Source of the DNA: a virus
IMG/VR virus record: IMGVR_UViG_3300049571_000582
Location: 46,670 to 110,669 of that record
Strand: one strand, 5' to 3'
DNA: 64,000 nucleotides
Shown here: one piece after another, positions 1-64,000 of the stretch
Layout: each line of letters opens with the position of its first letter
Numbering within the stretch: position 1 is the stretch's first letter
Position numbers and translations under genes: made by a program
The notes under the pieces: generated by a model
What the model saw: the letters and a program-made list of their open reading frames with translations, nothing else
Database searches by the model: none
What the model was told of the DNA's origin: nothing

Positions 1-2
1 AT

Positions 3-101
3 GGACCCTTCGTGGTCGAGGCGATCTTCGATGACGCCACCCACTGCATTCGGGAATTCAAGGTTGGAAAGATCGACGCACCGCAGGGGGCAACCTGCTA
101 A
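3..101 (+). CDS. 3' end of a gene truncated by the window edge (GPFVVEAIFDD...GATC*)
   Basis: Open frame from the window start to TAA at 99-101, just before the next gene. Confidence 0.55.
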   Translation, partial: GPFVVEAIFDDATHCIREFKVGKIDAPQGATC

Positions 102-116
102 TTGGCCGGGGGATCC

Positions 117-3107
117 ATGAGCATCACCGTAAGTTCAATCTCTGTTGTTCAAGGCACCGGCAGCTATGTCATGCAGTCCGTGCTGGAGGTGACTTACACC
201 CTCGCCGCCGACGGATCCAACGCTGACCACCTCTTTGATCTGGAGGCACAGTTTCAGCTCACGACAGCGCTGCCCGCGTGGCACACGGCCTACCTGCATC
301 CCAATCCCCCCGCCGCCGACGTCGCCCAGACATCGGTGTCCCCGGGCACCCACAAGCTGCTGATCCGCGTGCCCACCAGCCTTGACCAGGCGGGGATCGC
401 AAGCCCCTATGCCAACTACACCGCCCAGCTGCTGGTGCGGGTGCGGGCCAAGGACACGACCACCAACGAATACTCCGCCTACGCCCAGAACACCTCCGCG
501 GTCGACCTCAAGGCCAAGAAGCCCCAGATGACCGCCGCGACGATGCCCCAGTGGATCGGCAACATCGGGACCCCCGTTCCCTACATCGCCGTGCCCATCA
601 CCCTGGGCGGCAATGATGGGGCCACGCCGACCACCGGCGATCCCTCGTTCTACCGCGTCTCCCAGGATCTCTCGAACCTCGCCGACGGCGTGGGCCCCTT
701 CACGGTGTGGGAAACCACCGGCGAGTTTGCCTTCAGCTACAGCGATGCCGACGGCGAAAAGGTCGTCTACGCCAAGTGCTATGACCAGTTTTACAACTCC
801 TCGGACGCGATGGAGTTCACCTACTCCGGCACCGCCGGCGAATATCCCTACCTCCAGAAAGCACGGCCATCGAAGACCCGCATCCGGTTGGTCGGCTCGG
901 CGGGCAACGAAGATTACACCGGCATTGCCATCAGCGAGAACGGGAGCTTTTCCGCGGATCGCAGCTGCAAGCTCTATGTCTCGGCCGAGTCCCCGGTCCC
1001 CATGACCTTCCGCATCCTCCCCCAGTCCGACGTGGAAGCCGCGGCGAATGTGAACGTGGACATCGATTATCAGCCGGCCAACGTGCTGCAGATCGTGCAC
1101 CTGACAACCAATCCCCTGAGCCCCTCCGACGACGACAAAGACATGGACGCGACGGTGACCGTCGTTGTGTCCGTCGCCGATGCGGCCGGGAACGGCGACA
1201 CGCTCTATGCCTCCATCCGCCTCAACACCCGCCTCTACGCCTCCCACTTCAAGCCGCTCAAGGCGGAGGACGCCAACTACCGCCACATGCTTCGGGAAGT
1301 CGGAAGCAGCGGCAACGAAGCAACCATCCCGCGCAGCACCCTGGTCTCCGACCGCCCGGTTCGCGCGTGGCCCGACATCTTTTATCCCTCCAGCCACAGC
1401 TACCCCACCGACGCCTTTGGGCAATTCGACGAGGCCGCGGCCATTGCCATGAATGGCGTGTCCAATTCCATGTTCGACGCGGTGACCCTGCAAGCGAGCA
1501 CCGCGGGCATCAACGGCAGTGGCAAGGTGGTGGTGTATGACGATCAGGGGCGGCCGGTCACCAGCGGCTGGACCTCCGATGGATCGAAGAACTACCAGGG
1601 AATGCTTTCGTCCAGCGTCGCGAACATGACCTACTGGACGATCGACAACGACGGCTTTGGCGACTTCGCCCTGGACTTTGAATACTTCGATCTCGACCCC
1701 AACGCCTACGGCCCCCCATTCAACCCGCTCTCGCCCTATCGCGGCGACGTGCTGTGCATCTATGACGCGACCACGCCAGGTGCGATGAGCGTGGCAGTGG
1801 ATCCGGCTACGGGACGAAAGCAGTACACCCTCGCCGACTCCACGAAGCTCAAGCTCCTCATGGCATTCACCGGCGGAGGCACCCACGTGATGGACCTCGT
1901 GTCGCGGAAGATCGTCAACGCCAACACGCAGGGCGGCTTTACCACCGAGGTGATCCGCGGGATCCCGCAGGTGGTCATGATCCTCTACACCGACGCCGAC
2001 GGCGAGAGCGCCGGGTTCAAACTCAAGAGCGGACCGCGGCATGACCACGAGTGGACCAATTACGACGTCGACGAGAAGAACGGTCAGTTCTGGGTGCACA
2101 AGCATGAAACCCTCGGCACCGCCCCGGGGGCCTCGGACGACACGACCAAGCGTTTGATCGGCACGTATCTCAGCAGCGATGTGACGATTCACCACGACAC
2201 AGGTGAGATCGAGTTCGCTGTCGCACCGGTTGGCACGGTCACCGCCGATTACACCTACTACACCTCGGACACCTTCCCCACGACGACGCTGATGGCCAGC
2301 AAGGACGACATCGTTCATTACAGCGAGCCGGAAGTGTACATCCTGCAGGCCGGGGAATCGGTGCCCAGCGATACGACCCGCAACGCGATCTTTGAGATTG
2401 ACGGCTTCGGGAGAATCACCACGGGCATCAGCTGGAACAAGGATGCGGGCCTCGTCGAATTCGAGGACATCTCCGTGCTCCCCACCGGCCGGCGTCTGTG
2501 CGCGGAATTCCACCACCACACCTACAAACGCATCAGCAGCGACGGCTTTGGCGACCTGACGTTCAATGACTCGATCCTGGTTGCGGACAACACGCCTTCG
2601 TATCCCGACTACACCTTCACCGACATCAAGATGGTCAACGAAGGCGACGCGATGATCGAGACCGGAAAGATGGTCTTTGTCGCCCGCGGCTTTGACACCA
2701 ACGGCGATGGCGTGGTGCTGGTGCCGGGCATTGATCCGCAATACCCCACCCCCGAAAGCATCGTGGACCGGGTGCTGGACATCAACCGCCCCTGGGATGT
2801 TCAGCGCGGCACCAAGGAGGAGACCTACGACGTGATGGCCTGCGCCTTCTCGTCGAGCTTCATCTGGACGCGGGCATGCCTCAAGAGTGGCGGCACCGAT
2901 GCCTCGAACACCTCGGCCACCGGGATCCTGGGCACCTGGAAGAACAAGAGCTTCGGGAACATCCCCGCTCGCGGGCATCTCTTTGGCCGCGTGGTGTGGG
3001 TGCTGGGCGGGACCTCGGGGACAAGCTATCCCCAGAAGACCACCGCCGGCCCCAAACGCTGCAGCTTCGAGGTTTCGGGCAAGTATTACGTGCCTCCCAC
3101 CATCTAA
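117..3107 (+). CDS. Large putative virion (tail/baseplate/adhesin) protein with beta-rich modules and a CUB-like domain
   Basis: About 996 aa, ATG 117 after GGGGG. Repeated xxD/NxxxGxxxF...ADY-type beta modules. CUB-like signature FALDFEYFDLD...DVLCIYD...LYTDADGESAGFKL. Confidence 0.65.
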   Translation: MSITVSSISVVQGTGSYVMQSVLEVTYTLAADGSNADHLFDLEAQFQLTTALPAWHTAYLHPNPPAADVAQTSVSPGTHKLLIRVPTSLDQAGIASPYANYTAQLLVRVRAKDTTTNEYSAYAQNTSAVDLKAKKPQMTAATMPQWIGNIGTPVPYIAVPITLGGNDGATPTTGDPSFYRVSQDLSNLADGVGPFTVWETTGEFAFSYSDADGEKVVYAKCYDQFYNSSDAMEFTYSGTAGEYPYLQKARPSKTRIRLVGSAGNEDYTGIAISENGSFSADRSCKLYVSAESPVPMTFRILPQSDVEAAANVNVDIDYQPANVLQIVHLTTNPLSPSDDDKDMDATVTVVVSVADAAGNGDTLYASIRLNTRLYASHFKPLKAEDANYRHMLREVGSSGNEATIPRSTLVSDRPVRAWPDIFYPSSHSYPTDAFGQFDEAAAIAMNGVSNSMFDAVTLQASTAGINGSGKVVVYDDQGRPVTSGWTSDGSKNYQGMLSSSVANMTYWTIDNDGFGDFALDFEYFDLDPNAYGPPFNPLSPYRGDVLCIYDATTPGAMSVAVDPATGRKQYTLADSTKLKLLMAFTGGGTHVMDLVSRKIVNANTQGGFTTEVIRGIPQVVMILYTDADGESAGFKLKSGPRHDHEWTNYDVDEKNGQFWVHKHETLGTAPGASDDTTKRLIGTYLSSDVTIHHDTGEIEFAVAPVGTVTADYTYYTSDTFPTTTLMASKDDIVHYSEPEVYILQAGESVPSDTTRNAIFEIDGFGRITTGISWNKDAGLVEFEDISVLPTGRRLCAEFHHHTYKRISSDGFGDLTFNDSILVADNTPSYPDYTFTDIKMVNEGDAMIETGKMVFVARGFDTNGDGVVLVPGIDPQYPTPESIVDRVLDINRPWDVQRGTKEETYDVMACAFSSSFIWTRACLKSGGTDASNTSATGILGTWKNKSFGNIPARGHLFGRVVWVLGGTSGTSYPQKTTAGPKRCSFEVSGKYYVPPTI

Positions 3108-3128
3108 GGAAAAAGGCTTAGACACACC

Positions 3129-6100
3129 ATGGCAACGGTTCGGCCGGACATTCTCGTGAAGGTCGGGTCCGGTCCGCTCGACGCTGTTGGCGAATGGGCG
3201 GCCGTGGACACCCCCACGCCCTACGTTGAGTGGTCCGCCCCGCTCCTGAACCAGTTTCGCTTCTCGGTGAAGATTGCATGCGTGGAATCCGGTGCGACTG
3301 CAGTCGCCACCAGCGGGCCGCGCACGGGAACTGACCAGCATTTCCGTTTCCCCGTGGGCGTGGGAATGGGGCCGGGGTTTGCCGGCCTTTGCACCGTCGA
3401 AGTGGCCCTCAGCCAGAACTCCACCGGCGACTTCGAATTCATCTCGCCGCCTTTCTACTTCGTCTACGATCCCTACACCGAAAATCTTTTCCGGGCACGC
3501 AAACTCACGCTGCGGTTCAATCCTGGTGATGATCCCGATGCCTTGCCGCAAAATGGGGGACGCCAATATCACGCGCAGGTGGCGTCGGATCCTCTGTTCA
3601 TGAACGTGCTCTGGGAGAACAGCGCCATCGCCGCCGGCCCCGCGGCCGAGGTGTCCTACGACGTTCCTCAGGAAGATCTCACCCTTGAGACCAACCGTAT
3701 CTACTTCTTCCGCGTGCGCATGTCCGACGGCCTCGATTTTGGCGACTGGTCGATCGTCAATGCCTTCCGCAATTTTCAGGATCTGCCGCCGGTTGTGCGG
3801 TTCGTCTCCGTGGGTCCCTCCACTGGCGACGCCGGCGACGTGCTGATCACCTTCGACATCGACGACGCCGCGCGGGTGCCGGCAAGCGTCGAGTTCTACT
3901 ACGTCGATGGAACTGGTCCGGGAGACCGACAGCCCCTGAGCCTCGTGGAGTCCGCCGGTCACCTGATGCCTGGACGCCACAGCGTCACGTGGCGGACCAT
4001 GAACCAGCTCTCCCGCAGCAAGCATGACCAGATCATGCTCTTTGCGCGGGCACGGGATTCAAGGAACTACGGCCCAGAGGCGGCATTTGGCCCGGCGGTC
4101 ATCGACAACTCGGCGATCCCCGTGCCCGTGGGCGGCATCGGCACTGACCGCTGGAGATTCTCTGTGGCCGGCTGGGCCGCCAATCCCGGCAAGTCGCTGG
4201 ACCTTGACCCCGTCGACATGCCCGTCCAAATGGCCATCGGCGACGATGCCCTGAATGTCGATCAGCAGTTGCCGGTGGCGGCGGGGCAGGTGTGGAAGCC
4301 CAGCACGTACGACCAGGTCCTCCCAACGCAGATGCCGACCCTTGTCGACAGCATCCTCCACATCGCCGGCCAGGGGCTCTCCCCACTCGACGGGGTCTAC
4401 GTTTGGGTTCCCCAGCAAACGCCCGATGGTCCGGGGGCCATGACCAAGAAGCTCGACCATTTCCTCCTGCAGACGCCCACCGGTCCGGTGCGTTTGCCGG
4501 CGACGGTGACGACGGTTCATGGCACCACGGCGATCAATGAAACCAGCGTCACTCGCCAGTTCGACGGTGGCTGCGTTGCCACCACGGGCACCTACCCCGG
4601 CGGCATCACCGCGGACATGAACCCGATCGACTTTCCCGCCCGCGGCATTCTCTGGCGGTCCGAAGCCCTTTCGCTCTCGGGTCCTGTCGCCGGCGAGACG
4701 GCCCAGCCATTCAACTATTTCTTCTCTGGCATCTCCCCCGACAGCCACCCCGGCCACGCCCTCCAGCCCCGCCCCGGCCAGCTGGGCGGCTTTCGCGTCT
4801 CGGGCTCGCTGGGTCGCTCGTGGAGCACGGTGGATCTGGGCTTTGCGTTTCTCCAGGCGTACTGGGACGCCTACAACACCGTGCACTGGCGGGCGACGGC
4901 ATCCGAGACCTCCTCGGTGCGGATTCAGTTTTGCCGGGTGCTCGACGATGGCAGCGAGCCCGTCTTCATCGACGTTCGCGGTGACAATGCCGCCTTCTCT
5001 GAAGAGACCGGCCGCTGGATCACCGACCCGCTGGTGTTCAACATCTACTGGGACACCTCCGACCGCACGGCGATCCCCAGCGGGGGAACCTACCGGCTGC
5101 GGATCCGCCAGTGCGACCCGAAGTCACGCACCATCGGCGACTGGGTGTACAGCAGCGACTTTCAAATCATCAACGGCATCACCAACCCCGTCAGCATTCT
5201 CAGCGAGATCTATGAGCCGTGGTCCAAGACGGTGACGATCGAGCTTCGATGCGACAGCAGCACGGGGGAGTATTACACCCTCACCAACTTCTGGTACTCC
5301 ACCGATGACGGGTTCACCTGGAAACGCATCAGCATCGGCGACATCTCCGGGGCCCGCGCACATCTTTCCAGCCTCCCCGGTGAGAACCGGCACGTGATTG
5401 TTTGGGACACCAGCGGCTACAACGTGAGCGCCTCCAACAACGTCCGGGTGAAAATCGCCTGTGCGCCCGCAGAGGCCCTTTCGGCGATTCAGGTGCCCTT
5501 CTTCAAGTGGCTCACACCCGCCAATCCCTACGTCGACGCCGCGGAAAGTCAGGCCGTCGATCTGCTGGGCCGCTGGGAAACGCGGGTCTACGATCCCGCC
5601 ACCGGGACCATCGTTCCGGCGGTCCCGCCGGTGCGGGTGCCTGGAACCCTGACCATGCTCCAGCAGCAGGCTGAAGGGGTCCGGCAGGATCCATCGACGG
5701 GAGCACCGCAGGGGGCCTACAGCTTTTTGACGCCCGATGCCAACGGCTTGATCACTGGAAAGAGCTGGCCCGGCGGCGGGGGGAGCCGGTGGGCCGTCGC
5801 CGACCAGGACGGATACAAGGCATGGCTGGCGGCTCCCTTCACGCCGATCGAGACCCACGCCCAGGCCCTCTCCCGCATCAGCCAACAGATGGACTACATC
5901 ACGGCTGTGCAACTTCCCGCCCTTCAGAAAACCATCGCCGCCGGCGAGAAGCGGGTGCGCAAGCGGCTCATGGATCAGGGATACTTCGCCGAGGAATTCT
6001 TCCCGGTCATCAATGGCAAGATCACCGAGACGATCACGGCTCCCGCCAACGGCGTGGAGATCAGCAACGTGGGAAACGATGGCGTCCGCGACGTGGTCCG

Positions 6101-7973
6101 GTGGTGGCGATTCCGTGTGCAGACCAGGGCCGAGGGCCCCGACGGTGTGTACGAGGCCGACGGCAACTATGCGCCGGTGGATCTGTGCGACCTCGAGCGC
6201 GTCCTCTACGAATTTGAACTCGACGCTGCACCCACCTTTGACAGCCAGTCCGGAGGCAATCCTCTTCGCCGCAAATTCAGCAACTACGACGGCTCACTGC
6301 TGGCGGTCGCGACGGCGACATCGCAGGCGGACTCCCCCGACGCCCCCGCGGCCTATCAGGGGGCGGTGCTCAAACTGCCTCCCTCCGAGCTGCCCGGGAA
6401 GGTCGCCGGCGATGAGCCCGCGTCTGGCCAGGAGAGTTTCGAGGCGACCTACCAGTGGCGGGTCGCCGCATACAACCGCTTCACCGGCGATGTCACCGCC
6501 CGCCCGCGGCCGCGGATCACCGCCGCCTCGGTGGATCACGACACCGGCACCGGCGTTTTCGAGTACCTCGCCCAGGCCCACCCGATGATCACCACGATGA
6601 GTCTTGGGGTCGATCCGGAGATGGGCGGGAGCCACGTCAACGGCTACGCGATCAGCGGCACCTTCCTGGCGATGCCGGCGTGGGTCGATGAGACCGAGCT
6701 GGCATGGATCTCCGATCGCCGCGCACCGCTTGAAGATGGAAATCCCAGCCGGCAGATCAACAGCCTCAACTGGGTGTGGCCCAACACCGACCGCAAGCGC
6801 GTCTCGTTTCTCTACGACGAAGCGAAGGGCCAGTACGTCGGGTTCATGGCCAAGAGCGATCCCAACGATCTCAGTGGGCAGCGTCATCGAATCGTCGGCA
6901 TCCGCGCGATGGAGTTGGGAAAGCCCTGCGAATACGACGTCTACTTCGCCGACAACCCGGCGCTTGCGATTTATGGACCGTGCGTGGTCCGCGTCAACGG
7001 GACGTACCGGCTCTATGTGACGGTGCAGGACACGGCTGCATCCCAGCCGCGGATCATGACCGCCAGCAGCAGCGACGGTGACTCCTGGTCCGCGCTTGTG
7101 GAAACCGGCGTCGACCTGGGTGCCAACCCCAGCGTGGTCTTCGACGGCACACACTTTGTGATGTTCTTTGAGAAGCCCTCGACGGCTGTTCAGTCACCCG
7201 ATCCCTCGCCTGAATCCCCCTCGATCGAGTCGAGCGGATATGCGCTGCTGGAAACCGGCGGGTCGGCGAGGGTCCGCGCGCCCCAGCAGGCGACGATCCA
7301 CGGTGCCGCCTCGGGGCCGGCGTCGGTGCAGATCCACTACGCCACCTCGGTTGATGGTGTGAACTTCGGCGTCAGCACACAGGCCACCGCCGACCCCTAC
7401 GGTGCACAGGCACCCGGGGCGGTCCGCCTCAACGGTGCATGGGTTGTCTACTACCAGAGCGGCAACTTCATCGTCTCGGTCGCGGGGCTGACGCCGGGCA
7501 CCCTCTCGGGGCGAAGGACCGAGCGGTCGCCGGTGAATGGATTTTCCCCGATGCACCCGATGCCTTTTGTCGATCTTTACCAGGGCAACGAAGAGCTCTT
7601 CCTTGCCTACACCGCGCGGAAGGGGTCCGACTATCGCACCCGGATCGTTCGTCTGGAGGACCGGGTGTGGGTTCAGGGGAACACCGACAAGATCTTTGGA
7701 GCCCCGGGCCACCTGCTGAACGTTCCAAGTTCCGCCGCGGGCATTGAGCGACAGGTGCGTGTCGACTTGCTGAGTCACGGCATCAGCGAAGGGGCGAGCA
7801 TCAAGGTCCGCCTCAACTTCACGGACTGGTCCCCGACATCCAAGACCTACCTGCGGCAATCCGACTGGGTGTCGGCAAGCAACGCGGAGGAGACCGGCAG
7901 CGTCGTGAGCCCGGAGAGCTTCACCTACACGTCACTGCTTGATGCGTTTCCCTATTTGAGGATTGCCTCATGA
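3129..7973 (+). CDS. Very large putative virion protein with FN3-like domains and a C-terminal GH32/GH43-like beta-propeller
   Basis: 1614 aa. FN3-like YFFRVRMSDGLDFGDWS, Asp-box YSTDDGFTW, and propeller blades GPCVVRVNGTYRLY / SSSDGDSW / NPSVVFDGTHFVMFF / ATSVDGVNF. Confidence 0.65.
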   Translation: MATVRPDILVKVGSGPLDAVGEWAAVDTPTPYVEWSAPLLNQFRFSVKIACVESGATAVATSGPRTGTDQHFRFPVGVGMGPGFAGLCTVEVALSQNSTGDFEFISPPFYFVYDPYTENLFRARKLTLRFNPGDDPDALPQNGGRQYHAQVASDPLFMNVLWENSAIAAGPAAEVSYDVPQEDLTLETNRIYFFRVRMSDGLDFGDWSIVNAFRNFQDLPPVVRFVSVGPSTGDAGDVLITFDIDDAARVPASVEFYYVDGTGPGDRQPLSLVESAGHLMPGRHSVTWRTMNQLSRSKHDQIMLFARARDSRNYGPEAAFGPAVIDNSAIPVPVGGIGTDRWRFSVAGWAANPGKSLDLDPVDMPVQMAIGDDALNVDQQLPVAAGQVWKPSTYDQVLPTQMPTLVDSILHIAGQGLSPLDGVYVWVPQQTPDGPGAMTKKLDHFLLQTPTGPVRLPATVTTVHGTTAINETSVTRQFDGGCVATTGTYPGGITADMNPIDFPARGILWRSEALSLSGPVAGETAQPFNYFFSGISPDSHPGHALQPRPGQLGGFRVSGSLGRSWSTVDLGFAFLQAYWDAYNTVHWRATASETSSVRIQFCRVLDDGSEPVFIDVRGDNAAFSEETGRWITDPLVFNIYWDTSDRTAIPSGGTYRLRIRQCDPKSRTIGDWVYSSDFQIINGITNPVSILSEIYEPWSKTVTIELRCDSSTGEYYTLTNFWYSTDDGFTWKRISIGDISGARAHLSSLPGENRHVIVWDTSGYNVSASNNVRVKIACAPAEALSAIQVPFFKWLTPANPYVDAAESQAVDLLGRWETRVYDPATGTIVPAVPPVRVPGTLTMLQQQAEGVRQDPSTGAPQGAYSFLTPDANGLITGKSWPGGGGSRWAVADQDGYKAWLAAPFTPIETHAQALSRISQQMDYITAVQLPALQKTIAAGEKRVRKRLMDQGYFAEEFFPVINGKITETITAPANGVEISNVGNDGVRDVVRWWRFRVQTRAEGPDGVYEADGNYAPVDLCDLERVLYEFELDAAPTFDSQSGGNPLRRKFSNYDGSLLAVATATSQADSPDAPAAYQGAVLKLPPSELPGKVAGDEPASGQESFEATYQWRVAAYNRFTGDVTARPRPRITAASVDHDTGTGVFEYLAQAHPMITTMSLGVDPEMGGSHVNGYAISGTFLAMPAWVDETELAWISDRRAPLEDGNPSRQINSLNWVWPNTDRKRVSFLYDEAKGQYVGFMAKSDPNDLSGQRHRIVGIRAMELGKPCEYDVYFADNPALAIYGPCVVRVNGTYRLYVTVQDTAASQPRIMTASSSDGDSWSALVETGVDLGANPSVVFDGTHFVMFFEKPSTAVQSPDPSPESPSIESSGYALLETGGSARVRAPQQATIHGAASGPASVQIHYATSVDGVNFGVSTQATADPYGAQAPGAVRLNGAWVVYYQSGNFIVSVAGLTPGTLSGRRTERSPVNGFSPMHPMPFVDLYQGNEELFLAYTARKGSDYRTRIVRLEDRVWVQGNTDKIFGAPGHLLNVPSSAAGIERQVRVDLLSHGISEGASIKVRLNFTDWSPTSKTYLRQSDWVSASNAEETGSVVSPESFTYTSLLDAFPYLRIAS

Positions 7974-8365
7974 GCACGATCCCAACAGAGAACCCCGGCG
8001 TCAGCCCCCCGTTTCCAGTCAGTGGCGAGGAGTTCATTCTTCGGCACATCCAGGCGATCACCCGCGTGCAGATCGAGGGCGTCGAGCCGCCGACCCTTGG
8101 GCTTCAAGCGGGCTACTCGCCGGCGGTGGTGATGACCAACCGGTGGTTTCCATGGATCGATGAGAAGCTCGTCGAGCCCAAATATGACGGGGTGTCGCAG
8201 TACCTGGGGATCCCCTCGAACCAGCCCACTCCCATTCGCGATTACCACATGCTGTCCTTGTTCCGGGCCGTTGATGCGATCCTCGCGCCCGCGTACACGG
8301 GCCTCATTATGTCGCAGGTCGACTCAATCATGCCGGAGAGTCCGCCTTTATCGCCAAGTCATTGA
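7970..8365 (+). CDS. Hypothetical protein
   Basis: ATGA overlap with the upstream gene, GAGG RBS, phage-like codon usage. Confidence 0.7.
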   Translation: MSTIPTENPGVSPPFPVSGEEFILRHIQAITRVQIEGVEPPTLGLQAGYSPAVVMTNRWFPWIDEKLVEPKYDGVSQYLGIPSNQPTPIRDYHMLSLFRAVDAILAPAYTGLIMSQVDSIMPESPPLSPSH

Positions 8366-8444
8366 AGATAAAGCCTTTTGAGACTACCGAAGTTGTGAAT
8401 GAGTTGCCATAGCATCTGATGAAGATGTCCGGGGGGTTCTGCGC

Positions 8445-9107
8445 ATGTGGCTACAAATTTGGCTCACCATCCTCGGAGAGGCGCTCAAGTCGCCTCTCGA
8501 GTATTGCGGGGGGAAAGTGGGCAAATGGCTTGGCGTACATGTAACACATCGCCTGACGCTCCCGGAAACGATCGAACGGACCCAGGCGCTCCGGAACAAG
8601 ATGGCCGAGCTTCGCGTCCTCGTCGGCGCTGACCGGGTCGGGATTTTCCAGTTTCACAACGGCGGCACCTTCAGCAACAAGAATCCGCAGTGGCGCGTGA
8701 GCTGCACCGACGAAGTTCACGCCCCTGGCGTGGAGCCCGCCGACGCCTCCACCCAGGCCGTCTTCGCCAGCCGGCTCATGGAAATGGTTGCCCACCTGTT
8801 CGACAAAAAGTTGATGCAGGATCACGTGTCCTGCCCCGGTGAAAACACCTTCCTGCTGTCGGTCGACCGCATGGCCGATGGGTTCACCAGGAACCTGTTG
8901 TGCGTGCAGGGCGTTCGCTCCATCCTCCAGTCGCCCCTCTTTGATCGCGACGGAATGATCTGCGGCTACCTCGCTGCAGACTTTTGCGACTTTGGACATG
9001 GGACGCACGTGGGCGACCAAAAGATCGTCGAGAACCTCGCGGCGTTTCAGCGGTATGTGCCCCAGATCGAGTTTGCCCTTGTGGCGAAAACACCGATGGG
9101 GGATTAA
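8445..9107 (+). CDS. GAF-fold phage protein (possible holin-like)
   Basis: ADRVGIFQFHNGG motif and GVRSILQSPLFDRDGMICGYLAADF, typical of GAF-like domains. Confidence 0.55.
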   Translation: MWLQIWLTILGEALKSPLEYCGGKVGKWLGVHVTHRLTLPETIERTQALRNKMAELRVLVGADRVGIFQFHNGGTFSNKNPQWRVSCTDEVHAPGVEPADASTQAVFASRLMEMVAHLFDKKLMQDHVSCPGENTFLLSVDRMADGFTRNLLCVQGVRSILQSPLFDRDGMICGYLAADFCDFGHGTHVGDQKIVENLAAFQRYVPQIEFALVAKTPMGD

Positions 9108-9135
9108 GGAAAAAGGTTCGGGGGAAGCACCGGCT

Positions 9136-9738
9136 ATGGTGGCGACGATGGAGCCGCAACGGCTAAAGACCTGCACCAGGTGCCAGGTCTCAATGCCTGC
9201 GACCACTGAATTCTTCAACCGCAAGGCAGATGCCCCATCTGGATTGCACGCAAGGTGCAAGCAGTGTGTTCGGGACTACCACAAGCAATGGCGCAAGTCT
9301 CCGTCAGGTGCTGCCTCCACTCGCAAGACGTATGAGAAGAAAGGCACCCTGCCGCGACCGGCGATCAGCGCCTTAGCCTGTGCACGATGCAAGGTCGAAA
9401 AACCTGCCACGGCCGAATTCTTCTACCGGAATGCAAAGAACGCCACGGGTTGGGGGAGCTACTGCAAGGGCTGCCACAAGCCGCTCGCCAAGGCTTGGAA
9501 AAGGTCCCACCGCTACAAGATCACACCAGACGAATTCCACTCGCTCACTCAAAAGCACCAGTCCTGTGCCATCTGCAAGTTGCCATTCAATGGATCGCCG
9601 CAGGTCGACCACTGCCATGTCACCGGAAAGGTGCGTGGTCTCCTCTGCTACAAGTGCAACACGCTCCTGGGGCATGCAGACGACAGTCCAGAAATTCTTG
9701 AATCGGCGATCCGCTACCTGAAGGAGCATGGAAACTAA
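9136..9738 (+). CDS. Endonuclease VII-type HNH endonuclease with two N-terminal Zn-finger repeats
   Basis: CAIC...VDHCHVTGKVRGLLCYKCNTLLG; two CxxC...PATxEFFxR...CKxC repeats. Confidence 0.88.
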   Translation: MVATMEPQRLKTCTRCQVSMPATTEFFNRKADAPSGLHARCKQCVRDYHKQWRKSPSGAASTRKTYEKKGTLPRPAISALACARCKVEKPATAEFFYRNAKNATGWGSYCKGCHKPLAKAWKRSHRYKITPDEFHSLTQKHQSCAICKLPFNGSPQVDHCHVTGKVRGLLCYKCNTLLGHADDSPEILESAIRYLKEHGN

Positions 9739-10943
9739 TGGCAATCACAGGACAAGGCCTTAGGTTCGCGCCGCTGTTTTGGATCTTTCACGACCAGTGG
9801 AAATACTTCGATCCCGGCCCCAATGGCAACGCGATCCACAACCACCGCGGACATCTCCACTTCTTCATGCCCAGCTTCAGCCCCACCGCTCCAACCCAGG
9901 ATGCGTTTTCGGGGCAGCAGAACTACAAATTCGACATCAAGGACATCTGGGGTCCCCGATCGGGAGATCCCAACCAGTCGTTCCAGTACACGGTTGTCGG
10001 CAAGCCCAAGTGGTTCTTCCACATCACCGAACTGTGGCGGCGCGTCTTCATTCAGCCGTGGGACGCAGGTCCGGGCGACAAGCCGGCCTGGTCCCGCACC
10101 GGGGTCAAATACGACGCCTCGCCCGCCGACAAGACGATGGGTCCATTTCGCGAGGGCGTCAGCGGTCTGACCACCTATGCCCCCGTGTATATCGAGGGTG
10201 CGAGGAGCCTGCCTGTCGACTACTTCACCTCCTCCGCCCTCTCGCAGGCGGCCCGGGGCAATGCGGTGGCCCAGCGCGCAAAGGCGATTCTGGGAAGCCG
10301 CTACGTTGATGAAAAGTACAACCTGCAGCACAGCAACCTTGTGGCCAACGATTCGCCGCCGGGGGCCCCGGCATTCTCCGACAACTTGTACATCTTCCCC
10401 GTCCTGGAATACCAGAAGGTGATCCAGCTCAATTGGGAGCCGATGCCAGGCTCTCCTCCGGATGTGGCAAGCCTCGACGATGCCGACGAAACCTACGGCG
10501 ACGGCTGGTCATTCGAAGTCCCCATCCCCTTTATCAATCCTCTCACCGGCATCTACCGCAGCCCATTTGCACTGCAGACCGGCGTCGTTCTGCCCTTTGG
10601 CGAGTACAACGATCTCACCCTGCCTGGCGATCGAAAGCTCATCCCCGACGAGCACAAGTTGCGCTATCGGTCGACTCCCTATTCGCTGCAGCATGCACCG
10701 GATCCGGCGCTGGATCTGCCGCCTGAGAAACTCGGCCAGCTCATTGAGCAGTGGCACAACCCCTGGGGCGACGCCGCCGGCGGGAAGATCGTGCAGCAGT
10801 GTCTCGGCGGCGTGATCAATGCCCGGGCAAAGGTCATCGCGCAGCACAAGCTCGGCGGCCGGGTCTCCTTTGACGTGACGGCCTCGCAGTTTCTCCCGAC
10901 GACCGATTTTGCCGGCACCGACCAGGACGGAGCCCCGTCGTGA
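9738..10943 (+). CDS. Hypothetical protein (possibly virion-associated)
   Basis: 401 aa, TAATG coupling to the upstream gene, in the structural block. Confidence 0.7.
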   Translation: MAITGQGLRFAPLFWIFHDQWKYFDPGPNGNAIHNHRGHLHFFMPSFSPTAPTQDAFSGQQNYKFDIKDIWGPRSGDPNQSFQYTVVGKPKWFFHITELWRRVFIQPWDAGPGDKPAWSRTGVKYDASPADKTMGPFREGVSGLTTYAPVYIEGARSLPVDYFTSSALSQAARGNAVAQRAKAILGSRYVDEKYNLQHSNLVANDSPPGAPAFSDNLYIFPVLEYQKVIQLNWEPMPGSPPDVASLDDADETYGDGWSFEVPIPFINPLTGIYRSPFALQTGVVLPFGEYNDLTLPGDRKLIPDEHKLRYRSTPYSLQHAPDPALDLPPEKLGQLIEQWHNPWGDAAGGKIVQQCLGGVINARAKVIAQHKLGGRVSFDVTASQFLPTTDFAGTDQDGAPS

Positions 10944-11569
10944 TAGCACCACCGGCATGGATGGAATCCCGCGGCCGCGGTGCAAAGGTGATGATCCTAG
11001 ACACAGGCGTCAGCGCAGAGGTGTTCCCATTCGAGGCAAGAAAGTTCGTATCCTCCTCCGTCGCTTGCGATCACGGCACCCGGGTCTTCAAGGTCATCGC
11101 CGGTGATGATGGGATCTCTCCGGCGTGCGAGGCCTATGTCGCCGAGGTGGTGGGCACCGGAACATGGGGGGCCGTCGCCGGCGCTTTGAGGTGGGCCGTG
11201 GATCTGGGCGTCGACGTCGTGAACATGAGCTTCGCGTGCCCCGCCTCGGACGCGGATGCCGACAAGTTGCTCGACCAGCTCAACCATCGAGGTGTCCTGC
11301 TGGTCGCTGCCTACAACCGGTGGCTTCACTGGCCCCACGCCCACGAAGCAGTCATCGCCGTCGGCCCTGAGGGGGAGACACGCTGCGATCTGGAGGCACC
11401 AAAAGAATACCCCGTGGAGATCTCGGGCAAATCCGAGCTCTTCACGGGGTCGTCCGCATCCGCTGCGGTGGTGTCGGGGATCGCGGCGTGCGCCAAGGCG
11501 ACAGATCGGTCAATCAATCGCCTGCGGTTCCTCCGCGACCTCCGAGGTCGTCAGGACTTGAGGCGGTAA
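10940..11569 (+). CDS. Minimal subtilisin-like serine peptidase (S8)
   Basis: Catalytic motifs ILDTG, DHGT and FTGSSASAA, plus VDVVNMSF. Confidence 0.85.
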   Translation: MIAPPAWMESRGRGAKVMILDTGVSAEVFPFEARKFVSSSVACDHGTRVFKVIAGDDGISPACEAYVAEVVGTGTWGAVAGALRWAVDLGVDVVNMSFACPASDADADKLLDQLNHRGVLLVAAYNRWLHWPHAHEAVIAVGPEGETRCDLEAPKEYPVEISGKSELFTGSSASAAVVSGIAACAKATDRSINRLRFLRDLRGRQDLRR

Positions 11570-11793
11570 CCCGTCGCCGTCGGGCGGAAGCGGCGGATCG
11601 AGACGCGGGTCTTGGGTACGTGGCCGTTGCGGCTGGACTTGGAGTTGGTGCCTGTGAGCACCGTGCACTGGGCGTACTGGCCGTCGTCGGAGATGCTGTC
11701 GATGCGAAGCGTGCGGCCCTTCGCACGCTTGTCGCAATCCTCCCAGACCTGACCGACTTTGACTTTGGGCATTTCCTTCATCGGGTTCTCCAT
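11551..11793 (-). CDS. Small basic hypothetical phage protein
   Basis: VGQVWEDCDKR...RTLRI SH3-like pattern. Start may be 11781 or 11772. Confidence 0.6.
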   Translation of the reverse strand: MENPMKEMPKVKVGQVWEDCDKRAKGRTLRIDSISDDGQYAQCTVLTGTNSKSSRNGHVPKTRVSIRRFRPTATGYRLKS

Positions 11794-11796
11794 GTT

Positions 11797-12141
11797 TCAG
11801 GCGGGCACATGCTCCCGCAGGTCATCATCTTCGCCTTCGTCGTCATCCTCGTCATCGCCCTCTTCGCTGCCGATGTTGGACGCCTGGACTTCGAGGATGT
11901 CCTTGTTGGCGTCGAGCATCATGGTGGCCCACTCGCTCCCCATCTTGGCGAGGGATTCGAGCGTCGCGACGACCAGCTTGGCAGAATCCTCAGCCGTGAT
12001 CGACATGTGCTCGAGCGAGCCCTCCTGGGCAAGGGCGACGATCACCATGGGGATCTGGACGTAGGCCTGTGTCGGCATCACGACGCCGGTCATCTGCCCC
12101 GGATCTGCCCCCATGAACGTCTTGTATGGTGCAGTCAGCAT
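11797..12141 (-). CDS. Hypothetical protein with acidic C-terminal tail
   Basis: ATG 12141 (MLTAPYKTF) after a GGAG RBS, directly downstream of thyA. Confidence 0.7.
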   Translation of the reverse strand: MLTAPYKTFMGADPGQMTGVVMPTQAYVQIPMVIVALAQEGSLEHMSITAEDSAKLVVATLESLAKMGSEWATMMLDANKDILEVQASNIGSEEGDDEDDDEGEDDDLREHVPA

Positions 12142-12160
12142 GGCTGCGGTTACTCCGAAG

Positions 12161-13123
12161 TTAGACGGCCACCTTGAACTTGATCGCCGGGTGCGGGTTG
12201 TAGCCTTCGAGCTTGAAGTCCTCGAACACCAACTCGTTGAAGGGCTTCTTGGCGATCGTGAGCTTGGGCAGGGGCCGGAACTCGCGGGTGAGCTGCTCCT
12301 GCAGCCCGGGCACGTGATCGAACTCGGCTCCCGACCCGTCCGCCTTGGCGGTGTAGATGTGGGCGTCAATGATGGTGTGGGCGAACTCGCCAACCTCCAT
12401 CCCGACTTCCTGGGCGATCATCTGGGTGAGGGTCGCGTAGCTGGCCAGGTTGAAGGGGATGCCCAGGGCGATGTCACCGGACCGCTGGGTGAGGTGGCAG
12501 TTGAGTTTGCTGACCCCGGCCGCGGCATTATCGACGTAGCAATCGCAGTCTCCACAGAATCCTGCGCCATGACGAACTGCAAGGGGGGCACGGCAATGAG
12601 GGCACACTTCCGTGGGCGTCACGTTGAAGGCAAATGTGTAGTGGCACGGAGGCAGCTTCGACTTCGTCGCGTTGCCCGGCTCCCACGCCGAGACGACCAG
12701 CCGGCGGCTCATGGGGTTGCGTTTGAGCTCGTCGATGACGAACTGGATCTGGTCGACACTCTGGTTGCTGGCGTTGGTAAAACTCGACTCCTCGTAGGTG
12801 TCCATGCGGCCGCAGGGGCTGGGGAAGTTCCTCCAGTAGTGGCCGTAAGCCGTCTCCAGGTTCCCAGCCGCGTCTGCCCAGTCGTTCCAGATCTTCGACT
12901 TCTCGCGGAAATTCCGGATATGGTTCTCGCCGGAGAGGAACCACAAAAGCTCGTGCAGGCACGCGTCGAAGTTGACCTTCTTCGTGGTCAGCAGGGGGAA
13001 TCCCTCCGCCAGGTCCACCTTGTAGAAGGCCCCGAAGTAGCTGATGGTGTCGACGCCGGTGCGGGAGGGCTTGCGGACGCCCTTGTCGATGACGAGCTTA
13101 ATGAGATCGTGATATTGCTTCAC
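12161..13123 (-). CDS. thyA: Thymidylate synthase ThyA with a Cys-rich insertion
   Basis: SRTGVDT, FPLLTTKK, ELLWF, SRR, LPPCH, QRSGD, LGIPFN, DAHIY. Confidence 0.97.
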   Translation of the reverse strand: MKQYHDLIKLVIDKGVRKPSRTGVDTISYFGAFYKVDLAEGFPLLTTKKVNFDACLHELLWFLSGENHIRNFREKSKIWNDWADAAGNLETAYGHYWRNFPSPCGRMDTYEESSFTNASNQSVDQIQFVIDELKRNPMSRRLVVSAWEPGNATKSKLPPCHYTFAFNVTPTEVCPHCRAPLAVRHGAGFCGDCDCYVDNAAAGVSKLNCHLTQRSGDIALGIPFNLASYATLTQMIAQEVGMEVGEFAHTIIDAHIYTAKADGSGAEFDHVPGLQEQLTREFRPLPKLTIAKKPFNELVFEDFKLEGYNPHPAIKFKVAV

Positions 13124-13308
13124 GTGGATTTCCTTTTGTATTTGTTCCGTGCCCTGCTGCGGTCGACGCGGATCACGTCGGCGACCACATAGGCCAGCAG
13201 GGCCCTTTGTTCTCTGCTCAAGAAGTCGTGGCGTGTGTGCTCAACGAATTTCTCGCACACTCGCTGACCCATCTTGAACGCATTGGGCAGACGCTTCAGC
13301 TTCGGCAC
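13120..13308 (-). CDS. Small basic hypothetical protein
   Basis: AGGAGG RBS; GTGA overlap with thyA. Confidence 0.65.
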   Translation of the reverse strand: MPKLKRLPNAFKMGQRVCEKFVEHTRHDFLSREQRALLAYVVADVIRVDRSRARNKYKRKST

Positions 13309-13317
13309 AAGGCCTCC

Positions 13318-14319
13318 TTATTCGGTCCGCTCATTCTCCGCGGCCACCACATCGGCCATCTCGCCAATGGGCTCACCGCTCGATTCTTCGGGGGTGCTGG
13401 CCGGGGCCTCCGCGGCAGCCTCGCCGCCATCGGTGGCCGACGTGGCCGGCTCATCGAAGTTCACTGGCGCGGACTCGGTGTCGCTGGGCGATTCGCTGGA
13501 GGTCTCCATGGCATCGCCCATGGCCTTGGCGACTTCGCTGGCGAAGGTGTCGGCGACGGGCGTGGACACTTCGCCCGGGGCCTTGGCCAGAGCGCCCGCG
13601 AGGCGACGGCAGATGTTCATGGCCTTGGTCTCGTCGGCTTCGCTGGCGTTGAAGGTGAAGAAGGCCGAGGGGCGAAGGGTGAGGGTGATGGGCTTGGAGA
13701 GCTGCTGGCCGCTGTACTTGACGCGGACCGTGGCGAGGCGTTCGCGGTGCTCCTGGATGAAGGACATCGCGTTGGCCGCCGGCAGTTCCTTGGGAAACTT
13801 CACGGTGTAGCCGCCCTTGATCTGGTCGTCGGTGGCGTCGACGTAGCTGTTGACCTTGGCCGACACGAGCGTGAGGCTCTTGGTCTCGGGGTGGTCGCGC
13901 AGCTTGATGACCGACTCGTAGACATCCATCGGGATGAACCGCACCGTCGGGGCGTCGTCGGAGAATTCCAGAACGCCCAGGAGCTCGGCAACCTTGTCGA
14001 GGCTCTTGACCGAGCCGGTGAAGACTTCCAGCACGCCCACCTTGTCGGTCGGCGAGAATTCCCGCAGCATCGCTTCAAAAAGCTGCGTCTTGGGGAGCTG
14101 CTTGGTCTCCAGGCCGCCCTTGACCGTCTCGATCTGCGGCACCTTGATGGTCTGGGTGGTGTAGGAGGTGAACTGCAGCTTGCCCTCGATGATGTCGTGG
14201 ACGACCTGCACACCATATTCCTTGTCGGAGGGGCGGCCGAGCTGGTCGAGGGCGACCTTGGCGACCATGAGCGAGGGAGCTCGGTCGACCAAACCAATGT
14301 TGATTTTGAACGAAGTCAT
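13318..14319 (-). CDS. Hypothetical protein with Ala/Glu/Ser-rich disordered C-terminus
   Basis: ATG 14319 (MTSFKIN) after GGAGAG; strong GC3 bias. Confidence 0.78.
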   Translation of the reverse strand: MTSFKINIGLVDRAPSLMVAKVALDQLGRPSDKEYGVQVVHDIIEGKLQFTSYTTQTIKVPQIETVKGGLETKQLPKTQLFEAMLREFSPTDKVGVLEVFTGSVKSLDKVAELLGVLEFSDDAPTVRFIPMDVYESVIKLRDHPETKSLTLVSAKVNSYVDATDDQIKGGYTVKFPKELPAANAMSFIQEHRERLATVRVKYSGQQLSKPITLTLRPSAFFTFNASEADETKAMNICRRLAGALAKAPGEVSTPVADTFASEVAKAMGDAMETSSESPSDTESAPVNFDEPATSATDGGEAAAEAPASTPEESSGEPIGEMADVVAAENERTE

Positions 14320-14344
14320 TGTGCTCTCCAGAGGAAAAAACGAA

Positions 14345-14831
14345 CTACCACACCAGCGACTCTGCCGGCATGATGGAATCAAAACCTTCTTGAATCGTGG
14401 GGGGTTCCCACATCTCTTGGTGGCGATGAGCGGCCCGCACCCAGTGCTCCAAGTTCAGCCCGCGGGAATCCCGCTGAGTGTCGCCGCCGGGCGTGGACCT
14501 CTGGGCCATCATTGGGAAACAGGACGCCATGCACTGATGCATCGAGAGACTTGGCCGAGGCGATGAATCGAGCTCGCGCCAGCCGCCCCATGTTCGGGCG
14601 GTCGACGACGACATCCCGACCCAGCGACAAGGCGGAGTTGAGCATGCTCATCTCGATCGACTTGTAGAGGTGCTTCAGCGACTTGGAGTAGCGGCCATAG
14701 AGCCCGCCGTGACACATGGCCACAATCGCATCATCGTTAATGACGATGGAGCCGGCGGCCGCCGCCTCTCTTGCCTTGGTGGACTTTCCCGAACAGATGG
14801 GGCCGATGAAAATGAAAACTTGTGGTGTCAT
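14345..14831 (-). pseudogene. AAA_33 / polynucleotide-kinase-like P-loop protein with an apparent 1-nt frameshift near 14470-14472
   Basis: Walker A GPICSGKST and VVVDRPN in one frame; the family-like C-terminus DSRG...EPPTIQEGFDSI is in another frame. Confidence 0.7.
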
Positions 14832-14839
14832 CGCCTCAA

Positions 14840-14850
14840 AGATCGGGCAA
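14840..14850 (-). promoter_or_regulatory. TTGCCCGATCT motif copy
   Basis: Exact motif immediately upstream of the GAGG RBS and ATG 14831. Confidence 0.65.
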
Positions 14851-14866
14851 ACCACGAAGTTTGTTT

Positions 14867-15181
14867 TTAGTCGGGCAGGCGAGTGTCGATATTGATAGCC
14901 GCCGTCCGCCGTACGTCCTCGGCGACCTTGAGCGCCTTGGCGAGCCCGTCGTGCTCGAGCCGGCCATCGGCCTTGATGGCGGAGATGTAGGAGTCGAGCC
15001 CGTTGAGGGCGAACTCGTCTTTCATGTTGAGGACAAAGAACAGGTCATTGACCGACTTGCCCGCCGTGCGCCTGGCTTCCTGGATCGTCTTGAGGATGTC
15101 CAGCAGCTGGGCCTTCTGGGCTTGATTGAGATACATCTTCGCGTCTTCGTTCTTGAAGATGACGTATTTGTTCTGGGCCAC
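14867..15181 (-). CDS. Hypothetical protein
   Basis: GAGGAGG RBS, GTG start, 104 aa. Confidence 0.75.
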   Translation of the reverse strand: MAQNKYVIFKNEDAKMYLNQAQKAQLLDILKTIQEARRTAGKSVNDLFFVLNMKDEFALNGLDSYISAIKADGRLEHDGLAKALKVAEDVRRTAAINIDTRLPD

Positions 15182-15198
15182 TGCCCCCTCCTCTGAAA

Positions 15199-17445
15199 TC
15201 AGGCCGCCAGTTTCATGACGGTGTTGGTGAGACGTTCCATTAGGTACGTGTTACGCTTTGAGACCTGGTTGTTGCGGACAGCCATGGAAACGGCCTGCGG
15301 GTGGGCGACGAGAATCACGAGCTTGCGGCTTCTCGTCACGCCGGTGTAGAGCATGTTCCGCTGGAGCATTTTGAAGTGCCCAGTGTGCAAGCACATGATC
15401 ACAACCGGGTATTCAGACCCCTGGCTCTTGTGGACGGTGCAGGCATACGCCAGCATCAAATCGTTCCAGTCGACACGCTCCAACTCTTTGTCCTGGCCGT
15501 CGAAGGAGCCAATCAGCTTGACGACCTCGGCCTCGGCGTTGCGTTCGAATCGCACGATTCGCCCCTGATCGCCGTTGCACAGGCCCGTTTCCCGGTTGTT
15601 GCGGGTGTTCATCATCCGGTCGCCGGACCCCCACCGCGTGCCGAAACGATCAATGCTGTCTTCTGGATTGGGGTTGATGACGTCCTGCACCTGCTTGTTC
15701 AGATTCTCCACACCAGCAGCGCCCTTTTTCATGGGCGAGAGAACCTGAACATCCTCAGCGGGGTTGAAGCCAAACGCAGGCACGAGCTTCGACACGCACC
15801 ACCGCACGATGGCGGCCTGCTTTTCCTGGTCGTCGCACTCGATGAGCATCATGTCGGTCTTGGGCCAGCCCCGGGCCTTGATGATTTCCCGGCTGACCTT
15901 CTGGATCTGCGGCGTCACGCCGTTGTTGATGTCGTGGGCATGGCGGACAATGTCGGACCCCACCGCCTGACGCTGGGGCTTGGTGAGTTTGGTGGCGGCG
16001 ATTTTCGGGCACCCGAGGAGGTCCCGGAGAACCGACCCGGGGCCGACCGACGGGAGCTGGTCGGCGTCTCCAACGAAGATAACGATGCAGCTGGGGTGGA
16101 CGTAGCTTAGGAGCCATGCAAGAACCTCGATGTCGACCATCGACACTTCGTCGATGATCAGCACGCCACGCATCAGCACGTCTTCGATCGCCGCTCCATC
16201 CTTGATCATTTTGGAGAGACTGTGAAGCCGGCGGTGGATCGTCTCGGCGTACCTGCCGATCACCTCGCTCATTCGCTTGGCCGCACGGCCGGTGGGGGCC
16301 AGCATGTTGATCATGAGGCCGGCCCGTTCGTAGCCGGCGACGAGGGCGCGAGTGATGGTGGTCTTGCCGGTGCCGGGGCCGCCGGTGAGAACCGCCAGCT
16401 TGCTTCGAAGCGTGCGATCGATGGCCTCGATCTGCACAGGATCCAGTGTCAGGCCGGTGGAGGAGGAGGCACCTTCGATGATTGCATCGAGGTCATCGCC
16501 GGCAAGTTCCGGTGGCATGGGCTGGGAAAGAATCGCGAGCAGCTTTTCTGCAGCCTTGGTCTCGCAGTTAAAGATCTTCGGGTCGTAGATCCGGCCTGAA
16601 TCGTCGATCACGATACCCCGCTCCGCCGCATCGCTGACGGCCGCGTCGACATCTTCGACAGTTATCTGGCGATGATTCAGGAGCTCGTGGGTGACGCGGA
16701 TCAGGTCTTGGCGGTACAGGAAACACTCGCCCGGACCTGAGGACGCTTCCTGGAGCACGAACAGGGCACACGCCCGGACGCGGCGAATGTCCGTCTCAGC
16801 AAGGCCCAGGTGGATGGCGATTTCGTCAGCCTTCTTGAAGCCGATCCCCTTGATGTCGCGGCACAGGCAGTAGGGGTCTTCCGATACCTTTTGCTCCGCC
16901 TGGTCGCCATATTCCCGCAGGATTCGGGACACAAAGGTGCCGGTGATGCCGGCGCGGGTAGCGAACTGAAGAAACTTCCGCTCCGCCCGCTTCTCGTCCC
17001 ACGCCTTCTTAATACCCTCCGCACGCACCTTGTCGATGCCGGGAACGTCGTAGAGTCGGTCGAGGTCGTCGTCGAGGATCTTGAACGTGTCCATACCGAA
17101 CGTGTCGACGATGGCACGTGCGGTCTTGGGGCCAACGCTGTAAACGTTGTGCGTGAGGTACTTGAGAATCTCGGTGACGGTCTGAGGCTCAAGGACACTG
17201 ACGTCGGTGACCTGGAGCTGCGGTCCATACTTCGATCGAGTGATCTCACCAGAGACTGATACTCGCTGACCCACCGCCAGGGACGCGATCCCGCCAACGA
17301 TCGTGACCCGTCCCCGGTCGTCCTTGTAGGGGGCGAAAGTGCCCTCGTCGACCTTCAGTCGCATGGCACCCCAGCCGCTCTCCGGCTTTGCCGAGATCAC
17401 GGCGTCGATGATGCCGCTGAGCTGCAACTCATTTCCCGAAGTCAT
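15199..17445 (-). CDS. recD2: RecD2-like SF1B DNA helicase
   Basis: N-terminal OB plus HhH motifs (VGPKTA, GIGFKKAD), Walker A GGPGTGKT, DEVSM, GDADQLPSVGPG, HKSQGSEY, YTGVTR. Confidence 0.93.
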   Translation of the reverse strand: MTSGNELQLSGIIDAVISAKPESGWGAMRLKVDEGTFAPYKDDRGRVTIVGGIASLAVGQRVSVSGEITRSKYGPQLQVTDVSVLEPQTVTEILKYLTHNVYSVGPKTARAIVDTFGMDTFKILDDDLDRLYDVPGIDKVRAEGIKKAWDEKRAERKFLQFATRAGITGTFVSRILREYGDQAEQKVSEDPYCLCRDIKGIGFKKADEIAIHLGLAETDIRRVRACALFVLQEASSGPGECFLYRQDLIRVTHELLNHRQITVEDVDAAVSDAAERGIVIDDSGRIYDPKIFNCETKAAEKLLAILSQPMPPELAGDDLDAIIEGASSSTGLTLDPVQIEAIDRTLRSKLAVLTGGPGTGKTTITRALVAGYERAGLMINMLAPTGRAAKRMSEVIGRYAETIHRRLHSLSKMIKDGAAIEDVLMRGVLIIDEVSMVDIEVLAWLLSYVHPSCIVIFVGDADQLPSVGPGSVLRDLLGCPKIAATKLTKPQRQAVGSDIVRHAHDINNGVTPQIQKVSREIIKARGWPKTDMMLIECDDQEKQAAIVRWCVSKLVPAFGFNPAEDVQVLSPMKKGAAGVENLNKQVQDVINPNPEDSIDRFGTRWGSGDRMMNTRNNRETGLCNGDQGRIVRFERNAEAEVVKLIGSFDGQDKELERVDWNDLMLAYACTVHKSQGSEYPVVIMCLHTGHFKMLQRNMLYTGVTRSRKLVILVAHPQAVSMAVRNNQVSKRNTYLMERLTNTVMKLAA

Positions 17446-17457
17446 GGATTCCTGCCC

Positions 17458-17488
17458 AAAAGAAAGCGGCCCACCTCGGGGCCGCCTT
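17458..17488 (-). terminator. Rho-independent terminator-like hairpin upstream of recD2
   Basis: GCGGCCC-loop-GGGCCGC followed by TTTCTTTT on the - strand. Confidence 0.55.
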
Positions 17489-17490
17489 GT

Positions 17491-17501
17491 AGATCGGGCA
17501 A
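17491..17501 (-). promoter_or_regulatory. TTGCCCGATCT motif copy
   Basis: Exact motif, intergenic, 45 nt upstream of recD2. Confidence 0.6.
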
Positions 17502-17530
17502 GATTCACAAGATGTTGTTGCAAACATCCC

Positions 17531-19051
17531 CTATGCCGCTTTTTCGACCTCGCCGAGGTACGTGTAGGTGAAGGAGCCGGCAAGGCCGCGGTCCTTGCTC
17601 CAAAGGAACAGATCCGCCTGTCGTGGGGAGTTGCAATAGCCCATGGCGTGGTGCCATGCATCGGTTCCGCCGAGGCTCGGAACCCGGCGGATGGTCACCC
17701 CGTCGATGGTGTCGGTCATCACTCGATCTTGAATGGCCGGCCCGGTTTTGTTCAACTGCCGGCGCTTCTCCTCCCGCTTGTGAAGATGCCCCAGGTGCCA
17801 CTCGTAAACCCTGGAGCGGGCGAAGGATTGCTTGGCTTCGTGTGCCATCAGCATCGGGTAGTTGAGGAACTTTTCCTTGTCGCCGTGAGACCAGCCAATC
17901 AGATTGATGCCGAAGTTGTGGTACTTCCGGAGGGGAGGGGTGTTGTCGATGGCCACGTTGGCCGCATTGCGGAACCACGATTCCAACGTGTCGCCGAAGA
18001 AGAACATCTTCGACTGGTCGTGGTTGCCTGGGACGATGACGATCTTCACGGGTGCGATCTGTCGCAGCTGCTCAACCTTCTTGACGATCGTGTTCTTCAT
18101 GCGTCGGAAGGTCTTTTGCCAGCGGCTGTCAACATCCTGGCGGGTGCCGGCAGTGGTGGTGTTCTCGGGAGTGTCCACATGGAAGAAGTCATTGCCCAGG
18201 GGCAAGAGGATCTCTTCAATCGCAAGGCCGGTGGCCCGCTGCATCAGTGAATCGATGGCGCGAGAATAGATCGCTTCGGAGAGGGAAGATTCGTAATTGG
18301 TGCCGGTCTCCGCCTCCCAAGCGAGCTTGCCGTGGTGCGGGTCAGGGGCGAAGAGCTCGAGCGAGAACCGCTCCTGCTCCATTGCAATGTGGGGATAGCG
18401 AACGGGGCGAAGGGTGGGTGAATGGGCAGCCACTTCCCGAAGGAGCGATGCACGAATGGCTTTGAGCTCCTCGGTCTTGTCGGCCGAATGGCGGGTGAAG
18501 CTGACCTCCACCGACCACATCTCCAGCACGGTTGCCTGCCGACGCCAATCATTGACTGCGCCGGGCGTCTGGAAGCTGCGGGAACGGAAGAAGCCGCTGT
18601 ATTTCTTGGCCTTCCAACGCTCCACCTGCCACACCGACAGGTCCACCTTTGCCTTCTTGATCGCCTCCTCGAGAGCTCCCTCCTGCGTCTCGGCCTCAAC
18701 GAGCTTGACGCAGACATCCTGGGAATCAGTGCCGACGGCATAAGAGACCTCGGCATCGTCGGGTATGCTAGCCGCGGGGGTCCCGGGAGCCTTGGACTTC
18801 GCGCGGTGACGCTGGAGTCCTTCAGGGCCGTGAAGGTATTTCAGGAACAACTCGGTGCAGTTCGAGGATGACTTGGACGCCGGGTTGTCTTTGAGCCACT
18901 GTTTCATCCACGCCTTCAGTCGCAGGTGGCGTCCCCTTACCTGGTGGCGGGTCGCCGCGCCGGTCGAAGTTGCCACGTTTGCGTACGTTGCATCCTTGCC
19001 CTTGCTCAGGATGCTGCTGTCGATTTCATAAGACCAGATTTGTGAAGCCAT
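17531..19051 (-). CDS. Calcineurin-like metallophosphoesterase
   Basis: DPHHG, GNDFFH, GNHD, HGD and GHLH motifs. Confidence 0.88.
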   Translation of the reverse strand: MASQIWSYEIDSSILSKGKDATYANVATSTGAATRHQVRGRHLRLKAWMKQWLKDNPASKSSSNCTELFLKYLHGPEGLQRHRAKSKAPGTPAASIPDDAEVSYAVGTDSQDVCVKLVEAETQEGALEEAIKKAKVDLSVWQVERWKAKKYSGFFRSRSFQTPGAVNDWRRQATVLEMWSVEVSFTRHSADKTEELKAIRASLLREVAAHSPTLRPVRYPHIAMEQERFSLELFAPDPHHGKLAWEAETGTNYESSLSEAIYSRAIDSLMQRATGLAIEEILLPLGNDFFHVDTPENTTTAGTRQDVDSRWQKTFRRMKNTIVKKVEQLRQIAPVKIVIVPGNHDQSKMFFFGDTLESWFRNAANVAIDNTPPLRKYHNFGINLIGWSHGDKEKFLNYPMLMAHEAKQSFARSRVYEWHLGHLHKREEKRRQLNKTGPAIQDRVMTDTIDGVTIRRVPSLGGTDAWHHAMGYCNSPRQADLFLWSKDRGLAGSFTYTYLGEVEKAA

Positions 19052-19134
19052 TAGACCCCCTTGAAATAGCCCCCGCGGATTGCACCATTGATGATACTGA
19101 TGGATATGTGCTAAATAGCTCGGCCAAATCCATC

Positions 19135-19171
19135 AAAAAGAGAACCCCACCAGTTGCCTAATGGGGTTCTC
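19135..19171 (-). terminator. Rho-independent terminator after nrdJ
   Basis: GAGAACCCCA / TGGGGTTCTC 10-bp stem followed by TTTTT on the - strand. Confidence 0.75.
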
Positions 19172-19211
19172 AGTCGCATATTTCTGTTGTTTTTACCGAA
19201 AGCCAGAGGCC

Positions 19212-22200
19212 TTAGGCCCCGCAGCCTCCGCCAAATCCGCAGTTGACGCACTTCTTACAGGTCCCATTGGGGATCATGCTGCCGGCGCATTCAGGGCACT
19301 TTTCCAGCGACACACCGGACGGCGAAGTCGTTTCCGGAGCTGTCCCCGGGAACTTGTACGTCGGCGGGATCCCGTGGTCCCCGGCGATGGGGGGCTTGAC
19401 GTTAAGCACGCTCTCGTCACCCAGTTCGTGATAGGCCAGGAGCTTGGCGATCAGGTTCATGATCGACGTGTAGGTCTTCACGTAGGGGTGGGAGGCCGTC
19501 AGGCCATTGGGCTCAAACTTCGAGTCCATCCAGCTCTTGACAATCCACGTGATCGGGATGCCTCCCTGGAGGGCGACGTTGGCCGTCTTACAGACCATGT
19601 CCAGCATCGCTTGGAGAGTGCCCTGATCGGCCGAATAGGTGGCCCAGATCTCGGCGACCCGCCCGTCGTCATACCGGACGGTGCGGAGGTAGAGCTTGCC
19701 GTTACCAACCTCGGTGCTGATGTCGATCCCTGGACGGCGGTTCCAGCCCAGCTTCACCCGCGTGCCAACTTGCGGGGGGCTGATGACCTTGATCGCGTTC
19801 CGGCCCAAGGCCTCCAGCTCTTCCCCACGACGAACGAGGTCGTCGTCGCCGGCAATCGCCCCAATAATCTGCTTGGCCTGCCCGGAACGGACGTCCGAAT
19901 GGGCGATGGTCTGCGTGATTGCTGCTGCACGGGACTCGGCGAACGCCTTGCGGGCCGCAGGGTTATCTGCGGCGGTCTTTAAGATCTCCGCAGCATCCGG
20001 CTTCTTCGGCTTGGCCTTGAGATTCAGGGGCTGCGAGAGCTTGCAGCCGTCGCGGTAAAGGGCAATGGCCTTGGTGCCCAAGTCATGCCCCATGCGGTAC
20101 GCCTGACGCACCTCTTCGATCGTCGCATCGGCCGGCATGTTGACCGTCTTGGAGATCGCACCAGAGATGAACGATTGCACCGCCGCCATCATCCGAATAT
20201 GTGCGGCCCATGCGATGGCCGGATTGTGCGGGTCCTGCGATGCGGCCGTTGCAAAGACTGGCACGTGCTCCTCGGTAATGTATACGCCGTCGGCGGTCGG
20301 ATTCTGCGCGGTCGGAACGCAACCGTGCTCGTTGACAAAACGCACGATCTCCTCGATGTCATGCCCGAAGTATTCGAGTTTCCGCAGGGCGATGCGAAGG
20401 CACTGGGGAGTGAAGTCCATGCCGCCGCCGCCGACAAGCTGCTTGAACACCTTGAGGCCGTAGAGGGGCTCAACGCCGGTGGTATCGCAGTCCAGAGTGA
20501 TGCCGATGGTTCCGGTGGGAGCGATGACGGTCATCTCCGCATTCCGGTACCCCCACCGGTTGCCGCCATCGATCGCCGCTTCCCAGAGCTTCCGGTTGAT
20601 GACGAACAGGTCCAGCCACTGGTCATGTCCAAGGGCGGCCTTCAGCGATTCATGGTCAATGGGCATCGGGGCCACGGTGAGACCTTCGTACGCATCCTTG
20701 GACCGCTGCCCTTCGAAGGCTCGCCGATGGTTAAGGACACACCGGAGATGGTCTTGCTTATTGGCATGAAACCGGGGGTAGGCCCCGAGGGATTCCGCCA
20801 GCTTGGCGCTGGTGACATGGCACTGGGCCTGCATCAGGGACGAGACGATCCCCGCCAGCGACAACGCGCCGTCTGAGTCATAGGGCAGGCAGTGGGCCAT
20901 CAGGAAGGCACCCAGGTCCGCGTACCCCAGGCCCGTGTCGCGGTAGTTGTAAACGTTGATCGCGGTGGTGCGGTCCGGGAGGCTGGCCAGTGAGTTGGAA
21001 AGGTCCAGCGTGAATTGCCAGAGGTGGGTGCTGTGGAGGAATGCCTCCACGTCGAATTTCCCGCCCTTGTAAAACGCCATGAGCCGCTGCGACGCCAGGT
21101 TGCACGCCGATCCATTGAGCCGCATGTGCTCCGAGCAGGGGTTCGACGCGTCGATACGGCCATCGTGGGGCGTCACGTTCCAGTCGTTACAAGTGGTGTC
21201 ATATTGGACGCCAGGATCCCCGCAGAACCAACCGTTCTTGGCAATCTCGGTCTCAAGATCCCGCGATGGGAAAGAGCGGGTGGACTTGTCCGTCCGGGCA
21301 ACGAACTGCCAGTCCGCACCCGCGTCAACTGCGGCATAGAAATCCGAAGGGATTCGCACGCTGTGGTTGGCGTTCTGGAAAGGGGCAATCGCATACGCCC
21401 GGCCGTTGAAATCCTCGTCGAAGACCACGTCGGGCCACTGCTTCTCGCCCTGGATCGCCAGGTGGATCGCCTTGATGATGTAGTTGTCGAGCACACCGAC
21501 CGCCTTGGCCTCGGCGATGGGCTTCTCAGCGAGCTCCTGCGCATCGTCCAGCGACAGCAACACCTTGTCGCTTCCACCGATGGCGTCCATGACCGACTGG
21601 CAGTGCTTCTTGATGAGGCGGGAGCCGATGACCATCGACGCCACGGCGATCTCCGCCTCGGTCTTGCAGAATACGAATTCGTGAACATCAGGGTGGTCGA
21701 GGTCAACGGTGACCATCTTGGCTGCACGCCGAGTGGTGCCGCCGGACTTGATCGCACCGGCGGATCGGTCCGCGGACTCAAGCCAACTCATAAGGCCCGA
21801 GCTCTTCCCGCCGCCGGAGAGCTTCTCGTGCTTGCTGCGGAGCTTGGAGGGGTTGACGCCACTGCCGGACCCATACTTGAAGATTCGCGCCTCACGTTCG
21901 ATCCAGGGCAGGATCCCGTCCGTGCCAAGGAGCGTGTCCTTCACATCAAGGATGAAACATGCATGTACTTGTGGATTCTGGTATGCCGACAAACTGTGAC
22001 GTGCAAACTTGTCCATCTCCGACATCCAGTCCTTGATGCCTAGCAAAGGGACGAAGATGGAGCTGTCCATTTCGCGGGTGTTGGAGGGCAAATCCACAAC
22101 CCAGTGTCCCTGCGCGGAGCCCGTGAGGCCGTATGCCCACCAAAGACCGCTGTTGAACCACTGTGGGGAGTTGGGCGCGCCCATCTGAGAGAGGAGAATG

Positions 22201-22661
22201 AACACCATCTCGTCGAAATAGGCACGGGCGTTGCATAGACGGATCTCCTCCACAGCATTGCCCGATACGACCCCGGTAAGTTGCTCTTGCGAAGGATCAA
22301 AGTAGTGATTGGTGTAACCCGCAAAAGTCCAATGCCCCACGATGCGGCTGATGACCTGCTGGACGGACACCTCGCCACCGACCTGCGAGCCGGGCGCAGC
22401 AACACGCGGACACAGCCAATCGGGAAGATGGCCATAGTCCGCGTGTCGAACCGTTTCCAAGGGCACGCCGCCCTTGCGGAAGTATTTGGAGATCAAGGTG
22501 TCGCGGGCATTCTTCGACCAGCTGCGCGGAACGACAGCGCCGCGGAGCTCGAAGACCGTTTCCTTGGTCTTGTAGTTGGTAATGACGCAGTCGTGAGAAT
22601 CGTACTCGAACTGCGCGAAGGGATCAGCCCCCTGTTGGGTGAAGCGACGGGTGATTTGCAT
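19212..22661 (-). CDS. nrdJ: Class II (adenosylcobalamin-dependent) ribonucleotide reductase
   Basis: PNSPQWFN, PQVHACFI, FKYGSGSG, KSGGTTRRAAKM, NPCSE, ACNLAS, APTGTI, ISKTVN, YRDG, C-terminal Zn ribbon. Confidence 0.96.
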   Translation of the reverse strand: MQITRRFTQQGADPFAQFEYDSHDCVITNYKTKETVFELRGAVVPRSWSKNARDTLISKYFRKGGVPLETVRHADYGHLPDWLCPRVAAPGSQVGGEVSVQQVISRIVGHWTFAGYTNHYFDPSQEQLTGVVSGNAVEEIRLCNARAYFDEMVFILLSQMGAPNSPQWFNSGLWWAYGLTGSAQGHWVVDLPSNTREMDSSIFVPLLGIKDWMSEMDKFARHSLSAYQNPQVHACFILDVKDTLLGTDGILPWIEREARIFKYGSGSGVNPSKLRSKHEKLSGGGKSSGLMSWLESADRSAGAIKSGGTTRRAAKMVTVDLDHPDVHEFVFCKTEAEIAVASMVIGSRLIKKHCQSVMDAIGGSDKVLLSLDDAQELAEKPIAEAKAVGVLDNYIIKAIHLAIQGEKQWPDVVFDEDFNGRAYAIAPFQNANHSVRIPSDFYAAVDAGADWQFVARTDKSTRSFPSRDLETEIAKNGWFCGDPGVQYDTTCNDWNVTPHDGRIDASNPCSEHMRLNGSACNLASQRLMAFYKGGKFDVEAFLHSTHLWQFTLDLSNSLASLPDRTTAINVYNYRDTGLGYADLGAFLMAHCLPYDSDGALSLAGIVSSLMQAQCHVTSAKLAESLGAYPRFHANKQDHLRCVLNHRRAFEGQRSKDAYEGLTVAPMPIDHESLKAALGHDQWLDLFVINRKLWEAAIDGGNRWGYRNAEMTVIAPTGTIGITLDCDTTGVEPLYGLKVFKQLVGGGGMDFTPQCLRIALRKLEYFGHDIEEIVRFVNEHGCVPTAQNPTADGVYITEEHVPVFATAASQDPHNPAIAWAAHIRMMAAVQSFISGAISKTVNMPADATIEEVRQAYRMGHDLGTKAIALYRDGCKLSQPLNLKAKPKKPDAAEILKTAADNPAARKAFAESRAAAITQTIAHSDVRSGQAKQIIGAIAGDDDLVRRGEELEALGRNAIKVISPPQVGTRVKLGWNRRPGIDISTEVGNGKLYLRTVRYDDGRVAEIWATYSADQGTLQAMLDMVCKTANVALQGGIPITWIVKSWMDSKFEPNGLTASHPYVKTYTSIMNLIAKLLAYHELGDESVLNVKPPIAGDHGIPPTYKFPGTAPETTSPSGVSLEKCPECAGSMIPNGTCKKCVNCGFGGGCGA

Positions 22662-22679
22662 GCAGGTTTACTCCGAACT

Positions 22680-23342
22680 TTAAGCCACTGCCGACTCAAC
22701 GTCGGCCGACATAAAGTTCGGGCAAGAAGCGCTCGGCGATTGGCCGAAATGCTCGCAAATCTTGGCTTCGAGTTTTTTGTTGAGATGGTAGATGCGAGTG
22801 AAGGTCACATCGAGGATCCGGGCGATCTCGCGGAGCTTTTTGTTTTCTTTGTAGCGAAGGTCAAAGACCCGACGCTCGGCGGACGAGAGGCTTTCGGGGA
22901 AGACATCCATGAAGTCCTTGAGGGCAACGGAATCGGCGGGATCCTTGCCACTGGCATCCACGGGCTCGGCGACGACGAAGCGGCCGGTCTTCGTGTCAAC
23001 AACGCCCATGTACGATTCGGTGGGGACGGTCATGCCGTACCACTTGTCATCGCGGAAGCGGGCGATGACGTGGGCGTAACGCATTTCATCCTGGGCCGCG
23101 CGGTAGCCCTTGCAGATCATGTAGGCGCAGATCCGTTTGACGGGATCAAGCGTCTCGCCAGCGAACCGATCGGGGTTGAATTTCTTGATGGCCTTGGCCA
23201 CGCCGAGCTGCGACCATCCTGTCGCCTCGTCGTAATCGACGGCGTCGGGGTACGCGTTCACGATCTTCTTCGCAACAATGCGAACGACCGTCGAAATGTG
23301 GTGATTGGTGATGTGAGGAATAGACGGAGCGATGGTGCACAT
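22680..23342 (-). CDS. Phage sigma-70 family sigma factor (FliA/WhiG-like architecture)
   Basis: Region 2 LGVAKAIKKFNPDR...DEMR and region 4 LSSAERRVFDLRY...LREIARILDVTFTRIY. Confidence 0.82.
   Translation of the reverse strand: MCTIAPSIPHITNHHISTVVRIVAKKIVNAYPDAVDYDEATGWSQLGVAKAIKKFNPDRFAGETLDPVKRICAYMICKGYRAAQDEMRYAHVIARFRDDKWYGMTVPTESYMGVVDTKTGRFVVAEPVDASGKDPADSVALKDFMDVFPESLSSAERRVFDLRYKENKKLREIARILDVTFTRIYHLNKKLEAKICEHFGQSPSASCPNFMSADVESAVA
22715..22725 (-). promoter_or_regulatory. TTGCCCGAACT motif variant upstream of nrdJ
   Basis: One-mismatch copy about 53 nt before the nrdJ ATG. Confidence 0.45.
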
Positions 23343-23423
23343 AAAGGATTTCCCTTCCTTCCGCTAACGGAATCAACAAACTGAAGTGCGGATTACAGGT
23401 GCCGCAACAAAAGAAACAAACAT

Positions 23424-23678
23424 TCAGGGGATGGGGACGACGGGCACTTTCTGGATGACCTGCTGGGCAAGTTCGACGGCCCGAGCCTGCGCGTCGAGGT
23501 TCTCGATGCTGATCTTGGTGCCATCGGGGGCCGTCGCGTCGAGTTTTCCGATCTTGGTGTCCATCCCGAATCGCCAGATTTCAACATGACGCCCGTCAGC
23601 GGATTGATATTGAATGTGGCTGCACGCGCCCAGGAAGGCAGCCGCCATCACGATGGCACAAGCCAAAAGAGACTTCAT
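23424..23678 (-). CDS. Small lipoprotein
   Basis: MKSLL + hydrophobic stretch + LGAC lipobox; GAGG RBS. Confidence 0.78.
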   Translation of the reverse strand: MKSLLACAIVMAAAFLGACSHIQYQSADGRHVEIWRFGMDTKIGKLDATAPDGTKISIENLDAQARAVELAQQVIQKVPVVPIP

Positions 23679-23691
23679 CGTTGGTCCTCGA

Positions 23692-24270
23692 TTATCGATA
23701 GCTGTTGACGCTTCCCGATGTCAGCTCACGACTGCAATCGGTTCGGAGTGTTGCGTACTCCGCCGCCCTGTGGAGTAATTCGGAGGGATGAGGCCCCGCG
23801 TACTGTTCGAGAGCAATGTGCGGCAAGTACCGCGAAAGATTAAACGTATTGGGGAAGCCTCGGGGTTCCAAGAAAACAATGCGATTTACCTTTACAAACG
23901 GCATGTTCGCCAAAAGCCCGAAGCACACCTCGCATGGAGGCATGGAGAGATACACAACAGCATTGTTCGAGGTTCCGCGGCAGTTCACGATCGCATTGCA
24001 GTCGGCATGGACCATGACCGGATATTTGTCGGGGCGTTTCGTCGGAAGGGGCGGCATCCCCGCGGGGGGTGTCGCGTTGCGAGGGTGTCCATTATAGCCA
24101 GTGCCCAGAACGATCTTGGTGTCCCAGTCGGCAATAATGCATCCCTGCTTGGTCTCCTGGTCGGGCGATCGCATCGCGGCCAGAAACACCATGCCCATAA
24201 AGTATTCGTCCCAGGACGGGACCTTCAGCGATTCGATCCACTGTGCTGCGTTGCCCACAGACTCTCCCAC
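23692..24270 (-). CDS. dCMP deaminase family protein
   Basis: PSWDEYFM, TGYNG, HADCNA (HAE variant) and PCEVC. Confidence 0.88.
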   Translation of the reverse strand: MGESVGNAAQWIESLKVPSWDEYFMGMVFLAAMRSPDQETKQGCIIADWDTKIVLGTGYNGHPRNATPPAGMPPLPTKRPDKYPVMVHADCNAIVNCRGTSNNAVVYLSMPPCEVCFGLLANMPFVKVNRIVFLEPRGFPNTFNLSRYLPHIALEQYAGPHPSELLHRAAEYATLRTDCSRELTSGSVNSYR

Positions 24271-24292
24271 GACGAAACACCCTCTACCCTAA

Positions 24293-24322
24293 TTTATACC
24301 GAACGACAGCCGCAAGGGTCAA
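24293..24322 (-). promoter_or_regulatory. Putative sigma70-type promoter
   Basis: TTGACC-N18-TATAAA upstream of the deaminase gene. Confidence 0.5.
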
Positions 24323-24356
24323 GAACTTTCTTGCGGGTTCGCGACTCTGCGATGGA

Positions 24357-24785
24357 TCAGCCTGCGATGATGATTCCGCCGGGCCGGCCTTCCGCCTGCG
24401 CCACGGCATCCTGAAATGCGTTGTGCTTGGTGGTCTCCGCGTTCACCGCCGCATTGACCATGCTTCCCTGCTCGCCCGAATTGCGGGCACGAATGACGGC
24501 ATCGTTGCTGCGCCCGATCACCTCCGCGAGCTTCACAAGCCGCTCGATGTCAGCGCGTGAGAGAATCGGCACCACCACATGCCCCATGCCTGTCTGCGGC
24601 CGACCATCCTGGCCCGGGGTTGCCTGCGGGAAGAGGACGACCATGCCGTTTTTAGTAACGGCGTTGAGCGCCAACTGGCCCACCTGCATCAGCATCCGGA
24701 GGTATTCGTCCGTAACGTGCGCCGGCACCTTGGCTTGAAAGATCCGGGTTGCCGGAGCTTCCGGCTGCTGTGTTGGTTCCGACAT
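24357..24785 (-). CDS. Hypothetical protein
   Basis: GAGGA RBS, 142 aa. Confidence 0.72.
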   Translation of the reverse strand: MSEPTQQPEAPATRIFQAKVPAHVTDEYLRMLMQVGQLALNAVTKNGMVVLFPQATPGQDGRPQTGMGHVVVPILSRADIERLVKLAEVIGRSNDAVIRARNSGEQGSMVNAAVNAETTKHNAFQDAVAQAEGRPGGIIIAG

Positions 24786-24791
24786 GTTTCC

Positions 24792-25139
24792 TCACCAGTG
24801 AAGAAAACGGACAACGAATCCCTTGGAGAGGACCGTATCCGCTGTGACGCCGGCGCTCTCGGCCAGATCACCGACATACTTTTTGACCGCGGGGTGAACC
24901 CCCTCGGGCTGTTCGAATTGCTCTTTGCTCGCGACGCCAAGCTCGGAGGCCAGTGCGCTGACCATCACCCGACCGGTGATGGCCTGCTCACGGACCTTCT
25001 GATCGACGCACCGTGCCGCCGCACCCAGATCCACCATTTCCGCCATTGCCGCGCGATCGTTGTCATCCTGGCACAGCATGAACAGCGGCGTGCAGGGTGG
25101 CTCGGTCGGGGTCAGGCCTGAGAGCTGGCGAATGATCAT
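24792..25139 (-). CDS. Hypothetical protein
   Basis: AGGAG RBS, 115 aa. Confidence 0.7.
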   Translation of the reverse strand: MIIRQLSGLTPTEPPCTPLFMLCQDDNDRAAMAEMVDLGAAARCVDQKVREQAITGRVMVSALASELGVASKEQFEQPEGVHPAVKKYVGDLAESAGVTADTVLSKGFVVRFLHW

Positions 25140-25158
25140 GGGAGCTCCTGGGGAAGCG

Positions 25159-25187
25159 AAAGGGGTCTGGCCAAAGGGCCAGACCCC
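25159..25187 (-). terminator. Terminator-like hairpin
   Basis: GGGGTCTGGCC-CTTT-GGCCAGACCCC followed by TTT on the - strand. Confidence 0.6.
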
Positions 25188-25198
25188 ACGCTGCTGAT

Positions 25199-25678
25199 TC
25201 AGTTGACGAAGATCGCCGTCGCGTCCTTCGCACCATTGGCGGCGGCGCGAATGAGGGCGATGGCATTGGCCTGCTGACTGGCAGGATCGACGGCGGTCGT
25301 GTCGATGCGATTCTGTACCAGAAGACCGATGGCATCGACGAGCTCGCTGACGATGAGCTTCTGCTTGGAGGTGGCGCTGAGTTTGCCGATTTCATTGGCA
25401 GCGAGGACGCGCAGCGTGCTGAGGTCGATCGTGCCGTCCTTCGTGGAATCCAGAATGGCGGTCGCGACGTCACGGACGATCTGGGCCGTCTTCGCTGTGT
25501 CCTCGTCCTTGATCGCCACCAGCGCCGCCTTCGTGGCCAAGCCGGAGGCCAGCCGCACCGTGGTTTCGGCATTCGCCTGCTGCTGGGTCGACGTCAGGGG
25601 CGTCGTCTGGATGTTCGCACAGCCGCCAAAACCGGCAACCGCTGCCATAATCGCCAAGGTAAAAATCGCTTTACGCAC
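25199..25678 (-). CDS. Lipoprotein, alpha-helical
   Basis: GTG 25678 after GGAGG; MRKAIFTLAIMAAVAGFGGC lipoprotein signal. Confidence 0.75.
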   Translation of the reverse strand: MRKAIFTLAIMAAVAGFGGCANIQTTPLTSTQQQANAETTVRLASGLATKAALVAIKDEDTAKTAQIVRDVATAILDSTKDGTIDLSTLRVLAANEIGKLSATSKQKLIVSELVDAIGLLVQNRIDTTAVDPASQQANAIALIRAAANGAKDATAIFVN

Positions 25679-25735
25679 AAATGCCTCCGAGTGTCGGGAA
25701 CCTTCGCAAATGGCCCCGTTGGGCCGTCGGGACAT

Positions 25736-25746
25736 AGATCGGGCAA
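25736..25746 (-). promoter_or_regulatory. TTGCCCGATCT motif copy
   Basis: Exact motif about 57 nt upstream of the lipoprotein start. Confidence 0.6.
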
Positions 25747-25803
25747 GAAAGGGAAAAAACCAACGGAGGCGGGTTAAATTTTCTGTCTTCGTCATTTCCC
25801 CCA

Positions 25804-25833
25804 GTTTTACAGATGCGCACCGGCAAGGTTCAA
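25804..25833 (-). promoter_or_regulatory. Putative sigma70-type promoter with upstream A-tract
   Basis: TTGAAC-N18-TAAAAC preceded by AAAAAATCAAAAAAAG. Confidence 0.4.
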
Positions 25834-25970
25834 GGGGTGTACAGAAACTTTTTTTGATTTTTTCTGAGGGAGATCATGGCATGATCTCTGGCACTTGAAA
25901 CGCATAACACGATCGCGATTCCTTGGGGAACTGCTGGGCTTCCTTTTGAAAAGTCCGCAGATTGATGAGT

Positions 25971-26180
25971 CCCTATATCGGGACAAAACACCCCGCAACC
26001 GAGACAAAACGCCCCGCTATCGGGACCCCGCTATCGGGACAAAATACCCCGGAAGTGGGACACACAGGGGGGCACCCAGTAAGTATCTATATCAGTAAGT
26101 ATATGCGCAGCGCGCTGTATATGATAATTGCGCAGCGCGCGCTTGATGTATATGACAATCAATAATTATTAAAAGGGGGG
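25971..26180. repeat. Iteron-like direct repeats plus AT-rich tract: putative replication origin
   Basis: Five imperfect CCCCGCTATCGGGACAAAA-like units (25976-26064). Paired CAGTAAGTAT, TGCGCAGCGCGC and TGTATATGA repeats. ATCAATAATTATTAAAA tract. Located at the strand switch. Confidence 0.7.
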
Positions 26181-26281
26181 CGCATGCCCCCCAAACCCCC
26201 CGTCGGATCGGCGTTCGTCGATGTCACCCGCTAGGTGATCGGCCATGAATGACGCCTTGTTCGAAAATCATTGCCCGTTTT

Positions 26282-26291
26282 TTGCCCGATC
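26282..26291 (+). promoter_or_regulatory. TTGCCCGATC motif copy heading the replication operon
   Basis: 42 nt upstream of ATG 26334. Confidence 0.6.
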
Positions 26292-26333
26292 ACCGTGTCG
26301 CTGGACGCACACCTCCCAGCCGCTGGAGATCGC

Positions 26334-27368
26334 ATGGCAGAAATCGCACCCACCCGCCTCGAAGCATGGCTCATGGCCACGGATCGATCCCGCTCTCCGT
26401 CGGGAACCGCCGAGGGTCTTTCGCGAACGGCGCAATCCATGCTCCTTTGGCTGGTGCGATGCGGTGACGCAGGGATCTTCCCGAAGCCCAAGGTGTTCTG
26501 CGAGTTACTGCAGGTCTCGGATTCCGCCTTTTACCGCGCCAAGCAGTCGCTGAAGGCTTCCGGCCTGGTTCTCTTCACGCCTGCTGAATTTGGGGGCGAG
26601 GCCTACCAGCTCGCACCTCCGGGGAAGCCCCCCGAGATCCAGTTGGCCGCATGGAGGCAGATCAACCCACTGCTCCGCGCCCAGCAAAGCGGCCTTGACC
26701 AGACTTCGGAAACCCTCGAGGCCGCCAGTGAAACACCCGAAACTCCCACCGTCGACACGCCACCGGCTGAGCCCGCGGCTAAGCGGGCGAGGGGCGAGAG
26801 CAAGCCCAAGGCAAAGCAGGGACTCAACGACGAGCACCGCACCTGGATCCTCACGTCCGCCGACAACCTCGATGTTTACCTTCGCTTTGGGCAAGCCGCG
26901 ATCGGCAAGACGATGGCCGAGTGCGTCACGTCCGGACTCCCCAGCGCCGGCGTCGATTGGCTCGCCTTTGGGCAATCTTCGCACGAAGACTGCTATTCGC
27001 CGCAGTGGAAGGTGAATCAGTTCGCCGCCTACTACTGGCATCTCGTCGGCCGCCATCGGGAGAAGATGGGCATTCCGCTCTCGCTGCCGCAGTGGGGGCG
27101 GCTGACTGGTGAGTTGAAGAACCTGCTCGCCACAACGACGCATTTCAACGCCTACCAGCACCTGTACTTGCTGGGCAACCATTTTGATTTGATCCAGTTC
27201 CAAATGGGCAACTTCGGTCAGGGCAAGGTGCTCTGTGAGTCGTCCATCAACGATCAGTCCATCCGGCAAAAAGTCACGCTGATCATCACCCACGGCACGC
27301 AATGGCTGCAGGCCGAGTATGACCGCATGGCCGCTGCCACCAGGCCCGCATACCGAGGAGGGGAATAA
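26334..27368 (+). CDS. Putative replication initiator / winged-helix DNA-binding protein
   Basis: N-terminal wHTH PKPKVFCELLQVSDSAFYRAKQSLKASGLV, Pro/Thr linker, adjacent to the repeats; GGAG RBS. Confidence 0.6.
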   Translation: MAEIAPTRLEAWLMATDRSRSPSGTAEGLSRTAQSMLLWLVRCGDAGIFPKPKVFCELLQVSDSAFYRAKQSLKASGLVLFTPAEFGGEAYQLAPPGKPPEIQLAAWRQINPLLRAQQSGLDQTSETLEAASETPETPTVDTPPAEPAAKRARGESKPKAKQGLNDEHRTWILTSADNLDVYLRFGQAAIGKTMAECVTSGLPSAGVDWLAFGQSSHEDCYSPQWKVNQFAAYYWHLVGRHREKMGIPLSLPQWGRLTGELKNLLATTTHFNAYQHLYLLGNHFDLIQFQMGNFGQGKVLCESSINDQSIRQKVTLIITHGTQWLQAEYDRMAAATRPAYRGGE

Positions 27369-27370
27369 TC

Positions 27371-28657
27371 ATGGCCAAGAAAGCCGAAAAAACCACCAAG
27401 GAAGAACCCAAAGAGCTCAGCGCCGCATCCGTGGCGGCGAGGCTGCGGGCTCTGCGTGCCAGCATCGACAAGGAATTCGGTGCCAACACCATGCAGACCT
27501 TTGACGGCTCCAACCTCACCCAGCAGAACTTCGAGTACCAGATTCCCTCGGGCTCGATCGGTCTCGACATCGCACTGGGACCCGTGCTGCGACAGCCCGA
27601 CGGATCCTGGCAAACCGGCTTCGCCCCGGGAAAGATCGTCGAGGTCATCGGTCCGGAAAGTTGCGGCAAGAGCACCGAGTGCAACGTGATCGTCGCCAAC
27701 GCCCACACGCTCGCCTTCGTCGACATTGCCACGAAGCAGAGGAAGAACCCCAACTTTCGTGCCTTCTACGCCGACATGGAGCACACCTGGGATCCCGCCT
27801 ACGCGAAGCGGTTGGGGTGCGACGTGTCCCGCATCGATGTTGTCCAGCCCGACACGGGCGAAGACTGCATGAACATCGTGGAGATGGCGGTCGGATCGGG
27901 TCTCTATGCCGTTGTCGTCGTCGACTCCGTCGCGGCCCTGATCCCAAAGTCCGAGCGTGACGGTGACGTCGGCGATGCCTCCATGGGTGCCCAGGCCAGG
28001 CTCATGTCCCAGGCCCTGCGCAAGGTCAACCCGATTCTCACCAAGTCCAAGACCCTGCTGGTATTCGTCAACCAGATCCGCCACAAGATCGGCGTCATGT
28101 ACGGCAATCCGGAAACCACCCCGGGCGGGAACGCCTTGAAGTTCTATGCCTCCTACCGGATCGACCTCCGCCGGAAGGAAACGCTCAAGGATGGCGACGA
28201 AGTCTACGGCCACGTGATCGAGGCCACGGTCTTCAAGAACAAGGTCGCGCCTCCGTATCGCAAGGCGAAGTTCGAGCTGGTCTACGGCCGCGGGTTCGAC
28301 AAGTACACCGAACTGGTCGACCTGTGTCTCGGGAGGAACATCCTGGTGGCGGACTCGGCATGGATCACCTATGGCGGCAAGCCGGTCGGCCAAGGGCGGT
28401 TCCGCACTGCCGACAAGCTCCGCACCGATGGCGCTCTTGCCTATGAGCTCTATGACAAGCTGATGACGATGATCGCTGCCGAGCGGGGGTTCTATCCCGA
28501 TGGTCGCGCGATCCCCGGCTTCAGCCCGGAAGAAGTCCAGTCCGGCGGCGTGGCCAGCTTCGTGCCGCTGAGTGACGAAGAGAAGGCTGCGATCGAACGC
28601 GACCAGGAGGATGAAGCGAAGTTTCTCACCGAGCTCAATTCCACGGGTGGCAATTGA
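27371..28657 (+). CDS. recA: Recombinase RecA
   Basis: SGSIGLDIALG, GPESCGKST, VVDSVAAL, QARLMSQALRK, NQIR, GGNALKFYAS, KNKVAPP. Confidence 0.97.
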   Translation: MAKKAEKTTKEEPKELSAASVAARLRALRASIDKEFGANTMQTFDGSNLTQQNFEYQIPSGSIGLDIALGPVLRQPDGSWQTGFAPGKIVEVIGPESCGKSTECNVIVANAHTLAFVDIATKQRKNPNFRAFYADMEHTWDPAYAKRLGCDVSRIDVVQPDTGEDCMNIVEMAVGSGLYAVVVVDSVAALIPKSERDGDVGDASMGAQARLMSQALRKVNPILTKSKTLLVFVNQIRHKIGVMYGNPETTPGGNALKFYASYRIDLRRKETLKDGDEVYGHVIEATVFKNKVAPPYRKAKFELVYGRGFDKYTELVDLCLGRNILVADSAWITYGGKPVGQGRFRTADKLRTDGALAYELYDKLMTMIAAERGFYPDGRAIPGFSPEEVQSGGVASFVPLSDEEKAAIERDQEDEAKFLTELNSTGGN

Positions 28658-29043
28658 GCCGAAAAGGAGCCACCGTTAAGTCCGCCCTCCACCGGAAGGT
28701 GGTGTCGCTGGTGCGGGAGATATACCCGCTTTTTACCATCCTCGAAGAGGAGCCGGTGAAGGTGGAGGTGCGGGGCCGCAAGACCACCCTGTTTCTCGAC
28801 ATCTTGATCAAAGAGCTCAATGTCGCCATTGAGTGTCATGGTCAGCAGCACGGAAAGTACGTTACCCATTTTCATGGGAGTCGCGATGGATTCGCCGGCT
28901 CCCAGTTACGCGATCAAGCAAAGGCCCAGCAGCTCCAGGACCTGGGGTACTCCTTCGTCGTGGTGCATCATCACGAGCAGGACCGAATCACCGCCTCGGA
29001 GTTGCTCGACCGCATGACCAAAGCCATTGAGGGAGCATCATGA
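28654..29043 (+). CDS. PD-(D/E)xK endonuclease (DUF559/Vsr-like)
   Basis: LDILIKELNVAIECHGQQH...RDQAK. Confidence 0.75.
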   Translation: MSRKGATVKSALHRKVVSLVREIYPLFTILEEEPVKVEVRGRKTTLFLDILIKELNVAIECHGQQHGKYVTHFHGSRDGFAGSQLRDQAKAQQLQDLGYSFVVVHHHEQDRITASELLDRMTKAIEGAS

Positions 29044-30095
29044 GCGATTTGCCATTGGACGATTTCGTTGATTTTGGGGGCGGCGTCGTCGACGAGCCCG
29101 CCGCCGCTGCACCGCCGGCCGCCAAGCAACCGACGCAGGACACGCTCGCGAAAAAGAACGCCGACGCCACTGTCAGCGAGGCCTCGCTTCGCCCCAAACT
29201 GAGCAAGCCCAACCTTTCGATGGAGGATTCTGGCGGAGGTCCCACGGAAAAGGTCGACCGCCCGGCTCCCGCGCCGGCAGTACCCCCAGCCCCCAAGCCC
29301 GTCCCCTCTGCTGCGGGTCCCATGGATCTCGAGGAGCTCTGCAATCACTTGGCGATACAGGCGGGCATCCCCGACGCTGAGCCTGAGGGCGAGCCGCCGT
29401 CCGAGGAAACGTTTGTGCCGCAATACGAGCACTCGGAAACCGGCGTCAAGGTGCAGCCCACGCAGGCACCCCAGGGGCCCGACATGCCGGTGCCGGCCCC
29501 GCCGACGCAACCCTCGCCACCAGCCCCTGTCGTCGCCTCGAAGGCCGTCGCCACCGACCCGGACGTCGCTGACGCGGATAACCTGTGGGCGGAGATTGAG
29601 GGCGAGATTGCCCGGCTGGACGCGGAAACGGGCTATTGCGTTTTGCGTAACCGGGCGTCTTGCGACGATTCCCGACCGCACCACGTGGCAATCCGGGAAA
29701 TGCGATACAACGCGCTGAGTTTGCCCGATCAATCAGCGTCCTACCTCGCTGCTCTTGAAGCAGCTTTGGCGGCGAATCAGGCGTACGTGCAGGGCCAGGA
29801 GAACTACTGGTCGGCACGGGCCAAGCAGCTTGGCGTCGACCGTGAGAATCTTCTGCGGGCCAAACGCAGCAAATACACCGGCTCGACAGAGAAAGCCAAG
29901 GAGGACGCCGTCATTCGCTCGGAGCCGGATGTTCGGAGGCTGCACCGCGAATACGTGAAAGCGGACGCAATCAAGTCCTACCTGGGCGACATTGGGCAGG
30001 CCTTCGCCAAGGTCGACGACGGCATAAAGCGGCTCGCCGACAATCGCCGCGATGAAGAAAACAGAGCAGGGATCGCCGCTCGGCGAAATACATAG
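29040..30095 (+). CDS. Protein with Pro-rich N-terminus and helical C-terminal domain, possibly UvsY-like recombination mediator
   Basis: C-terminal helical STEKAKEDAVIRSEPDV...YLGDIGQAF pattern; located between recA and dnaB. Confidence 0.45.
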   Translation: MSDLPLDDFVDFGGGVVDEPAAAAPPAAKQPTQDTLAKKNADATVSEASLRPKLSKPNLSMEDSGGGPTEKVDRPAPAPAVPPAPKPVPSAAGPMDLEELCNHLAIQAGIPDAEPEGEPPSEETFVPQYEHSETGVKVQPTQAPQGPDMPVPAPPTQPSPPAPVVASKAVATDPDVADADNLWAEIEGEIARLDAETGYCVLRNRASCDDSRPHHVAIREMRYNALSLPDQSASYLAALEAALAANQAYVQGQENYWSARAKQLGVDRENLLRAKRSKYTGSTEKAKEDAVIRSEPDVRRLHREYVKADAIKSYLGDIGQAFAKVDDGIKRLADNRRDEENRAGIAARRNT

Positions 30096-30098
30096 TCT

Positions 30099-31853
30099 AT
30101 GAAGAACACGCAGGTTAAATCTCAGCCCCAGGTGCCGGTGTATGTCGACGAGAAGGTGCTGCTGCAGGAAGAGCAGTATCTCTACGACGCACCCGCGGAG
30201 CGAGGTTTTATCGCGTGCCTAATGGCCAAGCCCGAGCTGCTCGCCGAGGCCGAGCCCGTCGTCTCGCAGGACATGATCTTTTTCCCGCTGCACAATTACA
30301 TCTACCAGGTGATGAAGTTCGTGGCCAAGAAGGCCGCCCAGAACGGGTGGTCTGTTCAGTTCGACGAATTCACGGTCATGAGCGTGGCCAAGGAGATGGG
30401 GCAGGCCTATGTGGACTCATTTCTCCGCAAGACCGATGGCATGGCCAAGTGGAACGAGCTCAAGGAAACCGCGGCGTTCGCCGATCTGACCAACTTCGGC
30501 TCCTACATGGCGACGCTCAAGGACCGTGCCGCACGGGTGAAGTTTTTCCGGATGGCTAGGCAAATGCAGCTGTCGGTCATGAACATGCAGACCAACCCCG
30601 ATGTGGGGCAGGTGGCTGCAGAGTTTGAGGGGCAGATCAGCGACATCACCTTTGGCGCTGCTCGCGGAGATAGTCGGCTCACCCGCCTCGGTGAGTATGA
30701 AAACGAATTCATGACTTTTGCGGGCCTCGCCCACAAGTATCCCAACGAGCACATCTTTCACCTTCGCCATCCGCGGTTTCACTACTGGATGGATCTCATG
30801 GGCGGCGGGTTTGTGAGAAACTCGCTCACGATCGTTGCCGCCCGCCCGAAGGTCGGCAAGTCAACGATGCTTCTGGACATCTGCATCGACTTCGCCCTCA
30901 TGGGCATCCCCGTTCTATTTCTCGACACCGAAATGTCGGGCATGGAAATGTTCAGCCGGCAGCTCTCCAACCTCACCATGATTCACGAGCACGTCCTGCG
31001 CAAGGGGCGGTTCTTTGACGGGGTGAACCACCAGCACGAGATGGCCCTCGTGCAGGAGAAGCTCGAGATGATGCGCGGTGCACCGCTGTTCTATGCCTCG
31101 GTCGCCGGCAAGCCCGTCGAGTTTGGCATTTCCATGACCCGCCAGTTCCACAGCCGCAATGTCGGCACCAAGCAGTTGGAATGGAACGGGAAAATGCACA
31201 CCTTCTCCAAGCCTTGCCTCGTGGTGTACGACTGGCTCAAACTTCCCTCGGGCTCCAGCGCGGACGCCAATGCCAAAGAATACCAGCTGCTCGGCGAGCT
31301 TTGCATGAGCCTCAAAGACACCGCCAAGCACCTCAATATCCCGATGGTGTGCGGAGCCCAGCAGAATCGAAACAACGTCGGCAAGGACGATCGTGAAGCA
31401 ATTGAAAACGCGGAAGCGTCGCTGTCAGGGTCCGACCGTCTGGCGATGTTCTGCTCGAGTCTCTGCATCCTGAGAAATCCCAGCCTCGCGATGCAGGAAG
31501 CAATTTCAACGAACTGGCCCGCGGCGAGGGAGGGGCGCAAGGGCCAGCAGTCATGGCCGTTCAATCAGGTGTTCCAAGTCATCTTCAACCGCAACGGCAA
31601 CGAGTTCCGCACCGGCATTCCCATGTACATCGACCGTGGTCACTCGAAATACGAAGAGATGGCGTACACCGACGAGGTGTATGCGGCGATGGCTGCAGGG
31701 CAGCAGCCCCAGCAGAAAAAAGAGAGTATGTATCTGGAATTCCTGCGGGAGTTCGTGCAGGCGAAGGCGTATGCAAAGGCGGGTCAGGGCGGTGCGGCGG
31801 GTGGGAAGGTCGTGAAGGTCCCCACCCAGGCCCCCCTCAAAGTTGCGAGCTAA
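30099..31853 (+). CDS. dnaB: Replicative DnaB-like helicase
   Basis: AERGFIACL N-domain, AARPKVGKS, FLDTEM, VYDWL, GAQQNR, GSD. Confidence 0.9.
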   Translation: MKNTQVKSQPQVPVYVDEKVLLQEEQYLYDAPAERGFIACLMAKPELLAEAEPVVSQDMIFFPLHNYIYQVMKFVAKKAAQNGWSVQFDEFTVMSVAKEMGQAYVDSFLRKTDGMAKWNELKETAAFADLTNFGSYMATLKDRAARVKFFRMARQMQLSVMNMQTNPDVGQVAAEFEGQISDITFGAARGDSRLTRLGEYENEFMTFAGLAHKYPNEHIFHLRHPRFHYWMDLMGGGFVRNSLTIVAARPKVGKSTMLLDICIDFALMGIPVLFLDTEMSGMEMFSRQLSNLTMIHEHVLRKGRFFDGVNHQHEMALVQEKLEMMRGAPLFYASVAGKPVEFGISMTRQFHSRNVGTKQLEWNGKMHTFSKPCLVVYDWLKLPSGSSADANAKEYQLLGELCMSLKDTAKHLNIPMVCGAQQNRNNVGKDDREAIENAEASLSGSDRLAMFCSSLCILRNPSLAMQEAISTNWPAAREGRKGQQSWPFNQVFQVIFNRNGNEFRTGIPMYIDRGHSKYEEMAYTDEVYAAMAAGQQPQQKKESMYLEFLREFVQAKAYAKAGQGGAAGGKVVKVPTQAPLKVAS

Positions 31854-31856
31854 GCC

Positions 31857-33014
31857 ATGCTCCAAGATCCGTGGTCTCGGACCGCGCAGGCGGTCCAGCA
31901 GCGATACGTCGACAACCCCGATCTCATTGGAGACCTTCTGGAAAAGATTGGGGCGAGGAACATCACGCCCCACGCACGGGGATCCTTTCGTTCGACCTGT
32001 CCGCTCCACGATGGCGACAACCACCAGGCGTTCGCGGTGTGGGTCGACAAGGGGTACACGGTCTGGAAGTGTCACACTCGCTGCGCTGCGCGGGGGAATC
32101 TCGCCACCCTCATGATGAAGCGGTATCAGGCGTCCTTTCAGGAGGCCGTCACCCGGCTGGCCCAGTTTGCAGGCGTGAAGATCGATGGCCCCATTCTCTG
32201 CCAGTCGATCGAACAAATCGAAGAGGAATCTCTCGCCTCGCTGACCCGGCGTCTGAAGACCAAGCCCAAGACCGAGGAGTACATCTTCGACGAGGGGATG
32301 GTCAAGCAGGCATGGGGATGGTGGCGTCACCCCGATGCGAAGCGAGCAATCCAATTCCTCACCGGACCGGTGGGAACGCTGACCGACACCGGCGAGAAGT
32401 GCAAGGGGTTTCCCAGGGAGATCATTAAGAAGTTCGAGCTGGGTTTTGTGCCGGCCAAGCAGTGGCTCCAGCACAATCCAGCGAAGAAGCACCGTCAGGC
32501 TGGGGAGCTCAACGATGGTTGGTTTGTTGACCGAGTGGCGGTGCCGTGGCGCAATCGGACTGGCCAATGTATCGGATTCGCGGGGCGTCGCCTCGATGGC
32601 CAAAAGTATCTCAAATACCAGAACCTGCCGCTGACCTCCCGCGGCAGCGCCCTTTATGGGCTTCACTTGCCCGATGTGCGGGAGGCGATCGCGCGGACGC
32701 GGGAGGTGATCGTGGTGGAGGGCTACTGCGATGTCCTGCGGGGCCATCAGCATGGAATCCTAAACATCACCTGCCCGGGTGGGACGGAGTTTTCGCCCAC
32801 GCAGCTCCGGCTTCTGGCGCAACTAGGGGTGGAGTGGATCAACATTTTTTTTGATGGCGACCAAGCGGGGGTTCTCACTTCGGCAAGATTGGCCGATCAA
32901 TGTCGCGATGTCAGCCGAATCAGGGTTGCAAGGCTTCCGGACGGAGTAGACCCGGACGACCTCTGTCGGCGAGAGGATTTTCTAGGCGGTCTGGCGACAG
33001 CGAGGCCCGTGTAG
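31857..33014 (+). CDS. dnaG: DNA primase (CHC2 Zn finger plus TOPRIM)
   Basis: CPLH...C..C, GFAGR, KYQN, VEGYCD, FDGDQAG, DPDD. Confidence 0.93.
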   Translation: MLQDPWSRTAQAVQQRYVDNPDLIGDLLEKIGARNITPHARGSFRSTCPLHDGDNHQAFAVWVDKGYTVWKCHTRCAARGNLATLMMKRYQASFQEAVTRLAQFAGVKIDGPILCQSIEQIEEESLASLTRRLKTKPKTEEYIFDEGMVKQAWGWWRHPDAKRAIQFLTGPVGTLTDTGEKCKGFPREIIKKFELGFVPAKQWLQHNPAKKHRQAGELNDGWFVDRVAVPWRNRTGQCIGFAGRRLDGQKYLKYQNLPLTSRGSALYGLHLPDVREAIARTREVIVVEGYCDVLRGHQHGILNITCPGGTEFSPTQLRLLAQLGVEWINIFFDGDQAGVLTSARLADQCRDVSRIRVARLPDGVDPDDLCRREDFLGGLATARPV

Positions 33015-33027
33015 GAGTTTCTGGTCT

Positions 33028-34035
33028 ATGTACAACAATGCCCCCCAAAACAATCAACAAGCGAATCAGGCACCCAATCCGCTGATTGACCAGCTGCTCA
33101 ATCAGGTGGGCCAGGGACAGTTCCCGTGGCTCAATCGCTGGGAGGGCGTCGTGCAGGTGTTCCCCACGCAGAACGCACCCAACGGCTTCGTGTGGCGCAA
33201 CGGCAACAACGGGAACGAAGGCCACGTCGTCATCAGCGGCAAGATCCGCAAGGCCTGGGGTGGCCGGAGCCCCGGCGTCAAGCAGTCCAAAATCCGGATC
33301 AAATGCTACGGCCAAATGGGTCAGTGGCTGAGCAACAACCTTCAGCCCGGCATGCTGATTTACGTGAAGGGCGAAGTGATCTGCGTCCGCTTCCAAAACA
33401 ACCAGGGCCAGTGGGTCGATGACACCCACGTCCAGATTAAGGAAGCCAAGCAGGGCGACGTCACATTCCACATGCTGGGGATGATGCAGGTGCTCGATGA
33501 GAGCAATCAGCAGCAGAACAACCAGAACCAGGGCAACGGCGGCGGATACCGCAACAACAACAATGGCGGCAATGGTGGCAACCGCGGCGGTCGCGGAAAC
33601 GGCGGCAACGGGGGGTATGGCAACAGCATGCCCCAGAACAACTACAACCAAGGGGGCGGCGGCTACCAGAACCAGGGTGGCCAGCAGGGTGGCTACCAGG
33701 CCAACCAAGGAAATGGCGGTGCCAATGGTGGCGGCTACGGGCAGGCCCCGCAGGGTCGTCCGCAGCAGGGCCAGCCGCAGGGCGGGTACACCAACCCGGC
33801 CCCGGCCAACCAGGGCAATCAAGGAGGCTACGGCGGCCAAGCACGCGCGCCCGGCAACGCTGGCGGCGTGCAGCAAGGTCAGGCCCCGCAGGGCCCTGTC
33901 AACCAGGAAGGGCAGGCCGCCGGCAGCTTCGCCCCCGCTCAGAATTCCCCCACGCAGAGTGCAGCCGCTGCTCCGGCCAGCGGTCCGCAGTTCAATGATG
34001 CCCCGCCGATCGACAACGACGACATTCCGTTCTGA
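33028..34035 (+). CDS. ssb: Single-stranded DNA-binding protein with very long G/Q/N-rich linker
   Basis: OB-like core (LQPGMLIYVKGE) and C-terminal DNDDIPF tip. Confidence 0.85.
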   Translation: MYNNAPQNNQQANQAPNPLIDQLLNQVGQGQFPWLNRWEGVVQVFPTQNAPNGFVWRNGNNGNEGHVVISGKIRKAWGGRSPGVKQSKIRIKCYGQMGQWLSNNLQPGMLIYVKGEVICVRFQNNQGQWVDDTHVQIKEAKQGDVTFHMLGMMQVLDESNQQQNNQNQGNGGGYRNNNNGGNGGNRGGRGNGGNGGYGNSMPQNNYNQGGGGYQNQGGQQGGYQANQGNGGANGGGYGQAPQGRPQQGQPQGGYTNPAPANQGNQGGYGGQARAPGNAGGVQQGQAPQGPVNQEGQAAGSFAPAQNSPTQSAAAAPASGPQFNDAPPIDNDDIPF

Positions 34036-34058
34036 CCCACAAACAACGGCACGATACT

Positions 34059-34091
34059 GGGCCGGCAGGCAAGCACTGCCGGCCCGCTTTT
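34059..34091 (+). terminator. Rho-independent terminator after ssb
   Basis: GGGCCGGCAG / CTGCCGGCCC stem followed by GCTTTT. Confidence 0.65.
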
Positions 34092-34103
34092 AAGGGGGGA
34101 TCC

Positions 34104-34748
34104 GTGAAGATCTATTCCATCGACCAATCGTTCAGGGGCTTTGGCCATGTCGTCCTGGAGGACGGCAAGACCATCTTCTCTGAGACCATCAACACCGACG
34201 ACGAAGAGCTGGCAGGGTTCGCAAGGGTCATCCGCCTTCACCGCTCAGTGATCGCAGTGCTCGAGGAGCATAAGCCCAACGTGGTCACCATCGAAGACTA
34301 CGCGTACGGCTCGACCAGCAACAACATCACCGACATCGCCGAGTTGGTGGGCGTCATCAAATTCGAGCTCATTCATCGTCTGGGCTACTCTGACTCCCGC
34401 GACGCTCTTGCCGCAGGAACGAAAGCCCTGTCCATCCAGACCCAAAGCGAGATGAAGAAGTTCAACCTCGGAAGCGGCAACGTCAAAAAGGACTCTCGGT
34501 ACCTGCTGACGGTCATGCAGCACACGGGGATCGCGTTCGAGAACGACAACATCGCCGATGCTTTCATGCACGCCTGGAGATGCGGCATGAGCATTGGGGT
34601 GCTCCAGGGGCGGGTCGAGGTTTCCGGCCTTCCAAAGCATCAGCAGGAATCACTCATATCCGCTGGCGTAAAGCGGACCAAGGGGGTCAGCATGGCCAAG
34701 GCGCTCAAGCTGCCCGAACAACAGAAACGCAATCTTGTGGGGTACTGA
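34104..34748 (+). CDS. ruvC: RuvC-like Holliday junction resolvase
   Basis: IYSIDQS..GFG, TIEDY, ELVGVIK, DNIADA. Confidence 0.85.
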   Translation: MKIYSIDQSFRGFGHVVLEDGKTIFSETINTDDEELAGFARVIRLHRSVIAVLEEHKPNVVTIEDYAYGSTSNNITDIAELVGVIKFELIHRLGYSDSRDALAAGTKALSIQTQSEMKKFNLGSGNVKKDSRYLLTVMQHTGIAFENDNIADAFMHAWRCGMSIGVLQGRVEVSGLPKHQQESLISAGVKRTKGVSMAKALKLPEQQKRNLVGY

Positions 34749-34754
34749 TTCACC

Positions 34755-35270
34755 ATGCCGGCTCCGTCCAAGGTCAAAACCACGTCAGTGACGTCCGGGG
34801 CCATGAAGGTTCTGGACTCGGGTTCGCGCCAGAAGTTTGCGACTGGTGCCCAGCGTGACATCGAGGTGGGAAAGGGCCGTATGGACCTTCTTCCGTTCCA
34901 CGCCCTCATCGAGCTTTCGAAACTTTTCGAGGAGGGGGCCGTCAAGTATGGCGACGGCAACTGGCGGCTGGGGATGCCGCTGAGCAGGTATCTCAATTCC
35001 GCCCTCCGGCACCTCTTCAAGTTCGCATTGGGCATGCGGGACGAACCCCATGAGGTCCAGGCGATTTGGAACCTTTGTGCCCTCATCGAGACTCGCCGTC
35101 TGATCCTTATGGGGGCGCTCCCCAAGAAGCTCAACGACCTCAAGCGTTTCGACGAGCTGGTGACAACCATCGAAAGCCTCGATCTGATCAAGCAGGAAGT
35201 CGCCCACTTCCGCGAGGCCAAAGATGCGGCAACGAAAACAAAGGATCGAAATAAAGGCAGGAACCCGTGA
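34755..35270 (+). CDS. dATP/dGTP diphosphohydrolase domain protein (DUF5664-like)
   Basis: FATGAQRD, GKGRMDLLP, GAVKYGDGNWRLG, SALRH, HEVQAIWN. Confidence 0.82.
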   Translation: MPAPSKVKTTSVTSGAMKVLDSGSRQKFATGAQRDIEVGKGRMDLLPFHALIELSKLFEEGAVKYGDGNWRLGMPLSRYLNSALRHLFKFALGMRDEPHEVQAIWNLCALIETRRLILMGALPKKLNDLKRFDELVTTIESLDLIKQEVAHFREAKDAATKTKDRNKGRNP

Positions 35271-35527
35271 GCGACTTCAATCTTCAATTCGGCGGCGGCT
35301 TTGCCTTCCACACGCCAAAGTGGTGGGAATACAAGCTGTTGGCCATCAATCCTGGCGGCGGCGAGTGGCCCTTGGGTCCACGTGGGTGGGTCACGCTGGT
35401 TTGGAACATGGACGTGTTCGCCTGGGGACGGGTACCAGTCCTGAAACTGGCCATTTTTCTGTCTCTGGTTGCCGGACTTCTGGGCGGGGTGGCGGCCTTC
35501 CTGCTTCTCCGTGCAATCGCCGGCTGA
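35267..35527 (+). CDS. Small membrane protein
   Basis: GTGA overlap; C-terminal hydrophobic helix. Confidence 0.55.
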   Translation: MSDFNLQFGGGFAFHTPKWWEYKLLAINPGGGEWPLGPRGWVTLVWNMDVFAWGRVPVLKLAIFLSLVAGLLGGVAAFLLLRAIAG

Positions 35528-35572
35528 GAATCGCCCGATCAATGCGTATCACGTTGCGCTAAAGGATCCACC

Positions 35573-37042
35573 ATGCCCGTTGACATGTCCGCCATTGGTA
35601 ATCTCTCTCCGTCCAAGCTGGAAAACCTCATCCTGTGCCCGGCCCGTCTTCTCTCGAAGATGAACCTGCTGGGCGAAGAGGAGGTGGAAGAAGAAAAGGG
35701 AGACGAGGCCAAGGTGGGCGTGCTCGCGCACGCGGCGGCCAAGTGGTGGTACCGGCCGTGCGAGAAGTGGAAGCAGCGGATCGCCGGCGGCGATGATCCC
35801 GACGTCTTGGCCAGAGAGGCGCAGGCACTTCGTGATCAGGTCTATGCGAAGCTCACGTCGGCGACGCCTACCGACGAAGAAAGGGAATCCCTTCAGCAGC
35901 TGATCAACGACGCCGACGAGGTCATCAACGAAAAGGGCCTGTTGAAGCACCCCTGGTCGTCCGCGGAGTATTGCCTCCACAAGGCGATGATGGAATGCCG
36001 CAAGGCGCGCTTTGGGTCAGAGCTGATTGCGGATCCCGCCAACATCGAGGACGCCAAACGCCTGTTTGGCCTTATCCGCAACCACTACGATCGAACCATC
36101 CTGAACATCGTGTTCGCTGAACGAAAATACAAGGGGGACCTGGGCAACGGTGTCCCGGTGTCACTGATCATCGACTTGGCACTCGACCGCGGCGGCGGCC
36201 GGCTGGAGATCGTCGACTACAAGACCGGCATGATTGCCTGCACCACGGAAGAAATGTATTCGAAGCATCAGGTCCTCATGAACCTGATGGCTCTACACAA
36301 ACATGACGCCTCGCTGGCGATGTACCCGGAGAAGTCCTTCACCTACTTCTGGGTGCAGATGGGCACCGAGACCGGTCCGGTCTCCCAGACCTGGGAGCAG
36401 CTCACCGATTACGAATACTTCCTTGCCGAAAAGTACCAGGAACTGGTCGACCATGTCGTGGCTGCCCAGAAGCCCGAGACGCGGTCCCAGGTGCCCGAGC
36501 ACACCAATCGCTTCTGCCGGAGCTGCCCGCGGCGGTTCCGCTGCACGCGGTATCAGGAGATGGTCACGGAAGCGATGTGCTTCAAGGAGGTCATGGGCGA
36601 AGATGCCATCAAGTCCCTCGGTGACGACGAGATCATGGCGCGGTACGAGGAAATCGGGCAGAAGATCAAGCTGCTGGAAAACGCCAAGGGCAAGCTCTCC
36701 GAGATCCTCCTGGCGGAGATGGACAAGCGAAAGGTGAAATTCATCGAGGGTGAGAAGCACAAGTGCTCCCTTCGGCAGAATCGTGCCGATTCGATCGATG
36801 GTCCGACGGTGGTGTCGCTCTGCCAGCTCAATAGCATCGACCTGGCAAGCGTGGCGAGCTTCTCGAAAAAGAAGGTGGAGGCCGCGTTTGCCAACAACGC
36901 AGAGGCCATGAAGCGCATCGGTCTGACGATGCGTCGCGGGATGGCTAGCGCCTATCCCGACGTTCGAGCCCGGAAAGCTGATGCGCCCGATTCGCCGAAG
37001 GGAAAGTCGAAGAAAAAGCCTTCTCCCGAAAGCAGCAGCTAG
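35573..37042 (+). CDS. PD-(D/E)xK RecB/Cas4-like exonuclease
   Basis: LSPSKL...CP, GVLAH, AE, IIDL...IVDYKTG, CRSCPRRFRC Fe-S staple. Confidence 0.88.
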   Translation: MPVDMSAIGNLSPSKLENLILCPARLLSKMNLLGEEEVEEEKGDEAKVGVLAHAAAKWWYRPCEKWKQRIAGGDDPDVLAREAQALRDQVYAKLTSATPTDEERESLQQLINDADEVINEKGLLKHPWSSAEYCLHKAMMECRKARFGSELIADPANIEDAKRLFGLIRNHYDRTILNIVFAERKYKGDLGNGVPVSLIIDLALDRGGGRLEIVDYKTGMIACTTEEMYSKHQVLMNLMALHKHDASLAMYPEKSFTYFWVQMGTETGPVSQTWEQLTDYEYFLAEKYQELVDHVVAAQKPETRSQVPEHTNRFCRSCPRRFRCTRYQEMVTEAMCFKEVMGEDAIKSLGDDEIMARYEEIGQKIKLLENAKGKLSEILLAEMDKRKVKFIEGEKHKCSLRQNRADSIDGPTVVSLCQLNSIDLASVASFSKKKVEAAFANNAEAMKRIGLTMRRGMASAYPDVRARKADAPDSPKGKSKKKPSPESSS

Positions 37043-37046
37043 GTTT

Positions 37047-37057
37047 TTGCCCGATCT
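37047..37057 (+). promoter_or_regulatory. TTGCCCGATCT motif copy followed by a hairpin covering the RBS
   Basis: Exact intergenic motif, then AGGCGTC-CTTATGGA-GACGCCT before GTG 37085. Confidence 0.65.
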
Positions 37058-37084
37058 ACGAGGCGTCCTTATGGAGACGCCTTC

Positions 37085-37375
37085 GTGCCTGAAGTTGTTG
37101 GAAAACTTGTTCGGATGCCCAACCTGTGTCCGGACCACAACGCCCCATCGACCACGGTTGTCAACACCGTAGGCGTGGGGCTCAAGAATATGTCGCTGTG
37201 CCGGGGCTGCATTCACTTCAAGCCCAAGCAGCAGAGCAACTGCCCGATCGCGCAGCAACTCTTTGAACTCAGCAACAGATTCCATATTGGGACCATCCCC
37301 ATCCGGTGTGCGAGCTTCCAGCCGCTCCCCGGCGTTCCCCTGTCCAATTCCCGCGGCATCGGAGACGATCTGTGA
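37085..37375 (+). CDS. Cys-rich hypothetical protein
   Basis: LCRGC...NCPIAQ...C; GGAG RBS. Confidence 0.65.
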   Translation: MPEVVGKLVRMPNLCPDHNAPSTTVVNTVGVGLKNMSLCRGCIHFKPKQQSNCPIAQQLFELSNRFHIGTIPIRCASFQPLPGVPLSNSRGIGDDL

Positions 37376-37956
37376 AGTACGAGCAGCACAAAGAACTCAT
37401 TGAGAAGCAGGCCGCGGCGTTGGGCGTGGAGTGCACGACCCTCGGCAGCCCCAAGGCCCCCGTGATGCTCGTGGGCACACAGATGTACGCTGGCGAAAAA
37501 ATCCCCTTCAGCTCGCCGCGGTCCGCGCCGGCGATCAACCTCGTTCAGCAGCTGGGCGTTCCCAAGGAAATGATCCATCTCACGAACCTGTGCCGGCTGC
37601 CGGTCGATCAGGAAGTGCAGCCGTCGGCGATTGCCGACGAGACCGTCGAGTTCCTTCTCAACTACGTGCAAGAACACCTTCCCAAGGCAGTGGTGCTCAT
37701 GGGGGGCGCGGCGATCCGCATTCTCGGAGGCCCGCAGATCAACGATCTTCGACTCCGGAGATGGGTATGGGCGGGGCGGTTCAAGAAGACCACGTTCTTC
37801 GCCACGCATGATCCCTCCGTCGCCTCGGGCCAGGTGGGACTTCTGTCAGTGCCGGCCGCCGAGTTCATGATGGATGTCAAAGCGGTGCTGGAGACTGACC
37901 AGGACTACTTCCCCACGATTCGTCCGGTAGGGGGGTTCCATGGCCAGAGCGCCTAA
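37372..37956 (+). CDS. Uracil-DNA-glycosylase-like protein (family 4 fold, divergent)
   Basis: GSPKAPVMLVG, HLTNLCR, PKAVVLMGGAA, THDPS; the GEAPG motif is degenerate. Confidence 0.7.
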   Translation: MKYEQHKELIEKQAAALGVECTTLGSPKAPVMLVGTQMYAGEKIPFSSPRSAPAINLVQQLGVPKEMIHLTNLCRLPVDQEVQPSAIADETVEFLLNYVQEHLPKAVVLMGGAAIRILGGPQINDLRLRRWVWAGRFKKTTFFATHDPSVASGQVGLLSVPAAEFMMDVKAVLETDQDYFPTIRPVGGFHGQSA

Positions 37957-39721
37957 GCTGGGAAAATTCGACGTCGCTGAGGCGAAGATCGCTCGTGACT
38001 TTCTCGGTGAGCAACTCTCCAAGACCGCCAAGGCCAAGCTCGTCACCCACGAGAACGGAGTCTGGCTGGTCAACCCCGAGACCAAGGTCACCTACAACGT
38101 GATGATGGCGAACCCGCCACACCCACAGACGGGTCTGGTCCGGATGGTCTTCTCTCGGGCCGGCGAGCCGGTCTTCGGAGTCAAGGGGGCCACGTGGCTT
38201 GTGGTCTTCGAGCCCTTCAGTGGGACCGCATACCTCATTGCCTCCCGCGACCTGACCGAACGGGTAAACGACGTGATCCGGAATCCGGATTCGTCACATG
38301 GGATGCTCGGCCTGAAGCGGGATGACAAGTACCTCCTCATCAGCGTGCACATGGACTGGGCGACCAATAGCCGCTTGTGTCGTCATGTGATCAAGATCGG
38401 CGGTAAGGTTTACGCGGAATACCGCGACGCGAAGATGCGTGAGCCCGAGGGGTTCGTCCACCTGCACAACCACTCCACGTACTCGCTGCTGGATGGATGC
38501 TCGGAGATCTCCGCTATCGCCAAGCGTGCGTACCTCAATGGCCAGCCAGGCATCGCCCTCACCGACCACGGCAACGTCTTTGGTGCTTACAAGCACTGGG
38601 CGGCGTGCAAGGAGCGGGGCGTCAAGGCCATCATGGGATGCGAGATCTACCTTGTTGACGACGTCGGCCAGAAGTACGTCAACAACAACGGCAACACCGC
38701 GCGGTTCGAGCATCACCTCACCCTGATCGCCATGAACGCCGCGGGCTGGGAAAACCTCTGCAAGCTGCTAACGATCGGCGGCCGCGATCACTACCACTAC
38801 GTCCCCCGAATCGACTTCAAGATGCTGGCCGCCCACGCGGAAGGCCTGATTTGCTGCACCGGCTGCTTCAAGGGGCCTGTTGCGCACTATTTGCAGGACA
38901 GACCGCTTCGCGAGGGCGAGACCAAACTGAACTGGTGGCAGGTCAAGAGCGTCGACATGGCCGTTGAGCGATTGAACTGGCTCAAGGGGATGTTCGGCGA
39001 TCGCCTGTACGGCGAAGTGATGAACATCGACTACGCACCCTACGTTGCTTGCGTCCCACAGCTTCTGGACATCTTCTCCAGCCACAAGGTGCCCACAGTC
39101 CTCACCAACGACAACCACTACGAGATCGCCGAGGACGCCGAGGTCCAGTCGATCATGACCAAGGTGTCGAGCCAGAAGGTCGACGGCCTCGGCGAGAATG
39201 CCCAGAAACAGGGTGTGTATTTCATTCGCACCCTCGCCGACATGGTGGGCGGCGCTAGCTGGGTGAGCAAAGAGATGACCGATCGCACGGTCGAGATCCT
39301 CGATCGGTGCAGTCTCACGTTCGACCGGGACGGATATGTCTTCCCGCCTTTTGATGTGAACTCGGATCCCGACTGGAAGCGATTCGAGGCCGCCGGCAAG
39401 ACGACGAAGACTACCACCTGTGACCTGGGACCACCCAAGGCCCCCATCACACACGAAACCCACGAAGCCCACCCCAACTCCATCGCCGCCCTCGAGTCCT
39501 CGAAGGACTCAATGAGCGAGCGAGCCGCGGCCGTCCTGGGGAATGTGAAGGCCGTGGGCGCGGGCACCGACAAAGAGATCGCGATCCGCATGGGATTTGA
39601 TCACAAGAGCGCCGTGCAGCCACGCATCAGTGAGCTGGTGGACGCGGGCCTCCTCAAGGAAATCGGAAGTAAGCCGGACCCCGACACAAAAAAGAGTGTT
39701 CGGGTCGTGGCCGCAGCTTGA
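37940..39721 (+). CDS. DNA polymerase III alpha PHP domain as a separate gene, with unknown N-terminal domain and C-terminal winged helix
   Basis: FVHLHNHSTYSLLDG, ALTDHGN, GCEIY, HLTLIA, PRID, TGC, TNDNHY; C-terminal GTDKEI...VQPRISELVDAG. Confidence 0.88.
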   Translation: MARAPKLGKFDVAEAKIARDFLGEQLSKTAKAKLVTHENGVWLVNPETKVTYNVMMANPPHPQTGLVRMVFSRAGEPVFGVKGATWLVVFEPFSGTAYLIASRDLTERVNDVIRNPDSSHGMLGLKRDDKYLLISVHMDWATNSRLCRHVIKIGGKVYAEYRDAKMREPEGFVHLHNHSTYSLLDGCSEISAIAKRAYLNGQPGIALTDHGNVFGAYKHWAACKERGVKAIMGCEIYLVDDVGQKYVNNNGNTARFEHHLTLIAMNAAGWENLCKLLTIGGRDHYHYVPRIDFKMLAAHAEGLICCTGCFKGPVAHYLQDRPLREGETKLNWWQVKSVDMAVERLNWLKGMFGDRLYGEVMNIDYAPYVACVPQLLDIFSSHKVPTVLTNDNHYEIAEDAEVQSIMTKVSSQKVDGLGENAQKQGVYFIRTLADMVGGASWVSKEMTDRTVEILDRCSLTFDRDGYVFPPFDVNSDPDWKRFEAAGKTTKTTTCDLGPPKAPITHETHEAHPNSIAALESSKDSMSERAAAVLGNVKAVGAGTDKEIAIRMGFDHKSAVQPRISELVDAGLLKEIGSKPDPDTKKSVRVVAAA

Positions 39722-39727
39722 CGTATC

Positions 39728-39761
39728 CCGGGGGCCGCTGGAGGGGGCGGCCCCCGGTTTT
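39728..39761 (+). terminator. Rho-independent terminator after the PHP gene
   Basis: CCGGGGGCCGC / GCGGCCCCCGG stem followed by TTTT. Confidence 0.7.
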
Positions 39762-39785
39762 GAAGTTCCCCGAACTGGTGAAGAC

Positions 39786-40361
39786 ATGGGGAGGCGAAAA
39801 CGGGAGATCGGCCCGATGGGCCGCAACGATCCGCGACACAAGACCGCGATCAAGTACCTGCGGCTTATTGCCAAAGTCGCGGGACAGGCCTCGCACGGGC
39901 AAGGCCAAGCCGAGGACCTGATGGGAGAAGGATACCTGGCCGTCCTTCGCCTGGTCGAAACATTCCGTGAGGGGGCCGGGTGCAAAACCCTTGGCACGTA
40001 CATCCAGTCACGCTTACCGATGCGTCTTCGGTACGCCCTGCGTGAAGACATCTGCCAGCCAAAGTACGCATACGCAAGGTCCCAGCGAGAGCGGCGAGGT
40101 GTTGCAAAGATCCTCTCGGGCATTCGATCGAACGAGAAGCAACCAGACCTCGACGCGGCCCAGCGTGAGTGCTTCCGCAAGTTGCGGGCCATGGTTGGCG
40201 GCCTGCCTCCCAAGATGAAGGTCGTGGTGACCCAGCACTTCTTTGAGGGCAAGACGTGCCAAGAGATTGCGGATACCCAAGGCGTCACTCGGCAGGCCGT
40301 CAACATGCGAATCCAGACCGCGTTGGGCCTGCTTCGTGAGTTGATGAAGGAGCATAGATGA
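39786..40361 (+). CDS. Second phage sigma-70 family sigma factor
   Basis: EDLMGEGYLAVLRLVETF...TLGTY (region 2) and LPPKMKVVV...TCQEIADTQGVTRQAV (region 4). Confidence 0.8.
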   Translation: MGRRKREIGPMGRNDPRHKTAIKYLRLIAKVAGQASHGQGQAEDLMGEGYLAVLRLVETFREGAGCKTLGTYIQSRLPMRLRYALREDICQPKYAYARSQRERRGVAKILSGIRSNEKQPDLDAAQRECFRKLRAMVGGLPPKMKVVVTQHFFEGKTCQEIADTQGVTRQAVNMRIQTALGLLRELMKEHR

Positions 40362-40888
40362 CGTCTAAGGAAGTTCTGCAGGCGATCCGTGACAAGTACC
40401 GGAGCCCGTGGCTGGTGTTCCCTGAGCTTCGTTGCGGCACGGGCTACGGAAAGCGATCGGAGCAGCGGATCGACGCATGGGTTATGCATCCATACCCATC
40501 GAGCGGGTGCAAGCGGATCGCCTTCGAGATCAAGGTGGACCGCCAGGACTTCCTCAACGAGATCAAGAACCCGCTGAAGCGACGTGGGGCGGTTCTCTAT
40601 TCAAACCAGTTCTACTTCATCACGCCGCCCGGCCTGGTGCTTCCGGGAGAGGTCCCGATCGAATGCGGCCTGATGGAGGTGATTAACGCGGGCAGGAAAA
40701 AACCTGAAGGCGGGGGTTGGTTTTCTGCCGGGATTGCCCGATCTCCCTTTTGGTTCAGGGAAGTCATAGACGCCCCGGTTCGCGAGAGCATTCTTCCAAC
40801 GTGGAAGTTTGTTGCCTCCATCGGAAGGCGGATCCTCCGCGAAGAGCCCAAGATCGATACCCCCGAAGCCAATGTGGAGACCATGTGA
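40358..40888 (+). CDS. MmcB-like PD-(D/E)xK DNA repair nuclease
   Basis: RIDAW, FEIKVDRQDFLNE, NQFYFITP, EVP..CGL. Confidence 0.78.
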   Translation: MTSKEVLQAIRDKYRSPWLVFPELRCGTGYGKRSEQRIDAWVMHPYPSSGCKRIAFEIKVDRQDFLNEIKNPLKRRGAVLYSNQFYFITPPGLVLPGEVPIECGLMEVINAGRKKPEGGGWFSAGIARSPFWFREVIDAPVRESILPTWKFVASIGRRILREEPKIDTPEANVETM

Positions 40889-43548
40889 GCGACGCTCCCA
40901 AGGAAAAGCCCAAGCCGCAGTGGTCGGAGACTGACGAGTTCCTGAAATTCAAGGTGCTCAATGGACTGAAGGACCGCGGCTACCCCACCACACAGAAGTA
41001 CCTCGATCGCGTGGAGATGGAGTCGCAGGTCATTTGCGCAACTGGGTATGCGCCCTACTTCCTGATCGTCGCCGATCTGTGCCGATTCATGCGGGAAAAG
41101 AAGATTCGCTTCTTGGTCCGTGGGTCCGGCTGCGGATCGATCTACGTATGGTCGCTGGGTATTTCGCATGCATGGCTTGACCCAATTGAGCTGGAGCTTC
41201 CGTTCGAGCGGTTTTTGAACCCCGAGCGAATTTCCATGCCGGATTTGGATATTGACATCCAGGATGACCGCCGGCACGAGGTTGTTTCCTACACCGTCGA
41301 AAAGTACGGAGGCGATCGGGTTGCCCGCATCATCAGCTTCGGAACCCTCGGCGCACGCGCGGCGATCAAGGATCTGGCCCGAGCGCTGGACCTTCCCGAT
41401 TACCAGATGGTGGCCGACAAGATCACCAAGGCAATCCCCGTCAACACGGATCTCGACGACGCCCTCAAGGCCAGCGAGTTGCTGCAGGAGATGGAGAAGT
41501 CCTATCCGCGGCTTTTCGAAATGGCACGCCGCGTCGAGGGCAAGACCCGGCACACGACTGTCCACGCGGCCGGCGTGGTTATCGCCCCCGACGAGATGAC
41601 GAAGTTCATGCCGGTGTACTACACCGGAAACCCAGCGGATCGCGACCCGGCCGACTGGGAGCCGGTCACCAGCTGGGACATGTACGACGTTGAAGAGCGT
41701 GGCCTGCTGAAGATGGATTACTTGGGCTTGAAGACCCTGCGTGTGATTGATCAATCCGAGCGACTGATCAACTTCATCCGCACGAAGCAGGGGCTGCCTC
41801 CGGACTTCAGCATCGACACTGTCGATCGCCGCGACCACAAGGCGTGGGCGTTGCTTGCCGCGGGCCGGCTCGCTGGCGTCTTTCAGGTAGAACGGAAGTT
41901 TGTGCGGAACTTCGCCAAACGCATGAACCTTCTCAAGAACAAGGATCCCTGGCAGCTTGCCATTTTGATCGCCATCATCCGCCCGGGCATGATGGACACG
42001 GGCCAAACGGAGATCTACCTCCGGCGGGCCTCGGGCCAGGAAGAGCCAACACCCCTGCACCCCCTCCTGGAGGCGACCCTCCGCAAAACCTTCGGCATCA
42101 TGGTGTTCCAAGAAGACACCATGTTCGTCGCCCGCGACCTGTCCAGATTCACGATGGCAAAGGCCGACGTGCTTCGCAAGGGCATCGGTAAGAAGAAGCC
42201 CGAGTTCGTGGCCAAGATGTATCCCCTGTTCGAGTCTGGGGCCATTGGTCAGTCCGTCTCCAAGGAAGATGTCAGCCGGATTTGGAGCCTGATCGAAGCC
42301 CACTCCCGCTACTCGTTCAACAATGCCCACGCGGCCGCCTACGGGCTCGTTGGCACCTACCAGACGGCCTACCTCAAGGCCAACCACCCCTTAGTCTACA
42401 TGACGTGCCTGATCAACTCTGAAGCGGGCGTAGGCACGAAGGAACAGGGGTACAACTGCAAGGTCGCCGAATACGTCGAAGAGGCACGGACCATGGGCAT
42501 TGGCGTGCTGCCTCCCTGCATCCGGGCGTCGGCGGCCATGTGCCGCGTCGACCTTGGAAAAAACGCCATTCGGTTTGGTCTCTCGCTGATCAAGGGAGTT
42601 GGCGAAAAGGCGGCCGCATGGATCGTCACGAAGTCACGGGACGCCAAGAGCTTCAAGGAATTCCTCCTCACCTGCTTTGAGGAGCTGGAAGTCGAGGTCA
42701 AGCCCAAGGTCTCCAAGGCCACCATGAAAGAGATTGTCGCAGAGGTCACACAGCCATCGCAGCTGGCCGCCCCCGGCACGGAAGTGGCGGAGATGCAGGA
42801 AATGCTGCTCGACGCGCAGGTGGAAGCCCGGATGGAGGTCAAGAAGGCTTGGAAGAGCTACAGCCGCGTGGGCAAGGGGGAAATCGAATCCCTGATTCAT
42901 GCCGGCGCTTTCGACGGGTTCGACAGCGATCGCGAAAAGCTGCTGGCGATGCTGGAGGACCTGCTGTCTCTCGCCGGCAAGTTCCACGAGCAGTCGTGCA
43001 AGCAGCGGAATGGTAGCACACGGCTCAAGCTCACCCCCGAGATGATCAAAGGGCAACTGGACGCCGCGGACCTCGATGAGGCGGCCATCAACCGGGACGG
43101 CCTGGAGAAGCGGCTGGAGATGGAGCGTGCCTACACCGGGTGCTACCTCTCTGAAAGCCCCTTCCAGCCCTATCGAAAGACGATTGACGAGTACGAGACC
43201 ACGACGATCGAAGAAGTTCTTGCCGGGCAGTTTCACAAGGGAGCGGTGCTCGCCGGCATCCTTCGCGACTTCCGGATCTTCACGATCAAAAACGGAAAGA
43301 ACAAAGGCCGCGAGATGGGGTACTTCACCTTCTCCGGCGTCGGCGGCGACCTCGATGTCACCTGCTTCGCCGACATGTGGGACCGCCTCAAGCCCCGGCC
43401 TGTTGCCGAGGGGCAGAAGCCCCAGCCGACGATGGTCGAACGCGGCAAGGTCTTCCTCGTTCAAATCAACCCCGATCGCAACGGCGGCACGCCTGTGATG
43501 GCCGAACTGACGCGGCTGTCGAACACGGCGTACGCCGAAGGATCCTAG
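40885..43548 (+). CDS. dnaE: DNA polymerase III alpha subunit, catalytic part lacking PHP
   Basis: YFLIVAD, RGSG, FERFLNPER..MPDLDID, HAAGVVI, LLKMDYLGL, RPG, YSFNNAHAAAY, LKANHP, IRFGL..IKGVG, OB fold. GTG 40885 after GGAG. Confidence 0.95.
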   Translation: MSDAPKEKPKPQWSETDEFLKFKVLNGLKDRGYPTTQKYLDRVEMESQVICATGYAPYFLIVADLCRFMREKKIRFLVRGSGCGSIYVWSLGISHAWLDPIELELPFERFLNPERISMPDLDIDIQDDRRHEVVSYTVEKYGGDRVARIISFGTLGARAAIKDLARALDLPDYQMVADKITKAIPVNTDLDDALKASELLQEMEKSYPRLFEMARRVEGKTRHTTVHAAGVVIAPDEMTKFMPVYYTGNPADRDPADWEPVTSWDMYDVEERGLLKMDYLGLKTLRVIDQSERLINFIRTKQGLPPDFSIDTVDRRDHKAWALLAAGRLAGVFQVERKFVRNFAKRMNLLKNKDPWQLAILIAIIRPGMMDTGQTEIYLRRASGQEEPTPLHPLLEATLRKTFGIMVFQEDTMFVARDLSRFTMAKADVLRKGIGKKKPEFVAKMYPLFESGAIGQSVSKEDVSRIWSLIEAHSRYSFNNAHAAAYGLVGTYQTAYLKANHPLVYMTCLINSEAGVGTKEQGYNCKVAEYVEEARTMGIGVLPPCIRASAAMCRVDLGKNAIRFGLSLIKGVGEKAAAWIVTKSRDAKSFKEFLLTCFEELEVEVKPKVSKATMKEIVAEVTQPSQLAAPGTEVAEMQEMLLDAQVEARMEVKKAWKSYSRVGKGEIESLIHAGAFDGFDSDREKLLAMLEDLLSLAGKFHEQSCKQRNGSTRLKLTPEMIKGQLDAADLDEAAINRDGLEKRLEMERAYTGCYLSESPFQPYRKTIDEYETTTIEEVLAGQFHKGAVLAGILRDFRIFTIKNGKNKGREMGYFTFSGVGGDLDVTCFADMWDRLKPRPVAEGQKPQPTMVERGKVFLVQINPDRNGGTPVMAELTRLSNTAYAEGS

Positions 43549-43567
43549 TTCTAGCGGAGTAACACCC

Positions 43568-44167
43568 ATGCCCGAGTATGAGTTTTCCGGATGCGACAAC
43601 GCCCAATGTCCCGACAAAAAGCGGGGCCGGAAGTTCGTCGACGTCACCAACTACTACGTGATCCGCTACCCGATGGGGAAAGCGCCTAGCCCTGGCACAC
43701 GCATCCCCTGCCCCACCTGCGGTGAGGGAACCATCCTTCGGATCTTCTCGCTGCCGCAGCTCAATGTGAGGCAGCAGCTCCCGGAGTTTCAGAATGGCCA
43801 ATCGTACATGGCCAAACTCGCCGGCCAGGACACCAAGGTGACATTTGTAGATCACCCCCACACGAGCCCCGAGTACCAGAGGAACTTGGCGAACAAGGCA
43901 CGGCAGGCTGGCGTGAGCAGCTTCTCGGCCAGCCGCAACATGCGGTATTCGGAGAAGCATGGGCAGATGGTCGTCGACGTCGTGAGCAACGTTCCGGATC
44001 CGCTCGGGCGCGCCCAGAGATCGGACGAGGCCAAGCGGGCGGCGGATACGGGGGTCGAGAGGGTGGATGTGCGCCAACCTGTGAAAGTTCGCAAATCAAA
44101 ACCCAGTTCTTGCCCGATCTCCAAAGGGAACCCAGGAAAGTACCGGATCCCGCTGAGGAAGACATGA
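43568..44167 (+). CDS. FmdB-like zinc-ribbon protein
   Basis: MPEYEF..C....C and CPTCG...RIFS. Confidence 0.72.
   Translation: MPEYEFSGCDNAQCPDKKRGRKFVDVTNYYVIRYPMGKAPSPGTRIPCPTCGEGTILRIFSLPQLNVRQQLPEFQNGQSYMAKLAGQDTKVTFVDHPHTSPEYQRNLANKARQAGVSSFSASRNMRYSEKHGQMVVDVVSNVPDPLGRAQRSDEAKRAADTGVERVDVRQPVKVRKSKPSSCPISKGNPGKYRIPLRKT
44110..44120 (+). promoter_or_regulatory. TTGCCCGATCT motif copy
   Basis: Exact motif 43 nt upstream of ATG 44164. Confidence 0.5.
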
Positions 44168-44556
44168 AGCCCTGCAAGGACTGCCATCCCGCCCACAACC
44201 CGAGCCTGCAGCCCCCGCCGGTGGTGACCGTGCCGGGGGCTGCCGCCGTTGCGGAGACGCGTGCGGACGAGACCGCGCAGAAGGCATCGCTCCCCAACAC
44301 AGCCCCTCCGATTCTTGTCGAGCTCCTGCACATGGTAAAGGCCGCCCAGACGGAGCTGGCCGTGATCACGATCCTGCTCAAGAAACGCCACATCGTCACC
44401 GACGAAGAGCTCAACGACCTCCGCATGAGAATCAGTCAGGCCAGCGAGAAGCAGCTTGCCGGGGCGGTCCAGCACCTGGGTCGCCAGTTCGCCCAGAGGC
44501 CTGTCGCCGGCCACGCCGAACCAATCAACGATCCACGCCGGGGGCCGTCACGATGA
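44164..44556 (+). CDS. Hypothetical protein
   Basis: GAGGA RBS; ATGA overlaps on both sides. Confidence 0.68.
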   Translation: MKPCKDCHPAHNPSLQPPPVVTVPGAAAVAETRADETAQKASLPNTAPPILVELLHMVKAAQTELAVITILLKKRHIVTDEELNDLRMRISQASEKQLAGAVQHLGRQFAQRPVAGHAEPINDPRRGPSR

Positions 44557-45248
44557 ACGGAAAGTGTTTGAATTGTGGCGAAGCCTTTGATGCTCGGTCC
44601 GCGACGGTGAAGCGCTCGGAGAAGTTCACCCACCCACACCCCTTCACCACGCTTGTCACCTTTACCTCTGCGGCATGCGCCGGGTGCGGCAAGACACACG
44701 CCGTGGCAAGCAACATGCAACGCCCCACGCGGCCTCACGCGTGGCTGACCGACGACGAAATCATCCCCCTCAACAAGATGGCCTCGTTTGGGAAGGCCGA
44801 CATCGCCCGTATCGACGGATCGCTCCCGGTGGACATTTACTGGTCCTGGGTACCCATCACCGACAGCCAGGGCGTCTCCACGCGGCTGGCCGAGAAGATC
44901 GCCTCCGATACGGCGATCTACAACCCCGGGCGTCATTCGCTCCTGGTGATGCCGGCCGAGGAGATCATTCCCGAGGTGGCGGCAATCGCCAAGCTGTTCA
45001 CCGCAGCCGTCGCCATTGCGGGCATCACCGACGACACCTTCGGCCCTTATGCCAGCCTCCGCGCCGAGCGATCGCTCTCGCGCACATTCGCTGCAAACCT
45101 CTCCACTGTGAAGCATTACTGGCCGGCCCTGACTTTCAACAAAAACTGGTATCGCCCACTGAGCAATGAGAGTGAATTGATCAAGGCCTATGCCCGGCAT
45201 CACCGCCGGAAGGCCACCGGCAGCGTCGAGGATGGCAGCGATGAGTGA
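44553..45248 (+). CDS. Hypothetical protein with N-terminal CxxC...CxxC Zn ribbon
   Basis: CLNC...CAGC; translationally coupled. Confidence 0.68.
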   Translation: MNGKCLNCGEAFDARSATVKRSEKFTHPHPFTTLVTFTSAACAGCGKTHAVASNMQRPTRPHAWLTDDEIIPLNKMASFGKADIARIDGSLPVDIYWSWVPITDSQGVSTRLAEKIASDTAIYNPGRHSLLVMPAEEIIPEVAAIAKLFTAAVAIAGITDDTFGPYASLRAERSLSRTFAANLSTVKHYWPALTFNKNWYRPLSNESELIKAYARHHRRKATGSVEDGSDE

Positions 45249-45912
45249 AGTTTACGCTATGAATCGTGGCTGCTCGATCGAGCCGATACCTGCAGACGTG
45301 CAGGCCATCCTAAGCCGCGTGTTCGACGACAAGGACATCTGCTCGGACGCCCCGCGTCATGGATCGAACTTTCGTCCCACCTACGTGCGGTGGGAGAAGG
45401 TCCTTTCCCGGCTGAACGAAGCCACCGGCGGAAACTGGGACTGGGTCATCGACGACGTCGACATCAGCCGCGACACCGGAACCGCCATCGTTCGTGGGCA
45501 TGTCACCATTCATCTGCCTGGAGGGAAAAGGGTTACCCGGGGCGGCGTTGGCGCAGTGGTTCTGGAGATCAATCCGAACGGGTACTTCATCTCCGTCGCC
45601 GATGATGTCAAGGCTGCCGAGACTGACGCGTTCAAGCGGGCATGCGTGAAGCTCGGCATCGCCCTCCACCTCTACGAGAAAGACCGGGAAGTCCAGCAGA
45701 TCCACGACCAGGCACGGGAGATGTCCGGGCAGCAGCCCGCGCAGCCTTTCCAGATCGCCCGAGTCCGCAACATGCTCGCACAGAACAACCTCAACGAAGC
45801 GGATCTCTGCCGCAGCCTCAACATCCGCCAACTGGAAGATATGACCGCGTCGCAGGTGGCCAATGCCCTTTCCTCGGGGCCGTCGACCTACCTCAATACA
45901 TCGCACGCGTAA
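45241..45912 (+). CDS. Rad52/Rad22-family (Sak-like) single-strand annealing protein
   Basis: YV....VLSRLNE...NW, KAAETDAFKRACVKLGIALHLY. Confidence 0.87.
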   Translation: MSEVYAMNRGCSIEPIPADVQAILSRVFDDKDICSDAPRHGSNFRPTYVRWEKVLSRLNEATGGNWDWVIDDVDISRDTGTAIVRGHVTIHLPGGKRVTRGGVGAVVLEINPNGYFISVADDVKAAETDAFKRACVKLGIALHLYEKDREVQQIHDQAREMSGQQPAQPFQIARVRNMLAQNNLNEADLCRSLNIRQLEDMTASQVANALSSGPSTYLNTSHA

Positions 45913-45967
45913 CGACCCTGGGAGGCCCTGGAGGGGGTAGGGGGCCCTATGGGAGGGGATCTGGTGT

Positions 45968-46007
45968 GGGGGCCCGGCGAATCAACCGCCGGGCTCCCAT
46001 TATTTTT
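45968..46007 (+). terminator. Rho-independent terminator closing the replication operon
   Basis: GGGGGCCCGGCG / CGCCGGGCTCCC stem followed by ATTATTTTT. Confidence 0.65.
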
Positions 46008-46032
46008 GCTGATTTTCTTTGGAGAGTGAATC

Positions 46033-48045
46033 ATGTACCTCGGTGTCAATCTCGAAGGCATCAACGACTACGCCCGTAACTTCATGTTCGCGGACCTGAT
46101 GAAGCAGTCCCGCGCCTGGGGCAGCTTGGACAAGCCCTACGACGCTGCATCACCCGTTGATGCCTCCGGGTGGCCCACCAAGGATGCCGGAACATACCTG
46201 GTGACGGCTGCGACGGCGGGCACCGCCGCAGGCAAGTACCAGCTCGGCGGCCGCTACCGGGTCACCTGGGACGGAGACGGCAAGCTCGAGGGGTTCTCGA
46301 TGGACGCCACCATCGAAAACTATGCGCACGACGACAAGGCCAACACTTCGTCTGCTGACCTCGTCGTGCATGACAACAACGACCAGATCGCCATCCGCTT
46401 CCGCGGCACTAAAGCCGGCGTTCGCAATGTGAAGGTGTGGCAGCCAGGCTACGAGGACGGGAAGCGGACCTTCACCGACAACTTCCTGAAGCTCATCGCC
46501 CCCTTCTCGACGCTTCGATTCATGGATGCCATGGGCACCAACGGCAGCCCGGTGAAGAATTGGTCGGATCGCACGCTTCAGACCTCGGCATCCCAGGCGG
46601 GGCCGGCGGGCATCGCGTACGAGTATATCGTCGAGTTGGCGAACCTGACCAAGAAGGACATCTGGGTCAACATCCCGCACCAATTCACAAGCGACTATGC
46701 GAAGCAGTTCGCCCAGTTGCTTTTCAAGGGGCTCGACAAGGACATCAACGTCTACGTCGAGCACTCCAATGAAACGTGGAACTGGGGATTTCCGCAGGCC
46801 GGCTGGAATCGCGACCAGGCTTCCGCGGAGCAGGCAGCGGGCACGTTCAACTACAACTACGACAAATGCGATAACGTCTATTACTGGGCGTGGCGTCGCA
46901 ACGCTGAAATGGCGATCCAGATCCAGAAGATCTTCTCCGATGTCTTCGGCACCACCAGCCGCGTTCGCGTCGTGCTGTGCGCCCAGATCGGGTGGGGCGA
47001 GGGTTCTTACCAACTCCAGCAGTACAGTGACGCCCTTGCTTATGTGAAGGCCGTCCACGGAGACCCGAAGAACTACTTCTATGGCATCGGCTCGGGATCC
47101 TACACGGGCCTGAGCGACGCGGATAAGGCACGCACTGACCTGACGGCCGACAGCGTGCTGCAGGCCATCATCTCGAACGTTGCGTGGTTCCGCCCCAAGC
47201 AGGACCTCATGACCAAGCTCGCCAAGTCCTACGGTATCCGCAACGTCGCTTATGAAGGCGGCCTGGACTTGACCGCCCCTGACGATCTCATGAACCGGAT
47301 CCGGAATGGAACCGCCACCGACGCCGATCGCGCCACGCTTGCGGCCCTACAGGATGTTCACTACCTCCCCGGGATGCAGGATTTTCTCCTGTCGCTTTTC
47401 AAGGACTGGTTCGCGGCGGACGGCGATGTCTTCTGCTGGTTCAATGCGTCGGGGCAGTTTGCCCAATACAGCTGGGGCGTCGTGGAAAATCCCATGAATC
47501 TTGCTACCCCCAAGTATGCCGCCCTCGCCCAGGTCGCCGCCAACGATGCGAGTTGGAAGCCGGCGAAGATCCCGCCCACCGTTCCCACTGGCCCGATCAC
47601 CCCCACAACGCCTGCGGACCCTGCCCCCAAGGCTCCGGACGCCTATGCCGTCGTGAAGGTCACCGTCCCGGTTGCGCCATGCACGGTGAACGCGGAAGAC
47701 GCGGCATGCTTTTCGGGAATGAAGATCGAGAGCAACACCCCGGACGGGTCGAAGAACCTGGGATACATCACCCCCATGGGCGTGGCAGGATTTCTTGTGG
47801 CGACGGAGAAGGTCGGACGCTACGGGATCATGATCAATCTCTCGGGTATGGCTGACAGTATGCAGCTGGTCGTGTCCTCCGGCTTGTCGCTGGTCCGGGC
47901 CACCCTCAAGAGCACCGGTTCGTGGCAGAACTACGTCGACGTCCTCGTGGGCGAGATGGAATTGCCGGCCGGGGTGTCGATGCTGCAGGTGATTTCGCTC
48001 ACCGGCGGAATCAACATCCGAAGTGTGACGCTGAAAGGCGTATAA
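46033..48045 (+). CDS. Glycoside-hydrolase-like TIM-barrel protein with Pro/Thr linker and C-terminal CBM6/CBM35-like module
   Basis: LRFMD, WVNIPH, VEHSNETWN, AYEGG; PPTVPTGPITPTTP linker; STGSWQNY...GGINI. Confidence 0.72.
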   Translation: MYLGVNLEGINDYARNFMFADLMKQSRAWGSLDKPYDAASPVDASGWPTKDAGTYLVTAATAGTAAGKYQLGGRYRVTWDGDGKLEGFSMDATIENYAHDDKANTSSADLVVHDNNDQIAIRFRGTKAGVRNVKVWQPGYEDGKRTFTDNFLKLIAPFSTLRFMDAMGTNGSPVKNWSDRTLQTSASQAGPAGIAYEYIVELANLTKKDIWVNIPHQFTSDYAKQFAQLLFKGLDKDINVYVEHSNETWNWGFPQAGWNRDQASAEQAAGTFNYNYDKCDNVYYWAWRRNAEMAIQIQKIFSDVFGTTSRVRVVLCAQIGWGEGSYQLQQYSDALAYVKAVHGDPKNYFYGIGSGSYTGLSDADKARTDLTADSVLQAIISNVAWFRPKQDLMTKLAKSYGIRNVAYEGGLDLTAPDDLMNRIRNGTATDADRATLAALQDVHYLPGMQDFLLSLFKDWFAADGDVFCWFNASGQFAQYSWGVVENPMNLATPKYAALAQVAANDASWKPAKIPPTVPTGPITPTTPADPAPKAPDAYAVVKVTVPVAPCTVNAEDAACFSGMKIESNTPDGSKNLGYITPMGVAGFLVATEKVGRYGIMINLSGMADSMQLVVSSGLSLVRATLKSTGSWQNYVDVLVGEMELPAGVSMLQVISLTGGINIRSVTLKGV

Positions 48046-48058
48046 CCTAAATGGTGAC

Positions 48059-48087
48059 GGCCCGGGGCACATCGCCCCGGGCCTCTT
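48059..48087 (+). terminator. Terminator-like hairpin
   Basis: GGCCCGGGGC-ACATC-GCCCCGGGCC followed by TCTT. Confidence 0.55.
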
Positions 48088-48104
48088 ACTTAATGGGGGG
48101 AACT

Positions 48105-48659
48105 ATGTCGACCTTGATGCAGGCACGATACATCTACGGGCTGGGCGAGGGGCGCACGGGCCGTGGAAATGGACTCGCCGACAGTGCGGACTGGACACGC
48201 CAGACGTTCCCGGATGTCGACGTCGTGATCAATGAGTATGGCGACGATGTTGCCCGGGAACTCCGCGAGAGTGCCCAGCGGGGCATCCGGCTGTTCTTCC
48301 TGGCGGGCCACAGCTTCGGTGGCGCTGCGATCATTCGGGCGGCCAAGGAGCTTGAGCAGGAACTGTCAATCCAGGTTGCGGTGCTGGTGGATCCGGTCAC
48401 CAATTTGCTCTGGGGGCAAACCAAGGCTTCTGCATGGCATGTCCAGGACAACATCCTTGATGCGATGTGCTTTTACCAGCGGCAAAGCGTGTTTCCTGTT
48501 TGCTCGAGCATGATCAGGAATCTGGGGCCGGGGCGGACCAACACCCTGGTGGATGGCCTTTCCCGGTACGAGCACTGCACGATCTGCAAGGATGAAAGGG
48601 TGCACCTGCACATTAGTTCGCAGATCACGAAGATGCATCAGCGTGCGATTGACGGGTGA
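48105..48659 (+). CDS. Small alpha/beta hydrolase
   Basis: GHSFGG nucleophile elbow, LVDPV, C-terminal His (EHCTI). Confidence 0.8.
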   Translation: MSTLMQARYIYGLGEGRTGRGNGLADSADWTRQTFPDVDVVINEYGDDVARELRESAQRGIRLFFLAGHSFGGAAIIRAAKELEQELSIQVAVLVDPVTNLLWGQTKASAWHVQDNILDAMCFYQRQSVFPVCSSMIRNLGPGRTNTLVDGLSRYEHCTICKDERVHLHISSQITKMHQRAIDG

Positions 48660-48667
48660 GCGACGGG

Positions 48668-48788
48668 AAAGGCGTACCGGGGCCGGCGGCGTTGGGATGA
48701 AACTGTTCAGGGAGTAGGAAGCTCACCTGCAGTCGCGTCTGACGCATCCTGCCAGTAAGGTCGGTGTGCCTTGCCACGGTACGCCTTT
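48668..48788. ncRNA. Candidate structured RNA (rod-like nested hairpin)
   Basis: Perfect 12-bp terminal inverted repeat AAAGGCGTACCG/CGGTACGCCTTT with nested GGATG/CATCC, ACTG/CAGT and CAGG/CCTG pairings. Confidence 0.35.
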
Positions 48789-48961
48789 AATGCCGATCAA
48801 TGACAGTCAGGTCTCCAGAAGCTTTCCTAACACAGGTGTCCAAACGTCGGACCCCACGACGTATTGCATCGACAATGCAACGCTAAGTCAACGCCCCACC
48901 CGTCACCATGAGCACATAACTTAGTTCAGTTACATACTTTATCGAAGACGTAGATATTTCC

Positions 48962-48991
48962 TTGCAATCTCATGGCAACCCACACTACACT
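48962..48991 (+). promoter_or_regulatory. Putative host sigma70-type promoter of the island
   Basis: TTGCAA-N18-TACACT, 60 nt upstream of ATG 49051. Confidence 0.4.
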
Positions 48992-49050
48992 CCCCCGTAA
49001 GCGACAATGGCTTATTTTGTGATCTGCAATGCAATTTTGGGAGAAGTGGC

Positions 49051-50610
49051 ATGGGTGTCGGGCACAAAATCACCTCCCTGACAGTTTTGACGTGTATCCT
49101 TGTTGGCCTCGTACGCGCATTTGCGGCAGCCCCCGGCACTCCTGCTCCTACCAGCACACGTCCTGCATTTGGTCCAACGCCTGCGCCACCTATTGAGCAG
49201 AACCGGTTGAATCAAACCCAGCCGGCGGAAAATGTCACCGTCGTGAGCGGCTTAGCGGGGTCAAAAGCGTTCGTGGTTTCCAAGATAGACGCCGCGCACT
49301 TTTCAGTGAACTTGTCCAAGTCGCCGTCTCCTTGGTTTTGCCTCCAAGTCCATGGTCCAGTGGGAACACTTGTCCGGATCGATTTTCTCGGCGTCACCGC
49401 GCGATATTGGGCCACCTTGAACCCCGTTGCCTGCGACACCACCAACGTCGAAGATCCAAAGAACTACGACTCCAAAGACGCAGTACACGGTGGAGGCTCT
49501 ACAGACGGTTACACCAAGGCCGCTAATGGAGCTGCAGTGCCAGATGATTCCAATCAGAAGTGGAAGTTCATTCGCGATACTTGGCACGACGGCAAGTCAA
49601 CGTTTTCAGTAGTTGTAAAACTCGACTCTGCAGATATGTGTGTTGCGATGCGGTATCCGTTTACATTTAAAATGCTACAAGACCTTCAGCAGAAGATGCT
49701 CGCGGCGAAGGATGGAGTTCTTCTAAATGCTGGAAAAACGACTAACGGATTATCGTTAGACATTATCAAGCTCGTATCAACGGATAAGGCTCCCCTGACA
49801 AAGCCGACTATACTATTTTATGGCCGCGAGCACGCAGACGAGCCAGATTCGAGTTGGGCTTGTGTTGGTGCTTACATGTTTCTCACCTCCGCAGATCCCA
49901 AAGCCATTGCGATACGCAAGGAATTTAATTTTTTATTCATTCCAATACTGGATCCTGACGGCTCTGAGAATGGTACACATGATGGGATCGGAAATTTCTT
50001 CAGTCCAATCAAAACTGTACCGGAAACTCAACAGTACGCTGCATTCTTTCATAACTATGTTAAAGACGGAAATCGCTTGGATTATGTCTTCAATCTCCAC
50101 AATGTGCAATCAAGCGAGACACCCGCTATTTCGCCCTATCTCTTTGAGCCGAAGGAAGGAAGATACGAAGATTACAACGCTTTCAATTCGATGCTGAAAG
50201 CTTCGGCGGATGGAGAATCGACGCCTTTTCGGTTTCCAACCAGGCGGGCACCCAACCGAACTGGCTATATGCCAACAAGGCTGGGCGGTTACTTGAATCA
50301 AATGTATGGCTCCTATCATTTCTTTTATGAGCTTAACGCTCAGGCACCGACGAAACACCTACTCTTATTTCGGCTCCAACAGATTGGAAAGGAGTTCGTT
50401 ACGACCTTTGCTGAATACTATAATACCGCTGGACCTCTCCAACTTCCGAATATCGACGCCCGGCTTGCACAACAGAAATCGTTTTGGACTAAATATGGGA
50501 GCGACCATGCGACGGACAATATGATTTTCTTTGAATCGTCCTGCATACTAGATGCGTCTCTTGCAGGTGAATCGGTATCTATCAAACAAGGTGCCGAACA
50601 AATTCCGTGA
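49051..50610 (+). CDS. Exported M14 zinc carboxypeptidase-like protein (CCP/Nna1-like N-domain)
   Basis: Signal peptide; GREHADE (HxxE), IPILDPDG, NLH, YELN. Confidence 0.8.
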   Translation: MGVGHKITSLTVLTCILVGLVRAFAAAPGTPAPTSTRPAFGPTPAPPIEQNRLNQTQPAENVTVVSGLAGSKAFVVSKIDAAHFSVNLSKSPSPWFCLQVHGPVGTLVRIDFLGVTARYWATLNPVACDTTNVEDPKNYDSKDAVHGGGSTDGYTKAANGAAVPDDSNQKWKFIRDTWHDGKSTFSVVVKLDSADMCVAMRYPFTFKMLQDLQQKMLAAKDGVLLNAGKTTNGLSLDIIKLVSTDKAPLTKPTILFYGREHADEPDSSWACVGAYMFLTSADPKAIAIRKEFNFLFIPILDPDGSENGTHDGIGNFFSPIKTVPETQQYAAFFHNYVKDGNRLDYVFNLHNVQSSETPAISPYLFEPKEGRYEDYNAFNSMLKASADGESTPFRFPTRRAPNRTGYMPTRLGGYLNQMYGSYHFFYELNAQAPTKHLLLFRLQQIGKEFVTTFAEYYNTAGPLQLPNIDARLAQQKSFWTKYGSDHATDNMIFFESSCILDASLAGESVSIKQGAEQIP

Positions 50611-50637
50611 TACGTTTGAAACTTATTGGAGGCTTCA

Positions 50638-51117
50638 ATGAAGTTGGTACCAAAGTTACTTTCCTTCGGTGCAATGGGCTTGCTTTGTGGGGCCGCCATG
50701 CTATCGGCCGCGGGACGACCCCAGGCAGACTCAATGGTGCTTTCGCCGGCTGAGCTTCGCGCGGTGACTGGAACGGGAGGTTGTGACGGCTACTTTACCA
50801 AAATGTCCGGTGTACAGTGCGGAGATCATGAGGTCCAACCTTGCTACGATGCATGGGGTGGCGATTGCAAAAGTCATCCTTGTGCATCGTATTGTACACT
50901 CTTGCCACCCGATCGTATGGATGTGTCTCGCGACACGCCTAATGCAATCTTGTTTCGTGGAGTAATTGGCACACCCCCGTGTGGCCTAATGGGAAGCCAA
51001 TATATTATGCGTGTCTGTACAGAAGGGCTAATTTACGGATGTAATTGTGATGGTCAGCCAGCGGGTAATCCACATCCATGTATGACTATTACGGGATGGG
51101 AAAGCGTGGGTTGTTAA
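50638..51117 (+). CDS. Cys-rich precursor protein with Sec signal and double-glycine-type leader
   Basis: GGAGG RBS; hydrophobic signal, then LSPAELRAVTGTGG, then a 111-aa core with 12 Cys. Confidence 0.75.
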   Translation: MKLVPKLLSFGAMGLLCGAAMLSAAGRPQADSMVLSPAELRAVTGTGGCDGYFTKMSGVQCGDHEVQPCYDAWGGDCKSHPCASYCTLLPPDRMDVSRDTPNAILFRGVIGTPPCGLMGSQYIMRVCTEGLIYGCNCDGQPAGNPHPCMTITGWESVGC

Positions 51118-51136
51118 TTATTCGATCGGAAGATCT

Positions 51137-52396
51137 ATGTCTAGTGCTCCTAAGTCTATTTGCCGCCGCAGCATTACTGCTGCGGCGGCGCTGGCGTGTG
51201 TGGTTGGCATGTGTATTTTCAACCAAAGAGCGCACGGGGAGGATTTAGTTCCCATCCGAGGAGTTAGTGAGGACGACCAGCCACGAGCGACTGACCAAGC
51301 CGCTCGCCTGACCAAGGATGAATTGCTAGTTGCTGTTCGCGGCTTGCGATCCCAAATTGAAGATTTTAGTGTTCAGTACACAGACAAGTCCCTTTTGGGA
51401 AGTCCCGGGGAAATTAAGGACCTTGATCATCGCTTAATCACAAAAGGTAATGTACTGTTCTATACGGAAACAAGCTACGTAGTAGGTACAGCAAAAAATC
51501 CTAAGCCCATCCGGTCAGTCGTTTCGTTTAACGGTCAGCAAGTAACTCGATTTCTGATGAACCGATCTGTGGCGCAGATTGATGAGTCTCGGGATGCGAA
51601 TAATACTCTGAAGGACTTATTTATCCTTGAAGGCAATCTAATTGCGCCGCCTTCACCTAAAGGCAGCGGATACGATGACCTTAATCTCGAATCTGCCTTA
51701 GCATCTCCTTCGGCAACTGTTCATAGTAAAATGGAATCGATTGGAACATTTGAGTGTTATGTTGTTGATGTGGCGAGTAAACGATCTGACCAACTAGAGA
51801 TGCGTACGTTTCTTGCCGAGAACTATGGTTTCGTTCCAGTTCGCACAATATACTTTTCTCACAATGTAGACCATACAAAGATGATTGAAGTTAATGCCTT
51901 GCAGATTACGTCAGTTCAAGGCAAATTCTGGTTTGCAACCCATCTGATGCGTCACTATTTTCCTTCGAATAATGGACTGCCTGAGGGGCGGGTTGAGGTG
52001 TCTACGAAAATAAAAGACGGGAAGTGTGCCATTGGAGTGAATACTGGTGTTTCGGATGAGTTTTTCGATGCATGGAAGCGGTTACCTCCGGGGACCGTAC
52101 TGAACGATTCTTCCAAAGGAACGATGACAACTGTTCAGGGCACAGACCTTAAAAAAGTTGGTGAAAACATAAAAGCATCAACCGACAGCCTTCCGCTAAG
52201 TATCCCAGAGCGTGTGGGGGCGACCGAGTCAACCGTGCCCTCGGTTGCACGCCCTCTAGCGAGCCAAGCGACCAGCAGCTTCGGGTGGCTTTCCTCTACT
52301 TTGGTTGTTGGGGCAGGCCTTGGGATAATAGGGATCTTAATTCTCTATATGCGAAAAACTGCAAATGATCAAAGTCCGACGAGGGGGAGCCAGTGA
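51137..52396 (+). CDS. Exported beta-rich protein with C-terminal membrane anchor (possibly LolA-like fold)
   Basis: Signal peptide ending AHG; SFNG, CYVVD, ENYGFVP pattern; TM helix LVVGAGLGIIGILILY followed by RK. Confidence 0.65.
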   Translation: MSSAPKSICRRSITAAAALACVVGMCIFNQRAHGEDLVPIRGVSEDDQPRATDQAARLTKDELLVAVRGLRSQIEDFSVQYTDKSLLGSPGEIKDLDHRLITKGNVLFYTETSYVVGTAKNPKPIRSVVSFNGQQVTRFLMNRSVAQIDESRDANNTLKDLFILEGNLIAPPSPKGSGYDDLNLESALASPSATVHSKMESIGTFECYVVDVASKRSDQLEMRTFLAENYGFVPVRTIYFSHNVDHTKMIEVNALQITSVQGKFWFATHLMRHYFPSNNGLPEGRVEVSTKIKDGKCAIGVNTGVSDEFFDAWKRLPPGTVLNDSSKGTMTTVQGTDLKKVGENIKASTDSLPLSIPERVGATESTVPSVARPLASQATSSFGWLSSTLVVGAGLGIIGILILYMRKTANDQSPTRGSQ

Positions 52397-54135
52397 GGCA
52401 ATCCAAATCGCCGAGTTATGTTATGGCGTCTATAGCCCAAATGCTGTTCTTGGTGCTTATTAGTTTTGGCACTTGTGGTATGGGGCCAGCAAGCCAAGAT
52501 GCGAAGAATTTGCAAGGTGCCGATCAGCGAACCTTCTGTGGTCCGATGGCGGCCGCCGGCGTGATGGGGATTCTGAATAAATCTTTTGATAATGAGGAGT
52601 TGCTGGCTCTCGTTTCCCCCGATGGCGCTACGAGCTTTCAGTCACTCTCTGAGTTCTTTGACCGTCACGGGTTGCACACATTAGGCGTCCGGCTTTCGCC
52701 GGCGCAACTGTGGAGCACTCATAACGTCGCGATCGTCCAAGTAATTAGTCCTACACAAGAAAATGCATATCACCTATGTGTGTACTGTGGGCCAGCACCC
52801 GCCGACGTTGGTAAATCTATTTATATTTTCGATCCTTATGGTATAAATGGGCTCAGAGGAGAGATGCCGTTGGAGGAGTTTTCGGAGTTATATACAGGTA
52901 AAGCATTGCTTGTGTCCACCTACCCAATCCGAGAACCGGTCGCGACCGATAATCCGCATACGTCGTTGTGGGACATCAGGAGAGTTATGATGATCTCAGG
53001 AGTGGGAGTTTTGGTAATTTTGGCCACACTTTTTTGGAAGGTTTTATTTAGACGTCGTGCTAACGCCTTTGTCTATTGCATTATCGCGGTTGGTGGCCTA
53101 GCGTGCCAGTCCTCATGGGCTGAATCGCCGCCACAGACTCAAGCCAGCACTCGGGCCGCGGCATTAGCAACATCTCCTTTTGTCGAGGGCTCTACCGAAC
53201 GGGTCATGCCGGATATATCTTTGGGCGATTCCCTGTCCGTCGACTACAAAGTCAAGAATCCAACGACGAAAGCGATAACAATTGATTTTGTCTCGATTAC
53301 GTGTAACTGCATTGCCGTTACCTCGAAGCTTCCAATGTCGTTGCCGCCAGGGGCGGAGTCGGTCTTAAACGTCAAATTTCAGCCCCGCAGCGGTGGTCCT
53401 GTCAAACAGGGGGTTTTGCTTAGTGTATCCCCGGGTATCAGGCTCCCTCTCTATGTTTCAACGGTAGTCAAGGGAGACACTAAATTCGAGCCTCGCACGT
53501 TAGACTTTGGTCGGGTGTTCAACGACGGGATAGCGGAAAGTCGCGTGCTACGTATTACCCATGTTGGTGCAATAGACGAAGGCTTCTCGGTTAAGCGTGT
53601 TACCCCAAGCGTTCCCTGGCTGAAAGTGGGGGAAATGAAAGCTGGGGCATTAACCAAGGTTGATGCGGAGGTCGCTCAGCTGGATACTGATGTGAGTATA
53701 GAGCTTCTCCCTTCGAAGATCACTAACCTGAAAGATTCTGACGTTTTTTTGGAGATACTAGCCTCGAGGACGCGTGATTCTAAAGACTTGAAGTTTTTCA
53801 TGCCTGTGTCGTTGACTGTACAGCCGCGTTTAGTTAGTTCTCCCTCCGGTGCTCTGATCAGTCAAGATCCGCTGCCGAGTGAGCTTGAATGGACATTCAC
53901 GTTGCGGGATCAGGAAGTCGCTGGTTCCCTTCCGGAGATCTCTTCGATCACCGGCGATGGCTGCTTGAGCGTAACGGGCTTTTCTACAAACAAATTGAAG
54001 GATCGCGTCCAAGTTACCGTTAAGTTGAAGGCATCGGTCGATGGTGAACGCGGCACCGGGGAAATACGTGTAATATCCCCCTCTTCGCGTGATGCGTTGC
54101 TAATACCGATGCGGTTTTTGAAGGCTAGTAAATGA
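52393..54135 (+). CDS. C39-like cysteine peptidase fused via hydrophobic segments to DUF1573-like Ig domains
   Basis: N-terminal hydrophobic segment; Q...CGP, YHLCV, IFDP...EEFSELYTG..L; central TM; ITCNC...LPPGAES. Confidence 0.82.
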   Translation: MRQSKSPSYVMASIAQMLFLVLISFGTCGMGPASQDAKNLQGADQRTFCGPMAAAGVMGILNKSFDNEELLALVSPDGATSFQSLSEFFDRHGLHTLGVRLSPAQLWSTHNVAIVQVISPTQENAYHLCVYCGPAPADVGKSIYIFDPYGINGLRGEMPLEEFSELYTGKALLVSTYPIREPVATDNPHTSLWDIRRVMMISGVGVLVILATLFWKVLFRRRANAFVYCIIAVGGLACQSSWAESPPQTQASTRAAALATSPFVEGSTERVMPDISLGDSLSVDYKVKNPTTKAITIDFVSITCNCIAVTSKLPMSLPPGAESVLNVKFQPRSGGPVKQGVLLSVSPGIRLPLYVSTVVKGDTKFEPRTLDFGRVFNDGIAESRVLRITHVGAIDEGFSVKRVTPSVPWLKVGEMKAGALTKVDAEVAQLDTDVSIELLPSKITNLKDSDVFLEILASRTRDSKDLKFFMPVSLTVQPRLVSSPSGALISQDPLPSELEWTFTLRDQEVAGSLPEISSITGDGCLSVTGFSTNKLKDRVQVTVKLKASVDGERGTGEIRVISPSSRDALLIPMRFLKASK

Positions 54136-55217
54136 AGGCATCTCTGCTCATTGTTTCAAGCCTAGCTATCTTGCTGATCGGTTTTATCTCCTGGTGTTTC
54201 TATTCCAGTGGTACCAAGCCCGTACATCGGCGATCACTGGAAGTTTCTAATGCGCTGAAAGCCCAGATCAACTTGGAAGTTCAGCGTTACAGTGATTTCG
54301 AGCTGAATGATTCAATGCCACCGTGGACTTTGATACACGGCATGATTGGGAGAAGTCACGATTTCCGCATCCGCACAAGTTCCGGCCCAAAGTTGTGCTC
54401 AGATGTGCTTTTGGACGAGCTCACCGCACATCCAAAGTACAAGCGGTCTAGACTGGTAACCCATCCTACTTACGGCTATGTCTTTTCGCACGGGCGTGAT
54501 GGCACCCCTATGGAATTCGAAGATCATCAGTCGGACTTTGTAAGTGCGTTCTTGTCATGCGGTGTGGATCTCAATCGGCGCATTGTAATTGATGATCATG
54601 CACCCAATATACGCTTATCTGACATTTGGGACACGGAGTTGCTTGGTACGAGCGGTTTTACGGATGTGAGTTGGACCGTTTGGGCGCTATTGATGAGTTC
54701 TCCAGACCGTACTTGGACGAATCGGTTTGGTGAGCGGTATTCATTAGACACACTGGTACGGCAGCACTTAGCCAATGAGGAACAAGGGGTGGCGTGCTTC
54801 GGAACCCATTGGCGAATGGGCCTTGCGCAGGTTGTCCTTTTGGGCCGGCAACATTTATCCCCTGAGACTTACCGCCTCGCTGAGAACAGGCTAGCGGAAC
54901 TCGTCGCCGTAGAGAGAAACGTTACAGCTAGTGGAATGTTTGGGGGAGCGGATTCTCGGTTGCCACCAAGTGAGGGCAATCAAGATGCAGCCTTGCTGTT
55001 GTACCAAGGACATACCCTAGAATGGCTTATGGTGGCGTTTCAGTGCTGCTCTGAAATTTCGGCTTTCGATGATGCCCAACAGTGGGTTAATAGTGGCGCT
55101 ACCGCGTTACAACACCTCTTAGGGTCTAGAAATTGCAGTGATATGAATTACGGATCATACTCACATGCAATCAACGGACTTCGCGCTTTTTTGCACAATA
55201 GCGATGGCGTAGAGTAG
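54132..55217 (+). CDS. Membrane-anchored His-rich helical protein of a family I associate with Planctomycetes
   Basis: N-terminal TM; PWTLIHG, EDH, SWT, WTNRFGE, ACFGTH, GHTLEWL, YSHA motifs. Confidence 0.65.
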   Translation: MKASLLIVSSLAILLIGFISWCFYSSGTKPVHRRSLEVSNALKAQINLEVQRYSDFELNDSMPPWTLIHGMIGRSHDFRIRTSSGPKLCSDVLLDELTAHPKYKRSRLVTHPTYGYVFSHGRDGTPMEFEDHQSDFVSAFLSCGVDLNRRIVIDDHAPNIRLSDIWDTELLGTSGFTDVSWTVWALLMSSPDRTWTNRFGERYSLDTLVRQHLANEEQGVACFGTHWRMGLAQVVLLGRQHLSPETYRLAENRLAELVAVERNVTASGMFGGADSRLPPSEGNQDAALLLYQGHTLEWLMVAFQCCSEISAFDDAQQWVNSGATALQHLLGSRNCSDMNYGSYSHAINGLRAFLHNSDGVE

Positions 55218-55399
55218 ATTCGAGTTCTTGGAACGCTTATTCGATGACGGCGGAAGAAGAGTCGACCGGCCGGGGGATCTTCATCCTGAAAACCGATACC
55301 AATCGCATGGTCCACAACCCTTCGCACGTAGAGCGTCCTTCTAACTAGACACGTCCATAAAACCCGAGCAGGTACCCAATAGGTCGCTGGTTTTTCGAC

Positions 55400-55642
55400 T
55401 TAATCTTCTTCGTCGTCGAAGAAGACATCATCGTCATCGTCATCGAACTCGTCCTCGTCCTCAAAGTCATCATCGTCGTCGTCGAGGAAGTCCTCGTCGT
55501 CGTCCAGAAGGTCGTCCTCGTCGTCATCAAGGAAATCGTCGTCGTCGAAATCCTCTTCTTCGTCTTCAAACGTGTTGGCTGTGGGGGTGGTGACCAGGAC
55601 GCCGCGGGGATCGAACTCGGACGCCACGATGGACAACGTCAT
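55400..55642 (-). CDS. Extremely acidic small protein
   Basis: AAGGAG RBS; last 55 aa almost entirely D/E with interspersed F/L. Confidence 0.75.
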   Translation of the reverse strand: MTLSIVASEFDPRGVLVTTPTANTFEDEEEDFDDDDFLDDDEDDLLDDDEDFLDDDDDDFEDEDEFDDDDDDVFFDDEED

Positions 55643-55670
55643 GCTTTGCTCCTTCTAGGAATCGCTCACT

Positions 55671-55681
55671 AGATCGGGCAA
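55671..55681 (-). promoter_or_regulatory. TTGCCCGATCT motif copy
   Basis: Exact motif 28 nt upstream of the acidic-protein ATG. Confidence 0.65.
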
Positions 55682-55733
55682 AAATGAACCGAGTTCGCCG
55701 ACCACGTTAAAAATTGTGGTCAGCGAACTCGGC
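55680..55733 (-). terminator. Long hairpin terminator
   Basis: CCGAGTTCGCTGACCAC / GTGGTCGGCGAACTCGG 17-bp stem followed by TTCATTTTT on the - strand. Confidence 0.65.
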
Positions 55734-55759
55734 TGTTGACGTGGGCAGTTGGTTGGGTC

Positions 55760-56089
55760 TTAGGGCTCTTCGCTCCTGCGGATCTCTTCCAGCGTTTCAG
55801 GATCGACGGGCGTCAAGCAGTGGACCGCCATGAACCGCTCGGCGGCCGCCTTGGCACGCAGGAAGGCCTTCTCAGGGTCGGGCTCGTCTTCGACTTTGAC
55901 CACGACGGGTGGGCCACCCTCCTCGCCGCGCCGGGTATGCACGACGGGATTGCCGAAGTAGACCGGCTCGTCGTCGACGAATTCGATCTTCACCAGCGGC
56001 CGCCGGCCGAGCTCATCTCGGTATTCAAACTCGGGATCACCCGGATCGATCCGGAAGATGCCAACGGGATTGATGCTGTGTTCATTCAT
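55760..56089 (-). CDS. Hypothetical protein
   Basis: ATG 56089 (MNEHS) after AGGAG. Confidence 0.68.
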   Translation of the reverse strand: MNEHSINPVGIFRIDPGDPEFEYRDELGRRPLVKIEFVDDEPVYFGNPVVHTRRGEEGGPPVVVKVEDEPDPEKAFLRAKAAAERFMAVHCLTPVDPETLEEIRRSEEP

Positions 56090-56108
56090 CAAATGACTCC
56101 TGTGCGTA

Positions 56109-56450
56109 TTATACACCCAGCACAAGTTGCATGTGCTGGGCGAGATGTTTGATTTTTGCCTGCTTGCCGGGGTTGTCGCCGGCGGCCTCGGCAAGCTGCT
56201 TTACCGCCTCAATGATGCCCTTGGCATTGACCTTGCCACGAGGCGAGGTGATGTCCCCACCGCATGCCAGATCTTCCAGGGTGGCCGATGCCATCAGCCG
56301 GTGAGAGAGATCCTCTGCTGCTGCCCGGGTAATCTGCTCCCAGGCGGCCTGACTGTAATGCTCGCTGATCGCCTCTGACAAAATGACGTTAAGGGATTCG
56401 ACGAGCTCTCGGCAGGCCAATGCAACGATCTTCTCTCGGCGGTCATGCAT
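56109..56450 (-). CDS. Hypothetical protein
   Basis: Overlaps the stop of the upstream gene; AAGG RBS. Confidence 0.65.
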   Translation of the reverse strand: MHDRREKIVALACRELVESLNVILSEAISEHYSQAAWEQITRAAAEDLSHRLMASATLEDLACGGDITSPRGKVNAKGIIEAVKQLAEAAGDNPGKQAKIKHLAQHMQLVLGV

Positions 56451-57930
56451 CCTTCAACTCCTTTGGCGGGGGACCCTGGAAGAACAGATCTTGGTCCTGC
56501 AATGCAAGTATCGTCGAACGCGCACCTAGTTCCGTCAGGGCGTCGTGATACTTTGAGGAAAGATGATCCATTTCGTAGTGGTGGCCAAACTCGTGGATCG
56601 CCAGGTCAATGACGCGGGGGAGGTTTCCGGGGAAGGCTTCAAACCACTTGTGGCCAAGCCTTCCCAGGTTCAAGGTCAGGACGCTGTGTCCGTAGTTGGC
56701 CAGCCAGAACACCGTGGGCTCGTTTGCGATCTTGACGTCGATCGGGCCAATGCCCAGTCCAAGGGCGTACTTCTTCAGCCACTCGACCATCCATCGCATT
56801 CCCGGGGTCCAGTCCGACGGCGGCACCAGTTTCTCGGGCCGGCCGTGGAGGCTGTAGGGGCTCGGGGTGGGCGAGATTTCGCCGGCAGGCTTGCTCAGGC
56901 CGAACGCTCGGACATTCTCCCACTGGGACGCGTTGAGGCTCCCTCCCATGATGGGCGTGAAGCCCTCCGACACCAGCCGATTGTTTGCCTCGTGGTCGGA
57001 GGGATCGAAAGTGAACCGCTTGTCGCCAAAGCGGTGCGTGAGCATCTGGTTGACGACGCTGGGGGCAATGCGGGGGTCGCTCGTGGCTTCCTGCACTTCG
57101 GTGGACGCTGCCCGCTCCTTGTCCATGAGGTGGGCCGTGTGATTGAGCACCTCGACCCGCAGCGCCCGAAGGTATGCCGGCCCCACGTTGTCGCGGTCCA
57201 TGTTCAGAGGGACTTTCTGCTGGATGTTCACATGGAAGGTGTCCCCGGTCTCCACCACGGGAATGCCCATTTCGAAGATCATTGCCTTCTCGCCTGCGGC
57301 GGGTTGATAGACTTCGACGATCGTCTTGCGTGTAACGCGACGAAGGACCCCCTCAGGGTCTGCCAGCACTGTGGGGAGGACCGCCTCGAAGGCTGTGACC
57401 GGCGGCGGGGCTGTAAGAAGCCTGCCGTTGAAGGTGGTGTCTATGGGGGGAGGGGGTAGGAAGCGGGCCACCTCGGATTCGATTTCGACCAACTCGTCCC
57501 GCGTCATGGGGATTTCGGCGATGAAGCTGGTCCCCCGGGGCTGACAATCGCAAGAGGTACGGCGGGTCCCGTCACGAAAGAATGTGACGGTGCCAGTGGT
57601 GGAGGTGATCTTGGCGAAGTTGCACAGGGCAAGGACCACCTTTTCGCCCATGTTGAAGCGCCCTCGCTTGTTGGCCTGGCACTTCTTGTTGCTCTCGGCG
57701 AACATCGTCCAGGCGTGACTGAGGTTCTTGAACCCTTCGGGGGAGTCGTCGGCAACCGTCAGCGTTGCCACAGGGCGACCAGGGACAGGCTCGAGAGTGA
57801 CGTCGACCTTGGTCACTCCATCTTCGTCCCAGCAGTTCTGCAGCAGTTCTTGAAGGATGAAGACCTTGCCGCGGTCAGCCACGAGCTTTGCGAGGCCGGC
57901 CTTGTCGATTTCGAACCAGGAATTGCTCAT
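56443..57930 (-). CDS. GHKL (Hsp90/MORC-type) ATPase fused to a C-terminal HExxH zincin-like domain
   Basis: ELLQNCWD, DDSPEG, RGRFNMG, GT; C-terminal IHEFGHH...HLS..YH. Confidence 0.8.
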   Translation of the reverse strand: MSNSWFEIDKAGLAKLVADRGKVFILQELLQNCWDEDGVTKVDVTLEPVPGRPVATLTVADDSPEGFKNLSHAWTMFAESNKKCQANKRGRFNMGEKVVLALCNFAKITSTTGTVTFFRDGTRRTSCDCQPRGTSFIAEIPMTRDELVEIESEVARFLPPPPIDTTFNGRLLTAPPPVTAFEAVLPTVLADPEGVLRRVTRKTIVEVYQPAAGEKAMIFEMGIPVVETGDTFHVNIQQKVPLNMDRDNVGPAYLRALRVEVLNHTAHLMDKERAASTEVQEATSDPRIAPSVVNQMLTHRFGDKRFTFDPSDHEANNRLVSEGFTPIMGGSLNASQWENVRAFGLSKPAGEISPTPSPYSLHGRPEKLVPPSDWTPGMRWMVEWLKKYALGLGIGPIDVKIANEPTVFWLANYGHSVLTLNLGRLGHKWFEAFPGNLPRVIDLAIHEFGHHYEMDHLSSKYHDALTELGARSTILALQDQDLFFQGPPPKELKDA

Positions 57931-58034
57931 ATATTGTCCTATAGCGGTATCTACTAAAACAGATGAAACGGACACGTGGTGCGGCATGCCCTTTGCGTCT
58001 CACTCAAGTGATCGCTTATTGAAAGGAGCTTTTC

Positions 58035-58220
58035 ATGGCAACCGAAATCCGAAACAAAGAAACCCTGCTGGGCACCGAAACGAACACCGATGGCACGCCG
58101 GTAAAGGAGATCGTGAGCGAAGAAGGAGACGTTGTTGCGGAAATCACGAACAAGGAAACGCTTTTGGGCACGGAAACGAATGATGATGGAACGCCTCAAC
58201 AGGAAATTAAGCCGGTTTGA
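58035..58220 (+). CDS. Small acidic protein made of two 23-aa repeats
   Basis: AAAGGAG RBS; repeats 19/23 identical with many synonymous differences. Confidence 0.68.
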   Translation: MATEIRNKETLLGTETNTDGTPVKEIVSEEGDVVAEITNKETLLGTETNDDGTPQQEIKPV

Positions 58221-58226
58221 GGACAG

Positions 58227-59261
58227 TCAGACCAATTCAGCAAGTTCCGCGTGGATCTCGTCCTCAGTCTCGGACGGGGCCTCGCGGAGGCTTTCCTTGT
58301 ACGCGACGCCTTCACTACCATCGTCGTTGATCAGGACCCGCGGCACCTTGTGGCCAGTGGATTCCAGGATCTCCCGCAGGGTGGGACCGACGTGGGGAGG
58401 ATTGAAGGTTGTCCCGTTGCGGGCTTTCTGACACTTGGGGTTGAGCACGATTTTCTCGGCGATCTCCTCCAACGGGGTGAACTCCAGGCCTTTCTGAAGG
58501 ATGTACTCCGTGATTGAGCCCGGACGTCCGTCGGCTTTTCGCGGCCGTCGCCACAGGCCGCGGACCTTGGTGTTGTAGGGTTCGGCCGTCAACTCGATCA
58601 GGATGGTCCGCGCCCGGTCCTCTGGCGTCGCCTCGTCCACCTCATGGGTCTTCTGGAACGGGCAGAAGTAGCACGCGGATTTGGGCGGGATGGGGAGGCC
58701 GGCATCGTCGATGATCTGCATGCATTTCTGCAGGTTGTACCCCCACTCCATCAGCGGCATCTGGTACTCGAATCGCTTGGCCTCCAGGGGGTTGGCCTTG
58801 CCGGAGTGGGCGCGGGCATCGGCACGCCTCAGGCGGTGTGTCTCGCCTGCCTCGAAGCCGATCATCTTTATGACCTTCTGTCCCCGTGCCCATGCCTCCA
58901 GCGCCGGCGTCCAGCTTCGGGCCCATTTGTTCTGCGGCTCGATCTTGAATTTCATGGCGCACGTATGCTGGTTGAGGGCCGCGCCCGGGAGCGTGGCATT
59001 GAGCACCATGTTGCCCTCGAGGGTGTGATAGGGCGCTCGTTTGGGCGTGTACTTTACAACGGTAATGGTGGGGAAGCCCACCGACGCGAGCCAAGCGTTG
59101 AACACGGGAATGAACTTGTAGGTCATCTCTTTTTCAGAGCCGACGTTCGCGAACACGATCGCGTCCGGGCGGATGCCGCGCCGGTGCAGTTCGATGATCA
59201 GGGCGGTTGAATCCCGGCCGACTCCGTAGGAGACGACCAAGGGCTGTTTCAAGTTCGTCAT
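58227..59261 (-). CDS. PAPS-reductase-like (PP-loop, adenine nucleotide alpha-hydrolase) protein
   Basis: VVSYGVGRDSTA, FANVGSE, C..KFKI.P, IGF..GE, KSACYFCPF. Confidence 0.85.
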   Translation of the reverse strand: MTNLKQPLVVSYGVGRDSTALIIELHRRGIRPDAIVFANVGSEKEMTYKFIPVFNAWLASVGFPTITVVKYTPKRAPYHTLEGNMVLNATLPGAALNQHTCAMKFKIEPQNKWARSWTPALEAWARGQKVIKMIGFEAGETHRLRRADARAHSGKANPLEAKRFEYQMPLMEWGYNLQKCMQIIDDAGLPIPPKSACYFCPFQKTHEVDEATPEDRARTILIELTAEPYNTKVRGLWRRPRKADGRPGSITEYILQKGLEFTPLEEIAEKIVLNPKCQKARNGTTFNPPHVGPTLREILESTGHKVPRVLINDDGSEGVAYKESLREAPSETEDEIHAELAELV

Positions 59262-60040
59262 GCTGCGTCCTTTTGTTTGGGGTAGGGGAGGGGCCGGGGG
59301 AGATGGCGGCGAAGCCGCCTGTCGATGGCCCACGCGTATTTGTGATTGCCGCCATGGGCGAAGGGCCGGGTAAGCCGGGGGATCCAGTGATCGGACCACG
59401 CCCGCAGGTCTTCGCCCGGCCGGTCAGCGCCCAGTTCCACCAGCGATTCGGCTGCGTATTCCCACCCTCGCTCCTTGGCTCGAATCTTCTGGATCGAGCG
59501 AGGCGACAGGACACGGCCGTCCGGGAGCAACCGGTGCACTCGCCGCTTTCCGCGGCCGAGGTAGGTGGCGTTGTGTGCCTGGTAGATCGTGCCGATGTGG
59601 CCGGCGAAGATGGTTGTGCCGTCGGCGGTTGTGCGGGGGACGGGATCCGAAAAGCTCACCACCAAGGCGATGCCTCTGGCTCGCAGCTGCTCGAAGCACC
59701 GGGCAATGAACCAGGTTTCACCGTTGCCAGGAACCTCGTCCAGCAGGACTAGGCGTCCCAGCTCAATGCCATCCTGGAACTGGATCTTGGCGACGCCGGT
59801 GATGGCGGCGTTGTTCATTGGGACCGAGAAAACAGCGACACCTTGGAGCTGGGGCCCACGATAGAGCCCGTACCGGTGGCGGGCCGCCGGATAACTTCCG
59901 GAGTAGTGGTGCTCCAGAATGAAGCCCTTGGCGGTCTTGTCGTCGGGTATCGCCGCCACTTCGTACCGCGATGTATCGATCGGATCCGGTGGCCGAAACG
60001 TCGCGCAGCGGCCAGACCATCGCTGGCAAAGCAATGTCAT
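59258..60040 (-). CDS. Mom-family GNAT DNA adenine modification enzyme
   Basis: FILEHHYSG, IELGRL, ETWFIARC, VSFSDP, GHIGTIYQAHN..YLG. Confidence 0.82.
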   Translation of the reverse strand: MTLLCQRWSGRCATFRPPDPIDTSRYEVAAIPDDKTAKGFILEHHYSGSYPAARHRYGLYRGPQLQGVAVFSVPMNNAAITGVAKIQFQDGIELGRLVLLDEVPGNGETWFIARCFEQLRARGIALVVSFSDPVPRTTADGTTIFAGHIGTIYQAHNATYLGRGKRRVHRLLPDGRVLSPRSIQKIRAKERGWEYAAESLVELGADRPGEDLRAWSDHWIPRLTRPFAHGGNHKYAWAIDRRLRRHLPRPLPYPKQKDAA

Positions 60041-60084
60041 TGGTGATCCTCTCTTTATGGGCGTTGGTAAGGTGCTGCGGCCGT

Positions 60085-61725
60085 TTAGCCGGCGGCGAGC
60101 AGCTTCACATTCGACGGGGCGATCTGGAGGCTGGTGTGGAAGTATTTGGTGGCTTCTTCAGCGGTGTACCCCAGTTCCTCGACCACGTCCGACGCACTGC
60201 GAATCCAGCCGAGTAGTCGGCCAGCTTCAACGTTCATCGCCTTGATGGCTTCGGGCCGGAATCGCAGGTGCAGGTTCCCATTTTTGTATGCCTTCACCTG
60301 GAACAGGACTGTGTCGCCTTGGTAGAAGTCCTGCCATTCGCCGCCAACCCAATGGCGGTAGCGCGAAGGTGTGTCGCTGGTAAGAAATCCCAAGTTGCCC
60401 ATGACCGCGATGATGTCTGCAATCAGGTCGTGGCACCTGTTGTGCAGGTCATTGGTGTAGTCGAAGGCGAACTGTTCGTTCTTGATCGCGTAGCTCCGGC
60501 AGACGACGATCCGATAGTCCAGGCCGTAATGGGTGGGTTTCTGATCCATGAATCGCCACTGGCTGCGTTCCCACGTCCGCTGATTGCTCTTGTAATTGAG
60601 CACACCCTCGAACGTGGAGAGATCCTTGAACAGCGCAATGAGCTGTTCGTTGTAATAGCGATTGGCATGTTTGACGGCCCAAATCACCACGGCGTAGGCG
60701 TTGGTGGCGGTGAACGCGATCGATGTGCGATCCGTCAGGCGCTTCAAAAACCGCTCTTTCGTCGCGGTGCTCAGGCGGTCAGTGATGGAGTTCAGCCGCT
60801 CGAAAAGAAGCTCCCAATACTTCGTCTTCAGCCCCGCCATGCGCTTCTTGATTCCTTCGCGAACAGCGTCCTTGCTCACCCCAAGTTCCTTCAGGATCGC
60901 GTGGTCGAGCTTGAAGATGGCCCGATAGTTCTCTTCCATCCGGGCGTACTCCGCGTCGAACGCTTCAACAAGTCCGGCGATGGTGTCCAGCCGCGGGTTC
61001 TTGGCCAGGTCGCGGCCGGCGTCATCACCTGCCACTTCCTCTTCCTGGTCGAACGTGCTGATGTTCTCATTGAACCACACGTCGAAGGGATCTTCGGGTT
61101 CGCCGAAGTAGCGACGATCGCGCATGGGGTATGCAATCTCGACAATGTCCACCACGGCCCGCGCCGCACGTTCTGCGTCGAGAAAGTCGTCCGAATGAAT
61201 GACCTTCGCCTCTGCCTTGCGACGCTCGAGGGCTGTCTTGATCGCCTCGGAGTCTTTCCAGCGACGGGGGATGACGAGGTAGGATTTCTTCGCAAAACCC
61301 GACTCGATGATCGCGCTCGCCCAGGCCTCAAACTGGGAGTAGGGCGGGTTGCAGAAGATGTAATCCGCGGGCAGGCAGGTCAGATTCTGTTCGTAAAAGT
61401 CCGTGCCCACCGGGATGATGTCTTCGGGCTGGGCGCGGAGCAGAACGGTTGACTTCTCGATGCCATAAAGGCGGGCATGGGGGAACTTCTTGGAGAGCTC
61501 CACCAGAACCCGACCATCGCCGGCCCCGATGTCCATGATTGAACACACGTCGCCGGAGGCTTTCGAGATTTGCTTCGCGACGACATCGATCATCCTTTGG
61601 GTGGTGGGGTACCACTCGAAGTCTTCGCCGGCGAGTTGGACATCTTCCAGCGTTGCCCTGGTCGAGGCACCAGAGGGGCGATCGCTGCCACGGGGGGCTG
61701 CGGGTGCGTTTTCAAGCATCAGCAT
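60085..61725 (-). CDS. N6-adenine/N4-cytosine DNA methyltransferase with DUF4942-like C-terminal domain
   Basis: EWYPT, DIGAGDG, NPPY; C-terminal KAYKNGNLH. ATG 61725 after AAGGA. Confidence 0.85.
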   Translation of the reverse strand: MLMLENAPAAPRGSDRPSGASTRATLEDVQLAGEDFEWYPTTQRMIDVVAKQISKASGDVCSIMDIGAGDGRVLVELSKKFPHARLYGIEKSTVLLRAQPEDIIPVGTDFYEQNLTCLPADYIFCNPPYSQFEAWASAIIESGFAKKSYLVIPRRWKDSEAIKTALERRKAEAKVIHSDDFLDAERAARAVVDIVEIAYPMRDRRYFGEPEDPFDVWFNENISTFDQEEEVAGDDAGRDLAKNPRLDTIAGLVEAFDAEYARMEENYRAIFKLDHAILKELGVSKDAVREGIKKRMAGLKTKYWELLFERLNSITDRLSTATKERFLKRLTDRTSIAFTATNAYAVVIWAVKHANRYYNEQLIALFKDLSTFEGVLNYKSNQRTWERSQWRFMDQKPTHYGLDYRIVVCRSYAIKNEQFAFDYTNDLHNRCHDLIADIIAVMGNLGFLTSDTPSRYRHWVGGEWQDFYQGDTVLFQVKAYKNGNLHLRFRPEAIKAMNVEAGRLLGWIRSASDVVEELGYTAEEATKYFHTSLQIAPSNVKLLAAG

Positions 61726-61786
61726 GAGAAAATCCTTTCTTGGGGAGTTCCTGTAGATCGCGCATAAGTGATGACGTGTTTGTGAA

Positions 61787-62569
61787 TCAGGCAGCCTGCA
61801 GCGCCGGCGACTCCTTCTCGGCGAACCGACCAGAGATCGAGAGCCGGGTGAAGCGGACAGCGTTGCCCTTCTTGCCGTGGGCGATGATGGAGATGTCTGC
61901 CAGAGCGTTCCCCCGGTCCGCCCCGTCGCATACCTGGCAGTCTTCGCACCGGGCCTTGTGGCCGCCCTCAGGGCTTGCCGGACACATGCGTTCCCGGGGT
62001 GCGAGAGGTTCGCCTGGGTGACGAATGCGGAAGGTTCGCCACCCCGCCGCCTTGGCTCTCTGATAGCCCTCTTCCGATTCGACCGATGCCATGACGTACG
62101 GCTTCCAGTCTTTGGCGAATGGTTCCCTCCACGAATGGGTATACCCCGTCCAACCGCGGGACAATTGAAGGATGGGCCTGAGGGTTGACGCGGGAACCAT
62201 GGCAGGGTCGCCATACGCGCCCAGGCGGATGACGCGGCCTCTGAAGTGCTTGGCGTGGATCTTCGGGTCATATTTCGGGTAGTTGCCAACTTGCCAGCTG
62301 CGGTAAACCCCGTTTGTGTAAATCAGGTTGACATAGCACAGACCCTCGCCGCCGGAGTGCCGATTTCGCATCGGACATTCGCCGCAGGTTGCTTGGTCGT
62401 CCCCGCTAGTGGCGGCATCGGTGGGTTTGGCTGATGCGTTCAAGATCCATACTTGGATCATGTTGCCGGTTTTTTCGTTGTCGGACTTGAAAGTTGCTAA
62501 TACTACGATTTCTCCGCCGTTGAACCGCGACGGCCCCCGATAAAGTTCGACACCACGATATAAAATCAT
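61787..62569 (-). CDS. Cys-rich conserved phage protein (Gp88-like, possible Fe-S enzyme)
   Basis: NEKTG, CGECP..CYV, RLGAYGD, GYTH, CPA...CEDCQVC. Confidence 0.7.
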   Translation of the reverse strand: MILYRGVELYRGPSRFNGGEIVVLATFKSDNEKTGNMIQVWILNASAKPTDAATSGDDQATCGECPMRNRHSGGEGLCYVNLIYTNGVYRSWQVGNYPKYDPKIHAKHFRGRVIRLGAYGDPAMVPASTLRPILQLSRGWTGYTHSWREPFAKDWKPYVMASVESEEGYQRAKAAGWRTFRIRHPGEPLAPRERMCPASPEGGHKARCEDCQVCDGADRGNALADISIIAHGKKGNAVRFTRLSISGRFAEKESPALQAA

Positions 62570-62592
62570 ATCAATAACTCCATGTTATTGGC

Positions 62593-62623
62593 AAAAAGAA
62601 GGCCCCGATTTCGTGATCGGGGC
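62593..62623 (-). terminator. Rho-independent terminator
   Basis: GCCCCGAT / ATCGGGGC stem followed by CTTCTTTTT on the - strand. Confidence 0.7.
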
Positions 62624-62652
62624 TGTGGTCCAATTCGTGATTTTGGTACGGA

Positions 62653-63330
62653 CTACTGCTGTTGGAGTTTCTTGTGAGGGCATTGCCCGTAGAACTGCTT
62701 GGCCATGTTGCAGTTGTGGCACAGAACCTGATGCCCTGGAGGGAATCCCCGGCGTTTCAAGTCTCTTAGCACCCCGGTTAAACCAACTTTCGCTCTGTGC
62801 TGGGCACCATCGTTGTCGATGTGGTCAATGCAGAGGAACTCATACAGATCCTCGCCGCAGCACGCACAGGAAGGGTGTTCTCCTCCATAGGCCCTCAGGA
62901 CATCCTTCCGGAGATTTCTCGCGGAGATAGTCGAGACGCTCGGAAGCCCCTTTGCCGCGCGTTTCCGGGCGGCCTCGCCAGTTTGGATCTTGGCACACGG
63001 CTTACAGTAGACCCAGAGGCCATCCATCCTGCGTTTGCAGCGAGAGAAGCACGCGAATGGAAGTTCCTCTTTGCATTTCCGGCAGGTCTTCTTGCCATCG
63101 CGATTGGGCGGATGTTGAGAGTGGGCTTCGCTCAGTAGTCGGCTTCTGGAGCAGCCACAGCTCTTTCGGTCGCCCCTTCTTAACATTGTCCCAGAGACCC
63201 GTGTTTCTACTCCGCAATCGCATTTGCAAAACCACATGGCTGCGGAATGAAGGTGCGATCTCGGGGCGCGGCCGATCACGACTAGCATCCCAAACCTCTG
63301 GCCCATCATGTCTATTAGAGTGTTAGCCAT
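62653..63330 (-). CDS. HNH homing endonuclease
   Basis: GQRFGMLVV..WFCKCDCG..SCGC N-domain, Zn finger, CACCG..IDHIDNDG..LCHNCN. Confidence 0.85.
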   Translation of the reverse strand: MANTLIDMMGQRFGMLVVIGRAPRSHLHSAAMWFCKCDCGVETRVSGTMLRRGDRKSCGCSRSRLLSEAHSQHPPNRDGKKTCRKCKEELPFACFSRCKRRMDGLWVYCKPCAKIQTGEAARKRAAKGLPSVSTISARNLRKDVLRAYGGEHPSCACCGEDLYEFLCIDHIDNDGAQHRAKVGLTGVLRDLKRRGFPPGHQVLCHNCNMAKQFYGQCPHKKLQQQ

Positions 63331-63604
63331 GGGCGTCAGCGTTTTGTAGGGATGATTGGCCAGTCAGGTGGTTGTCATTGATCCACTCCACCTCGGCCCG
63401 AAGTGCGGCTTCTCTGGTCGGGAAGCCGCTGAGCACTGGGCCGCCGACGGGCGACATATCGGCATGCCATGTGAGGTCATCGTCCGGCTCAACATGGCTT
63501 GCCCGCTTGATGGTGGCGTCCCCTTCGTCCATCAGCCCCCGAAGCTCGTCAGAGTAAATGAACTGCATCGTTGCGTCTTCGTGAACGCTGATCACGATTG
63601 ACAT
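63323..63604 (-). CDS. Conserved hypothetical protein of the DUF2997/DUF1257 module
   Basis: RASHVEP...WHADMSPVGGPVL..F.TR..AL.AE..W. Confidence 0.75.
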   Translation of the reverse strand: MSIVISVHEDATMQFIYSDELRGLMDEGDATIKRASHVEPDDDLTWHADMSPVGGPVLSGFPTREAALRAEVEWINDNHLTGQSSLQNADAHG

Positions 63605-63605
63605 C

Positions 63606-63818
63606 TCAGCTCCTTTGCTGTTGCTGTTGGCTCACGGACGACCGGGCCGGAATGTTGTGGTATTCCGGCTTGAATTCCTCGTTCACCGTCGTGCCGATGG
63701 CGTCCTGGAGCCCCTTGGTGAGGGCCGTACAGCCTTTGCCGACGAACCCCTCCACCTCGACGGTGATCTGTGGGTCGGCGGACTCGGTGACGGTGATGAT
63801 GATTTGATCTTTGGCCAT
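63606..63818 (-). CDS. DUF2997-like protein
   Basis: VEVEGFVGKGC..LT..L...IG...KPEY. Confidence 0.8.
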   Translation of the reverse strand: MAKDQIIITVTESADPQITVEVEGFVGKGCTALTKGLQDAIGTTVNEEFKPEYHNIPARSSVSQQQQQRS

Positions 63819-63859
63819 GCTGATCCTTCCACTTTGCAGGTTACAGGGACGTTCGCTTG

Positions 63860-64000
63860 TTACCGCTGCACCACCAGCTGCACCGTCTTGGTCCCGGGCA
63901 CGAGGCGACGGACGGCCTTGTACCCCTGACGTTTCATCTGCTGGATCTTGGGGTGACGCTCGGCCACCTGCAGGACGTATTCCTGCATCAGCTTGCGCAT
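63860..64000 (-). CDS. DUF1257-like protein, 3' part (truncated by the window edge)
   Basis: KLMQEY...KRQGY...VQLVVQR*, upstream of the DUF2997-like gene. Confidence 0.65.
   Translation of the reverse strand: MRKLMQEYVLQVAERHPKIQQMKRQGYKAVRRLVPGTKTVQLVVQR

Follow-up and report, generated by a model that had tools for sequence, protein, structure and literature searches.

Cutting of double-glycine leader peptides is normally the task of an ABC exporter and takes place in the cytoplasm. Exporters of the PCAT/AMS type (ComA, CvaB, LahT, PCAT1) join an ABC transporter to a C39 peptidase domain with a Cys-His-Asp triad, and the leaders of their substrates carry Gly at -2 and hydrophobic residues at -4, -7 and -12 directly before the core, with G, A or S at -1; the protease and substrate genes are adjacent. 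A periplasmic C39 peptidase has also been described: FapD, of the Fap functional amyloid system of Pseudomonas, is an active stand-alone enzyme that requires its catalytic Cys, works within a Sec-dependent pathway and serves fibre secretion (PMC5557850). The substrate of FapD and its cleavage site are not known, and the Fap proteins lack the canonical motif (PMC5557850).

The window analysed here, a stretch of 64,000 nucleotides from a viral record, contains at 49051-55217 an island of five ORFs, g1 to g5, all co-oriented on the + strand (Table 1). We propose, with a probability of about 0.6, that its g2-g5 cassette exports the Cys-rich product of g2 through Sec and then clips it in the periplasm with a C39 peptidase, that is, that this core processes double-glycine leaders in a manner dependent on Sec and independent of a transporter. 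The genes are separated by 27 nt at most, with 4-nt overlaps at the g3/g4 and g4/g5 junctions, and all five products begin with a hydrophobic segment, in agreement with the initial annotation, which had described close-packed genes with N-terminal signals or membrane segments and a composition unlike that of the phage. The sliding GC and codon analyses bear out the latter: GC is 0.46-0.51 per kb in the island and about 0.60 on either side, and GC3 is 0.45-0.53 in its genes versus 0.72-0.82 in seven flanking phage genes. This is the sole low-GC stretch in the entire 110,669-bp record, which argues for a foreign origin, and the island is best explained as a host-type cassette that a large phage acquired horizontally and carries as a moron. 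Phage-like genes surround it (UvsX-like recombinase, DnaB, primase, split DnaE polymerase, RNR, exonuclease V), and IMG/VR classes the record as a provirus with an estimated completeness of 48% (CheckV). At the left edge (48900-49050) no flanking repeat was found, the phage's own TTGCCCGATCT motif has no copy upstream of the island, and no relative of the island was found in other viral contigs or cultured phages. The host of the phage is probably a planctomycete, because every chromosomal relative of the cassette comes from Planctomycetota.

Table 1. Features of the island and its edges, in window coordinates.
Feature	Position	Strand	Description
ORFs g1-g5	49051-50610, 50626/50638-51117, 51137-52396, 52393-54135, 54132-55217	+	g1-g5
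Left edge	48900..49050		GC ~0.60 to ~0.50 within a 390-nt intergenic stretch after the phage alpha/beta-hydrolase gene
g1	49051..50610	+	Exported M14-type zinc peptidase, 519 aa
g2	50638..51117	+	Precursor of Cys-rich secreted protein, 159 aa
g2 signal peptide	50638..50715	+	Residues 1-26, Sec-type by sequence reading; K in n-region, hydrophobic core, A-A-G end
g2 propeptide	50716..50775	+	Residues 27-46, double-glycine-type; L35 (-12), E39 (-8), L40 (-7), V43 (-4), G45 (-2), T46 (-1)
g2 core	50776..51114	+	Residues 47-159 (putative), 113 residues, 12 Cys
g3	51137..52396	+	419 aa; N-terminal signal, LolA/RseB/TP_0789-like body, C-terminal membrane anchor
g4	52393..54135	+	580-aa three-pass inner-membrane protein (predicted); GTG start overlaps g3 stop by 4 nt
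g4 C39 domain	52534..52917	+	Residues 48-175, cysteine peptidase; predicted periplasm-facing
g4 helix pair	52984..53121	+	Residues 198-243, two membrane helices, short K/R-rich loop (cytoplasmic by positive-inside rule)
g4 DUF1573 part	53182..54132	+	Residues 264-580; HYDIN/ASH/PapD-like Ig fold, then further family-conserved regions; predicted periplasmic
g5	54132..55217	+	361 aa, membrane-tethered (alpha/alpha)6-toroid (model), unannotated family; start overlaps g4 stop by 4 nt
Right edge	55218..55399		GC returns toward ~0.60 over next kb, before - strand acidic-protein gene

Neighbourhood comparison identifies g2-g5 as a conserved, rare module with the same gene order in about ten independent loci. 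The succession of Cys-rich gene, g3, C39(-DUF1573) gene and g5 recurs in L002, L003/L044, L005/L042, L039, L041 and L043; stand-alone C39 forms occur in L006 and L040, and L058 is a split form in which C39 and DUF1573 lie in separate genes, each with a lipobox-type signal. In all related loci the C39 gene is immediately preceded by g3. Chromosomal relatives of the block are few, almost all module loci derive from MAGs or metagenomes, and among 401 sampled genomes the full-length C39-DUF1573 fusion is present in two and the g3 family in seven. The cluster had been said to contain no ABC domain, and this extends to its relatives: around ten loci, flanks of up to about 10 kb per side (shorter at contig ends) contain no ORF with both a Walker A and an LSGGQ signature. 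Four chromosomal loci are flanked by genes of the MauE-like type, known from disulfide-formation pathways, in keeping with a Cys-rich periplasmic substrate; the phage copy has no such partner.

The expectation that all five genes co-occur holds for g2-g5 and fails for g1, since no other module locus has an M14 gene. Judged by gene content, g1 is an add-on of the phage copy, outside the conserved core, and trimming, proposed earlier as a step of the pathway, is therefore not a conserved one. The M14 assignment itself stands (Pfam 34.7 bits against a cut-off of 21.6, over profile positions 18-105 of 286 only). Besides a signal peptide and a Pro/Thr-rich linker, the protein contains an N-terminal domain resembling that of CCP-like (M14D) bacterial enzymes, and its best PDB sequence match, to M14D or cytosolic-carboxypeptidase-like peptidases (3l2n, 3k2k, 4b6z; E 1.5e-6), covers this domain and the HxxE region. 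HxxE corresponds to H261/E264, and H350 and E427 are invariant in a three-sequence alignment. Unlike the M14D enzymes, g1 is exported, it shows no evident carboxylate-binding motif of the N144/R145 type, and its two closest relatives adjoin very large Cys-rich secreted proteins; because of these neighbours, g1 may trim or bind the product of g2.

The 159-aa reading of g2 starts at an ATG preceded, 5 nt upstream, by a GGAGG Shine-Dalgarno sequence. Behind the signal peptide, residues 35-48 carry the motif L-S-x-x-E-L-x-x-V-x-G-T-G-G, and a C39 cut would fall after residue 46. Leu -12 and Gly -2 are present in 11/11 family members, V or I occupies -4 in eight and L, M or V occupies -7 in eight; in a 10-sequence alignment, leaving aside Met1 and the Cys residues, nothing but this Leu and this Gly is invariant, so that the leader recognised by the initial annotation is the foremost conserved non-Cys feature of the family. 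The part that follows counts about 110 residues, of which 12-15 are Cys; in g2 seven of the 12 are invariant (ten members), and the last residue is Cys. The predicted structure has a low pLDDT (43), and the model therefore tells nothing of how the product acts. As none of the known families of RiPP-modifying enzymes was detected, the earlier label of "RiPP-like" can be kept only as an analogy.

The candidate protease, g4, is indeed a C39-DUF1573 fusion, with both domains above their Pfam cut-offs (33.2 bits versus 22, and 27.2 versus 26.1). The triad C49/H127/D147 is invariant across ten family members of about 30% mutual identity, which argues against an inactive domain. An N-terminal hydrophobic segment is found in 9/10 members, and in each member the loop between the second and third membrane helices contains three to six K/R and no more than one acidic residue. 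By the positive-inside rule, and given the C39 lipoprotein of the split locus L058, the peptidase is predicted to lie outside the cytoplasm, as had been suggested. The g3 protein, with zero Pfam family matches, is predicted over residues ~52-335 to adopt the fold common to LolA/LolB, RseB/MucB and TP_0789-like "outer membrane lipoprotein-sorting" proteins (hit-normalised TM-scores of 0.63-0.72), consistent with its description as beta-rich. It differs from them in being anchored by a C-terminal helix (~389-405), behind which a short K/R-rich tail is kept in 9/9 members, and in being always encoded beside an exported C39.

The last protein, g5, had been called helical, and its model (pLDDT 76) is an (alpha/alpha)6 toroid over residues ~36-361. 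This fold is common to GH88/GH105 hydrolases, squalene-hopene cyclases, prenyltransferase beta subunits, transcobalamin and thioester domains (VIA Z 13-15, 240-275 residues aligned, rmsd 3.4-4.4), whereas identity is 5-12% and no single family stands out. The invariant residues are E130, H132, D178, S180, W181, H212, E216 and C222-F-G-T-H226-W, and the motifs E-x-H, D-V-S-W and C-F-G-T-H-W matched no annotated family; on the predicted model, g5 is a new (alpha/alpha)6-toroid family. Its flanking charges give no membrane side.

Taken together, these observations suggest the following pathway. The 159-aa precursor would cross the inner membrane via Sec, keeping behind its signal a propeptide of about 20 residues with Leu at -12, hydrophobic residues at -7 and -4 and Gly at -2. 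The periplasm-facing C39 domain would then cut after Gly-x to leave a disulfide-bonded protein of 113 residues and 12 Cys. At the membrane, the same substrate would be handled by the Ig-like DUF1573 domains of g4, the anchored g3 and the toroid g5, serving as holder or carrier, modifier or immunity factor. The product would most likely be a secreted effector, for example a bacteriocin-like toxin expressed from the phage. If this is true, a bacteriocin-style double-glycine tag is removed outside the cytoplasm after ordinary Sec export.

Another way of looking at the cassette is as a Fap- or pilus-like system for surface-structure biogenesis, with the Cys-rich protein as an envelope or fibre subunit whose propeptide blocks assembly until the exported C39 removes it, and with the PapD-like Ig domains of DUF1573 and the LolA-like g3 as periplasmic chaperones; the phage would remodel the host surface, e.g., for superinfection exclusion. 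The role of FapD in fibre secretion (PMC5557850) is in its favour, as are the scores of DUF1573 with HYDIN/ASH Ig-like families, the anchoring of g3 and g4, which suits an assembly platform, and the DUF1559 proteins with a pilin-type N-methylation motif downstream of g5 (two genes on in L005, about 1.5 kb in L002). However, no outer-membrane channel or usher turned up at the loci, where none was searched for specifically, and the g2 core, with no repeats or amyloid-like composition, looks with its ~110 residues and 12-15 Cys like a compact, disulfide-locked globule. We consider this alternative unlikely.

Envelope signalling by regulated proteolysis is quite improbable. Here the LolA/RseB-like g3 would be a ligand sensor, the Cys-rich protein would be cut by the exported C39 to serve as signal or anti-sigma ligand, and transcription would be the output. 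The fold that g3 has in common with RseB/MucB-like proteins, an ECF sigma factor gene upstream of the Cys-rich gene at the paralogous locus L040 and a BlaR1-like sensor that ends in a g3-like domain in L057 point in this direction, but there is no regulator gene near the phage island or most chromosomal loci, and the four core genes travel without one.

Equally doubtful is the notion that C39 does not cut g2, and acts on another protein or as a non-cleaving, C39-like binding domain, the leader-like motif being a structural element or recognition tag. Two features of the families count against the proposed clipping and for this notion: the -1 residue is T, M or R in 5/11 g2 members, and the g4 family lacks a conserved oxyanion Gln upstream of its catalytic Cys; the case of FapD and the Fap proteins adds to them (PMC5557850). 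On the other hand, C39-like domains that lost catalysis differ from g4 with its invariant triad, and the two invariant leader residues sit exactly where C39 domains read. Finally, inert cargo with no phage role, from a recent illegitimate insertion or a chimeric metagenome join, would account for the sharp compositional break, the missing upstream motif and the lack of viral relatives, but is very improbable given five intact, close or overlapping frames with phage-type genes on both sides, and a g5 protein recorded from 8 contigs and a g2 protein from 5.

Returning to clipping after Sec export, the comparison with PCAT/AMS systems shows the catalytic triad, the leader pattern and the adjacency of protease and substrate genes in common, although the g4 C39 family matches a solved LahT-type domain only at E 0.54. 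The island differs in that no ABC domain is nearby, the g2 leader is preceded by a Sec signal rather than forming the N-terminus, the predicted location of the protease is the periplasm, the core is of about 110 residues with 12 Cys, and -1 is often T, M or R. The initial annotation knew of no characterised system with this architecture, a statement that has to be narrowed, since a periplasmic C39 working on Sec-exported proteins has been published (FapD, PMC5557850). This is the arrangement predicted for g4. Neither a FapF-like channel nor an amyloid-repeat subunit was seen with the module, and, in contrast to FapD, the g4 peptidase is fused to DUF1573, is paired with a LolA-like g3 and a toroid g5, and has in g2 a candidate substrate with a near-canonical motif.

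The four genes g2 to g5 of the island, which encode a Cys-rich candidate precursor, a LolA/RseB-like protein, a membrane protein with C39 and DUF1573 regions and a toroid protein, respectively, form a genuine multi-gene module. A word-indexed protein search returned no relative of g4 and, for g2, only g2 itself; an exhaustive HMMER search with g4 yielded 11 full-length relatives of approximately 30% identity, and the related loci listed in the table were located by scanning contigs from genomes and metagenomes and by searching whole genomes. The chromosomal loci sit in MAGs of Phycisphaerales, Pirellulales and Tepidisphaeraceae and in further Planctomycetota genomes, and MauE-like membrane proteins flank L002, L041 and L043 as well as L058. 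The module is rare: the full-length C39-DUF1573 fusion is found in two of the 401 sampled genomes of the phylum, the g3 family in seven of them, and the g5 family forms only seven clusters among 5.8 billion proteins. The initial annotation had treated all five island genes as one pathway, in which an M14 peptidase (g1) trims the product. The part that stands is g2 to g5, which recur together and in order, whereas g1 has no counterpart at any of the related loci, so that trimming by M14 is not a conserved step. Downstream of the module, two chromosomes encode proteins of approximately 485 aa whose middle part (residues ~264–286) bears a pilin-type N-methylation motif; in L005, DUF1559 follows it.

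Coordinates and gene order of the features discussed (window positions for the island and phage features; locus positions for L handles)
Feature	Coordinates	Strand	Content
Island	49051-55217	+	g1 to g5
g1	49051-50610	+	M14-type peptidase
g2	50638-51117	+	Cys-rich precursor, 159 aa
Internal ATG of g2	50734	+	rejected start
Last residue of g2	51112-51114	+	Cys
g3	51137-52396	+	LolA/RseB-like protein
g4	52393-54135	+	C39-DUF1573 membrane protein
g5	54132-55217	+	toroid protein
Left neighbours	46033-48659		670-aa protein and 202-aa alpha/beta-hydrolase, directly left of the island
Acidic gene	55400-55642	-	80-aa protein, just right of the island
TTGCCCGATCT, perfect copy	55671-55681		directly upstream of the acidic gene
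TTGCCCGATCT, positions include	14840, 17491, 25736, 37047, 40734, 44110, 55671		several near predicted gene starts
514-aa gene	56443-57987	-	protein without Pfam or PHROG family
L002, L005 (=L042), L039, L041, L043			Cys-rich gene, g3 homologue, g4 homologue, g5 homologue
L003 (=L044)			Cys-rich gene, g3 homologue, g4 homologue only
L006, L040			Cys-rich gene, g3, stand-alone C39 protein of ~246 aa
L058			thioredoxin-like gene, Cys-rich gene, g3, 209-aa C39 gene, 333-aa DUF1573 gene, MauE-like gene
L002, downstream of module	15267-16715		~485-aa protein
L005, downstream of module	11271-12743		~485-aa protein
L055 (genome G177)	6086-10806	-	M14 relative and giant Cys-rich secreted protein
L056 (genome G177)	8012-10979	-	second M14 relative and giant Cys-rich secreted protein
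L057 (genome G101)	1-5359	-	g3-like (LolA-like) region

The phage record documents a compositionally foreign moron, with the whole set carried by the phage. The five ORFs are separated by at most 27 nt, with two overlaps of 4 nt, and each protein has an N-terminal hydrophobic segment. The GC content per kb drops from approximately 0.60 outside to 0.46–0.51 in the island and climbs again past 55.3 kb, while GC3 is 0.45–0.53 in the five island genes against 0.72–0.82 in seven flanking genes; no other such stretch occurs in the full 110,669-bp record. The description of a tight, co-oriented cluster with a composition foreign to the phage is therefore borne out by the ORF map, the composition and the record-wide scan. 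IMG/VR classes the record as a 'provirus', with a CheckV completeness estimate of 48%; the window covers the 64 kb at its right end. The surrounding genes are of large-phage type: a UvsX-like recombinase, a DnaB-like helicase, a primase, a split DnaE-type polymerase, ribonucleotide reductase, exonuclease V, a PAPS-reductase-like protein and HNH/endonuclease VII. The island has neither direct nor inverted repeats at its two ends, and the window lacks tRNA genes. A search of viral contigs with the flanking genes gave no close phage relative for an empty-site comparison; the CBM gene on the left flank and the polymerase gene each matched one distant contig. Relatives of g4 and g2 are absent from all other IMG/VR contigs and from the INPHARED phages, and PHROGs, NCBIfam and PADLOC provide no usable family for any island protein, the only NCBIfam rows being two far-sub-threshold ones on the DUF1573 region of g4.

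Several features of the phage outside the island deserve a mention of their own. The 80-aa protein to its right consists almost wholly of Asp and Glu, and the element TTGCCCGATCT that precedes its gene occurs 12 times in the window (at most one mismatch) against 1.7 expected, a number reached in none of 100 shuffles. The element probably acts as a promoter or regulatory site of the phage, and no copy lies within or before the island. The 514-aa protein has relatives (40–52% identical) on 13 IMG/VR contigs whose GC ranges from approximately 0.30 to 0.64; these contigs share no other tested neighbour gene with the window, and hence it looks like a widely travelling single gene. To the left, the two proteins with phage-type GC3 may be a phage-encoded glycan-degrading pair; the larger shows a weak, sub-threshold CBM6-like match at its C-terminus.

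The candidate substrate is g2. Its 159-aa form starts at an ATG with GGAGG 5 nt upstream. An internal ATG, from which translation would yield a leader of the classical kind at the N-terminus and no signal peptide, was rejected because it has no ribosome-binding site and the homologues all retain the hydrophobic N-terminus. The homologous Cys-rich proteins are 19–28% identical to g2 and share seven invariant Cys; after Met1, the only other invariant residues are L35 and G45, and both sit past the signal peptide and ahead of the first core Cys. When the 11 family members are aligned on the Gly equivalent to G45, and positions are counted back from a putative C39 cut after residue 46, position -2 is Gly and -12 is Leu in all of them, -4 is Val or Ile in eight, -7 is Leu, Met or Val in eight, and -8 is often Glu, Asp or Gln. 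To judge from this alignment, the family carries what appears to be a double-glycine leader, in which -2 is Gly and -4, -7 and -12 are the hydrophobic positions. Residue -1 is Gly, Ala or Ser in six members and Thr, Met or Arg in five, and the Thr of g2 is atypical. A Sec-type hydrophobic segment precedes the motif in 11 of 11 members, as had been proposed for g2; the predicted leader is thus placed behind a Sec signal and not at the N-terminus of a cytoplasmic precursor that lacks one. The first core Cys follows 1–4 residues past the putative cut, and the predicted mature proteins have 83–124 residues and 12–15 Cys. Cys is the very last residue in seven of the 11 members, and one more ends in Cys-Glu and one in Cys-Asp. 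The g2 profile has no match in the PDB, and an AlphaFold2 model from a 10-sequence alignment (pLDDT 43) is too poor for use. The Atlas feature matches of g2, to Campylobacterota 'bacteriocin' clusters, scored below 0.8 and were discarded as too weak.

The protein expected to recognise this leader is g4. Residues 48–175 match Peptidase C39 (PF03412) with 33.2 bits (curated cut-off 22), compared with 46.7 and 37.6 bits for the stand-alone C39 proteins of L058 and L040, and residues 275–342 match DUF1573 (PF07610) with 27.2 bits (curated cut-off 26.1); the family profile also matches HYDIN Ig-like domains. The C39 domain is very likely catalytically competent, to judge by C49, H127 and D147, which are invariant in ten family members of approximately 30% identity. 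As for the oxyanion-hole Gln, g4 of the window has Gln at both C-4 and C-8, in a column that is not conserved in the family alignment. A hydrophobic N-terminal segment precedes the C39 domain in nine of the ten members, and in all ten a pair of hydrophobic helices follows the domain; the short loop that connects them contains 3–6 Lys/Arg and at most one acidic residue. By the positive-inside rule this loop would be cytoplasmic, which puts the C39 domain and the DUF1573 region on the same, predicted periplasmic, side of the membrane. L058 is an unfused form of g4, since its C39 and DUF1573 proteins are encoded by separate neighbouring genes; both have lipobox-type signals, which suggests that the two parts are functionally linked and that both lie outside the cytoplasm, in agreement with the topology predicted for g4. 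These features favour the active, exported C39 peptidase that the initial annotation had envisaged. Its claim that the cluster lacks an ABC domain also holds: Pfam finds none in g4, and a scan for Walker A and LSGGQ motifs found no ABC protein at 40–64 kb of the window or in nine related loci.

The two remaining partners, g3 and g5, have no Pfam family. By sequence, g3 has no match to LolA/RseB/TP_0789-like families; the ESM Atlas model of the exact protein (pLDDT 0.58) aligns over residues ~52–335 with TP_0789-like, LolA and MucB/RseB clusters, with TM-scores of 0.63–0.72 when normalised to the hit and 0.44–0.47 when normalised to the query. All nine g3 family members end in a membrane helix and a tail with 2–5 Lys/Arg, and consequently the body is predicted to be periplasmic and anchored. 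At L057, a g3-like region forms part of a frame of approximately 1,640 aa, cut by the contig end, with a hydrophobic, membrane-protein-like N-terminus; a small gene whose N-terminus resembles, by eye, BlaI/MecI-type repressors precedes it, and the LolA-like fold may be reused there in a signalling context.

The AlphaFold2 model of g5 (12 sequences; pLDDT 76, pTM 0.76) is an (alpha/alpha)6 toroid, and the protein is predicted to be enzyme-like, with the invariant set E130, H132, D178, S180, W181, H212, E216 and C222-F-G-T-H226-W. With VIA, the model reaches Z 13–15 to GH105/GH88 hydrolases, squalene cyclases, transcobalamin and thioester domains, none of which stands out; Foldseek matches are weaker, with farnesyltransferase beta at TM-scores of only 0.24–0.32, and the 50 best VIA rows do not include LanC. 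The initial suggestion of a LanC-like protein or a protein prenyltransferase is neither favoured nor discounted by the toroid fold, these matches and the invariant C222 and H226. The single N-terminal helix of g5 has flanking charges that do not indicate a side of the membrane. At the sequence level, the family profile weakly matches chain N of PDB 8xi2 ('G10 protein', E 0.0017). Structurally, the model can be aligned (Z 13.8) with 7xdi_F, a tail protein from the archaeal virus SSV19; at least one virion thus contains a toroid protein of this shape.

The phage-specific addition, g1, is an M14 peptidase by Pfam (34.7 bits, cut-off 21.6), and with g4 it confirms the domain assignments of the initial annotation, as all scores exceed the curated cut-offs. 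It aligns with only the first third of the M14 profile. Its HxxE motif is H261/E264, and its nearest structures are bacterial, CCP-like members of M14 (3l2n, E 1.5e-6). A candidate third zinc ligand (H350) and catalytic Glu (E427) lie within suitable motifs and are invariant in three subfamily members; no N-R motif of the carboxylate-binding N144/R145 type follows the P-D-G segment. Its sole close relatives among the 401 genomes are two paralogues of a single genome (G177), and each is immediately followed by the gene for a very large, secreted Cys-rich protein. That the g1 subfamily acts on Cys-rich exported proteins is a lead from this one genome. One of these Cys-rich proteins, of 944 aa, contains 91 Cys and repeats C-D-x-D-x-D-G dozens of times; the second has 374 aa, 36 Cys and a C-terminal prokaryotic phospholipase A2 domain. 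At L055, a DUF1573 protein is encoded three genes further on.

Judging from anatomy and conservation, processing would begin with Sec export and a signal-peptidase cut, after which the propeptide would dock on the exported C39 domain and be cleaved after Gly-x. The module combines a double-glycine motif behind a Sec signal with an exported C39 domain and lacks an ABC exporter, which implies that the chemistry of recognition and cleavage has been relocated to the periplasm. As for the purpose, phage carriage of the whole foreign set suggests that it serves in conflicts of phage with host, or of host with competitor, among the Planctomycetota, a phylum for which, to our knowledge, very few phages have been characterised. 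A secreted effector is the default reading for a phage moron of this kind, and it is also possible that the g2 product serves envelope structure or signalling. The boldest reading, to which we give roughly one chance in eight, is that g2 to g5 constitute a pathway complete in itself and independent of a transporter, with the double-glycine propeptide as a periplasmic address tag. The tag would dock the Sec-exported Cys-rich protein on a membrane platform (C39, Ig-like domains, LolA-like carrier and toroid enzyme), where the new (alpha/alpha)6 enzyme would modify it, for instance at the conserved Cys of its C-terminus, prior to removal of the tag; the phage would have captured this pathway and added the M14 peptidase, and would use it to arm or protect its host, as a lysogenic-conversion toxin or by superinfection exclusion.

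It is well known that a double-glycine leader directs cutting on the cytoplasmic side, where the C39 domain of an ABC exporter carries it out, and that the C39 domains of PCAT exporters read a hydrophobic periodicity and Gly position like those of the g2 family. The cleavage chemistry predicted for g2 to g5 matches PCAT/AMS systems, but two of their defining features are missing here: g4 is neither fused to an ABC exporter nor beside one, and the leader is not N-terminal and cytoplasmic. The RiPP label likewise finds no support to date, as no RiPP enzyme family of Pfam or NCBIfam is found in any of the five island proteins, among which g5 is an enzyme-like toroid. The module had also been thought to be without precedent, which does not hold, as FapD is a published periplasmic C39 peptidase whose catalytic Cys is required for Fap secretion and whose substrate is unknown (PMC5557850). 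In the neighbour genes scanned here, Pfam recognised no FapF-like channel or amyloid-repeat subunit. Full-text literature searches turned up no report of a stand-alone or periplasmic C39 peptidase outside Fap, and none that joins C39 to DUF1573. The fusion, the toroid partner, the M14 add-on and the phage carriage are specific to the present case. Compared with FapD, whose substrate has remained unknown since 2017, the module offers a cleaner model, as it has a single candidate substrate, a single predicted cut site and a triad that is invariant, and it adds two unannotated partner families, the anchored LolA-like protein and the (alpha/alpha)6 toroid. Taken together, g2 to g5 are best filed as a variant form of double-glycine leader processing.
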